Below, piece after piece: positions 1 to 64,000 of a DNA stretch of 64,000 nucleotides. A program made the position numbers and the translations under genes. This stretch comes from Botryllus schlosseri. Its lineage: Eukaryota. Location of the stretch: assembly GCA_051294905.1 (NCBI GenBank), contig CM119372.1:24864001-24928000 (forward strand). The letters are read 5' to 3'. Under the pieces are notes generated by a model, which was given only the letters and a program-made list of their open reading frames with translations, was not told the origin of the DNA and ran no database searches. How positions within the stretch are numbered: position 1 is the first letter of the stretch; every line of letters starts with the position of its first letter.

Positions 1-166
1 TTGTCGGTGTGGAGGCGTATATTTTTATTACTCAAAAAAATCAACTCTCTCTAATCGACGCAAAGTCTCGAATTATCACAATTGATACTCGAATCGATCT
101 GCATAGTGCATATCTCATATTATATCTTATTATATTATTAATATTTCATTACCCAAACACATTTAG

Positions 167-3100
167 TTCTCAAGCAACCACAACAACAACACTGAAGAGG
201 CGAGGCCCCGACCGACACCAGCGGCAAGGCGTCTAGAGCCTGGGTCACCGCGGCACCCCGAAACGCCGCATTCAGCACCGCCCGTCCCAGTGAGGACCGG
301 CAAGGTCCCGCCTCCCGTGCCGGAGAAAACCATGTCGTTCAAAGACAGGCAGAAGCTTTTCGAAGGGCAGGCGTTTGCGAAACCGCAGTCCGATTCGAGC
401 GTGCGGAGGAAAAAGGTCAGCCTACTGAGCCAGCAGGATTTGGGGACGATAAAACGCGAAGAACGTGAGTCTCGAATTTTGAAACGTTTTTCAATCAACA
501 CTGTATTTGCCGTGATATCGGAGCTGTGCCCCATAAAATATTATTTCTGAACCTGGGATCCATGGGGAATTGGGGATGCAGTATGGGGTCTATCAGATGA
601 TTTTATTGTTTCTGAATCAGCTCATTAATGTCCGCTATGTCGGAGAATTAGTCCACTCAACATCGGCAGTAGTTGAAGTCAGACGTGCTCGTCTAGCTCA
701 ATAATTTGAGAAATTGATTGGTGGAATAATACATGACTTCACCATGTTAACAGATTTTTGACCTGGCCTATATGCAGGGTCGTAATGACTCTAGTCATTT
801 TATTTGAAATGAAAAATGACTCGACTTAAGTCAATTTGGGTATTGAATCGATCAAGTGATATGACTCACTCAAGTCTCGTATATCAGGACAGATAATTGA
901 CAGATAGACCCAGATACTGTCTTTCCTCTGTTGGTATAAACATGTTTAAGGTGATTAGAATCAGTATATTATAATTCCTAAGCCTTCGATATCATCCAAG
1001 GTAATCACAGAAATGAGTTGAACCAGACTTAAACTCGATACTGAACAGTAAACACTATGAATTGGACTGACTCGTGGCTCAAGTCTTAACAGTGTGACTC
1101 GGACTTAACCCGCTGCTCTCTGACTTGGACTCGGACTTGACTTGGTGGTAAAAATAACTCGACTTGACTCGAGTCAAAACTATAAAATTCAAAACTTATA
1201 ATTTTGTATTTCTCGTTTTGTAGAGTTGATGCGTACGAGCTACAAATTCTAGGACCCATTCAGTGCTCAATTTTCTACCTTGTGTTCATCCGCAGAACGT
1301 AAATTTGGCTCGCTGTCGAAAGAGGACATTCGAAAATCTCTCAACTTGGAAATCGACGGCGCCGACGACGTCGTTCACGATTTGGAAGAGATGTCAGCAC
1401 CCGTGCCTTCGCGTACGCCGACGCAGAAGAGCCCGTCCTACAGAACACCAGAAAGGCATAACCTGTGAGTGGATTCTCGGCGATATTTGCTACCAGGCTC
1501 TGGTGTCCTGTGTAGTAGTAATAGAATAAACTCTGCCGTCTTGTCAAAGTCGTTGACCGCGCAAAGACTAGTCGGTTTTGTTGACAGATCTGCGAAAGAA
1601 CGTCTCATACCGAGAGCCTCCGTCAAGTCTCCATCAGATGGCGACGCCATAAGATCGTTGGAAATGGACATGGACAAAACCAATAAGTTCTTCAACGACC
1701 CATCGCCTTTGTGAGTATTCCTCACTTCGAGGGCAGGATTTTTTTGATGATCTCAATTGCACATGAATACACCGTACCAGATCACTCACACATTTGCTCA
1801 GAGTGCGTGAAAATAGCCAATTCTCTCCATTGGTCCTTGCGAGCATTTCAATAATATGCTCGCTCCCGTACGATGTCTTATTATGGTCAAAGTAGTCAGC
1901 GTTTCTATTCTAGTCTAAGTAAATTTAGTAATGCCAATTTCTACTCAATTACAAGTCTAAGTAAAAATGGAGGTCTGAAATGTACAGGGGTAATGATTCC
2001 ACGAAGTAGATTTTGTTGAGCGGCCACATACTTTTAGCATTTACGCAACTTTCCAAATCTCTAGGTGCATTGTGACGATACTACTAGTGCAAAATTACTA
2101 ACAACACTAAAAATAGGTGCAATTTTCAAATGTATATTCAGTTACGGTAATAGGGGCAAGATTGGAAGTAGCAGTGCAAGTAGGTAGAACTTGAGTACTC
2201 CACCCTCCACCGCTAGTTATTTGCGATATCACTGTCTCTTTACTTTTACTTTGAAACCATGAAGGGACGTTTTGATTTTCAGCTCGCATGCAATCGACCC
2301 CGCAAAAGAATTGTCTCCAGCCGATCGAAGAGCCCATGACGCCATTGTGAGGCAGCAAAAGAGGCAGGAATTGTGAGTCTACGACACTTCTTTGCGATTT
2401 GGTTACTGTTTGACAAGTCTTGCCGAATAGCTCACGAAAAAAATTGATTCTTGATCATAAAAAATGTGTATGGCACGGCCGTTGATTTCGTAAAGCAATT
2501 TTGTAGAGCGGATGCCTCGTGATTTGCTGTGTGGTAAATATGTTGAAACGTGCAGTCAATACAATCAAGAAGTTGGGAAGGAGTCGAAATCGCTGGGAAT
2601 AGTCTTCCGACCTACCGATATTGAAGAAGAATGTGTAAATATGGGGCAGAAAACAGACTTTTACTTAGTATTACTTACTCAAGTGGTCATGATTCATGAT
2701 TTGAGATGACTTTCACTTCTACTTAAACAGTCGTTTAGGTGAAACTTCTAACTTTTCACACTTTGGATTGGGAAAAGAAGACAATAGTTTTTTAATGCGC
2801 TCGCATCACTAGAACTGTAGTAGAGTAGACTTGTCATGAGAATCCCGTGAAACAGCCCCCATATCACAGTAACTGAGTATAGCTTCGATTATTATTCCTC
2901 TTTCTAGTGTCATAAGTAATTCTGCGTTAGTCGCGAAGATGCATGTCGCATTTCCGATCAACTGCTTAAAGCATGCCAAATCTACTCCAAAACTACTCGA
3001 GTAATTATCGGGCCTTTGAATTTCTAATTTTCCTTGTAATTGAGTAGAAATTCATGTCATTGCTCCTACTTCTACTGGGGTAGCAGCTATGATTGCTTTA

Positions 3101-3233
3101 CTATGCCGATTTGACGATATCAATGTCCGCCAGGTTACGGTCGTTTGAAGACGACGCTCTGCAAGCACAGATGGTGATCACGAAGGAGAAAATGATTCAG
3201 AAACGACTTAGCGATCGAGGCTCGTACGGCTAA
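167..3233 (+). CDS. scrib: Scribble-like LAP polarity protein, last five coding exons (5' part upstream of window)
   Basis: Exons 167-464, 1296-1464, 1588-1710, 2283-2372 and 3134-3233 join in frame (all four donors GTGAGT) and end at TAA. The peptides MSFKDRQKLFE, KKVSLLSQQDLGTIKREEQRK, LSPADRRA and LRSFEDDALQAQMVI match, as recalled, the Scribble C-terminal motifs LSFRERQKYFE, KRVSLVGADDLRKMQEEE, LSPAELRA and MKSLEQDALRAQMVL. Confidence 0.85.
775..1185 (+). mobile_element. Truncated copy of the GACTCGAGTC/GACTT-rich hAT-type MITE (family A)
   Basis: Starts CAGGGTCGTAATGACTC and is collinear with the full copies at 16653 and 26192. The right terminus is missing. Confidence 0.75.
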
Positions 3234-4218
3234 AGGTTTAGCACGCCGCCAAAGCGGAACCCTGCCGTCTTGCCGAGAACGGTGCTGTCTTCGTCGCCAA
3301 GAGACCGACAATCTCGCCCGAGATTACGTGAATCGATCGCCTTACGTTTACTATGTTACGCAATTTGGTACCCGGTGCTCTTCTGTTTTCTTGTCTAGCT
3401 TTTCAATATTTCGGTGTTCTTATCGCGTGTTTTATCAAGAAAAAGAGTGCAAGCCGCGCTAGCTTTTGTTATGAAATGAAACGATGTCGAGCTCATGAAT
3501 TTACGCGAGGAATTTCAGTAGTACGTCATTTCCTTTGTGTATTGATTCGACGCCGTGTTCTTTTATTGTGTAAGTTGAACGCATCGTGTTGATGATTTTA
3601 TCTGGTTTTTAGTAACAACACCCGACGTTTTTTCGAACACGCGTGTATTCGCGCGCGTTCTTTTGCTAAACTTTCCGCCTTACCCAACTGATAACGCCAA
3701 CTATGAATTCTTCGTGATCAAGTGTACAAATATGAACGCAAGTATCACCGTACGAAAATGAAATCGTCTCGCTGCGATGCCATCACGCTAACTCAACTCA
3801 CGACGGTCTGTAGCCAGTCCGTAACCCCTTAACGCATTGTGAGCCTAACAGGTAAGTCACGCCCGTGCTATTTTAGATGATTTGAGCAAAGAATTTTATT
3901 AGTGTATCCCCCGTTACTAATGTACAATTCAATCTGTTACACTTTCAATTCATTTCATATACATGTAATCAAATTTGTTTACCTCTTCGTGGTAGGACTG
4001 TCACAGTTTTGTTTTCTTGTGTGTGTGTGTTTACCGTCTATTTCCTGTTGTTTTATGCTTCACGATTGCGGCAATGATGTATTTTTCAATGAACTGCACG
4101 CCCCTCGGATTTAAATGCCAAAGATCGTAGCGAAGCGTTTGGTTTTTTTCGTTCGGGGATAGGCAGATGTGCCGTAGTCTTGTGGTGTTGATTTTTTGAC
4201 GAATTGTGTACAAACTAG

Positions 4219-4528
4219 CAGAGGTGGTCTGTAGCAAAGTACTTGTCCGACTCAAGTAATTACAAGTTTACACTTTTACTTCACTGACTTGGAGTAAAAG
4301 CTGGATACTTTTCACACTTTGTATTTTCAAAAACAGAAGGCAGTTATTGGATATGACCTAGTCCAGGTGAAACATTTATCCCCGGTATCATGGTAACTCA
4401 ATATAATTTCAGAAGGAGCCAATTCGATTGACTACTGAAAATATGTGTAGTCTTCTGCTTGTAATCGAGTAGAATGTTATGTCATCACTTCTGCTTAGTA
4501 GAAATCTCAACTACTTAGATCACCTCTG
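4219..4528. mobile_element. Degenerate MITE with ACTT/AGTA subterminal motifs
   Basis: Imperfect TIRs CAGAGGTGGTCT...AGATCACCTCTG. Similar decayed sequence lies in scrib introns (about 1880-2210 and 2660-3080). No clear TSD. Confidence 0.5.
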
Positions 4529-5398
4529 CCAGCAAGTTCTAATGCTGTTTGGCAATGTTTTGTCATGCCGCATTTATACGATCATACCTTTGGATATGAA
4601 CCTGCCCAACGAAGTCTTTCTGGAGTGATGATGAATATTCCTTCTGTATTTTTTTGTTTTCTGGGGTGTTATGCGATACGGGCTGCCGCAAAGTCTTTTG
4701 GTTCCGACACATGCTGACAACCTATTATTCGACACCTTCCACTTATCGTGTAGTAGCAATTGTGTAGTTTGTTTTTGTCTCACTTGTCTTGATACTTGTT
4801 GCCAATCGGGACGATAATTTAGCCCCAAGTAAGAGTAGTTTTCAACTGCTTCACTGCACGGTCAATTTTTTATTTCTGAAAAAGTTTGCGTTTGAAGTCG
4901 ATCTGCTGAAGTTTTTGTTGTGATTGGACAATCAAGCTTTTATTGTTGTGTTCGTTCGACTGCGTGCTTCTAGAAATTGTTACTTCTGTTATTGGATGCC
5001 TATTAGCTATACCTTCTCACCGGACATGTTGAAAGGTATACTGTGCGTGCTCATGCTCACTTCTCAATCACCCAAGTGAATGTGTTAACTGAATAAATTT
5101 TACTACTTATAAGCCGGCACTCATACTCGCGTCTATGGAGGTGGGTATTTTCGCAGTTTTCCTACGATATAGTGGCGATCTTAGCAGTTGGTACTAACAG
5201 TTCAGGTCAACAGCTGTTAGTTACTGCGTAATTCCGTTCCACACCTATAGATGTAGGCGGGACTGTAAGTAGTCGGAGCTCATACAACGACATTCTCTTT
5301 AGGGGTAGGTGTATTCCCTTGATAGGTTGCGTAACGCTCGAATTCGAGGTTTACATAACTCGATAAGAGAGAGCGCGACGCATCCTTGCGTCACTACG

Positions 5399-5406
5399 TG
5401 ACGTCA
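5399..5406. promoter_or_regulatory. Palindromic CRE (TGACGTCA) in the presumed CLUH promoter region
   Basis: Perfect 8-mer in a CpG-rich stretch between the scrib 3' end (AATAAA near 5092) and the first identified CLUH exon. Function is inferred only. Confidence 0.3.
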
Positions 5407-6168
5407 TTTCATCTATCTTTATATTCTTGGTTCGAGAGCTTTGATGATGCAATAGCGCTGAGGACACGCGTAATGTAGGTGAATGCTCGTATTTCCGTTT
5501 GGCCGGTGCTTTAGAAGCAGCCTTGCGTGTGTGTGTCAATAATATCCAATATTGATCAATATGGTCAATACTATAGTTATGTTTTGTGTGATCGAACTAA
5601 CCATACTCTATTGCTGTACGCTACGGGTATACTAGTTTTCCCCATCGGCTTTATGCTGGCGTGGATCAAATGCCCCGAATTTTGATGCAAGATCGAGAGA
5701 CAGCAAACAGGTTGACGCAATAACTTATAACTTTATGTATGAGTGTTGTTCAAACACCGGTAACGGCTGAGTAAGCAGGCACGAACGCAGCAAGTCGCGG
5801 TGATAAATTTAGCAAAACTTGCTGAGTGCAATCGATCGTTCCGCGCCGCTGCGAAAGAGTGAGAGCAGTCACACGTGTTCTCAAGGTGACCGCGTGCCTT
5901 GGAGCCTGAATGTTTCTCTCAGCAGTATAGCTTATGCCCAGTATGTTTCTGGCTCACATTGTATTCGGATGTCCAGTGGCCATCAATCCCTCGATCATTT
6001 GCGTACTGTCTTCCCGACAAGTAACCAGGAGTGCATAGAACTTTTAGCGCAGGTGAAGGTAGATGCGTAATTTTCGCGTGGCAAAACGTAAACAATGTCT
6101 GCTTCAGCCTCGTATTGTGATGTGCAAACTTACAGTTCATTTATGCTAAGTTATGTCCGCGTCTATAG

Positions 6169-9100
6169 TTGCTGCTGTTGATTCTGTTGAGGATCTCGCG
6201 AAGCCTTCTGAAAACGCAGTAACGCCTGACGTCAAAGAAGAATCGGATGATTCCGCTGTTCACAGTGGTGACGATGTTGACGACATGGACAAGGCCATTG
6301 TAACCACTGTAGAAATGTAAGCATGTAGATGAGTTGCACGCGAGTAACTGTGATTTAGAGTGTGTAGTTCTGGTTCGCCAGCACCATACGCAAACTTTTA
6401 ATCTGACTGATAGGTATGGTACGGTATCCCAAGAAGGATTGGTAGTTCCCTTGTACTCTTGTAGCCTATTGTCTCTTTATAGTCACTTTCTGTATTGCAC
6501 ACAATAGCTATTTTCTTTCAACAACCCATCTAATAATTCCTCAACAGTACACCTGGCCTGGAAATACATGACTGTTTACTTAGACTAGACTGTATTTTGT
6601 GCAGTCTACTGTGAGTTGTAAATTGAGGTTATTATTTTGATGAATTAACTCCGTGATGTAAATTCTATATTGCAAGCTGAGTCGATCGAGTTTATAATGA
6701 GAACATATCTATAAGAAGTTTGACTGCCTTTGACTATATATGGCAATTGATCTCATTCAAAATTCCCTTGCATATAAGATGTGATTCGGTCACTGAATGT
6801 TAAACTTGAACTAAACTTTGGATGCAGTGTTGGACTGTTTGAAAAGGATAATATACTAGAAATTGCTGATGAATTCTTAATGCTTTGAAAAACCAGATCC
6901 AGACAACACTATAATGCTAATTATCACTATCGTGCGACTTTTATTGATCATTTTCATGATAGGCCTATATATATGACACTTGTGATATGGAAAAAATTAT
7001 CATTTGAAATGAAATCATGACAGTCTAATGTTTTTTATTATGGCTCTCATTATAGAGCTGACTGGCACATGTATTACCACTTGACTCCGAATTAATTGTA
7101 GTTCTGTTTTTTTTTTTCAGGTAATAAACAGAAACACAAAAACTAAACTTGACACTTCTTCCCATCGTTAAAGCTTGAGATTGGATTTATTACAGTAGGC
7201 CTACAGAAAACATGAAGTATTGATATGTACATGTTCATAGAAACGACCATTTTGTATAGCGGCATCATAACGAAGCACTATATAGTCTTAGCTGTGATTG
7301 ATGAATATATTCAAATGTTGAATAGTGTATTAGTGCATTCTGATGTTGTGAAAGGTACATGTTTGAACTTTGCAAATCATTGTTATACTGTAATATCACA
7401 ATTAATGTTCCTCGAATACGCGACAACACTCGATTTCCCCAGTCATTGCTATAGTTTCCAACCTCTGTTTCTAACGTTAATCCTTTGAGTTTAATTAAGT
7501 ATACATTCTTACTGAACTTTACAGACCGTCGGAAGGTGATGCAGACACCAAGAATGCAATGACTGAACCTGATGAAAATAAATCCATCAAAGTGAAAGAT
7601 GGAAATGAAATGATACTACTTCAGGACAGTCTTCTGTCGCTAACAGTTTCCCCTCCGAATGCAAAATCGTTCGAAGTTCAAGTAAGTATTCAATGTTCGA
7701 TTAGCAGCAGTAACTCGTTTAGGCAGTTCGGACATGTTTAACTTGTGTTATTACAATCGCTCATTTACATAATGAGAAGAACATAGGAGCTAGATACTAT
7801 ATGTTGACTTGACACCACTTTGTGTGATTGATGATCTTAACAAGTCATGTTGTGTTATGTATGCGTTGTTTTAGTTGGTGTAGGTGTAGAAATAATGACA
7901 TGACAAGCTCATCTGGGGAAGTAACGTTATCAGTAGTTCTCAAATTGAGTTCTTTAATCCCTTAGAGGTGATTCAGGTGAGAATTCCTGGGAGTAATAGG
8001 GGGGTGCAAAGTCTCACCAGGCCATTATATTCATTTTCTTGTGAAGTTGGATATTTGATTGATGAACACTGGTGCTAAGGCAGTAGGCTTCAATGTATTT
8101 TCACCTCACTAAATTTGGTCTTAATAGCAATATATTTGAACTATAATGCCTACGTGCACCTAGGCCCATCCAGCGATTCATTGTCTCATAAAAGTGATTA
8201 AAATGCGTCTCAAAACAAATTTTCACTTAACAAAATTAAGTATGCAAAATTTGGTTGTCTTGTGTCAAAACTCTTGAAGTATAAATAATATGCAGACAAG
8301 TAGGCCTACTATAGAAGAGTATATTTAGTCCGTTACTAATGTCCTCTGGATTTTGGTGGCGATAAGTGGGCAATGATCTACCTGAATATTTGAGAACTAC
8401 CAGTGCACATGATGGCATTTTCTTGAGTACCGTAATGTGATGTTGGGCAGCAAGTAAGAGATAGCGAAATGCGGCTTGAACCCTTCTGTACAGTTTTCTG
8501 AATTTGAAAATTCCTAGTAACATGAATGAACATGTCTTCAAGTCTTGATATTGCGATGCGATGTAGCTCGTAAATTAATTGAATGAAATTTGCCGCGTGT
8601 TGCTTACTAAAATAAATATTTGGTGGTTTCAAGGAATATTTGTAATGTCGGTACCTTGTTTGAACAAGTGTGCCGAACACCAAAAATGTAATACAGTTGT
8701 TTGATGACAGGATATGTTGCTTGATGTGGTGTTTTCGTCATCTCTCCCTTTCATATCAGTTTTTGAAAATTTCGGCCGCCTATCACATTTCCGTTTGAGA
8801 GTGTCGTGTGTAAAGCATAAAGAATCTGAAAATAGCATACCCTAACTATGATTGGGATGTAAATTTCACAGACCTCTTCCGCATATTCTCAGGTTTCCCA
8901 GCAAGAAATAGTGCAGGAGCTGCACCATCTTCTGATGGACCACGAAACCACGTGTCACCGAACTTGTTTCAGCTTGCAGCTGGATGGTGTGAAAATGGAC
9001 AATTTCACAGAATTGAAGAACATACCCGATTTGAAGTCAGGATGCGAAATTAAAGTTGTGGAAGGTCAGAACGCAACTTACCTAGATGATTGCTGATTTA

Positions 9101-12100
9101 GTCATTTTGTAATCTCTTACTGGATTTTTTAGTCGGATTTTGGATGTATGGCACGTCTGGATTTTTTAGTCGGAATTTGGGATGTATGGCACGGCATTTC
9201 CCAGTCATTTCGGAATGGCCTTTGTTGCTGGCACTGAGGACTGAGCGTCCAACTTTTTGAATATTTTCTAGGGCTTAACTGCACTTGTATTTTCATTGGA
9301 CATGAGCAGATAGTCTCACATATTGTGTGTCAATTAATTTACTGTTGAAATACTATCCTAACATCCTGGTATAGTAGTTATTTTATCTGGTAATTATCTT
9401 TCTGATGAGTGATTTGTAGTTACTCATAATCATTTGAAACGTGCCTGGCCCCATTTCATTATCCGTCTCCATCATTATAATAAAGGCAGGTGGTTTAATA
9501 ATTGATTAGTAGATTAGACTGCGGCGCCAGACTTGAGTTGGGAGCTAAGATACGAACCTGCGTTCTATCAACGATTTGACGTGATTCAATTGACTGTGCA
9601 GTCCATAAAATCATTTTCGTTTTATTTCCAACTCCATAACTTGGGATAGATTTCTCATTTGTCGTTAAACCAATCTTGATTAAGAGTGGATGGGCTTGTT
9701 TTCTGTAGACCTATGAATAGAGATGTCTGCTTTAAGTAACTTTACTTTTCACCAGGATTATTAAGATCATAAAATGAGTGTCTGTGCAAGAGACGTAACA
9801 TAGTTTCTCGAGTAAATTCTTATATAAAATTATAACATTTTTAGACCCTATTCCAAAATCCTACGGGTATTTAACCAATGCCTGGGATCTCTTTCTAGTA
9901 CCACGTGGTCAGTTTTCCAAGGCTCAATTTGGCTGACTACAGACATTTCAGGAAGTTGAAATCCCCAAGGGAAAGGATAATTGAAATTGCCACTCGTACA
10001 GTTCAATTGTTGTTATCAAACTACAAAATATATTGTGCAGTGCGCTTTTGGTGAACCAATATTCCATTATTACAATTATTCGCATTGTCGGAAACTAGGA
10101 TTACTGAATCACCAACTGTTGAATCTGAAATTCACATGAAAAGTCAAATCGAACTGAAAATGTTACTGAATAACAAAGTGAGAAGCAAGGGACATATATG
10201 GCCTGAATAGCCTGCCATTACTTGAAGTTACCGATACTCATAAATTAGGTTTAGCATCACATTCGCATAAATTTTGGAAGCAATAGGCCCCTCAACTTTA
10301 TCAACAGTCTGTCCTAAGCACACACTACTTTATGGGCAATTTTGCCTTCCTACCCTGCTCTGTTCTGGCCCCAACATTGGCCTGTTCGACCAAGAACCTT
10401 TTCTAGTTTCCGTGCTTCAGCTTTTCTGTTGTGTTTAATTGTATGAATGATCTGTGTTCAATTTTAGAGCCATACAGTTTGCGGGAATCTAAATTTCATT
10501 TACGGCATGTGAGGGAACTGTTGAATGCGTTGGATTTTGAAGAAGCTCACTTGGGAACGGAAGGCCACAGCCTTTCTTATATCAACCTGGTGACTGTTAC
10601 AGACGTCGGTGATGGTAAGTTAAGTTATCAGTTTATATCTAGAAGTGATAACTAGAAGATAGTGTAGTGTTGTTAGCGTACACTGATTCTGAGTCACATG
10701 CTTGTCTGTCTATGAAAGTCAATTTATACTAGTTATGCCTCTTGCTTGTAAAGCGACATTGATTACGGTGTGTGTGCAACTGTGCATGGTCTTGTAATCT
10801 ATTTAGCACAGCATTGACATGAGTGGAATAGGAAATAATCCTAAATAATTAGGTCAACGTATCAATTACTCAATCATTGTAGGGTTTATATAAAAGTTCC
10901 TTTCATTCAGATTTTTGTATGTCATATATAGCCTATATATACATCTACCATACTCGGCTGTTTTTTAGTATCTAATATTATTTCTATAAATATACTGTAG
11001 CCTATCTGTGATTTTCTGTAGTCTTTGGTTACTAAACCTAGTAGCATTTGGAAGCCAGTGGCTTTTCAAATCGACTGCAATCCATCAATTGCAATGCAGT
11101 TCAGTTTTTTCTTGGGACCATGACCCTGTCTTGGAATCCATGTATGTATTTTTAGCCGATTTTCATAGTAGTTGTTGTGCTCAAATTGCACCTGCATCTA
11201 CTTGTACCATTTCTGGTAGAAAAGTTGTACGCAGTAATCGTAGCTAGAAGGTAAACTTGACATTTTTGCCGATTGCTCTCCGCGGAATAGTTAATTTCAA
11301 CAACGAAATGATCCTGCCTAACATTTTCCGCTTTTAAAGTATTGTGAATCGGGATTAATATTTTCAGTCGTTGAATGTGATTTTCTTTCAAAATACAAAA
11401 CAAAGAACACTATCATTTCCCCAATGATCGTGGCAGAATGTCACATATGGGGCCATCTTTTTTTAGAAGCAGTAGCGAAGAGCGACTCCAATTCTTCCTC
11501 TCCCAAGTCTCCATCTTCTCCGACTCACAACTCTCGATCGAACAGCCCCAACAATAAAAAGAAGTCCGATCGAAACAAGTCCGACTCCGATGATGAAAAC
11601 AAACGGAATTTAAACAATAAGCTGTATCGTTACAAGACGTTGCTCTCGCAACTACCGAAACAGGTTGACCCGGTCATGTACAAGCCGCCTGATCACGCCA
11701 TGCCAGGAATACAAGATCCGTCTCTTACCCAGATGCACTTAGAAAACCCTGTGAAGGTATGGTTTTTTTCTGCATTCCACCGTGTCTTTTATCATGTCAA
11801 CAGTTGCCTGTCCAGTGTAGCCAATGTTGAATTGTAATTTTTCTCACACTTTATTATTCACAGTAAAATTTTGATCCAAGGGCATCCATGGTCATCTAAA
11901 GGGATATCATTATAGTCTATATACATATTTATTTGTATAAATTGCCTTGGTGCAATAAATATTTAATTCTCCGAAAAACATAGAATAAGTGGACGATAGG
12001 TTAATCCTCGCCTGTTTTACATTGATTGATGAATCGATATTGCATTAGGTGAAACCTTGCCTGAAAGTAATGACCCTGAGCATGTGGAACCCGCCTCCTC

Positions 12101-15100
12101 AAAATCGTAAATTGCACGGTGATCTACTCTATCTTTACATCATCACTCTGGAAGACAAGCATCTCCATATTACCTCGTCGTCGAAAGGGTTTTATGTTAA
12201 CAAGTGAGTTCGAACAAGCGAACCTGATCATGCTGAGTTTAAGCACAGCACATTCCTGTAAATTGTTGTCTGATGATATTTCGGTGGCGTTTTAGTACCA
12301 TTAATGATAAACTGTCAATAAGTTGTATTCCGTGCTGTGGGCCCATCTTGCAATTATGTGACGGAAAGGTTCTGGGCAAATTTATCGCCCGAAAGACTCA
12401 ATAAACTGTTATCATGTAATAGTGAACATAATGATTCAATTATCACTTAAGCTACTGGTAGTTTTTAAATCGATACATATCTATCCGGCATATGTATCTG
12501 ATAGTCTACTTCATCGAATTATACATAATCTGTATTGTTGTTGTTGTCATCTTCTGTTGCCCAAGCCTGAATGTAATGCTAGATGCATGTAAAGGCTTCT
12601 CTACACGGCAAGTCGCTGGACCAAACCAAACCCAACGTAGCCGTGGTTTCCATCTACACGGTTTGCTGTCTGCGGTCCGATGGACCGTGACCGCCGTGTT
12701 TGCGCAATCTAGCGGATGATCAAACTTAGTAGGTCAGTCGACTTTGTCAGAGCGCGCGAAATGGACGTTGAAGAAAAGCTCGTGTGAACTGTTCAGGAAT
12801 ACCCTTGTTTGTACGATGTGAATGACCGCAGCAGAAAGTACAAATTCAATATTTCTGAACCGTCGCAGTGGTCTCCTCAAGCATCATTATAGACGGATAT
12901 TGCAAGCGGAACATATGTCATCTCCATCATTTTCTACTCCAAAAGGAATCAAAAAGTCCATACCAGCATTTAAGTGATGTGCACAAACAAATGCTTATGA
13001 TACACCAAAAGGAATATATCTTACAAGCTCGTACAGCTGATATGAACATATTTTACGATAATGCACGCCCGATCAACATATTGATGTTCTGAAGCATACA
13101 ATTGCCTGTTTGTTGTGATAGCTATATAGCCATCGGTCCATTTTAACTCGGATCTGGTACACCCCATGTGAGTGGTACACCCTTATAAAATTTTGGTACA
13201 CCCTAGGGTGTACGAAAACCCCGGTTGAAGAGCACTGTACTATACTATACTAGTATACTATACTATACTAGTAGTATAGTATACTAGTGCATACTATATA
13301 TTATATCCATATACTATACTATACTACTATAATATATCTATATACTATACCACTATAATGTATCCGTATACTATACAATATACTATACTGTGCACTATAT
13401 ACTGTATACTATACTATATACTGTGTACTAAACCATACGATATCCGTCTCCACTCCACAGAAACTATAATTTCCCGACGAGACGACGGTCCCGCAGACCG
13501 ACGAGATCGCTCGCTGAGCGATAGCTTCCTAACCGATCCGTGAATTAGGAGAGAAACCAAATCGATGTTCAGTGAACCATAGACATAATAAAACAGACTA
13601 AAGAAATCCGGTTTGGTTTGGTCCAGCGACTTGCCGTGTAGAGAAGCCTTTACTATTACAGTGTCCTGGGGATTAATTTTTTTCAGGATTGACACGTATT
13701 AGAAATGAAATGACAGCTGCGTGTGTATATAATGATGATGGCGTTCGTTTGTTGATGAATGTCTATCCTGAAATGTGATTTTGATCGTGTGTTTTAGTCA
13801 CAATTGACAGGGGATTGTTTGGATGTGGATTTGTTCTATTATGCGATTAGGTATGGACAATAATTGTGCCCGTTGGGCATCTGGTTGTCCGTGTATCTGA
13901 TTGTTGTTTTTAATGCTATATCGGAATCGCACCTGGCATTTCCACTGTCTTTATTGCCGTTAGGAGCGATCACCAGAATTTCGACCCCAAACCCGACACG
14001 TTTTCGACCCCGTACCATTCGCTTATCGATCTGCTACTGGAAGTTTCTGCCGGGTTCAAAGCCAATTTCCCAACACTGAACAAGATCCGTTGCTCGAGAC
14101 ACATTTTCGAACGAATCGGAACACCTTTCCAGGTAAGTTTCCCACTTGGAATATGATACGGCCGGCATAATATCACCGAACAATGCCCAGAGGAAGGCAC
14201 AAAAGCGACTGAATGGGGTTGTATTGTCTGGCGTAGTAATCATTTGTGTAAAATGTAATCGTTGAAGTAACATTATCCGTATCGCGCCACACTAGCCCTG
14301 TTTCACCTTTCATGGGCCATAATCGGGATAATGTCAAAGGAGTGATTTGCTACAATAGATCTTGTTTTGGCTTTGTGCTCGCTTATATGCACTCTCGTTC
14401 CAAGAAATGATGATCGCTTGCCGGTTTGTCTGTCTTTTGTCGATGATATCACCATTTGTTCGTCTAAATATATTTTCACACAGGTATTAACTGCCCCGCG
14501 ACATGTATCTCTAGGTTGCTGGTGGTTGCATTCTGTTTAGCAAGATATTTATAAACAGCTCCCAGTTTAGAGCATACAATCCTGTTTCGTTTGTTTTGTA
14601 CACTGACACTGACCGAGCTTTCATTTCCAGCTTCATGCTTGGTCGGCTCCGTATAGAGAACACCAGGTCAATCATATTCACGCTGAAGATTTCATGACTA
14701 CAAGAACGGCTATCGAGGATAATATACCCGGCCAGGTCGGAATGAAATCCGAATCTTGTATTTGTAGATCTTGCCATCGATTATTGTGTATTTTTCGTGT
14801 AAGCCTGGGTTCTGTGGACTAGAGCCAGACCACAAAAAGTTCATATACCAAGTTAACTGAAGTGGTCAAGATAAAGATTGAAAAAAAAACTGGTGTTACC
14901 GCCTTTCTCTGCGTCGCTTGGGGACCTCAAAGCGTATGATTTGCAATAAATGTTAGGGTTTTTGGAGACGCAAAAAAATTGTATTGAAGCCGGTCTACAG
15001 AGTGAAAAAAGTTGCCGACCCCTGGTGTAAGCAACTCGATGAATTTGAATTAATATTAAATATGCTTCAATTTTCTGCCGGCTAAAACTACTTCTCAAGC

Positions 15101-18100
15101 CTACCCTCTATTTTAAGGCGTCTCGCGATTGGAATGAGGAATTGGCGGCGACGCGGGAACTTCCAAAGAGCTCTTTACCCGAGAGACTTATACGGGAGAG
15201 GGCCATGTTCAAGGTATACAGCGTCTGACTGTCTATTATCCCATGTAACTAACTGATTTCAATGTGTCTGCAGGCGCATTGTGATTTCGTGGCTGCTGCG
15301 ACGCGCGGCGCTGTGATGGTGATTGATGGAAACATTATGCCGATCAACCCCGGGGAGGATAAGAAAATGCAGATGTTCATATGGAATAACATTTTCTTCA
15401 GGTAGCTGTGTCATGATGCAATGAGCGCATGACGTTTTCAATCTCCGAGTTACTTTTTGTTCATCTTGATGTAATGGGAGTTGAGGGAGATGCCAAATCA
15501 AGTAATACAAATCTATCCTGCTCTAGCTAGAAATTTGAAATTCCAAGTCAAAATAATTCTGGCTGTTATATGAAATCCTGTTAAATATGACTTGAAGACT
15601 ATGTATGTGTAAATATGCTGTCAGCCATTGCCAAGTCCAAAATGTGGAGAAAATCATACCGCATGAATTATTGATATCAATCAAGGTATATCGATGATTG
15701 GACACTGCGGCGTTTGGCAGCCACTGAGCATTCTTGTGACGGTCGAATATTTTTCTCAGTCTCGGCTTCGACGTGAAAGATCACTACAAAGACTTGGGCG
15801 GCAATCACGCTGCTTTTTACGCACCACTCGCAGACCTGAACGGTCTCCGTGCCTATCAAGCAGTGGACGCCGACGGTTTGCACTTGCTTGGAACGGTCGT
15901 CGTGGATTATCGCGGATACCGAGTCACCGCACAATCAATCATACCCGGTACGAAATTGTTTTTAGTATGCCCGAATTATGTGCCAGGTTTAGGGTACACT
16001 AACTACGTCACTCCTTGGCATGTCCAAATTTTAATGTTTAGAGTCATGGCTGTGATCTTAACTAACATTCATAGCATTTGTCCTCTTTTATCAGCTTTAT
16101 ATAGACATGATAAATGGCACCAAATCCTTTCAAATGTGGAAGTAATGCAAAATCATGTTGAATGTTGCGCATCAAGCATGGTGCATGGTGTATTTTCACG
16201 AAAGTCATAGAAACGTAACGGTTTGCTTGCTATGCCTTATAAATGCGCCAGCCCAGTAATATTAGGAACAGCACTTGATTTACGAAGTCTTCAGTCAATT
16301 CTAGTAGGGAATCTGTGTGACTAATCTACACGAGTTATCCTGTCAGGCTATTAAATATATTCATTAGGTTATTGATTATCTTTTTTGGTCGGTCCGTGGC
16401 ATTTTCGAAAATTTGCCGAGATATCGTATTAAGATATTTGATTAACTGCAGTGGTATATCGGAGATGGTCAAAGTGATTGTTTTACGTACTCAAGTTGAA
16501 GTAATGCGGTAAATTTCTGCCCAAGCAGTTGGTTAATTTTTGAACCATACCAAAAGTGCTTCAGGTAGCTGTCTATAACGAAAGATATGAGAAGAACTAA
16601 AAAAGTATGTAGCTTGACAATATGTATCGCAAATAGTTTTGTTAGTCTATTGCGGGGTTGTAATGACTCGACGCATGACTCGAGTCGAGTCACGATTTTC
16701 TGAGGACTCGACTTGACTCGAGTCAATTTCTCCAAACACGGAAATGACTCGACTCGAGTCATTGTGCATGACTCTAGACACAGACGGCCAAGACCGACAT
16801 TTCATTGTAATTTCGAAGAATAATAAAGTAACCTCACTATTGGGATTTCGTCTATTGGTACTGTTACTTGAAAATGTGACCAGAAACTGCGAAAAGTGAG
16901 GAAAATTGGTATTTCAAAAATGCGAACCATTCGATATCTCCAAACGGAGTTATAAAAAGTGGGTTAAACAATACTTTAAACTGGAAACTGAGAAGTCAAC
17001 ACAATGACTTGAACTCGGACTCGAGTCATAATACCAAGACTCGGACTCGACCGTCTGCTCGCTGACTTGAGCTCGGACTTGACTCGGTTGTGAATTGAAA
17101 ATGACTCGACTTGACTCGAGTCAAAACTATAAAAACGAGATTGACTTGTGACTCGGAGCCCTGTGACTTGGTTACAACCCTGGTCTATTGTTGATTTCAC
17201 TTTCCAAAATTTGAAGAGCTTCTTGGAGGTACAGAACTTCAATATACAATTAAATACTTTCCAAAATTCCAAGATGTATTTCAGTGACTAACGCGTGATA
17301 ACGATGAAAAGTTGAAATTTTTGATGAAATTACATTCCGTCGACATCGTACGGGGCTTGCGTCGCCCCACTTTCACAGCAATTTCACTCATGAAATCTAT
17401 CCAAAAACTACTTTCTACTCGACGAAACTATTGAATGAAATATAAGTGGAAGTAGTCGATAATACTACCATTTCAGTAAGTAGTGATAGTAGAGAAAACT
17501 AGGACACTTGAAAAAAGAAGCAATGCAGCATTACTGACCACCTCTTCGATTAGTGCGTCGACCGATCTCTGGCTGTATCAGCCTCAGTCTGTATTCATCA
17601 ATGAGATAACTGACCGGACCAATTGAGGGCGTTACGACTCTGCTTCCATTGCAGGAATTCTTGAGCGAGAACAGGAGCAAAGTATCGTGCACGGCTCGAT
17701 AGATTTCGGGAAGAATGTTCTGACGGACAAGGAATACACAGACTTGATTGAGAAAGTCGCCAAGCCATTGCGGCAATTGAAACATTCCATCGTGAGCGGA
17801 GAGGGCGGCTCGGAGAAGACGGTAGAGATTCAAACTTCCGTCGAATGCAAGGGAATCACAGGTAGGCGATCTTGTCGAATATCATATCCTAGTGCAGTGG
17901 TTCTCGAACTTTGCGTAGCGCCACCAAAATCTGAGTTTTATTATGGTCTCGCGACCCTCGCACATCGAAAGAAATGCATTTCTAATGTTATTATGCTATG
18001 TTTATACGGTAGTACTTCCATGAAACATAGTTCTATGAAACATGATTCCTTAAAAAAGAGTCATTGATTCAGTGAGGTTCTTGTCACTAATTTTTCCTTC

Positions 18101-21100
18101 GTGTTATTTTTATTGCACAAAACTTCTGGCATTGTGTGCTACGTATATACATCAATGTGTCCAGTCTTTTCGGTGCTTGTGGACGCCTGAATTCTCGAAA
18201 TTAGCGATTGATTATGCAAAACCGAGCAATAAACAACATTGTGCACCTTAAAGCATGTGAAATGTTGATATGATTTAGATCAGGACTTCTGTAAGTTTTT
18301 TTCTTCTGCAACCTCGTACGACAGTAACTGATGACAACTGACAAGCTACTTAAAAAAGTTGCTGCGATGTCGGCTAATCTGTGCAACAATACTTTGTCCG
18401 TCCCTGCGCTGTCGGCCTATCACAAGTTGACATGTACAAAGCATCATCAGAAGAAATAAATGCAAACCATAGCTCCGGTGAGATCGCGGCACGAAATTCC
18501 ACCCGTAGCCATTTATCCCCACACTTTGAGAACCACTGTCCTAGCGCTTGCTGCCGAGTTTTGAGGATCTTGGATCTTGAATTTTGGCAGTCAGACACAT
18601 TTCTTTGAACATTGCAGGAAACGACGGAAGGCATTACGTTTTGGATTTGCTGCGTACTTTTCCGCCCGACGTGAATTTCCGTGGTGGCGATGTGGAAGAC
18701 GATCTTCTGCCACACTGCAAGAAGCTAGGATTTCCCAAGAAACACCGGCACAGCCTTGCCACGCTTCGTCCGGAACTGGTCGAAGCCTATTCAGAACAGA
18801 AGTATGTTGTGTACAAAACTTGGGCTTGTAATGCTTCTTTAATGTGCTCGTTTATGTAAGAGACAAAAATACAGGGAAATGAGATATTTTGAAATCAAAA
18901 TGGTATACATGGGCAGCCCGAATGTTTTAGTGTCATCAAGTCCTAGCTACTCAAGGCCTGGATGTCATGTAATGTAAGTGATACGAGCTGATTTGATAAA
19001 AATTGGTTGTTCCAATCAATTGTGAAACTTCAAAAACATCAGTAGCAATCAACTGATGTCATGGCCATAGTGTTTTACGCCATTATTGCCCCAATTATGA
19101 ATTATTTTGATTCAGGAATATTCCAATCTCATGTTTTTCAGATACATTGAATTCATGCAGAGCTGCGCGTCTCAAATCTTCGCTCTGAGAAGCATGGAGA
19201 GGTCGTCGAAAGAAGAAAGTGGGATCGTACTGTGTATTGCGAGACTGCCACATTATTCTCATTTGTGCCGTTTTTCGTTCAGGCTTACCCGAGCTCAAAG
19301 CTAAAGAAGAGTCTGAAGAAACGAAAGAGAAGGTTGGCGAGCCTGAATCGGAAACCTCTGGCAGTGTTGCTGATGCGGAGTCTGTCAAACACAACACGGG
19401 TATGGGCTGTTGATTAATATATTAATTAGTAGCGAAGTAAAAATAACTATCAAGGTATGAGATTTTGAGTTAACTTTGTTATTACCACTTAGCTTTTTCA
19501 ATCTACCTTGTCGGTGAAATTATTGAGTGCTTTTTGATGCTTGACAAGTTTATACTTCCACTTTAGTAGCGTCAGCGACAGATTTGATAATGCTTGAATT
19601 ATTCAGCTCTTAAGTAGAGTTTTGGGTACCACTGATAAAACGGTTTGATTTTGTATCATTAATATGACAAGAAATGGAAGAAGACTTGATGGCATATTTT
19701 CAGCAGAAACTTTGAACATCTGATGGTGGGTGAATGTGATGGTATGTCTTGCGACAATGATGTTTGATCGTCTCCAGTTTTGATCACATGTTTTTGTGTA
19801 CTTGTGTACATGGGAATATTTATTGAAAATCTTTTAGGCTCGATGCATCGCACAGTCGTCAAGCAAGCTGCCAGAAAGGCCGGTTCGTGCACGGATCAAG
19901 AGTTTGATCTGCGGTTCAACCCCGACTTGTACACAAGGACCGTGCGCAGCGCCGATTCCGACGAAGAAGTCAAATGTCAAGTCGATCTCGTAAAGGAAGC
20001 CGCCGAGTTTTTGGTCGCCGTTCAGATTCCCACCTTTGTAAGATTCTCGGGCCTGCCAGTCACAATCTCCGATTTCATTATTATTCACTGCCCTGTTTTC
20101 CTCGTCTGCAGATCAGGGAATGCGCACATCAATCCATTCTTCCGGTCGACGGGCAGTCTTTGGTTGACGTGTTACACGAACGAGGAATCGGGATCCGATA
20201 TTTGGGGAAGATTCTGCGGATGCTGCCGGAAAACAGCCAGCTAACTTATCTTAAGGTAATTTTGAAGGCGTCTTGGTCGTGCGCACGTTTTTTTGTAGAG
20301 CCTGAAATCATGTTTAGGAATCTTGCTTTGAGTGCAAATTGTATTAGTGTGTCGTCGAAATGAGGGCTGTGGAGTCGGAGTTACTCTGCATTTTCTCTTG
20401 ATGAAGTCACGGACATTTTGTAACACTCTTTGGAGTCGCAGTTTGTTAAAATGCAACTGCAACTACATTAAAATCAAACCAATTGCTCTTAAACGTCACT
20501 AAAAGTGATGTTGCAGTTGCAGAGGTCGTTACGTTTTCGCTTTCACAAACTTCATTTCTTTCTGCGCGTGCAATTTCTTCAAGCAATAACAACTAATAAT
20601 GTAATTGAGTAGATTTACAGGAATGTTGAAGTCGGTGTGTTCAAAGTTGTTGGAATCTGTAATAAAGTGGTCAAAATCAAAGCATGTAATTGACTTTTAC
20701 TCGCATTCCAAACTTTAGCTCTCACTTCTCGAGACGAAAAATGAAAATTATTGACCTAGTCGTAATGTAACAAAAAACGTTCAAACACAGAGCTTTGCTC
20801 CCTTAACTTTCAAATTGTTTATTGATTCTGAGGCAAAATCGATTAGTTAAACAGTACTAATACGCTATACTAGGTCTTTTGTTCTATAGCTCTAATTCAA
20901 GGTCGTTTTTTCCAGCGTATATGTACGACAGAGCTCTACTCTCGTTGCGTTCGCCATCTATTCCGAAGTTACCTACAAAGTGTACCTCAAGCATGCGTAT
21001 GCGCCGCAATAGTTCATTTCTTGAACTGCTTGCTGTCATCCTCGAAAGTTTCGGCGCCGTCAGTAGAGCAGGAAAGCAGGTACCACTTGTTTTCATTCTT

Positions 21101-24100
21101 TTGAATGCGGCAAGTTGTTGTTTTTGGTTCTGAACAGTGCATGTTTTTCTACTGCTTCCGTCTCGGTTATTGAAAGTGTTCGATTATGGACTTGGCTTCC
21201 AGCCCACATATCAATGAAAAGATCGCTGTTTCTATCCAATGCTTATCGAAAATTATCAAGGGGAGCTGAAATTGAGTCGTAGTGCAGTCCTGATCTATTT
21301 GATAAATGACCTGAATCAACAGGCCAACTTTCAGTATGAAAGTTAATTGGGATGTGGGATAGAAAAGTGATATATGCCCGTTTCCACTTTGGTATCATCT
21401 ACAAAAGTAGCATGAGGGAACGCAATGGCAGACTCTCTTTTATAGCTGGTTCAAAAACTGGAACAGTGTGAAAGTATATTGCAATTTATGACGTATGATG
21501 ATCGAGTCTCGTAAAAGTCACCCAGAACAGATTTTTGCGTAGTATATACAGCATTTGGTATTCGCGGACAGAATCAGTTCTCAATTAGTTATACTTGGCA
21601 GTATGGCACCGTTGTCATCCTGAAAAAAAATTCGGCGAAACACTAGATCAATTAGCACTGATCCGCTGTGGCGAACCCACACTTGAAGTAAGCTGAAGGA
21701 CACTCTATCTTATATCTTGGCTTTCTGGTTCAGGCATTTCATATGACCTGAATTTAAACCGCTATTTCAAATGCCTCTGCTTCATTTTCACAGCAATAAA
21801 AAGAGACGCAAGAAGGGTAAGTCGAATAATGTCAGGAGCGACTGGAGCAAGTTGACGCCTTCATCACTGTGGAGTCAAATTTCGGAAGAAGCCAAAGATT
21901 ACTTTGATCACGAAACCGACGTGAGCAGCACGGACGAGCTGTTCGAAAAGTACAAAATTCCGCGAGGTGTGATGCTGCGATGTTTCTGCCTGAAGAACGG
22001 AATCCAGGTATTTACATCTGCTCATCGGCAATTAGTAAGCCAGAAGCCGTAATTTACTGGTTGTCTTCGATATAATTCTACCACCTGGTCTAGTCAACTT
22101 GGGCCCATGAGTCCATACAACTATTGTGACCTGTGATTGCACTAAAATACTATCTCGTTTTGTAGGTATTGTCTCGCGAATATGATTATATCAACAAGCA
22201 CAAGCCAACGTTTACCGAAGACGATATCCTTGACGTATATCCGATTGTCAAGCATTCGCCTCCGAGAGCTACTGATGCGTATCACTTCTTTGCAACGGGC
22301 CAAGTTAAGATACAGCAAGGTCTGTGTGAAATTGCCGACTACGTTTCCGCTACCAGCGTATATTCAGCTAGCATTCAAAACTTGAGCTACTGGTGAAAAA
22401 TTTGATGTAATTCATCCGGCACTGTGTTCTAATGATCTTATTCTAAAGAAGCTATGCAAACTTGATGGAACCAAGTTAAGTTATTAACTGACATGAGTTT
22501 GAATGCAAATCAATATTGGTTAATCCCAATCTGCTAAAAATTCTAGTTGTGCTAAACTATTGCTTGTAATTGGATGTCATTAGCTACAAACCTTCTGGGC
22601 TACTGTGGTATGTGCCGGCTGTATACAGACTAATTCCGCTTTTTCGAGCAAAACCTCCAAGTGGATATCGCTGAATGTACAATGTGTGATTCTTTCACTT
22701 TGAATTTCAGGGGCCCTCAAACAAGCAGTGGAGTACATCACCGAATCCCTGGGACTTTTCAATAACGTGTACGGAGCGATGCATCTCGAAATCGCTACGT
22801 GCTACAGAAGCATAGCTCGGTTGCAATATATTGCCGGCGAATACGCGGAGGCTGTCTGCAACCAGCAAAAAGCGTTGATCATGTTTGAGCGTGTTCTGGG
22901 TAAGATAATGTAGTTTTGCAGACAGCTATTCAAATCATTCTTATAGGCACTTCGTACACTTGTGACAAAGAGTGCGACGGTGGTTGCAAAGCTAACTTGT
23001 CACACACCTATTTTGGTTGATTTATTACCCATGTGGCTATTCATCTGACATTTTGTAACCGAATAGTTATTTGACTCTGAATTTTACTGTTCAATATGCC
23101 GTAATTTCCTTTCTATTGGAAGCATCATCGTAAGGTAAAGTGCTATGACTGTAAAACTGAGCCAAATATGTGTGTACGCCTGTACGGCTATTTTGCGTGC
23201 TTCATTCAAATCTGAGTACTCTGCTGCTGACTATCCAGTCAGTGGTCACAGTCTAATGTAGTACTGTTAAAATTGAGAACGTTACAATGGAACTCAATAT
23301 TTTGCACTATTTAAATCTGCTGTTCTGTTCTGATGTCTTTGCTTGAACTGTATTCCAATTGCTATTTCAGGTATCGATCACGCTTCCACCATGTTTGCCT
23401 ACATCAACTTGGCCGTGTATTGCTTTGCCAACTCGCAAATCCTGTCTTCCTTACGGCTGTTGTACCGTGCAAAATACCTCATGAGCGTAATTTTCGGGGA
23501 GGATCATCCTGACATGGCTCAAATCAACGTACGTTTGCTTCTTTGATGTCGCTAGTGTGGCGTGTCCGGTGTTGAACAGCACTGTTTATGCTTCAATCTT
23601 TTACCATCATCGTACTCTTGCATTATATGTAGATCAGCAGTTCTCAACCTTTTTGGACTGGCGATGGTCAAAAAAATCGTGCCCATGCCTGAGCCCCACT
23701 GCACTTATCGTCATGTCGAAAAGAGCACAGAATCTAATACAGAGGAGGGCAACCTTTTTTCTATCCATAGGCGCTGACTTTTATTTTTTTACGAGGTGGC
23801 GAAGTCTTGTGACGTCATAATTGTTCCATATCGATGACGTCATCGTCGCACGAAAACGCACTTTACTGGTGTACGTGCAGAGTTAAACCATTCGCATGAC
23901 GTTTTAATATCGGCCCTGCAGTCCTTAATATTCAACCATGCAGTCGAGTTATTAAATGGAATCTCAAAACGGTACGATCATTTGAAGTGTAACTGCGGCC
24001 TGCGCTACCAGTCCGTCCGACGGAATCTGCAGTTGCATCAATGTTATTCACGCGCAATGCCCCGCGTGAGTAACGAAATACACTACGCACTGGCCTTGCA

Positions 24101-27100
24101 AGTAACACACAACGCTCGAATGCTTCAAGCTGACAATAATGATAATTACAAACGCGAAATCGCGCAGCCAATCAGTAATTGTCAATTGCGGTTTCTTGCT
24201 TCGCGTTGCCCAACTCGCATCGCGGCAATTGTTTGATGATTAAAACATTGGTGCATTTCCCGATTTACGTTCGCGAACCATTTTGGGAATTCATCGGTCA
24301 ATTCGTAAATTCAATCTGCATGTCGACGGCCGCCAACGCATACTAATTGAAGTACATGTTGACGGCCGCACAAATTTCCTTCCAAGGGCGCGGATTGCCC
24401 ACCCCTGGGCTAGAATTAATTCCACTTCCGGACGCATACCGCGATCTTACCAATAGAAATCCACTGTCTATCTAATGCCTAATAGTTTAATATTCGATAG
24501 TGTTGTTCTCGATACGGTCCAGCAATCCAGTCCAGCGATCCAGCAATCAAGTTTATCGGAATGAAGAAGGTCCCTGTTCTAACGAATCGTATAAAATCAG
24601 AATTTGTGCCACCAATAATCTTGTGATGCGTCAATATTTAACAATGGCATGGCATGGCCTACTGCACGTTAATAATGAAAGAAACACTGAAAAAATGACT
24701 TTGTGCGACAATTTCGGAGTACGAATGTATCAAGTAGATAACAATAAATATGGGTGGTGGCAAATGAGAAAGCGTGTATTCTAATCAGTATCGCCACGAA
24801 TCGGTTTTGAATGTGACACCGTATTGAGTAGCTTTCGTCGCGACAATTGTTTTCTCATTATATCGGTGTTTAAGCTGTATTGCTACATTTTCTGATTAAT
24901 GTCACTGGCAAAGCCTTGTTAGAGAAACAAATCTGCGCAGAAATGTATTCCAATTTGCAGGCACACACCAACACACCCTCCAATTTCGCGCTCCTATTAC
25001 CTATCACGAAGCTAGCTAGCTAGCTAGCTCATGAATGGTTTTGTAAACGAATATGGCCATGCATAATTTAGACTTGAGAAAAGCAGAACGTATATTTGGG
25101 CGCCTGGTCAGGAGAGGAGATCTAGGGTGGTGCTTCTCAGCACACGCTAGGCGCGTAGCCAGTCGAAAAATTAGGGGGATTTGGATTTTTTTCAAAAATT
25201 TACCAATATAGCATCAATTGAATTCGGGTCATGTACAATTGTACATGTGTAAATGGCGATCATATAATCTCTTCGTATTGACGATGTCAATCGTATGATA
25301 GGCTTGCCAAAGAGTACGGGAGTGCTGTCAATTAGCGAGTCCCTGATCTCCGGCGAACAATTAAATGCACGCGCGCATTACGCAGTCTCGGCTACAGTTT
25401 TCGCAAATCAAAATGTCCGAACTCGATGGCACCGATTTCAAACCTTTGTCGTATTTCAGAACTCGAGACATGATACACATCTTGTGATCGTTACTTTCAA
25501 GTATTAGCGGGAATCAATTTCGCACGTTAAAGTCTGTTGGCAGCGATTCGATGTTATTCAGTTTTGCGATGTCGCTTTTTAATCAATATGACATAAAACA
25601 ATCTCTAATTAGCGTCTCTAACGAGGTCGCATCGATTCGCCTGATTACTAATTACTGGTCACAGATCACTTGGGCGTTTGAGCATTTTGTACGAGGTGGT
25701 CTGCGCCTATGTTTCTATCGCGCCTAAGCTGTTGCTTATATTGCTGTTTTTTTGCGCAGAGTACGATCGGTCTTGTACTGCACGGTCTTCAGGAATACGA
25801 CCTGTCCCTGAGTTACCTTCTCGAAGCGCTAAGAATCAACGTTTTAGTTGGAAAACAGAGTTTGAAACTCGCAATGAGGTAATGTCCTGTTGCACACCTG
25901 TGTTTCCTATGCCCAGTTCCCTACCGTCATAAATGTGCCACTGTATGAATTTACAATCCTACAATTTTCAGCTACCATTTGGTCGCGAGGGCGTATTCTT
26001 GTAAGGGAAATTTTCGGCAAGCTCTTAATCACGAAAAACAGACTTACAAGATGTATCAAACCGTGCTTGGCGATGAGCACGACAAGACTAAAGAGAGCGC
26101 AGAGTTCCTGAGGCACCTCACTCAGCAAGCTGTCAGCTTACAGAGAACGGTGAGTTGGTTGCAGTACGTTCCATGTCATGTGTGTTCCTGTCAGGGTTGT
26201 AATGACTCGAGTCATGACTCGACTCGAGTCACGATTTTCTGATAACTCGACTTGACTCGAGTCGTTTTTTCAAAATACGGAATTGACTCGACTTAGTTAA
26301 TTTGTGTATTGACTCGACTTGGACTCAAGTCATTGCGCATGACTCGAACCAAGTCATTGACTCAAGACTCAGAGGTAATTTCGAAGAATTGTGAAGCAAT
26401 CACCCTTTTGGGATTTCGTCTGATTGGTACTGGTACTTGATAATGCGACCAGAAACTGCTAAAAGAGAGGAAAATTAGTATATTATAAATGCGAAACATT
26501 CGATATCACCAAATATAGTTATATAAAGTGAGTTTAACAAGACTTTAACTGGAAACTGAGCAGTCAACATAATGACTTGGACTCGGACTTGACTCGGTGG
26601 TGAATGGAAAATGACTCGAGTCAAAACAATATAAGTGAATTTGACTTGTGACTCGGAGCATTGTGACATGGTTACAACCCTGGTTCCTGTTTGGCCCGAA
26701 GAGATTCTATTTTCATTCTATTCTGGTAAGAGGTCATTGCAATTTTGGCAAACATGTTCAGAGTGGTCTCTTGAACAAAACCATTTGGCACAGCGCATGG
26801 TACTGATAACACGTTGGCATATTGTTGTTGTTGGATATCAACTGCGTTGCACATTGGCATCTTGTGTACTGATTTGCTTGTCACTCTATTGAACATTACA
26901 AACTTGAATTTGTTTACTGTGTTTGGTAGGATCTGACATACCAATGTATCTTATGGCTTTGCTCTGAAGATGCTGACAACTCACGTGAAACTGTTATTGA
27001 CGAACTTGCCTCGTCTCAATCACTCTGTAGCGGCATATGTTACCATGTATCTTGTGATCCGAATTTTCAGATGAATGAAATTTACAAGAAGGGCAGCAAA

Positions 27101-27907
27101 GCTGCGATACCACCGTTGCAAGTTATGCCGCCCAGCCTGAGCAGTGTCGTGGAACTTATAAACGCAATCAGTGGCATTGTGCGCGTCACAGTCGAGTGAG
27201 TATCCTTAAATTTGCGTAAGACATTCATATAAACCAGTGGTCATTTAACATTTGAACAAATGCTTAGTTGACCGAATGAAATTCGTGCTTTGAAACAGAA
27301 CTAAGCAAACAACGGCAAGAATCGCTTCAAGATGAACTAAATACTAAATATTCTAAACTAAGATTGAACAGAATTGCCTTGTACAAATTTCAATAGAACC
27401 ACGCATAACAAGTGTAATATCAGCAATACATCGGCAATTTTTTTCATTAAATTAAAGCTCAATTCCATACTTTTGTTCTGAATGGATTTTGATTTTTGAA
27501 AGTTCACTGGTACTCGAACTGAAAAGATCAGGATCCACTGCGCTAGATGATACCGCTTGCTGCAATATGCTTCTTACACCTACAGTCCAGTTCAACTCAT
27601 TTGTGACGACCTGTTATGAACAAAATGCAGCACATCTTCAAGGAATTACCTTTTTGTAGTGCAGTAATATTATTATGCTTCATGTTGATGCATGTCAGCT
27701 ATGTTACGACACTTGTGACTTCGGCATTTTTAAGCTGCCTAGATTTGCCTGACACATACATTATTTTATTTTCGTAACAGCACAACCGCCAAACCCGCCG
27801 AGAATCAGAATGAAAAATCAGTGGAATCCGAACAAACAGCAGTGGACAACGTAACCACAGCAGAAGTGCCTAGTTTGAAAGAATGTAAACCAGTTTCAAG
27901 CAAATGA
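6169..27907 (+). CDS. CLUH: Clustered mitochondria protein homolog (clueless/CLUH), at least 26 coding exons; start exon unresolved
   Basis: In-frame GT-AG exons: 6169-6316, 7525-7681, 8893-9064, 10468-10614, 11467-11756, 12049-12203, 13964-14132, 14631-14735, 15118-15213, 15274-15401, 15760-15947, 17655-17861, 18618-18801, 19142-19218, 19283-19399, 19838-20037, 20112-20255, 20916-21079, 21794-22007, 22166-22319, 22711-22899, 23371-23528, 25760-25878, 25972-26149, 27071-27195, 27781-27907 (TGA). Diagnostic motifs: [89 protein letters not shown], then TPR repeats. Confidence 0.96.
12593..13649 (+). mobile_element. Non-autonomous PIF/Harbinger-like element in a CLUH intron
   Basis: Perfect 40-bp TIR AGGCTTCTCTACACGGCAAGTCGCTGGACCAAACCAAACC. 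The interior at 12761 reads [19 protein letters not shown], a MADF/Myb-SANT-like start. Contains a nested hAT end (about 12920-13237). Confidence 0.75.
13238..13430. repeat. Degenerate (TATAC)n microsatellite
   Basis: Tandem TACTA/TATAC units begin immediately after the hAT terminus GGTTGAAGAGCACTG. Confidence 0.85.
16653..17182 (+). mobile_element. hAT-type MITE, family A
   Basis: TIR C(G/A)GGGTTGTAA...TTACAACCCTG, exact 8-bp TSD GTCTATTG, dense GACTCGAGTC subterminal repeats. Confidence 0.9.
17895..18538. mobile_element. hAT (Charlie/Buster-type) MITE in a CLUH intron
   Basis: TIR CAGTGGTTCTC...GAGAACCACTG, TSD TCCTAGTG/TCCTAGCG. Confidence 0.8.
23635..24409. mobile_element. hAT MITE remnants in a long CLUH intron
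   Basis: Begins CAGCAGTTCTCAACCTTTT. A hAT-like end GCCCACCCCTG lies near 24409. The ends may belong to different elements and no clean TSD was seen. Confidence 0.45.
26192..26682 (+). mobile_element. hAT-type MITE, family A
   Basis: TIR CAGGGTTGTAA...TTACAACCCTG, exact 8-bp TSD GTTCCTGT, collinear with 16653-17182. Confidence 0.92.
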
Positions 27908-28714
27908 TGTCAAAGTATAAAATAGCCAAACGAGCACTGTACGTAGTTTGCTCCGACTAGCAGATGAGTGTCTTTCCACGGCGGAGAAATTATAAATAAC
28001 AATGTTGTGAACATGAAGAGCATGAGAGCGATATGTTACCAGAATTGATTTTTAATCGCTGTTTCTCTCTACACCAATCAATTGCAGGTAGTTTAAGTTT
28101 GTTTTCGCTTTGTGTTGGAAGGGAAATTGCCGAATTCTCTCTGTGTCTGGCTACGCGTAGCATCGCATGTTTGATTTTCAAGCTCCTTGAAAAGTCTGTT
28201 GAAACTAATGGAATGTTTGTGTGATTACTGTTGCATTGTCTTTTAGTTGGTTCTCGGGAACACTCCATTGCTATGCATTGTGTAGAACAATATGGTATAG
28301 AAGAAGCGTAGCTTACATGTTGTTGAATTTTATGGTATTCAAAACCATTGCTCGAACTTTCATAAATTCAATAATGCACTACTACGCCAAATATACTTGT
28401 GATAGATGGTAGTGCCCCGACGCGTCTCCTTTGGCGCATACATCTGCTCATATACGCCAATATTGCCGTAGACATTTTGGTTCGTTAATTCCATCGCAAC
28501 AGTTTGTTGTCGTGCATACCCGAGTTCAATTCAAATTTGATTCCTTTCATTGCTTGCCGAATTGAAAGTGCCAGGCTTTGATTAACTCATTTCACCGATT
28601 ACTGCGAATTCGGACTACGGAATCCCCTTTTTTGTAGCTGTCATTTTTGTGTGTCATCAAATTACTTGCAATTGTAATTTGTTCTATAATAATCAAACGT
28701 GTTTGGTGTGCGAA

Positions 28715-28720
28715 AATAAA
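28715..28720 (+). terminator. Candidate CLUH polyadenylation signal
   Basis: AATAAA about 800 nt after the CLUH stop, followed by T/GT-rich sequence. Confidence 0.4.
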
Positions 28721-30065
28721 CTATTTGAAAATCGTTTGTTTATCCAATCATCATGAAGTCTTGGGAATGTCGTTTTCCAAGGATGGGGTATCTAGTCTTC
28801 TAACAGTCGCAGTGGGTATCTACGAGCAGATCAATATTTATAAACCAGTGAAGAGGCACTATGTCAGATGGTGTGCAGCTAGATGTGCGTAATTCTCGGT
28901 GAAGAGTCTGGCTTGTGACTAGTGCGCCGTGTTACCTACAGGGACGAGACTATTTAGCTGCAGAACGGATCGGATCGTCTTCGTGGACCCCTTCACCTTT
29001 TGGCTCAAATAGAGCTCAGTTATCGTCATATGTCTTCCGCAAATATTTACTGTAAGCTAGTGATAAACAGCATCATAATGAAACTTCCTGAAAATAACAT
29101 TATACCATTTATGTATATATTGGGTAGACTTTTAATATTTCAGAATGAATCCTGAAATTGCATTTCATTAAATATGTGTTCGTGCCTTCGATTTGATACG
29201 AAGAATCGAGTTCCTTGAATCCATTTAAACCACCAAGATATGTGGTGGTGAATGTCATAATAACGCTTCCGACGACACGTTTGGCCATGATCGCAACACA
29301 TGTCCCCTAAATCAAGAAATATATATATTTTTTAAATGAAAATATAACGCCCAGCGGCCATGTTGATCTAGCTCAGCGGTGGGCAATTATTTTTCTCGGT
29401 GGGCCGAGTCAAAATGTTAAGCTGTATTCTCCAGCGTATTAATTTAATTCTAAACTGTAATTAGTGAATTACATTGTTGATAAATTCTACTCAAATAGAT
29501 GTGTTGATAATAGATGACGAAAAAATGACGGTTAATTAACAACTACAAAAAACATTTATTTTTTGTCATATTTCGAAACAACGTTAAACGTGATACATTC
29601 TGAATTCTCTTTAATCCAGGTTTTTATAGTAAGACATTAAAGGTAGGCCTATTTGGGATACTCAAGCTTATTGCCTTGATCGCTGCCTTCCGAACAGTTG
29701 CGGCTTGGTGAACGGATTCGGGGAACGTGAGGCGGTAGGTACTTTTGGTCAAGGTTTCCTCGCCATCGAGTTTGACTTTTCGACTTTTTTAACGTCATTC
29801 TTGGTGTGTCGTGACGCGGTGACGGCCGACGCCAAAATGCTGATCCCTATAAATTGTGCGTTTTTTCGGGGAGAGAGGGTATAACCATGGATAGATATCT
29901 CATAGTAAAAACGATTACTGATTGGCTTGGTTTGCGAAATAGGTATTTTGAAACGTGTAGCCTATCACGGAACAATTTGAAGCACAGACCGTGTAATGCG
30001 TAATGTGACAATGGCAACAAAGAAGGTTTGAAATAAACTATATGGAAATAGTGACTTATTGTGAG

Positions 30066-31486
30066 CAGCACCGTAACTGCCGAACCCCAAACCCCCCAAT
30101 TGGGGGGGGGGGCGAGCTCGATGGGGGGCCCAGAATTATTTCCTGAATTAGCATAATCATAGAGTATTTTTTGAAAATTTATGCAATTTTTTCAAAATTT
30201 TTTCGCGCTGCGCGCAAATTCACGTAGCCGTTTATCTTTCTTATTGGGTATTGGGCCATTACCGCGCCACGACCCACCAAGACATACAATCAAGTTTAAG
30301 GCCATATAACATGCGACTCCAAGAAGTGTGCCAGAACGATTGAAGATTGAAGATTGAAGAAATACCAATTTGAAATCGTGTGCTTCTCTTAGTTTAGAAG
30401 CCTACGTTTGGGCGGTTCTATATTTTTTGATATAGCAGACTGGAAGTCACGAAATAACATCATGTAACGAAGTCATATCAACGATTCCGCCCGCCCGAAG
30501 ATGTTTAATCATTATTTACGGGCCCTCCCGTTTTCAAGACACTTCACCCAGCTCTACCGGTAAATCTAATTACGTGAGTAGAGAGGACAATAAATTGATG
30601 GCATATTATATATGCAGTCGCCGATCTGATTTACCGATTTTAATTATCATAAATTATCGAAAATTTTCGCGCTTCGCGCTGGCTCTCAGTACAGTACGGG
30701 TAATTTCGTGACAAACGCGAACAACGTGATGGGGGGGGCGTTTTATCACCCTATGGGAGCCCAAGACCCACGTTTTTGGGGGCCTGACGAGGTGCTGTTT
30801 CGTTCCTGCCAACGGGTAGACGCCCGAAGATGTTTAATTATTATTGAGTGGTCCTACCTTTTCAAACACACCTCACTCAGCTCTACCAGCAAATCTGATT
30901 ACGTGAGTAGAGAGGACAATATATTGATAGCATATTATATATGCGGTCGCCGATCTGATTAAGCGATTTTATCATAAATTATCGAAAATTTTCGCGCTTC
31001 GCCCTGGCTCACAATACAGTGCGGGTAATTTCGTGACAAACGCGAACAATAACGTGATGGGGGGGGGTCGTTTTATCACCCTATGGGATCCCAAGACCCA
31101 CGTTTTTGGGGGCCTGACGAGATGCTGTTTTGTTCCTGCCAACGGGTATACGCCCGAAGATGTTTAATTATTATTGAGTGGTCCTACCTTTTCAAACACA
31201 CCTCACTCAGCTCTACCGGCAAATCTGATTACGTAAGCAGAGAGAAGATAAAAATTGATAACAATGTATGCAATTCCCGATCATACTGACCGATGAAATC
31301 ATGAATACTAGAAATTTTGCGCGCTTCGCGCGCTTAGGCGACAAAAGCTGTTTCACTAAAGAAAATCCCAAATGAATATGATGTATCGCCGGAGGGGGGT
31401 CTGGGGGGCTCGTTCGGTCTATAACACTATGGGAGGCCCAAGACCAAAGTTTTGGGGGGGGCTGACGAAGTGCTGTTACGGCCCTG
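30066..31486 (+). mobile_element. Non-autonomous 8-bp-TSD DNA element (family C) with an internal ~330-bp unit repeated about three times
   Basis: Ends CAGCACCGTAACTGC...GCTGTTACGGCCCTG, exact TSD ATTGTGAG. Units containing CAGCTCTACCGGTAAATC recur near 30490, 30820 and 31150. Confidence 0.88.
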
Positions 31487-31689
31487 ATTGTGAGTCTAAT
31501 TGGTTCGACATACTTTGCTACATTGACTTAATTTTGAATCAGGATTACGCATGCGAACTTGCGAGGGACGTCGGCATTTTAATGTTTGTTTGTTTTGGGG
31601 GGTATTCATGGTGTTTGTCGACTACTATGGTCATTTACACCAGGCCGATATTCTTCTTATTTTCCGTAACTGCCGACTTATAGCACGGC

Positions 31690-31859
31690 CCACCTCTAGG
31701 CTTTTTGTAAGACACCGCTGACGCGGATGAGGTGGCGAGGAGGAGCCTAGGTAAACCTCCAACACTTAGGTGTCGGAATTCGGAAGTCGACCTCGGTCGG
31801 ACTCGAACCCGCACCCATTGGTGTTGCAGCCGTGGATTATACCACTGCGCTATCTCGCC
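31690..31859 (-). mobile_element. tRNA-derived SINE (Cys-like head)
   Basis: The minus strand reads GGCGAGATAGCGCAGTGG (A box), CTGCAAC, then GGTTCGAGTCC (B box). The body AGGAGCCTAGGTAAACCTCC is shared with 43230-43375. Confidence 0.8.
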
Positions 31860-32159
31860 ACACTGAACAGGCTTCAAAGTAAACTAATTTGCGTTCCGGC
31901 TCAGTTTATACAGCTTATGGTTTTGTTCCACGCAGCAATATTCGAAAGTAGGTTATATTTTTGAATTTCAAGAAACTGACACGAGGACCGCATAGAATAT
32001 AGCTCCGCATTTGGCCCGCGGGCCGCACTTGGCCCAGGTCTGCTAGCAGCTCATCTTGAATTTATTATGGAATAGTGGTTATCTATATCACAGGAGAAAA
32101 CATTTCGAAGTCATCGTGATTGACCTTACCTTTTCCGACTCGACTCTAAAAATATACAC

Positions 32160-32534
32160 CAGTGGTTCCCAACGTGGGCGGTATCGCCCCCCAGGGGGCG
32201 ATTAGGCGGCCTAGGGGGGCGAAAATGACGAAAGGGGCGATAGGGGGGCGAAAATGGACAAAGGGGGCGACAGGGGGCGAAAATAGCGAAGGGGGCGATG
32301 ACGCGTTAAAACGGCTATATTGGAGTCAAGTAGGAAAAATGACCTTTTTTTTCTAGTCGACCCACGGAAATTTCGAAAATTCGACAATGAACTGTAAAGT
32401 TGACCTTTTTTTTAGTCAACCCGCCGATGGTTACAGTTTGTATACCGATTTTTCGGTTCACAAAATCTGGGGGGCGATGATCGGCGTCGAGCTTGAAAAG
32501 GGGGCGATGAGTCGAAAAAGGTTGGGAACCACTG
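32160..32534. mobile_element. hAT MITE with GGGGGCGA subterminal repeats
   Basis: TIR CAGTGGTTCCCAAC...GTTGGGAACCACTG, TSD ATATACAC/ATTTACAC. A diverged copy lies at about 45368-45738. Confidence 0.88.
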
Positions 32535-32701
32535 ATTTACACAATTCATATTAAAATGAACCCGAACATTTTCCGCTGACACTTGTCAGGGGTAGCCTAA
32601 TCGTCAGCAACTAGTAGAGAATTGGAAATTTCTTCTCGAACGGTCATTCTGTTGATGGGAGTCCCGGAGTTTTACCAGTAATGAGGCGAAGCTGCCCTGT
32701 G

Positions 32702-35285
32702 CAGACATGGGGTAATCGCGATTAGTATTCGTAATCGATTACGACGATTACAGCACTTTGAAGTAATCGTAATCGCAATCGATTACATTCCGAAAAATAC
32801 CGAAGTAATCGTAATCGACTACTCCCCATATCTAATCGATTTCTTTGTCAAAGAACGATTACTTTTCATTTGAAAAAGGACTATTGTAAGATCCGTTCCA
32901 GCAGGGTGCCAGTAATCTTCCCGTGCAACCCTCTCCTAACCTCATTTCCCACGACCTTAATCTCGTATCGATAAAGTATAGTCTGCGAAGCACGTGCTTT
33001 GAGAGATCGCTACTTCGCCAGTGTATTATAGCGCCGTAGCGGGCGTGCTCGCTTAAGTCACAGAGTCGTATACAGGCAATTAGATACATCTAACTTTGTT
33101 CTTTCTATATTCGGTAATATATTGCAGTATGTTTTGAACCTGGTAAATCTACAAGTTTCTGACCACTAATTACTACTATTTGGCTGTTCTGTGCTAGTAA
33201 AGAAAGCTCCTTGGATCTGCGTGTGTGATCAGGATTGCAAGAGTATACTCAGAGCGGTCATTAGTCAGTGACTAGTGCGTACAACAGGAACTGTAAGCTG
33301 TAGCGTCGACTCCAATCAAGCACTATACCAGCGTGTCTTGCAACAAGCCGTTGCAGCGACCGCTACAACTATAACATGAACTGAACATACGTGAACAAGG
33401 AAGAGGTATTATACCATGTTAGTGATGGCACAAACGTCTGATTTTCAAACACCACTGCTAATTATTACGTCAGAAGTATTAGCTATGCTCAGCAATGTGT
33501 AAGTAGTATATCTTCACATAGTAAATATATATTCAATGCACACTGTTGTTGTGACTGTAAGAGCACCCACCGTGCTGAATATCAGGTTATCAATACACTC
33601 CAGACGCCACCACCTCACAGCAGGATAATAATCACCACTCTGCCTAGTTTAAAATAGTAACTTATGCATTAATGTTTGGCTATGCTAAGGTAAACGCAGT
33701 TTGACTGTTACTTCTTGGCGAACACAAGGCTTAGGCCCACCCTTTGAGAACCCCTGGCTTAGGGCGAAGATTTGAAATTTTGAAACAAAACATTACGGTT
33801 TCTAAAGAGCTTCTTGGAGGTACAGAAGTTCAATATAGAATTGCATAGTATATTCATATTGAAATGAAACCGAATGTTTTCGGCTGACACTCGATCGTCA
33901 GGGTTAATCATCAGAAACTATAACGGAAAAGAACATCGTATATCACCAATCGTATTACGGTATCTACAACGAAACATTAAAAATAAACAGCCGCTGATAT
34001 ATATTATAACCTAGCCGTTCTTTGCCGTTTCTCCTAACGGCAGCTTACAGCATCTGTATTAAGTTTAAGGCAGAATTTTATGTGATCTTTATCTGCTCTG
34101 TTTACTTGAAACGGGCGCCAATCGCTACTTCGCAATTTGGACCTTCCGCTTATATACCACGTTAGCGTGGGTTGTAGTTGTATCTAGAATCAGAACCAAA
34201 ACAGCAATTCGTCCACCACTCTAAATGTTGGTTTTGGGCCCCATGGGTAGTCAGTTAGTCAATTGCTTTATTTTACTATTCATTTTTAATCCTCTCTCTG
34301 CTCCCGATGTTCAGATTTACCTGTAGAGCTGGGGACACGTAATTCATAATTATAATATCGTGTATGTTATCATAATTACTCTTTTGCATGTTGCTGATTC
34401 GTGACCTACGGTCTAATCAAGAGGTGTTGTAGTCGCCCAAACGTAGCAGACTAAAACTTTCGTGAGACGCACATACAAATTGTCATGTCTCATGTCTTCG
34501 GTGGGTGCCCCGGGTGGCATTTGCATTGGGTGCTTACATTGGAAGAACAGGACTATTAGTCAAGCCCACCAAGTCCGGCTATTGACAATGGACAGTGGAC
34601 ACATACCCTAAGTTTCGGCAACGGTCTTTCTTTAGTAGCGCACTTCGTGCAGTCGAATGTTGGCCGAAACTACATAAGTCATTAGGTGTGTCGTGGCGAG
34701 GTAATGACCGGCACCGAAATGCGTATTCATATAAATTGTGCATGCTTTTTTCCTGAGATGGCGAGGTACGCATTTCAAAATCAGGCTATCTAGAGACATT
34801 TAAATCGCGAAACTTCAAGAAAATTTTCAAGTTAATTAAATCTCCAGAAATTTTATATTGGTCCACGAAATACTTTTGAGTACCCTTCGAGCTCGCTCGC
34901 CACCCTATCGGGGAGTTTGGGGTGAGGCAGTTACGAACCTGGCAAGAATGCAAATCGTCGGCCGCGTTAAATCGTCCCCTATAAAGTAGGGCAATGTGGA
35001 CATTATGACGTAACACGCGAACGACGCATCATTTATAAAGAAAGTTGTTATCTCGTTAGGCCTTTTCATCGCAATCTTTATATTGTCTTCCAATATATAT
35101 CATCTAAGAAGCAAAATAAATGTAATCGTGAGTAATCGTGATTACTTTTCCAATGTAATCGTAGGCTAATCGTAATCGACTACTTCCTGATTTTGCTGTA
35201 ATCGTAATCGTAATCGTAATCGCGTGATTCAGAAGTAATCGTAATCGCAATCGATTACATTCATGAAGTAATCACCCCATGTCTG
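32702..35285 (+). mobile_element. 2.6-kb composite non-autonomous hAT-type element (family B, GTAATC-rich ends)
   Basis: TIR CAGACATGGGGT...ACCCCATGTCTG, exact TSD GCCCTGTG, GTAATC/GATTAC arrays at both ends, internal family-C-like segment. Confidence 0.9.
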
Positions 35286-36453
35286 GCCCTGTGATTTGAA
35301 TTCTCCCTTGGTTGACTAAAAAATGGTCAACATTCTGGCTCAACTTCCGAAATACCCGTCGGAACATTACATTGAGTATTGATTTCTTATAGATCTCGGT
35401 TGAATTTGAGCGTACATTTAATCAAAATTTTTAAAAAAAGAAGACTAATTCTCGAAAAGGGGACATTTGGGTGGACATTTTGTGAGTATCAATCAAAGAC
35501 GACGCTTTCAAATATGTCAAAGAGGACAAATCCTCTTAAAACAGGACGTATGGTAAACCTAAGCAATTGTGTCAGTAGGCTATTGGCATTTTATTAATTA
35601 AAATGAGTTTGCACAGTGGATTATTTGAATGACATTGGCTATAGTTTCTGAGGCTATTCGTCCGGCACGTGCGTAGCTGTTCATGAGCATGAGCATGCGA
35701 CACAATGAAAATCAACAGATCAGCATGCGTCACTTTAGCGTGTGGCTCTACAACCCCAAAACCTGCCCTAACCTCGGGTTACCATATCTTGGAAATCTGA
35801 ATTCAAAATTTTCAGTCTTGCCGGAGGAAAATCCTGAAATAATAATAAATTTTTTGCACTTCGTGGTCGGTTGACTAAAATAACGTAAACTTTCTGGCTC
35901 AGCTCCCAAAGTACATTTTTCTCCACATTACCAGTTGGTTGACTAAAACAAGGTCAAATTTCCGGCTTATCTCCCGAAATAGCAGCCGGAGCGTTACTTC
36001 AGTGTTGCTTTACTGGATTTATCAACCATTTTGTGAATTTTCGTGGACTTTGCTGGCGAAATAGATCAAGCGTGAAATTAATCCGCTATTATGACGTCAT
36101 TCGAGGCAAAATTAATTTGCACTCATCGCTTGCAAAATTCCTTTGTCGGCGTTGTCGCGACTCGCGCTCATACAATGTTCATTTTCCAGTAAAGTTTTAA
36201 GAGGACGCATGCAAAACCGTTAGTTTCTAAATAACCATTGCTGAAGTAATTTTGCGTAAATGACGAGACATGACGCAGGCCGCTACCTGAGATCGAAAGC
36301 AAACTTTTCCTGACAATGTTATTACGGTATACCGGCACGTAAACAGTATCGCTTTTCAACTCGGTATTGCGGCGTCTCTAATTTGACTGTGAATAACCAT
36401 TTCGTTTAAATATAAGACCAGTTCTTCTGCCGTCTTTAAATAAGGGATCAGGA

Positions 36454-39400
36454 ATGTCCAAAAAAACACTGACCTCTTCCAGTGGACGACTACAGGAAGT
36501 ATACTCTGCTTCTACTGCAACAGTGGCAGTCAGCGATGCTTCCATCTTTACTTCCGATGCATCGAATAGTCTGATGCCTTCGGAATCATGTTCGGATGGC
36601 GTCAGTATCAGTCAAGTTACATTGCCATCAACTCAATATCAAAAGAAGAGAAATGGATTGATGAGTAAATTTCTTGGGATTTTCAAAAGAAAAAGAAAAG
36701 ACAGGAATTATCAACCGCAAACACAGCATGAAAGTTGGAAAAATCTTCATCCAGATAGAGTCCGTAAATCAAATGCTTTTTCATACGAAGAAAACCAGTC
36801 TGGGCGACAATCTGAGCAATTCTATGACGATCAAGTTGAGTCAGACTCCTCCCTTCCAGAGTTAGTTGAAGATGATGAAAGATTCAACCAACATTCGTAC
36901 AAGGCAAGTATCGGTATAGTTTTTTGGGCAGTTCTTAGAAAGGAAGCTAGGGTGTATTTTTGTCTGCACCATTGATGATACCCTCTTGATGGGTACACGA
37001 CTAGATACGTTTGGTTATCGAATCAGCAAAGCCTAAGCGTCTGATGGGGAAGTCGTGGATACCAGTCCTACTGGTAAATAATTCGTATGACGCAGTCAGC
37101 GTTGACCTACGGTATAATCGAGAATCTTACACTTTACCCTTGCTCTCTATACTGTCTGTAAAGTTTAAGATCTCCCATATTGACAGTTCCTATACAAAGA
37201 TCTCAAATACCGGTAATATGATAAAGAGTCACCATGTAGGGTCAGACATACTCAAGTAGACGTAGAAATAACATATATTTCTCAGCATAAGTAGTGATTT
37301 CCTGGTCGTCTTAGCATAAAATTAGGCCAAGTATTCTAGGCCTATTTTACTAGAAAACTGAAATAGAAGTGGAAGTAGGTGTACATTCAACAGTGCTCTT
37401 CAGCCTTTTTTGGAATGGTGCTCCCTGTAAAGTTGCAACTCTGACTCTAGCACCCTTTTCAGCGTTAAAGCCGTTACTTTCAGTGCCATGGTTCTCATGC
37501 ATTGCTGTGAAGCCATTCTTACTGGTGGACCCCCTGCAGGTTTCCATGAATCCTGGTGGTGTGCACCGCTCTAAAATCATACTTGAGTACTTTGAAAAGT
37601 AGAAGTAGGCTACTTAGTTACTGACCAGCTCTGTGTCGGCTTGGGATTTTCATGCACCATTCAATGATTATTCTTTTTACTCAAATATTGTTATGATTCT
37701 TTTCAGGAATCGAGTGTTATTGATGATGATCCGGTGGACAGCTCACACACAATCATCCCTTCGAATATGTAAGTTATTTCACTGAATGTTGATGTTGTTT
37801 CCATCTATTATGTAACAATCTTCTGACTAACATCACTGCTCTGTATTATTCATCAACATATTACACATTTTGAAAATATATTGCCGCACTGAATAGGCCA
37901 GGGATCTCACACATATGTCGTACAAGTCAGATCGGCCTGCCAGGCAATTTCATCCAGGCCGCGATTCAGTGCCAAGGGATTGAAAAATATATCATTAATT
38001 AAGTGACAGCAAATGTCACACATGTTCATACCTCACATTATGTATGTTTCGTCTGTGACTCAACAGTCAACAGTTCAGTTCAGTGAACACCAACTTCAGA
38101 GAAGGGAAAGACCTGCACACTGATTGCTGAGTTTTCAGGGACAAAATGGAACGAAAGTTATTATTCGCAGAGGCTAAATTGTTGTATGCAAGTTACAGTG
38201 CCCTAATAATGTTGCATGCAGCATATATTAACTACTGACTAATAGTCAATAGGTCCCAACATTCCAAAGCCATTTGGTCTATTACTATCCATCATTCAGT
38301 GTGCATGCCTCTTATTTACTTCGCCTAGGCTAAGGTAGGTGTCTGATCTTAAAGGCTACTCCAAGTTGTTTCGACACCTTCCTATCTTTTCATTGTATCG
38401 CAGTCTTGTTTTGTTTTGAAACGATAAAAATGTTAATGAACCTGATTGATTGATGTGCGTTTTAAAGTTGAGTTAATTCAATTTATTATTAACAATTTCA
38501 TCATTCCAATACCGTACTCTACGAGACTGCGATACAATGAAAAGATAGGCAGGTGTCGAAACGACATGGAGTAGTCTATAAAATAAGACACCCACCTAGC
38601 GTAGGCGATATAAAAAGGAGGCATTCGCACGAAATGAAAAGTAAAAGAAGATAGTATAAAAGGACAGGCGACAAAAAGAGGTGGCATGTGTCGGAAGGCG
38701 AGATCGATATGCCAGGTGGTGGTCCGGTAAACCTGAGGTCTAACTAGTAAAAATACTTTCTACATATCTCCTTGTTTTTTCAGCGGAGTGAGTTACCGTA
38801 TTCAGTTGGTGATTCCAAAACTCTTTCCGTGATCCAAAATGGTATTCGTGGAAACCCGTATGGTGTAAATGCTGTGCGTGTGTGTCAGTCACCGCTTGAG
38901 AGATCTTCTATTCCTATACCGTATCGCCTTGTAGTTGTAAACTGTAGCCTATTATTATTACATGCCCATGGTTTGCAATCCTTTTCAATACATATTCATT
39001 TTCAGAGAATCTGAAAACACATCATTTGTACAACCAAGGGAATTGGGCGCAAAGGAGTCCAAACCAGCTGGCTCAAACTTTCAGACTCACATGCTAAACG
39101 TGCAAGTTACTTACAACGGTTATGGTCTCAGTCCGGCACAGAAAAAATGGCTTGGCCAACAAGTGACGGGTCTAGTGAATATTCTACTCGACAAGCAGAG
39201 TGTGCCAAAGGTTTGGGATAGTTTTTATATGCAACTGTTACAATGTAAGAACAAACAGGCAGGACTATTGAATATACAACATATATATTTGATCACAAAA
39301 CACGAACACACGATCTGAGAAGAATGTATATATACAATGCATTTACCGTGGCTGGGCCCCATCTCTTCCCGTTTTGAAAATCAATTGATTTCTGCTGTAA

Positions 39401-42400
39401 ATCGCTGTTATGATAACGTAAAAACTAATTTTGTGTTTACAACCAAACAATTGTTTCCTGCAACGCGCAAAGATGTTCTTCCTGCTTGTCAACAAAGCAA
39501 TATAGTCTATGATTTCAAGTGCCACTGTGATTGTCGGTACGTGGGAAGAACAACTCAGCGCTTGCAGGAACGCCACAAACGACATGTTCGGAGCGTTATT
39601 AGAGCACGCACATTGGACTCTCGCGAAGATGCAGCCGTAACTGTTCGGGTTTTAATATATTTCTGCCATGAATATATTATTAGAATGTACATCTTCAGTT
39701 CTGTACCACAAACCAGCTATTTATATACACTGCATAGCATATTACAAACTATTTGAACTACTTCCCTCTACAACAGTGGTTCTTAACCTTTTTTCCTCCA
39801 GCGCCCCCTTTCAAAGATTATCGTGCTCACGCGCCCCCCAACCTCATATTGTAAGGAATGTAATAAAGACAATGAGTAAGAGGGAGGGCCGTAACAGCAC
39901 TTCGTCAACCCCCCTAAAAACAATTGCCTTGCGCACCCATATCGTGATAAACCAAACTTCTGAGGGCTTCGCCCCCAAGAACCCCGTAACGTGATTTCGT
40001 TGGTCAGCAAAGTTTGTGTGGCCTGGTCGCCCTAGGTGCCAAAATTTTCTATAATGCATGAATGAATAGGTGGTAATTACATATATATGTCGCTATAAAC
40101 TTTTTATCCTCTCAGCCCACGTCATCAGATTTACCAGTAGCGCTGAGTGAGCTGTTGTATTGGAAGATAAAGGGTTCGTAATTGCTAATTAAACATATTC
40201 GGGCGTGCACATAGGTACAATTAATTCGTTACCAGCCGTAACAGCACTTCGTCAGCCCCCCCAAAAAAGCGTTGGTCGTGGGGCCCCCATAGGGTGATAA
40301 ACCAAACTTCCGGTGGCTTCGCCGCAAGACCCCCCTTCGGCTATCCGCTATTTGGTGATACTGGTCATCTACATTGGGTGTCCATTTACTGAGCCAGCTA
40401 TTCTGGCCTAGATCCGCGAAGCGCGAAAAATTTCACTAATTATTGATTGAATTGGTCAATATGATCGTGAATTGCATATTATATTGATATCAATTTTTAT
40501 CCTCTCTGCTCACGTAAACAGATTTACCGGTAGAGCTGAGTGATGTGTGATTGAAAAGGTAGGACCCCTCAATAATAATTATGCATCTTCGGGCGTATAC
40601 CCGTTGGCAGGAATGAAACGACACTTCGTCAGGCCCCCCGAAAAAACTGGGGTCTTGGGCTCCCATAGGGTGATAAGCCGACCGCCCCCCATCACGTTGT
40701 TCGCTTTTGCCACGAAATCAGCTGTACTGTTTAGCGAGCCAGTATGAAGTGCGAAAATGTTCGATAATTCATGATAAAATCGGTCAATAAGATCGGGAAT
40801 TGCACGGTCTCTGCGCACAGAAAATCTACGTTGCGCACAACAAATCCGAAGTTATGACCTTTTTTTAGTCGTTACGCTCTGTTGTCCAAGGGTCTGCTAA
40901 GTGAGTGCAGACTCGTCAAAACGTAGAGGGAACATTTGTGAGGTGTCTTGGAAACTGTAGGGCGCATAACTAATTCGTGCGGGCGGACCCGTTGGTATGA
41001 CTTCGTTGCATGATGTTATTTCGTGACCTCCTGTCTGCTATATCAAAAAATATAGAATCGCCCAACAGAGATATCGCCCAACAGGAATATCCCTGTCGCC
41101 CAATCGTACTAAACTGAAAGACGCACACGATTTCAAATTGGTATTTCTTCACTGGCATATAATTTTTCCCCGCCAGATGGAATTCGTTTTCTGGGGTTCA
41201 GATTGCCAAGACAGGAACATTCGGTGCCAGTCATTTAGGCGCCTATGTACAATTAAATCTATATGTCTTTTGTAGGCCATATATAACGAAGTTTTCGGTG
41301 TTAATTCGCTCTGAATACTCATTAAGGATATGTCCTACTACCACATCATCTACTGCGAAGCCATTTTTCTCCAGCGCCCCCCATATTGCCCCCTGAGCGT
41401 TTCCGCCCCCTTCAAAATCGCCAGCGCCCCTTGGGGGCCGCTGGAGGCAAGGTTAAGAACCACTGCTCTACAACAAGCATATCGGACTCAATTTACTCCA
41501 TGCAAACATAAGACCAATGACATCAGGAAAAGTTATGCATTCAGTCTTATTTTGCTTGCGGTATTGTTTCGGTTTGCATTGCGGTCAAGATTCGAAAGTA
41601 TAAGCGTTAGTGATCACACCTCCAACATATTGAAGTTGAAATGATGATGCTAGTTTTTTGACAAATAGCTATTCGGTGAATAAGTTCAACGTGACGGAAA
41701 ATTCTGACTGAGACAAAATGTAATGGAGTAGTGAAGTTATAGTTCTTGTAACAAAAATTTTTCAAAACGATGCCTAATGTACTAATGCCGCCGATAAAAT
41801 TGTTTTACTGTACTTGGATGAAATCGTTTGTTGACCGTATTATACAATGAAACATTTCAGAACATGTCCTTTGCTGATGACCGCGATCCACCAACATTCG
41901 TTCCTGAATATCGCTCTGAGAAAATGAGTAAGGTTGGTCGATAGCATTGTACAATGTTACTATCGTATTAATCGGAATTGAGTGAATTTAAAAATTTACT
42001 CCATACTGTGTAGAGACAAGTGCACCTGTTTGACGCGGGTGTGATCAGACTTGTTGACCTCCAAGGTCGTATCGATCATTCCTATCTGATACCAAATACC
42101 GTGCCGTGCATGTATAATTTCTGTAGCATCTTTATTGCTGTCTGTTTGTTATGTATTTCGGATGGAAGAAAATGAAGACTCTAGCTCTCTCTGCTGCGAT
42201 TTCATCATATAGTGTGATGGTCAATGTTAAATATTTATAACCTGTGGTCAGTAAGTGCTGTTAGTTAGTAGGTGGAGTAAAGGTATAATCGTGTTATGTT
42301 CTGCGAGAAAGAGAATTTACCTTTTATATACTTCATTTTGAAATGTATCCTCTTGTCAGCGGTATTTATATATATATATATATAGCCTAACACAGTGCTC

Positions 42401-45400
42401 TTCAACCTTTTTCGTTGTGGTACACCCTTCTAACATTTTCTCAAAACTCGTACACCCCTGACCGTATAATACACCGATAACGCCGAAAGCCGCATTTTGA
42501 TTACATATACAATACGTCCGGATTCCAACGGGGATTCGCCATGGCGCATGGACGACAAATGCTCATATGAAATTTGATACTGGGAACTTAACACCACGGA
42601 GAGCCCTTGTGGTGTTCTGTGCCTTCCCTTATTTTTTGAGATATGTATGTAATGCGCAAATTTTCTTACTGTAGAAGCAAAACATCCCAGCAGGCTTACA
42701 ATATATAATTTATGTACCAAAATCGCGAGTATAAATGTCAAGAAAAGACACTAGGAATATTTGTGTAGTCGCGCAGAGCGCGAAAATTTTGCCTCTTGAA
42801 TGAATTTCATCGAAAATGTTGGTAGTTTCACATATTATTGTCAAAAATTTATTAATTCTCAGCTCACGTGATCAGATTAACCCGTAGAGCTGATGGAGGG
42901 TGTTTTCGAAAATATTGGGTACAATATTAATGATGATGCATCTTGCGGTTCCTATTAATCACTCAGTTGCATGTTGTTATTTCTTGGCCTCCCACCAGGA
43001 TTGTTTGTATTGTTATTAATAATATTTTATTACACATCAATGACAGTGGTGATAATCGCCTGTTTAGAATTTGTGCGCAACGACAGTGCATTTCCTAAAG
43101 TTTAGTATTTTTGCTTTGGGTAATGAGGACGACTTTTGCTTGCACGCGCACTCCCATTCTTCATTCTCTCTCGCTAACGTGCGTCCACTTTCAGGACTTT
43201 GCTGCTGACTTTGAAGCTCGGTTAACTCTTCTTCTGGGCTTTTCAAGACGCTACGTTAACAGGGGGTCGGCGACGAGGAGCCTAGATAAACCTCCGACAC
43301 ATAGAAACATGGCAGAGCCGAGACTAGAACCAGTAACAATTGGTTACATAATGACGGCCGCCAACACACGCTAATTTAAATATGTGTAGAAGATCGCAAA
43401 ATTATGGTTATACGGCTGAATGAGGCCGTACGTCCGCAGGTTGAGCACCCCTGACGTAGCCGAAATAAGGATGGACATTTGAGCAAGGCTGCAACGTATA
43501 GTAAATGATAATACGAATAAGGGCTCGAGGTTACTGGACCACCATCTAACGCAGTGGTTCGCAAACTCGACCCCGTGGCTGCGTAAGTAGGCTATGTATT
43601 CTGCACTATTCATAAGCTGGCCGCAGGAAGCACAAATTCAAAATGTCCGAGATTTAGCGGTGGTTTCCTCGAGAATCATCAGAATGATAACCCAAGCTGA
43701 ACACATGCTAACTCCACCCTGCTCTACTCGAAAAGGAAGTAATAAGTCCATTACCAAAGGTTGAATGATTAGAAACATTTGCTTATGACATACATTGTAC
43801 GATATTTCACATCCAGTCATTCTGTTTTGAAGCATAAACTGGCGTATTTTTGTGATAGCTATAGTCATCGTATCATCGGTTCATCATAATGTGGATCTGG
43901 TACACCCCTGTACACCCCATCCGAGTGGTACACCCTTTGAAAATTCTGGTACACCCTAGGGTGTACGACAACCCCGGTTGAAGAGCACTGGCCTAACAAA
44001 CAAGTTAACTGCTACATAGTGAAACATGCAAAATTTTCAGGTTAAATTTTGTTTTTATGTTTACATTCATTATATATTCAGGCCTCTAAGTTCAAGCATT
44101 CCCACCGCCCCGTTCATTCTTCTAATGATGCGCTTGCTTCTTTCAACGAGACCAAAGGCATGTCATTACCTCGCCCTGCATCTCGGGTATGGTGTCAGGA
44201 AATCGTTTTTATTTCACTTCTCTTCTGGGAAAAGTAAATGTCTTTCTAGTATATTTATTAGATGTTCTTTAAGGTTCAAAATGGTCACTGTTGTTTTTGA
44301 CAACTGTTTTGAGAACCTGACTTCATGGATGGTTATCATCTTTCGATTGAACAGCATATAATGCAGCCAATGCAAACCGTGTGTGAACCTTGTGCTTATT
44401 ATAGTATTCTACATATAACTACGTATTCAAAACGAATCAATCAGTGATGTGTGATATGAAGGCATGTATGCGATGTGATCATCATTCGGTTGCCATGATA
44501 GGCTTCAGTAATAGGATAACAGTCTGGTGTATTGTCTGGTAGTTGAATCGGTTTTGCTTCTAAAAATGACACAAAACTGTGTAAAAAGCTCTCGTTGTGC
44601 GATCAATAAATTTCATTTCGTCAATTTTATTTGATGAATTGTTCTAAGAGGAAAGTATTCATTGAAAAAAATGACAGTGATAGTGATCAAAATCTGCTTA
44701 AGTAAACAACCATAGTAGAAGTACTTTGTTACAGAGCTACTCTCCCAGCAACATTTTCCGATACGTATTCTATCTGAATATATTGTATTGTTTCAGGTCC
44801 AGTCCAATGTTAAAGTCGAAATAAAAGATGAAGCAAGAGAATCAAATCCCCGACCCGGCAACATTCACGAACCACTTTCCACTTCCGTAATCATTGACGA
44901 TACCCAGAAAACAGATTCCTCTAAAGTTGATTCCAATCAGAGTACGTTTGTAGAGTGCAACAACGTTACAGAAGGTGAGTGGATGAACACTGTTGCATAG
45001 GCAGAAAAATGAAGCCAAACGCACACTGACTTCTTTACATGCAAGTTTCACTTCTGTAGATGGTCATGACTACTCGTAGCTCAAGATATCTTCCAGCAAA
45101 TGATTTGTAACCGATACCAGTGTTATAAGAGTCATCAACTTTGACTTAATGTTGGTTTTATGTGCCTTTATATTGCAATGCAACCCTATCCTAGCCTAGC
45201 CTCTGATCCCTATTCGTTGGAGCCAGTCAATCTGGTTACTTTAGCTGGAATTCTGTTCACCTCTAGTAAATAGCAAGTCATCGTCATTGCATTAGTATTT
45301 CGTATGATATCCACCAAATACAAATGAAAAGCTGGATAAGAATCCCCTTAAGGCTGATGGAATGGATCAGTGGTACCCAACGTGGGCGAAATTGTCCTCA

Positions 45401-48400
45401 GCGGGAAATTTCGTGAAAGAAGGGGGCAAAAATGTTAGAATGTCCAGTGAGATGTATTTAATTAACACCGCCAAAAAACGCACGTGAACGCGGTTTATTC
45501 TGCATATGACGTGATAGTTGACTAAACATGGTCACCTCAACGGAAAGTAGAAATCTGGTTTTCCTAGCACCAATTCGGAAAAATGACCATTTTTTTCGTC
45601 AATTAATCAGCGATCAGATTTATGTGGATAAATTTCTCGTTTACACGTCCTTTTTTACGGATCCGTAAATAGGAAGAGCGAAAATCTGTGCCGAGCTTGA
45701 TAAGGGGGCAATAAGTCGAAAAAGGCTGGGGACCATTGGAAATTCATTGATTTATCTTCATTTTTTAGATTTTTCAAAGAAGCTTATCTTGTCAGAGGTC
45801 AGTGGCGATTACTTATTATTATGTATAGAATAACTCATTCGTATTCGGTGAGGATAGACCTACACTGCAGTGTAAATGTAGGCAAAGCAACCTCAATTCA
45901 TGACATATATGAAATCATTGCACGGTGTTTGAGTCACTTTTTTGTGGTTTTGTGTTTTAAAAAATGTGTCGCTCTATTGCAGGCGCCACAGCACAGCCCA
46001 TGCGTGTCATCCGTATTTGATACGAATGCAAGCCCAGGCCCTTGTCAAGATAAAGGTAAAATGCCTATTTTCATGATTTATATAGTTATTTTGTTTCTAT
46101 TTCCTCCTGGGAACTTGTGGCTGCGCAACAAGAACAATCAATCAATCATTAGTGGACTTATGAACATAAATTGCTTGAAGCAATTAATGTAAGAATTTTT
46201 CTGCGTTAGAAATTATTTATGGTACACTAGGTGTTACTGCAGTAATCTGCAGGGTTTAGTGTAGTGATTATTGTCATCAGTTGATTAGGCGCCCCGTGCA
46301 TTGTCCTTTATATATGTTGATTGGGCGTCGCCTCTTTAGTTTATTTGGTTTGCTGATGTACGTTGTTGCTTAAGTTGCGTTATGTGTGGTCGTCATAGTC
46401 AAAACTTACGTTCTTTATCGTGCAGGCTTGTCTCTACCTAACTGTAACCGCAGGCGACCACTATTTTAAAACCTAATTTCACGACCCAGTTTCATTTGCT
46501 GTATTTGGACATTCCTTCGTTACATCAATTATTGCAATACATATCATTTCTACCTTCATTTACGGATCGTCATTTGTCTGGATCCGTCGTGGAATTTGAG
46601 TTCAATTCAAAAAGTTGTTTCAATAACTCTCCTTAAGTTAGGAGCAGTTACACTAGGTACACCTATTTTCTCTTGTGCATTTGCTGTGTCTGCACTAAAC
46701 TTACATATGCGATTCTGTGTAGTAAGTGAAGTGACAGCATAAATCTCTACTCTAGTAAAAGTGGCAACTTCCAAGTAATTAGAAGAATAAACATTTTAGA
46801 CCTGAAACCAAAGTCTGAAATCATAACCAATTGAGTAAGTAATGCAACTTGGCAAAACTTTAAAATACTAAAAATACTTTGTTACTAATCGCCTCTGTTT
46901 CTGCATCAAATTCATTAATATATGTCGCTGTGCGACACAACTTCATTTTAGTGTTAGTTGGTAATATAGTAATTTTTACTGTGTATACTTGTCGACTGTT
47001 TCGTATCAACTTCACATTATACCCTCGCACTGTTATCAGGAATGACGCCCAAGCTGGATATTTCAGGCAGCTCCAAATCATTCAATTTCCAAACCTCAAA
47101 GGACACTGCCAAAAGCCCTGGTGGGCTCTTCCGATTTCAAGATTGTAACTTGGACGGTGTCAACAGTTTCATGTTCACGCCATCACAGAATTTGACGACA
47201 CCGCCGAAGAATTTGATGGACTTTTCATTGAATAATAGCAGTTGCGGAAGTGCAAAGGACAGTCCTTGTTACCGTTCTAGAAACTCAAAAAAGACTAGGT
47301 CACAGACTTTGATTCGTAGCAAGGAAGGCCATTCTCAGTCAAAAAGTATCGAAACGTCTGGGTTGTCGCAGTATTCGAGTGGCAGCACTGTGCTTAAAAA
47401 GGACATGTCAATGATACGGAGTGAACAGACCAATACGGATAAACACACGAGTTTCGATATGAGCCCAGGCAGCGATCTAGCGTTTAGAAAAGATGAGGAA
47501 ATATCATTCACTAAATCCGATAAGACTCAGACAAGAGTGGCAGAGCATACAGATAAGTTTCAGTCTGAATATCCGCATTTGGGGGTTACTTGTCGTAATA
47601 GTCCTTTGACAAGCCCGACGTTGAAAAGAAGAAAAACAGCCTTACCGCGCGTTGTCACGCCCTCTATCCCAGAACATGGTCCAAACAAGTTTGAAGTAAC
47701 CAGGTTGGAAGCAAATGTTAGTAATGAGAGCCTCGTGGAGATGAGTCCAGATCAGATCATGAAACGAATGGCCGCGCACCGAGGCGGCAGCTCGGAGAGA
47801 CTAAACGTGGAGAAGACGGCTAGTCCGAAACCTCGTGTTCAATTTTTGAATGATGGAAATGTTCTCGACAGTGACGCAACGAAAAAGCGACCATTCCATT
47901 TTGAATCCAGGCTGGCCGAGCTTCAGGGCGTGCGTATGTCTCCGGCTTCTAAGGATGACTCGTCAAAATTGGTTCGTTTCCGCGGATCGCAACAGTTTGA
48001 CGCAGCCCGAGATTTTGGAAACCACCGTCGACGGTCGATTCCTGTCTCGAATCCGGAAAGCAATGCTATGGTCAGTCAGTCGTTCATTTATTGATATTTT
48101 TAACTACCGGTATTCAAAAACACCGGAAGATTACGATATAATGAAACTATAAGAGAATGTCGAATCACTAATTTTACCTGTCTTGACCTAAAACTCCCTG
48201 ACTGAGACGTAATAGAAGATATCATAAAACAAGAGATGAATGCGGCATGTTGTCGTTAGGCAAAAATCGATATGGTGATTTTGAATTTTCAATTCAGCAT
48301 GTGTTAGGATTTATTAATTGTTTCTTTCCTTCCAGTCTCCCTTTTTGGTGTCTGGACAACAGCGATGGAGCTTATCTCCTGCGGAAATAAACGCAGTGGG

Positions 48401-51400
48401 CTGCTACTATCCGGAAGAAATAGCGAATTGGTCGGGAACAGGGCCGTTTATGAGTAACGTGTCGCCGAGAAATTTTCACATCATGCCGATGCTGCCTTAT
48501 CCAACTGGCTTTTCTGGTATGTTTTTTCGTTTCTCTCGTGTTAGCAATTGGTAGTGCAGCGATATTTTTCAGGGAATGTACGCAGTTCTAATGCTGGAGG
48601 GAGTTCGGAGAATCTAGCTCTACCGGCGTCTGACGAGGTAACCAATAATTTCACCATCAGTACTGACGACAACTCGGCGTTGTGTCTTGATTGATAGTAT
48701 ATCTTCATAATGCGATAAATGGGTTGAGAGGCCACGAACATTGGTGGTTTATGCTGTTGGATTTTGTGGTGAGAGATATTCGCGCCCTGTCTGAATATAT
48801 TTCTCAAACCAATACAAAGCTATGTGTTTCCCTGGTGGTCGACCAACCAACTGATATAATCAGTGATGATGTATCGGCAAGATAAATCGATATGAACCGC
48901 AGAATGTTGATCTATTTTCGATCCTGCAACACTTTACCTGATTACTGTTTTTGTGGTATGAGATAATAATAACTGATGATGTCCATGCAAATAGCTAGAT
49001 GAAGACTGACTAAAATTTGTTTTCGTCTTTCAATTTAGAAATCTGCTATCACCGCTGAATCGAAAATGAAAGACGGTGAGAAACTTATGTTTGATGGTTA
49101 TTATATTTTAGTTCAAGAAAAATAGCACAATCCACAGGAGATGGGTCATGATGATTGCGATCCTTAAGCCCAGGCTGCACTCCAATGTCATCTTCTATGA
49201 GGAATAGGACCAGACATGGGATGGTTACTTCATGAATGTAATCGATTGCGATTACGATTACTTCTTAATCACGCAATTACTATTACAGCAAAATCTGGAA
49301 GTAGCCGATTAAATCACGATTACATTTATTTTGCTTCTTGGAATTTATCTTTGAATACACATTGGAAGACAATATAATGATAGCGATGAGAAGGCCTCAT
49401 GTGACAACAATTATCATTTTTAATCTGACGTCATCTGCGTGTTACGTCACAATATACCCATTGCTCAACAACGATTTATCGCCATTAACGCTTTGCATTC
49501 TAGCCAGGGCCGTAACTGCCACACTCTAAACCCGCATATTGGGTGGGGCGAGCTGAAAGGTGGCCCGTCATCAATTATTTCGTAAATCAACCCAATTATA
49601 GGGTATATTTTTGAGTGATTTATTTTACTAAAAATGTTCTTCGCGATTTAATGTCGCTATATCTTGATGTAAATATGCATACCCCTCCCCCAAAATATGT
49701 CTACTGCCCGTAGCCGCACTGAATGACCGTGAGGAATAGTCCTGTCCTGCCAATCTTAGCCCTACAGTACAAATGCCACCGGGGCCCCCACAGAGGAAAT
49801 GATGCACACTTGATGAAATGACAATTTCTGTTTGCGTGTCACGAAAGATGTTTTTTTAGTTCAGTCTGGTACGTTTGGGGGACTCCAATATCTTTTAATT
49901 TTATATCAGACGGGAGGTCACGAATTTATAACATGCAGCAAAGTAATAATAACAACCAGCACGCCCGAATATGTTAGAATTATTAATTACGTGCCCTAAA
50001 TTTTTGCAGTCACCACCTCCCTCAGCTCTACCGGTAAATCTAATTACATAGTCGGAGAGAGGATGAAATGAAAATGAATTGCAATATATTCAATTTCCAA
50101 TGTTATTGACGAAATTCAGTAATGAATCAGAAGTTTGAATGATCACCCTAGGAGGGTCCAAAACCAACGTTTGGGGGAACGGCTGACGTAATGTTGTATC
50201 AGCACAGATTCGGGCCACAACCCACGCTAATATGGTGCAGGTGACTGCGGTGACTGATCCAAATTTTGAGTAAAGAATTTTGAAATAGGGGTAACGATTA
50301 GTGCTTCCACTTAATACAGATATTGCGAGCTGCTGTTACGAGTAACGAAATTCGTGGTTCTTACAATCGCACTATATTACTTGTCTATTGACTTTATGTG
50401 GATAATTCGTTATGCAACGGCGAGCAAAGTTAATACTCTTGACGTAATAGTAAGCAATGGAGTTTGAAAATCCTACGCTTCTGCAAGCAACCTGGTACAA
50501 TTCAATTCAATTTATTGCTGCAATTTTCATCATTTCAATACACACCTAGACTGCGCTACAATGAAAGATAGGAAGATGTCGAAACGACTTGGATTAATCT
50601 TCGAAATCAGACACCCACCTGGCCTAGGCGATGTAAAAAAGGTTGCATATACATTGCACAGTGCACACTGAATGAAAAGTAAAAGAAGATAATATACAAG
50701 GATGGTTGACAAAAAAAGGTGGCATGTGTCGGAAGGCGAGATCAATATGTCAGGTCGTGGTCCGGTAAACTAGAGGATTAACTAGTATTATATGTATACT
50801 GTATATAGTATATAGTATATACAATAGCGCTCTCTTTCTTGTTCACAAATGCTCAGTTTTCAAGTCATAGTCCTTGTACAACTAAAAGTAATCGTTCTTT
50901 CAAATACAAATCGATTAGATATGTGAAATAATCCATTACGAGTCCTACTGCGGATTTTTTTCGAATGTAATCGATTGCGATTACGATTATTTGAAAATGC
51001 TGTAATCTTTGTGATCGATTACGATTAGTGATCACGATTAACATATGTCTGAATAGGACGCTATTTATTTTTGTCCTTGGTGATTTTTGCAGCGTATACA
51101 GTCTATGCACCGACTTATGATATGACGTAGGCTACACCATGATCTGTGCAGTGTGAACTGCATAAGTGCATATGCATAGGCTACCATGAGGGCATGGTGT
51201 GCATATGCCGCTGGACAAGGAAGGTGCAGAAATACCCTTGTAAGGTTTTCACCACCTCTCCATGCTATCTTGATAATGCTCTTCATTCAATGTGCGTGCA
51301 TGACTCTTCTTGAAATCGCCCCGGCCCAGACAGGTGTCTGATCTCAAAGACTACTCCAAGTCGTTTCGATGCTTTCCTATCTTTTAATTGTATATCAATC

Positions 51401-51753
51401 TTGTGTATTTGATATGGTGAAATTAGTAATTAATAAAACTGATACTGACGAGTTCGATTTGAATTAGGATTAGAGCCGAATTTATGATTGCATTTGCAGT
51501 ATTGATAAATGATCATTGATGATCGTATATAACAGAGAGAGATTCTGCGGAAGGCCCAAAACGCAGGAAGTGGCGGCAATGTCTCAGCGAAAAGGACGAC
51601 ACGGAGGTCTGGTGGATGCCGCAGGAATGGGCGAATGATCGCGGAATTGGTAGGAGAGGCGACAAAAGCAACGAGAACAAGGAGAGAGAACTGGAGATTG
51701 CCAAGGATGCAAATATTGAAAAAATCAGAATGAACCGATTTGTTCCTTTGTAA
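36454..51753 (+). CDS. Uncharacterised ~901-aa Ser/Thr/Pro-rich, probably disordered protein (13 exons)
   Basis: Exons 36454-36903 (GC donor), 37707-37768, 39006-39210, 41861-41932, 44082-44186, 44797-44974, 45769-45797, 45983-46055, 47040-48070, 48336-48516, 48573-48637, 49039-49075 and 51536-51753 are all phase-compatible. They total 2706 nt ending in TAA, with AATAAA near 51817. No family recognised. Confidence 0.75.
37899..38200 (+). mobile_element. Decayed hAT 5' end with a GTF2IRD2/SPIN-like transposase N-terminal remnant
   Basis: Starts CAGGGATCTCACAC...GGCCGCG. Near 38125 a frameshifted C*VFRDK-WNESYY-like remnant is visible. Confidence 0.45.
38293..38748. repeat. Tail-to-tail pair of LINE-3'-end/SINE-like repeats (family D)
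   Basis: Core CCTATCTTTTCATTGTA and its reverse complement, with (TGAT/TGAAT)n tails. Other copies at about 50498-50785, 51330-51465, 54170-54420 and 54614-54800. Confidence 0.75.
39316..39615 (+). mobile_element. Penelope-like retroelement fragment (GIY-YIG endonuclease region)
   Basis: LPWLG...KDVLPACQQSNIVYDFKCHCDCRYVGRTTQRLQERHKRH fits the VY-C-C-YVG-T-RL-R-H pattern of Penelope-like element endonucleases. Confidence 0.85.
39774..41465. mobile_element. hAT (Charlie/Buster-type) element carrying an inverted family-C array
   Basis: TIR CAGTGGTTCTTAACCTT...AAGGTTAAGAACCACTG, exact TSD CTCTACAA. The interior (about 39885-41160) is the reverse complement of family C sequence. Confidence 0.9.
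42393..43990. mobile_element. Composite hAT element with nested SINE and MITE fragments
   Basis: TIR CAGTGCTCTTCAACC...GGTTGAAGAGCACTG, exact TSD GCCTAACA, GGTACACCC subterminal repeats. The 3' part matches about 12920-13237. Confidence 0.9.
49211..51051 (-). mobile_element. Second, inverted family B element in the last intron of the unassigned gene
   Basis: Ends CAGACATGGG...CATATGTCTG, exact TSD AATAGGAC. The interior is an inverted homolog of 32702-35285 plus a nested family D copy. Confidence 0.88.
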
Positions 51754-52215
51754 TTGATGGACATATGTACTGTAAAGCGTTGTGTTTGATGGTCATCCTT
51801 GTCGATATTCTTCTTGAATAAATACTTACCGTTATGTGAGTTTTTCGGGTGGCTGGCGTTGAGGAGAATCTCTGATCATGTACCTAAATTGGCAGAAGAA
51901 TTCTTCAAGCTATCTTCAAATATATCGGACTTTTGAGTGGTGGATTCATGTAATGTCAATTGCATAAGGTCGGCTCTGTCTGATACGCAATGTTATGGAA
52001 TTCTGCTGTTGTTCTTACGGTGACAAAAAAGACCCGATAAAGCAAGAAATAACTTCTAAAAAAGGAACCGACGAAGAAGACTAACATCGCGGGCACTAGA
52101 TCGAGGTGGATGTCAGTTCAAGAGACCCCAACTGGTGGTCGTTCGGCATCCCTCTATCTGGTCATTACATCGCATTGTGTGTCTTGTATATCGCATTGTG
52201 TGTGTGTGTGTAGGG

Positions 52216-53268
52216 CAGGGGTCACCAACCCGGTGCCCGCGGGCACCAGGTAGCCCGCGAGGACTAGATGAGTAGCCCGCGAGCCCATTCTAAGAATAGG
52301 TGGAATAGCAGCATTTACCAATATTCGTCAGATTATTACCAATGAGCTTTTAAGTGTAGATCGATCGATTCAGCTATTCTTGTTTAAAACACACTAACAT
52401 GTAACTTACATATATAAACACTTAAAAATATCTTCTATTACAATTAGTTATATAGATATGTGATAGAATCACCATAAATTTAACATACGGCGCATTGCCT
52501 ATACAGGTGACATGACTGAATGCCCCACGGTCTTCTTGAAATGGTTGAGGGTTCCGTTACGATAGCTCGACGACCAGGACAATGCCACAGTAGTAAACAA
52601 TATTACTATTAGGACTCAGATAGCCGTGAAGTACTAGCAGATTTTCAGTATCTGTATACCCACTACGTATTGCATCTTTTGGCACAGTTTGTTTCTGTTA
52701 CACTCAACGCAGTTTAACATACCATGTTTCTAATTTTCCGTAATCGTTGCTGCTGTCCGGTATACCGTATAATGAAGTCTTGTCATTTCTGGATGCCGAA
52801 CAGTAGTAGGAGACTGAAATTGTAACACTGCAAAATGACCCCGCCTCACTGTGCAGCAACGTTTGTTGCATTGTTGATACGGAAAAGTACAGTGGTGTAT
52901 GCGCAGCAGCTATGAAGGTTGCAAGCGTCTATGGTTCAACTTATCGTTGTGAATCATGCTTTTCGGGCATGAACTTCATCAAAAACAAACACAAAACGCT
53001 TATTTATTGCACATCTGGAACACTCACTCAGAATTGCAATGTCAAGGTGAATACCAGAGTACAGCGCACTAGTTCATATCATACAATGACAGGCTTCCCA
53101 CTGACTGCTATAGAAACAGGTAACATGATGTCCAGTCCTGCCCAGTGCTATGAATGTCAAAGCGGAAATTCGGTGTGACGTGGGTAAACGGCGGGAGTAA
53201 ATAGTAGCCCGCCGCTTCAATCATTACGCAAAAGTAGCCCTCGGTTGCAAAAAGGTTGGTGACCCCTG
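52216..53268 (+). mobile_element. Internally deleted hAT transposon with a transposase C-terminal remnant
   Basis: TIR CAGGGGTCACCAACC...GGTTGGTGACCCCTG, exact TSD GTGTAGGG. The ORF at 52912, KVASVYGSTYRCESCFSGMNFIKNK, is the hAT dimerisation-domain signature (GTF2IRD2/SPIN-like). Confidence 0.92.
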
Positions 53269-55112
53269 GTGTAGGGGATATAAAAATATTATCTGGCCAT
53301 TGATTGATTGCTGTCGCCTACGCTTGGGTAAGATTTGCCCGGGTTTTCAACATCAACATGATTTTATTCCAATTTGTGAAATTTATAAATTGGTTGTAAT
53401 TTTCTATGCGTAGGCTAATTACTTCGTTGATGTAGTGCTATATCGGTGTGAGATCAAATTGCCTCGTCTTGATAGTTGACATCGGGCAGTAGACCGAGGT
53501 GGATGCTTGATCAAGAGACCGCAACTGGTCGTTTCGGCATTCTCTTCTATCTCTTTACGCAATCGCATTGTACATCGTGTGAGCATAGCAATTTACAGCG
53601 TACGCAGCTACGCTGTAAATTGCTATGGTGTGAGTGCGCTGGGCAGATGAAAATATAATCTGACAATTATTATTATTATATTTCGATTTTGTGTTCGCAT
53701 TTGGTATAGATGTAATAGTTGGCTTAGAATAGGCTTCATCGAGATATGATTGCATTCAATCAATATGCGTTGACAGCATAAGACTACTAACTGAACAGTA
53801 TGCTACAGTTTATTCGCGTCCTTCTAGTTATTTCTCAATGACATCCTAATACACTCATTATTCTCAATATTTAAGTGATACGAATCAGACAGAATGTGCA
53901 AACGTCTCGTGGAATTTGATGGGTATCCGGTGTAAATTTTTGGCATTTATTTCGAATGATCGTGATATATCTGCGGCAATGATTGTATAATGTATATTGT
54001 GCACGTATAGGTAGCCCAGCATTCAAGCAAATCCATAGTATCAGTAGAGACCTCCGTTGACTTCGGCGTACCCGCTCTCAACTTCACGGCCGCAGCCGCT
54101 GCACTTCAAAAGCGCACATGATAATTTCGCTGTATAAGTTTAGATACGTACACTGTAGTCGTCCTCTTTGGTTTATTAGCAATTTTAGCAGTTCAATGCA
54201 CCACAAAATGCAATACGATGAAAAGATAGGAAGGTTTCGAAGCGATTTGGACAAGTCTATGGAATCAGACACCCACATTGGCCTAGGTGGCGTAAAGAGG
54301 AGGCATGCACTGCGACTGCACAGTGCACACTGAATGAAAAGTAAAGAAGATAGTTATAGGAAAAAGGCAAGCGACAAGAAATGGGGTAGGGTGGCATGTC
54401 ATGGAAGGCGACAATATGCGGCATTGCGTACGTTATCGTCATGCTACTGTCTCACCGTGTACACCTGGTATCAGGACCACCACCACCCTAGTTACTTGAC
54501 TTACTTCCCATTCTCAATATCTTTCTAACCGTATTTTGTCGCTACTGTTTGCTGAATATAGGTTGATTGATTCGATTCGAAATAATGTGAACCGTGGACT
54601 TTCGTCAACAATAATTCAGTTCATTTCATTTAGAATTTTTATCATTTCAAAACCTCACAAGGCTGCAATACAATGAAAAGATAGCAAATATGACTAAATA
54701 GGGCCTACTTGAGTCGTTTCGACTCCAATCTTTTCATTTTATTGCAATCTTGTGGTGTTTTGAGTTGATCAAGTTATTAATAAACTATAAATGGAACTGA
54801 ACCTGGCGTATTATATAGGGTTACCATAAGTCCTCTTATAAGAGGATTTGTCCACTTTTTTTACTTCTTTGAAAATGTCCTCGGAGGACGCCCTTGCCCT
54901 TTTTTTTTTCAGTCAACCGATCACAAAGTGGGAAAAATATACAGTATTTGAGAATTCTTCTCCGGTTTTGCAAGTCTCAAAATTCTGAAAAAGTGTCCTC
55001 TTTTTAGATTTCCAAAATATGGTTGGAAAGTCTGCCACGCAGGCAATTCCTAAGAAAGGATGCCATGTTTTGTCACTATGTCAATGATTTCTGATGTGTA
55101 CAGGTAGGCCTA

Positions 55113-56124
55113 CACTACAAAAATATGAGGCAAGTTTGGTTCCAAAAGTCAAATTTAAGACATGAGGATGAATTTGTCTCATTTTCAGCAATTTCAGTCC
55201 TGCTGATGAAGTGAGGTCTTGAAATTGAGACTGATTCAGCTTTTCAAGACCATACAAAATTGTCATGATCATTCGGTCTTCAAAATCAGACCAATAAAAC
55301 ACATCTTATAAGACGTACCGGTATTGTGCTTATTGAGACATTCTTTGATTCATCCGTTTCTGTGGTCTTGTTTTCAAGACAAATTTCGCTAATCCAGAAA
55401 TAACATGGTTCTTGGTCTTAAAAATGAGACCGGAAAGTTGAGATGGGCCAAGAGGATAAAATTAGACAAGTTTGATCTTAATGTCTCCAATTGATTTTTA
55501 GCAGAAAAGTCTTCAAGACCAACTAGTCTTACCATGTTCTTTCTGTATCAAAAGTAAGACCCAAATTGATCGATAATAGAAGCAGTGCTTTGGGGGCATC
55601 CTTTCTAGTGTTAGGTTCCTAGTGAAGGAGGAGATTGAAAGAGACCATGGGAAAATACTGCGCTAAGGACTTCATAGACACAGCTAGCTTATTGAGATAA
55701 TTTTTGATGCTTCATTTTTTTAGTCTTGTTTTTAAGACAAATTTTGCAGTTTTTTTGCGTTGTTCTGTTAATATTACATGTTGAGTGGTAACTGGCATGT
55801 ACCTTAATAACGTTATCTAGTGAATGTCTCGTAAACTCCTTAGTACACTATCATCCCAACACTGCAAATTCAGGTCTCTGTCATGCTTCCCCTTCACTCA
55901 GAACCTAACACTGAAAAGGATGCCCTCAAAGCACTGATACTATTTTCGATCAATTTGGGTCTGACTTTTAAGACTGAAAGTACTTGGTAAGACTAATTGG
56001 TCTTTTAAACTTGTTTGCTAAAAATCGATTTGAGACAGAAAGTACTTGGTAAGACTAATTGGTCTTTAAGACTTTTTCTGCTAAAAAATTGATTCGAGAC
56101 ATTAAGACCAAATTTGTCTAATTT
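55113..56124. repeat. AAGAC/GTCTT-rich inverted repeat structure, possibly CACTA-derived
   Basis: Arms 55459-55646 and 55873-56124 are diverged reverse complements. The right arm has a ~60-bp tandem duplication. CACTACAAAAA lies at 55113 and TTTCTAGTG at about 55610. Confidence 0.65.
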
Positions 56125-56243
56125 ACCATAGTTTTCTGTGAAAACTCGTTTTGGTGTAATTGTAACTAATTTGGAAAAGTATTCAAACTTTTCTGTTTCT
56201 TATACCAGGACCAGGTACTGATAGGTATCCTAATTTGAAAATC

Positions 56244-58964
56244 ATGGGCGACAAAGCAAAACTTTTCGAGCCATATCGGGCTCTTGGGCTGTACTCCTCA
56301 CACATTCCGCACTGCACTCGTTATCATCAAAAGCATCAAGAACATTACGTGTTTGTTGCCGTGGGAAAGGTTTTCCATACTTACAATTGCTCAAAACTGA
56401 AACTCACCCAAGTCAGCAATGCTCATCCGGAGGATATTTCATGCATTGCCGCCGATCGATTTTTGGTCTATACTGGCTGTGGGAATACAGTACGGGCTTT
56501 TCAGCATAACAGACAAGTCAAGTACACATACGAAGGGCACAAGGATGAAGTTCATTTGATCCTACCGTTTTCTGAACATCTGATAACGGTTGATATATCC
56601 GGTGCGGTTAAGATCTGGCATATCAATTCTCAAGAACTGTATCTTGATATGGAATTCGACAATAAATCCTTTCAAATTACATCCATTCTTCATCCTTCTA
56701 CGTATGTAAACAAAATTCTGTTTGGTTCGTCCCAAGGCACCTTACAATTGTGGAATATCAGAAAGAATGTGATGTTGTACACGTTTAAGGACGTGACAGA
56801 CACGTCGTCGGTAGTCTGCATGGCACAATCGCCTGCAGTGGATGTCATTGCAATTGGAAGGTCAAGCGGAAGTGTAGTCATTGTAAATATCAAATTGGAT
56901 CGAGAAATCATGCGCTTTGTGCAAAATGAAGATCCGATTGTCGGGATTGCTTTTCGGCTGGATGGGCCTCCTACGATGGTGACAGGTGGCGGGCAAAAAA
57001 TCTCAGTTTGGGATTTAGAAGAAAAACGTTTGCTTTCCGTTATGGAGCGCGTGCACAGCGATAAAATCGCCGGAATGACATTTTTACCTGGTCAGCCTGC
57101 GCTTCTCACAAATTCTGCGGATAATAGCGTGAAAATGTGGGCTTTCGATCAGAGTGATGGCTCCGGACGGTTACTGAGATACCGGGCTGGCCACAGTCTG
57201 CCGCCGACTAAAATCCGGTTTCACGACGAAACTAACATCATATCAGTCGCGTATGATTCGACAATGAGAATATTCTCACTCGAAAACGAACATCTAGTCA
57301 AAAGCATGGGGCAGGCATCCACGAATCGTGCCATGGCTCGTAGAGCCGCCTCACATTTAGACAAACGCAAACTACCGCCTATCGTAGATTTTTCGTCATC
57401 AACAGCCAGACAAAGAGAATGGGACAACATCATCGCGTTTCACCATAAGACCGCGATCGCAACAACTTGGAACTTCCACCGTTGCAAAATGGGAACATAC
57501 AAGTTACTTCACGAGCGATTCAGGAATTTGCGCACGACTGCCAAAGACAAAAACAAAGAAAAAAAAGTCGGTGTTTATGTGACCGCCGTTACTTCGACAC
57601 AGTGCGGAAATTTTTGCCTTGTCGGCTACAACACGGGCCATGTAGACATTTTTAATATGCAATCTGGGTTACATCGCGGCACCTTTGTTGACGCCGATTT
57701 GACTAGTGCACACACCCGGCAAATCTGTGGGATCGCTGTCAATCTACTCAACCAAGTTGTGGTGACTGCGGGAAGCGATAATTCCCTGAAATTCTGGAGG
57801 TTCAAGACCAAGAAACTAATAGAAAAGATTGAAATTGAGTCGAAACCTTCGATGCTGAGTCTTCAAGGCGAGAACTCGCTGGTGGCAGTTGCTCTTGATG
57901 ATTTCTCTATTCTCGTGTACGATTTGGATACAAGGAATTTGGCGCGTCGTCTGACCGGCTTTCGAGGCAACATCACCGACATGACATGGAGTGCAGACGG
58001 CCGCTGGCTTGTGGCGGCTTCCATGGACTGCACGATCAGAACGTTCGAGTTATCGTCGTCCAGCTTGATCGATTGTTTTCTAGTCGACACGCCTGCGGTC
58101 ACTGTAGCACTGTCTGTGAATGCAGATGTACTCGCTACGTGTCACGTCGATGATTTGGGCGTGTTTTTGTGGTACAACTCTTCCATATATGGTCGTGTAT
58201 CACTGGCTCCGCTTCCGTTGGATTATCATCCTACCAATGTCGTGGAGTTACCCGCGTCTGAAGTTACAGATGGCGACGTTGCAGAATCGGAATGTCAAAC
58301 TTCAAAAGAAGTTACGCAGGACAACGATGATGCACATTTGGCAAAGCCATTGGATGAGACTCTTGTCACAACGTCGGGATTGCCGTCTACAAAGTGGGCT
58401 CATTTGGTTTCGCTCGATATCATCAAAAAGCGGAATAAGCCAAAACAGCCCGTGAAGCAACCTAAGTTAGCGCCGTTTTTTATCCCTACGGTCGCCGGAT
58501 TGACTCCTAGCTTTGATATCAGCGGCGAGGAGAAAGATTCTAAGATCGTCAAGCCGATGAGTTTGATGCCGTTGTCGAATTTTGCTTCGTCATTACTCGA
58601 CCAAGAATCTACCTCTAATCAATTGACAGCAATGAACAAATTGAAAGAGATGGGCCCATCTGCTATTGACGCGGAGATACGAGGCCTGGCGTCCGAATGC
58701 GGCGGCTCTCTCGAAGTCATGTCTGGCTTTCTCAAGCTGATTCTGTCGACGTTGAAATCAAGGAGGGACTTTGAATTTGCTGAATCGCTCCTTGCGTTGT
58801 TTATGAAGGTGCACGCTGGCGACATTGCGTCTGACCCGATACTGGTGGAACTCTTGGAAGAAATCGAGATTGAACACAAGACGTGTTGGGATTCGCTCAG
58901 AAAAGATATCGATCAGAGCATATGCCTTCTTAATCACATCAAAGCTGTTAATTCGCACGCTTGA
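56244..58964 (+). CDS. WDR36: WD repeat-containing protein 36 / UTP21 (SSU processome), single-exon ORF of 906 aa
   Basis: Uninterrupted ORF. N-terminal LFEPYRALGLYS, motifs REWDNIIAFH and QCGNFCLVGY...FNMQSGLHRG, many WD repeats, and the Utp21 C-terminal KRNKPKQPVKQPKLAPFFIPT. First ATG at 56244. Confidence 0.97.
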   Translation: MGDKAKLFEPYRALGLYSSHIPHCTRYHQKHQEHYVFVAVGKVFHTYNCSKLKLTQVSNAHPEDISCIAADRFLVYTGCGNTVRAFQHNRQVKYTYEGHKDEVHLILPFSEHLITVDISGAVKIWHINSQELYLDMEFDNKSFQITSILHPSTYVNKILFGSSQGTLQLWNIRKNVMLYTFKDVTDTSSVVCMAQSPAVDVIAIGRSSGSVVIVNIKLDREIMRFVQNEDPIVGIAFRLDGPPTMVTGGGQKISVWDLEEKRLLSVMERVHSDKIAGMTFLPGQPALLTNSADNSVKMWAFDQSDGSGRLLRYRAGHSLPPTKIRFHDETNIISVAYDSTMRIFSLENEHLVKSMGQASTNRAMARRAASHLDKRKLPPIVDFSSSTARQREWDNIIAFHHKTAIATTWNFHRCKMGTYKLLHERFRNLRTTAKDKNKEKKVGVYVTAVTSTQCGNFCLVGYNTGHVDIFNMQSGLHRGTFVDADLTSAHTRQICGIAVNLLNQVVVTAGSDNSLKFWRFKTKKLIEKIEIESKPSMLSLQGENSLVAVALDDFSILVYDLDTRNLARRLTGFRGNITDMTWSADGRWLVAASMDCTIRTFELSSSSLIDCFLVDTPAVTVALSVNADVLATCHVDDLGVFLWYNSSIYGRVSLAPLPLDYHPTNVVELPASEVTDGDVAESECQTSKEVTQDNDDAHLAKPLDETLVTTSGLPSTKWAHLVSLDIIKKRNKPKQPVKQPKLAPFFIPTVAGLTPSFDISGEEKDSKIVKPMSLMPLSNFASSLLDQESTSNQLTAMNKLKEMGPSAIDAEIRGLASECGGSLEVMSGFLKLILSTLKSRRDFEFAESLLALFMKVHAGDIASDPILVELLEEIEIEHKTCWDSLRKDIDQSICLLNHIKAVNSHA

Positions 58965-59400
58965 ATGTGACGTATAGCGGTAATTGTTTGAGGGGTATTT
59001 GAATACGCTTTAGGAAATGTGAATCATGTTATATTCATGTAACAATGGCAATGTGAAATTACGCACCACAAGGAGGTTTTTGAATGGTGCAATATCTTAT
59101 ACTGTGTAAGATGATTGGTTAACTTGATGCGGATATTATGGAACTGTTGTTTCACGAATTCGGTGTTAGCTACTTGATGTGATTTGGTTGCAAATATGGT
59201 TTGTTTCGGAATTTTGCATCTGTTAATGATTCGGAACGTTAGATTATCTTCGAAATCACTGCCTTTTCTGCGAATCAATTTGTCATTGGTGCCTCACAAT
59301 TTTCATCTTGTCATTTTCGGATTTCTCCAGATTTTAATGTAGTTCTGGGCCCGGGTGGAAGTACAGTACTCTTGCAGACGCTTTTACAAGGAATAGTTTG

Positions 59401-62400
59401 ATGGGCCATGCTGCCGATCCAAAGGACAGGAATGTGTGCGGTTGTTCTGAAAAAGTGGCAGGACCGTTTGATGCAACAAGACTTCATCTGCTCTTTGGCT
59501 CAAAGGATAATGTGGATAGGTGCGAGATTATTTTTTCGATCACGCCTTTCGATTGCACTTTGTAACAATGCTGTGTGTTGATCGCGACTTCATAAGTATG
59601 AAGTTTCCGCCAATGTGTGTAGCTTCGTACTAGACGTTTCGTATACTGTGATACGACAAATCGAGGGTTGAAAATATATTGATACATGAACTCTAGTGAC
59701 AAGGAGTGCATAATTTCAGTAGGTAACCTACTCACTATTCGACTCAAATAATTGAAATTATTGCTCGAATCATTGTCCCAGCTCTACAATTTACCCATAA
59801 GCTACAGCTAGATATATATATATGTATATGTTGAGAGATGGCAAAGTATCTTTGAGCAGAATAACTCCCAGCCATATAACCATTCCATAGCTGTTTCAGT
59901 TACATGAATATTGTTCCATCTGCTTTTCCGTGCATTACTGCATGTGGCAATATCTATCGGCTACTGCTGTGCTGTGGGATTTATTGGTCAAGTGGACTTC
60001 TTTTTATCAGAAAGGCGTGGCTGAAGACGTACGGGCTCGTCACGTCAGATGATATGCTTCCCCAATATCGAGAACTGCATTTGCATGCGGGATATCGACC
60101 AATCCCCTCGTCTTACAGCTACTGTATCAAAAGGTAAAAGTTTCTGAGAGTTGAATCGAAACACGCTAGGTTTGAATTTCCGTTCTGTACGTTCTTGAAT
60201 AGCAACTGCCAACTAGCCTTGTTTCATTACAGAATCCGTTCTGGTAATTCTCTGTAAGATTTGACTTCCTGACAACATAGCAAGCAAAAGTGCTTTATAA
60301 GCCTGTGCTTCCCGACCTTTTTCGTTCGTGACCCACTTTTACCTCAATGTTTCACTGTGCGACCCAGCATGAGATATGACCTAGCATATGAGAAAGTAAT
60401 TCAAATTACAATGAGTCTTGTGAGTGACAGTAGAATAAGACGCCCACAAGTTAAATTGTGCGTCTGTTTGAGAATACAAGTGTCTCAAGCTGACAAGAAT
60501 GCTCGTAATGGTGGATTACAAACGACGAAGCGGGTATTCAAGTAGTAATTCGTCGTTTACGTCTAACATAAAAGGGTCTCGAGTATTGTTTGCTGATTAC
60601 AATCGGGCTGGATTGCATTTTCCAACCAACGTTCGCAGTTTCACGGCGTACACAAAAACACACCACTGTCCAATTTCACACTCTCATAAAAATGACCGTC
60701 ACAAATATCTGGTTCATCAATTATTGTAAGCATAGGAACGTGGCTTTAATTCAGAGTAGCAGAACGGGTATGAGCCCGTCTAATCGTAAGAAGTTTCGGT
60801 GTTTAGCATTTTTTGCAAATTGGACAAAAGACCGTAACATTTAGAAATTCTATGCGACCCACCAGAGATAGCTTCGCGACTCACCGGTTGAGAAGCACTT
60901 ATATACCGGTAAGCCATGGTAGTGATATTGATTAGTCAGTTGCTCTTGTTACATTCAATTTCTTAATCTTTACATAACTACTGTGTCCCTTATTTCGGAC
61001 ACATAAAATTTTCCCAGCATTTCAAAATGCTGGTATAAGATAGGTTTTCATCTGCCAACCTGTGGCCCGCGAGAAGGTTTTGAGTGGCCCACAAGATAAT
61101 TTTAGAAATTATTAATATTACCAAAATATAAATAGCCCATGCAATTTATTCTGAACCTGCAAGGCCACCCAAAAATTTGATAACTATATTCGCAATTATG
61201 AGAGAACGAGTCGTCTAACATGCGACTTCACTGGCACGCTCGCAGAAATATCTTCCGCGATAAAATCTTGACACAAAATGATGGACGCATGTTGACCAAA
61301 CCTTTCTCCATTGATAAATCCTGGAGCCTCATAGTCCTGCCTTGGCAAACTGAGCCCGGCGGTTTACAGAGGCGACCTGTAATATATGCAAATAACAATA
61401 ATATTGACTGAATCCGTTCATTTATTAACTTTGCAAAATGTTCGCCCTTCACTCAGCTAGAACATAAATACACGCTAAGTTTTCATGGCATAAAAGTAAT
61501 CGACAAGTCTTGCTTTCCCTGTTACCTAATCCGACTTGCTCCGATCTGACCACGAAAAGGGATAATCAACATTCCAGTGGCCCATGTAATGATTCATAAA
61601 TTTCATGTGGCCTCATGGTCGTAAAGGTTAGCCACCCCTGCCTTGGACTCAGATGTTTAGTTAAGTTATTGAGTTGCAGAATCACAATTGCATTTGACAA
61701 ATTTCTGTGCTGTATACTGACAATTTGATGTTTATTTTTCAGCATCTTCTATCCGACTAATGAGACGTTCAATTTTTGGACTCATTTTATATTTCTTTTC
61801 ATTCTCGCGAATCGGTTTTGGTTGATAGCCAATGGACTCCAGGGATCAATTTTTGAAGCCATTTATGTTCCGATCATCATTTATGCTATCGGTGAGTATT
61901 CTACCTGTGATCTTCAACATTCACTCACCAAAGAAACTCTATCGAGAGAGAGAGATTGAGGTAGGTGTTTTGTTAACGAAATAGACACAGTTACAAAATA
62001 GAAATTGACATTTAGTGTAGCAATACGATCGTAGGTTACATCCCTCGTCATCCAATCAGTTGAACCTGCATTTTGAAGTATTAGGAATTAGGAACAAAAC
62101 TAGCAATGTTTTTTCATAAGTAAATAAAGAGCGGACTATCGGGGAGCATTCTAAACCTTGAACAAGGGGACAATGAATATTAAATTACATAAAAACCAAG
62201 GCCAGTTTGATATAACACGCAGTCCGTATACAAGGCTTCTGCTAGCAACATTCCTATCCCATGACCAAGCATGATGCAAACGATAGCCTTTCAAATTTTC
62301 CTATTCATCTTGAGGTACATGCATGATGCTGATTGGAAGCTGTCTTGCCCATGTCTTCTGCAGCGCATCACACAACGTGCGTGAAAGCTGTTGGTTCTGT

Positions 62401-63877
62401 GATTATGCCAGTATCACGCTCAGTTCGCTTGGAAGTGCTATTGTTTACAATAACTATGTCTGTCCATACGAATGTATCGGCGTAAGGATCCGTGAGTATG
62501 GAGTTACCGTGTATTGCCAGCTAGTACGGTTACATTTACCTAGATTTGATTCTGTCATCAACTATGCTCAATTGCTCAGCGAATTGTTCAAGAGTTATTA
62601 ACGCTTTCTCGGGTCGCTTGGCCAATCCTAAAATTGTTACCTTAACCATATGGAGTGAGCATAAAATGATTAGATGTGATCACTGAGCACACACACTAAA
62701 CAGTGATTCAGCAAATTGCAGTGTGAGATTCTCACAGGTGTCATCAGGTCTCATCTATCCCACACTCTAGAGAACTGATTAGAATCCTTGCACAATATTG
62801 GTCAGTTCTAGATATCACACAATTCAACGTGTTCATTATTTCGCAGCAAATTTGATGCTAATACTGGGAGTTGCCGGGGTGGTCGGACATGCGGCTTGCT
62901 GCTACTCACGGAGAATGACTTCGAAACTGAGATATCTTCTGAGAAGTTCCGTCTTTGTTGTTTTATACATGGGCTCGTCAGTACCATGTGGAATTAAGTA
63001 AGCAATCGAAGAGTTTGCAGTTTGTGAAGAAGTGGTTTATGGAGAAATACCTTAGACATGATAGGCCATTTCTTGAATAAACACCTCGTCGGATTGCAAA
63101 AATGGCCTCGTAAATATAATTTGCAGCAAGGACCCCAGTCGCTCCATATTTCCTTGGGCTGGTACCACATAGTCGGGGAAAGGAGAGTTGTGTTACAAAA
63201 CCTTCCGTAATGATGGATATAATTGTAATTTGAAAATGTCGAGTTGGTTCAAGAGCTTGTTGAATATCTGCTTTCTTCCCAGTAGTAGGCCTACCTCAAA
63301 CAAGATCAGCTAAATTTTACAGATGTCTCGATCTTTGACATCTATCACCAAAAACATATGCTCATGAGTTGGAACACTTGCCACTATCTTTCCTGCTCTC
63401 GCCCGCAATGTTGTGAGTCTATTATCTAAGTTCCATATACTCAATACCCTCTATGAGAGAGAGTATGGTGGCTTCTGTGTGTGAGTTGCATCAGCGGATC
63501 TGTGATCCATACAATGATTTGGCCATTGAAGTTTTATGCCAGATGTTCTTCCTGCCGCAGCCAGCGGAAATCGAACCCAAGACATCTGGTTTTCGCGACC
63601 AGGGGGGTAACTGATGAGCTAGGTTGGTTGTCGCTAAAATACCCAGTTTGATATATTTCATAGGAATCTTTGTAAAGAATATCTCTTCTTAACAGATATT
63701 TATCTATAGCCCTCTCAAACGATAGTTCAAGCAACGGCACACTTTTCACGGAAGACATTCGCTGTCATCTCGATGACAATCCTGGAGAAAATGCCACCAA
63801 TTTCCTATTAGTCACTGCATTTTGTGCCCTGACCGTCTTCTTCAATGTATCTAAGATTCCGGAGAGATGGTTTCCAG
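59401..63877 (+). CDS. PAQR family class II (membrane progestin receptor gamma/delta-like), 3' end beyond window
   Basis: In-frame exons 59401-59519, 60011-60133, 61743-61891, 62315-62491, 62847-62997 and 63696-63877. PAQR motifs GYRP, TNETFNFWTH, SCLAHVF, CDYASI and KIPERWFPG. Closest in motif style to PAQR5/6; the paralog is not resolved. Confidence 0.9.
63470..63628 (-). mobile_element. Degenerate tRNA-derived SINE in a PAQR intron
   Basis: The minus strand has TAGCTCATCAG (A-box-like) and GGTTCGATTTC (B-box-like), followed by a GATCCGCTG tail motif also seen near 21660. Confidence 0.5.
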
Positions 63878-64000
63878 GTACTATTTATTATTGGCTTACT
63901 TCATTGACTTATTCTATGAGGGTTCCATTTTGGTTGACTTGAGTCACTTTCGAAAAAGATTTTGTTTGTGGTTTTCAGTTTTGGTAAATTTTGGGCACAT

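What the first reader, a model, noticed from the sequence alone, without database searches (positions are those of the whole stretch)
56160..59519. Candidate SL trans-spliced operon: intronless WDR36 followed directly by a PAQR progestin-receptor gene
Seen: WDR36 stops at 58964 and the PAQR ATG is at 59401 on the same strand. Between them is a long pyrimidine tract ending TTTCTCCAG at about 59330, and I find no AATAAA. WDR36 itself is preceded by a branch point (CTAAT, about 56166), a pyrimidine tract and CAG (56208), with no evident upstream exon nearby, only repeats. Established: Ciona operons are resolved by SL trans-splicing, lack intercistronic spacers and are enriched in single-exon genes. 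Inference: a ribosome-biogenesis factor and a membrane steroid receptor are co-transcribed. An alternative is that both share a distant 5' exon, with WDR36 nested in PAQR intron 1.
Basis: partly seen in the sequence, partly recalled or inferred. Interest (0 to 1): 0.7.

Follow-up and report, generated by a model that had tools for sequence, protein, structure and literature searches.

The report
Sea-squirt WDR36–PAQR two-gene operon
In a sea squirt, an intron-free ribosome-assembly gene (WDR36) and a membrane-receptor-family gene (PAQR) sit 436 bases apart with RNA running across the gap; they are likely one transcript cut in two by spliced-leader splicing, an ordinary arrangement in sea squirts, though the leader itself was not seen.

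Summary
The coordinates are confirmed. WDR36 is one 906-codon ORF (56244-58964). A PAQR gene starts at 59401, and its first five introns are GT-AG and seen in RNA. A WDR36 tree places the animal beside Styela clava.

For an operon: one RNA contig starts at the WDR36 acceptor AG with 3 non-genomic letters and runs without a mismatch across the gap into spliced PAQR exons. The S. clava orthologues carry consecutive accessions (XP_039266834/835), so the pair is probably conserved.

Not shown: leader letters at either site, use of the 59330 acceptor, and absence of an internal promoter. The missing AATAAA is chance-level (77% of 436-nt windows lack it). A rough model of the 3'-read pile puts WDR36 RNA ends about 90-200 nt past 59330, which does not fit an exact no-spacer boundary there.

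Verdict: probably an ordinary Ciona-type two-gene operon (about 0.7); about 20% of Ciona genes are in such operons. It noted SL splicing elsewhere in this genome and similar candidate operons in other genomes.

The parts
51536..51839 (+). Last exon of the separate upstream gene (unidentified protein), with AATAAA at 51817; likely polyadenylated at 51839, so not part of the unit
   Evidence: RNA contig record 1 aligns 51535-51839 and has 6 unaligned letters after it; AATAAA position
55328..56124 (.). Inverted-repeat (MITE-like) element ending 84 nt before the WDR36 acceptor; would lie in or next to the WDR36 outron or promoter
   Evidence: Arms 55477-55646/55873-56042 (83%) and 55459-55499/56084-56124 (88%)
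56166..56208 (+). Branch-point-like CTAAT (56166), pyrimidine tract and CAG acceptor of WDR36; likely trans-splice acceptor
   Evidence: Sequence and ranking; RNA contig begins at 56207 with 3 further letters that do not fit the genome (table 8)
56209..56243 (+). 35-nt 5' UTR of WDR36
   Evidence: Covered by the contig; no upstream ATG
56244..58964 (+). Intron-free WDR36/Utp21 coding sequence, 906 aa
   Evidence: Pfam PF25171, PF25168 and PF04192 above cut-off; 62% to Styela clava WDR36; colinear RNA contig
58965..59330 (+). WDR36 3' UTR (G+T 0.61, no AATAAA), ending in the candidate PAQR acceptor (tract 59300-59328, AG 59329-59330)
   Evidence: transcribed in the four runs laid; acceptor use not seen
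59331..59400 (+). Candidate PAQR 5' UTR, with an ATG-TAG start-stop at 59337-59342 and weaker alternative acceptors at 59377 and 59390
59401..59519 (+). PAQR coding exon 1 (40 codons), followed by a non-consensus donor GTGCGA
   Evidence: Joint 59517>60009 GT..AG in the contig and in 2 reads of X22; peptide similarity to the Styela N-terminus not significant (127 of 2000 shuffles as good)
60011..60133 (+). PAQR exon 2
   Evidence: Joints; tblastn to S. clava protein 54%
61743..61891 (+). PAQR exon 3
   Evidence: Joints; frame check; tblastn
62315..62491 (+). PAQR exon 4
   Evidence: PF03006 at 28.1 bits against a cut-off of 26.2; joints
62847..62997 (+). PAQR exon 5
   Evidence: Joints; tblastn 69%
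63696..63877 (+). PAQR exon 6; the gene continues beyond the window
   Evidence: Contig joint 62997>63696; tblastn 54%; donor at 63878

Best explanation
WDR36 and the PAQR gene are likely one two-gene transcription unit (operon) of a styelid-type sea squirt, likely split into two messenger RNAs by spliced-leader trans-splicing; RNA crossing the gap is shown, while the leader and the single promoter are inferred. Steps: (1) Polymerase starts somewhere upstream of 56166 (inferred; the start is not mapped). (2) Something short and non-adjacent is spliced onto 56209 (the junction is shown by the contig end; that it is the SL is inferred). (3) Transcription runs through the intron-free WDR36 ORF and across the gap into PAQR (shown at contig level). 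(4) With no donor known to be used inside WDR36, the first acceptor after it is unpaired and takes the SL, giving a capped PAQR mRNA translated from 59401 (inferred; the best-looking site is 59330, alternatives are 59377, 59390 or the exon-2 acceptor 60010). (5) Other molecules are polyadenylated without AATAAA to give WDR36 mRNA (a 3'-read pile is shown; the exact end is not mapped and may lie past 59330). The pairing is probably a way to borrow a housekeeping promoter, not a sign of shared function (inference).
For: Contig record 2 of run X1 (3590 nt, depth 39, 0 differences) covers 56207-59517, 60009-60131 and 61741-61893. Its 5' end falls on the acceptor AG with 3 unaligned letters. It is spliced at GT-AG introns, and intronic bin 60502-60942 has depth 0, so it is RNA-derived. 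S. clava WDR36 is XP_039266834 and the best PAQR match (55% over 260 aa) is XP_039266835, both on a 25,587,678-nt record; adjacency is inferred from accession order. The B. schlosseri genome paper reports extensive microsyntenic scrambling among tunicates (PMC12448946, abstract and passages), so kept adjacency is informative. The architecture matches Ciona: 60% of 5'-most operon genes are single-exon (PMC2760879, section 10) and 16 of 18 operons lack AATAAA (PMC1488885, passage). Trans-splicing is stated to occur in B. schlosseri (PMC3691228, passage citing its refs 20-22). The upstream gene has its own end at 51839, which bounds the unit.
Against: No leader letters were seen: the loose-end table showed only repeat-derived rows (679 rows hidden). 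Nothing shows that 59330 is used as an acceptor or as a 3' end. A contig across two genes does not prove one molecule; an overlapping WDR36 3' UTR gives the same graph. Read-pile model: of 18 parameter sets, 5 reproduce the upstream gene's pile, and these predict a bin ratio of 0.10-0.21 for an end at 59330 against 0.92 observed, fitting ends near 59420-59525. X1 also has about 14,500 depth-bases of extra contigs in 59179-59619, including one inside PAQR intron 1 (joint 59571>59619). The missing AATAAA is chance-level. In Clavelina, WDR36 and the closest PAQR found (34%, possibly a paralogue) lie on different records. Background gene-order conservation with S. clava around this locus was not measured.
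Confidence: 0.7

Rival explanations
1. Two independent genes that overlap tail-to-head. PAQR has its own promoter inside the WDR36 3' region (with or without a short outron and SL), and the WDR36 3' UTR runs over PAQR exon 1 or reads through now and then.
For: The 3'-read pile is centred further downstream than an end at 59330 predicts. Extra contigs lie in 59179-59619 and in intron 1. The gap is G+T-rich (0.61 against 0.51 for the window), as Ciona outrons are (PMC11155486, passages), and the mean putative outron there is 438 nt (PMC4691747, passage). The Botryllus fuhc pair, 227 bp apart, gives linked transcripts but no SL (PMC3691228, passages).
Against: A promoter embedded in the neighbour's 3' end also explains kept adjacency, so this is hard to exclude. 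Against it: the single-exon first gene whose contig starts at an acceptor is the typical operon layout (PMC2760879). No start-site pile was listed in the gap (table 6, low power).
Confidence: 0.18
2. WDR36 and PAQR share a distant 5' exon by ordinary cis-splicing, with WDR36 nested in PAQR intron 1.
For: The junction at 56209 is only shown to be non-adjacent; a cis exon ending in AG would look the same at the contig end.
Against: The contig extends only 3 letters beyond the AG, where a normal exon would be expected to extend it. None of the 15 listed joints links a place in 50800-56208 to 56209 or 59331 (32 weaker joints not shown). The upstream gene ends at 51839, and the 4.4 kb between holds several repeats.
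Confidence: 0.06
3. The unit stays a dicistronic mRNA and PAQR is translated by re-initiation or internal entry, without trans-splicing.
For: The contig is continuous from WDR36 into spliced PAQR exons, and no SL was seen at the boundary.
Against: The single-cell run piles 3'-type reads at the end of WDR36 with none in 59620-60060 and no read over the exon 1-2 joint, so most WDR36 RNA ends near the gap. The gap holds many upstream ATGs (sequence). SL resolution is the established route in tunicates.
Confidence: 0.04

Closest known systems
SL-resolved, intercistron-less operons of Ciona intestinalis (Satou et al. 2006, PMC1488885: passages and section 14 read; Satou et al. 2008, PMC2760879: passages and section 10 read)
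   Same: Two same-strand, functionally unrelated genes; single-exon first gene; no AATAAA; acceptor-like site before the second ATG; RNA across the boundary.
   Different: Here the animal is a stolidobranch. The SL is not directly seen. The first gene's 3' end is not shown to coincide with the acceptor and may lie about 90-200 nt past it, whereas in Ciona it coincided in all 19 mapped cases.
Botryllus schlosseri fuhc-sec / fuhc-tm tandem pair (PMC3691228, passages read)
   Same: Short gap between two genes of a styelid, with rare transcripts that link them.
   Different: For fuhc, 5' RACE found no SL on the second gene and read-through was favoured. The pair here has a single-exon first gene, acceptor-like sites at both 5' ends and probable conservation in Styela clava.
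WDR36/Utp21 (small-subunit processome) and PAQR/HlyIII-family membrane proteins (mPR-gamma-like by database label)
   Same: Pfam families met above cut-off; full-length orthologues in S. clava.
   Different: WDR36 is intron-free here (vertebrate WDR36 has many exons: recalled, not checked). The PAQR is only 25-37% identical to the non-tunicate PAQR proteins compared, which include vertebrate mPR beta and epsilon, and its ligand is untested.

Membership tests
Ciona-type SL-resolved operon | Transcription crosses the boundary between the two genes | tested here: met
   Unbroken RNA contig 56207-59517 spliced on into exons 2-3; one run laid as contigs; it does not prove a single full-length molecule
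Ciona-type SL-resolved operon | [quoted passage not shown] | tested here: inconclusive
   Loose-end rows for this place not shown (679 hidden, repeats ranked first)
Ciona-type SL-resolved operon | Upstream 3' end abuts the downstream acceptor (0 to <100 nt) | tested here: inconclusive
   3'-read pile lies over the gap; rough model places ends near 59420-59525 rather than 59330; no base-level end obtained
Ciona-type SL-resolved operon | No separate promoter for the downstream gene | not testable with these tools
   Needs CAGE/TSS-seq or reporter deletions
Ciona-type SL-resolved operon | Organism has an SL RNA | not tested
   No genome held. Literature passage for B. schlosseri (PMC3691228) and unchecked earlier notes on this genome say yes; Rfam found nothing in 51500-60100
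Ciona-type SL-resolved operon | Typical correlates: single-exon first gene, no AATAAA | tested here: met
   the AATAAA absence is at chance level
WDR36/Utp21 | Two WDR36-type beta-propellers plus Utp21 C-terminal domain, full length | tested here: met
   PF25171 361 bits, PF25168 455 bits, PF04192 170 bits; 99-100% coverage of the closest orthologues
PAQR (HlyIII) family | PF03006 domain in an intact frame | tested here: met
   Exon 4 above cut-off; 300 codons without a stop, 55% to the S. clava PAQR
Membrane progestin receptors (mPR) | Progestin binding and signalling | not testable with these tools
   Only the automatic name of the S. clava orthologue; no PAQR tree was built

The most novel reading that the evidence does not exclude
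An ancient styelid operon with a negative spacer: WDR36 mRNA ends inside PAQR exon 1 or intron 1, not at the trans-splice acceptor. Each transcript's fate would then be set by competition between SL addition at 59330, a weak first donor at 59520 (with SL possibly going to exon 2 and giving a PAQR shortened by 54 residues) and 3' end formation past the PAQR start. This would show that upstream 3' ends in ascidian operons can be made independently of the trans-splicing cut, which Satou et al. 2006 left open.
Probability: 0.2. Interest if true: 0.42.

Novelty: new member of a known kind. Interest (0 to 1): 0.22.

Why it matters
If right, it adds one more operon to a class that already holds about a fifth of Ciona genes. 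Its modest value is that it lies in a stolidobranch, for which my searches listed no operon survey, and that the pair seems to be kept between this animal and Styela clava. If that split is the styelid root, it is roughly 150-200 million years old (row #89 of Table 1 in PMC5899321, unlabelled; my reading). That makes it a usable test locus for how the upstream 3' end is made in spacer-less operons. No functional link between ribosome assembly and steroid signalling is implied.

Tried and rejected
No whole genome is held, so no genome-wide acceptor model, SL-gene search or paralogue check was possible. The run search listed no holder on record as RNA; 14 of 24 rows were guessed RNA and 5 were raw-read RNA runs added by species label. 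Shares of runs I did not lay are not used as evidence. The single read lay used 4 of 24 runs on 50800-64000; repeats crowded out the loose-end and joint rows at the two acceptors. Joint counts in X22 (2, 16, 2, 9, 0 along PAQR) are too noisy to show a second 5' end at exon 2. A word-based search with PAQR exon 4 found nothing; phmmer then found the S. clava protein. The PDB search gave only chance CTCF matches, rejected. Two metagenome scans for tunicate WDR36 loci found none. Exon-1 peptide against the Styela or Clavelina N-termini was not significant (127-159 of 2000 shuffles as good). Supplement searches for WDR36/PAQR names in Ciona operon or acceptor lists gave 0 hits. Those lists may use gene ids only, and one file each of PMC1488885 and PMC4691747 could not be searched, so the operon status of Ciona WDR36 is unknown. 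Paper searches: WDR36+ascidian gave 1 listing, WDR36+PAQR5 gave 1, mPR+ascidian gave 8; by title and abstract start none concerns this pair, and none was opened. Matsumoto 2010 is not held. Gasparini and Shimeld 2011 was seen only as a reference entry. The atlas gave only weak unnamed hits for the upstream gene's large exon. CpG ratios gave no promoter signal. An exon-3 boundary error was corrected.

Full report
Observation. WDR36 is a single ORF from ATG 56244 to TGA 58964 with all three WDR36/Utp21 Pfam domains above cut-off. A PAQR gene starts at 59401; exons 59401-59519, 60011-60133, 61743-61891, 62315-62491, 62847-62997 and 63696-63877 are separated by GT-AG introns and give 300 codons without a stop, and all five introns appear as RNA joints. 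The WDR36 acceptor is among the best 16 of 3412 AGs on the strand and the 59330 site among the best 34. The 59330 tract is 23 of 29 pyrimidines. The lack of AATAAA is not informative: 77% of 436-nt windows lack it too.

Organism. The closest named WDR36 is Styela clava (62%), against 48% for Ciona and Clavelina. A 14-protein tree groups the window protein with three unnamed relatives and S. clava at 100/100 support. No pyurid or molgulid was in the tree, so 'styelid' is likely and not proven.

RNA evidence (one lay, 4 of 24 listed runs). In run X1 one contig of 3590 nt matches 56207-59517, 60009-60131 and 61741-61893 with no differences. Its 5' end stops at the AG of the predicted WDR36 acceptor and carries 3 more letters that do not fit the genome; the letters are not displayed. 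That is what a short leader ending in AG would give, but a cis exon ending in AG cannot be excluded from this alone. Continuity through 59330 means that RNA molecules cross the site: if every WDR36 mRNA ended at 59330 and every PAQR mRNA began at 59331, no 31-letter word would bridge it. Continuity does not prove one molecule from end to end. The gene upstream ends separately at 51839, 17 nt after AATAAA, with 6 unaligned letters that are probably poly(A). The single-cell run X20 piles reads of one orientation over 58738-59619 (mean depth 48.6 and 44.7; 123 at 59113), with none in 58297-58737 or 59620-60060 and no read over the exon 1-2 joint. I read it as a 3'-end library from its read lengths and pile positions. 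So most WDR36 RNA ends in or just past the gap. Leader letters and poly(A) clips at the two acceptors were not visible, because repeat-derived rows filled the tables (679 loose-end rows and 32 joint rows hidden).

A result against the exact model. I modelled the X20 pile and calibrated it on the upstream gene. Five of 18 parameter sets matched the upstream gene. For an end at 59330 they predict a ratio of 0.10-0.21 between the two bins; the observed ratio is 0.92, which fits ends near 59420-59525. Shorter offsets would fit 59330 but miss the calibration gene. This rests on bin means, one library, one calibrating gene and a guessed repeat share, so it is a lead only. It agrees with extra X1 contigs in 59179-59619, one of them inside PAQR intron 1. 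Possible readings are a boundary at a weaker acceptor nearer the ATG (59377 or 59390), WDR36 3' ends that overlap PAQR exon 1, or priming on unresolved precursors.

Conservation. The PAQR's best match is the S. clava 'membrane progestin receptor gamma-like' protein (55% over 260 aa). Its accession is XP_039266835 and that of S. clava WDR36 is XP_039266834, both on a record of 25,587,678 nt. RefSeq numbers usually follow gene order (my knowledge, not tested here), so I infer that the pair is adjacent there too. Strand, gap and intron status in S. clava were not seen. In Clavelina lepadiformis, WDR36 and the closest PAQR found (34%) lie on different records; it may be a paralogue. Tunicate gene order is reported as heavily scrambled (PMC12448946, abstract and passages; PMC4122922, passages), but I did not measure the local background.

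Mechanism. Most likely (0.7) a single promoter upstream of 56166 drives a precursor. The SL is added at 56209. Downstream, an unpaired acceptor receives the SL to give PAQR mRNA, while other molecules are polyadenylated without AATAAA to give WDR36 mRNA. Shown: gene structures, the non-adjacent junction at 56209, RNA across the gap, 3' reads at the end of WDR36. Inferred: the identity of the leader, the PAQR acceptor, the single promoter. Rivals: independent overlapping genes with an internal PAQR promoter (0.18), a shared distant exon (0.06), an unresolved dicistronic mRNA (0.04).

Comparison with what is known. Ciona has 1310 candidate operons with 2909 genes, mostly pairs, and 60% of first genes are single-exon (PMC2760879, passages and section 10). 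The upstream 3' end coincided with the downstream acceptor in 19 of 19 mapped cases, and 16 of 18 lacked AATAAA (PMC1488885, passages and section 14). Ciona trans-spliced genes average three to four acceptors, and weak first donors favour trans-splicing at the first cis acceptor (PMC11155486, passages); this bears on the non-consensus donor at 59520. The Botryllus fuhc pair warns that a short gap with linked transcripts need not be SL-resolved (PMC3691228, passages). The locus works like a Ciona operon. Membership is not complete, because two defining features (SL on the second gene, abutting ends) were inconclusive, and none was tested and failed. Supplement files that I could not search, or that list gene ids only, may hold the operon status of Ciona WDR36.

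Verdict. The feature is real and probably an ordinary ascidian operon: a new member of a known kind, interest 0.22. The open point worth a cheap follow-up is where the WDR36 mRNA really ends.

Noticed in passing
window 55328-56124: An inverted-repeat, MITE-like element ends only 42 nt before the WDR36 branch-point-like motif, so it lies where the outron or promoter of an essential gene would be expected.
   Followed up: partly
window 59337-59342: An ATG-TAG start-stop element sits 6 nt after the candidate acceptor, out of frame with the PAQR ATG; acceptors at 59377 or 59390 would leave it out.
   Followed up: no
window 59520-59645: A low-depth X1 contig lies in PAQR intron 1 with a 47-nt stretch (59572-59618) replaced by one letter; an allele, retained intron or extended WDR36 3' end.
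   Followed up: no
window 36400-51839: A multi-exon upstream gene, extent read by eye from the sequence, with a large Ser-rich exon (46973-48094); no Pfam family and only weak unnamed atlas hits.
   Followed up: partly
window 11300-24000: Exon-like frames that look like a CLUH/clueless (TIF31) gene; the name is recalled from the translations and was not tested.
   Followed up: no
window 52090-52178 and 53483-53571; 51182-51223: Short interspersed repeats that draw many RNA reads from copies elsewhere (thousands of loose-ended reads at 51182-51223 in X22).
   Followed up: no
window 39319-39756: A frame that resembles the GIY-YIG end of a Penelope-like retroelement (recalled resemblance), apparently decayed.
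   Followed up: no
window 61864-63630: Low-depth X1 contigs cover PAQR introns 3, 4 and 5 but not most of introns 1 and 2, suggesting partly spliced PAQR RNA.
   Followed up: no
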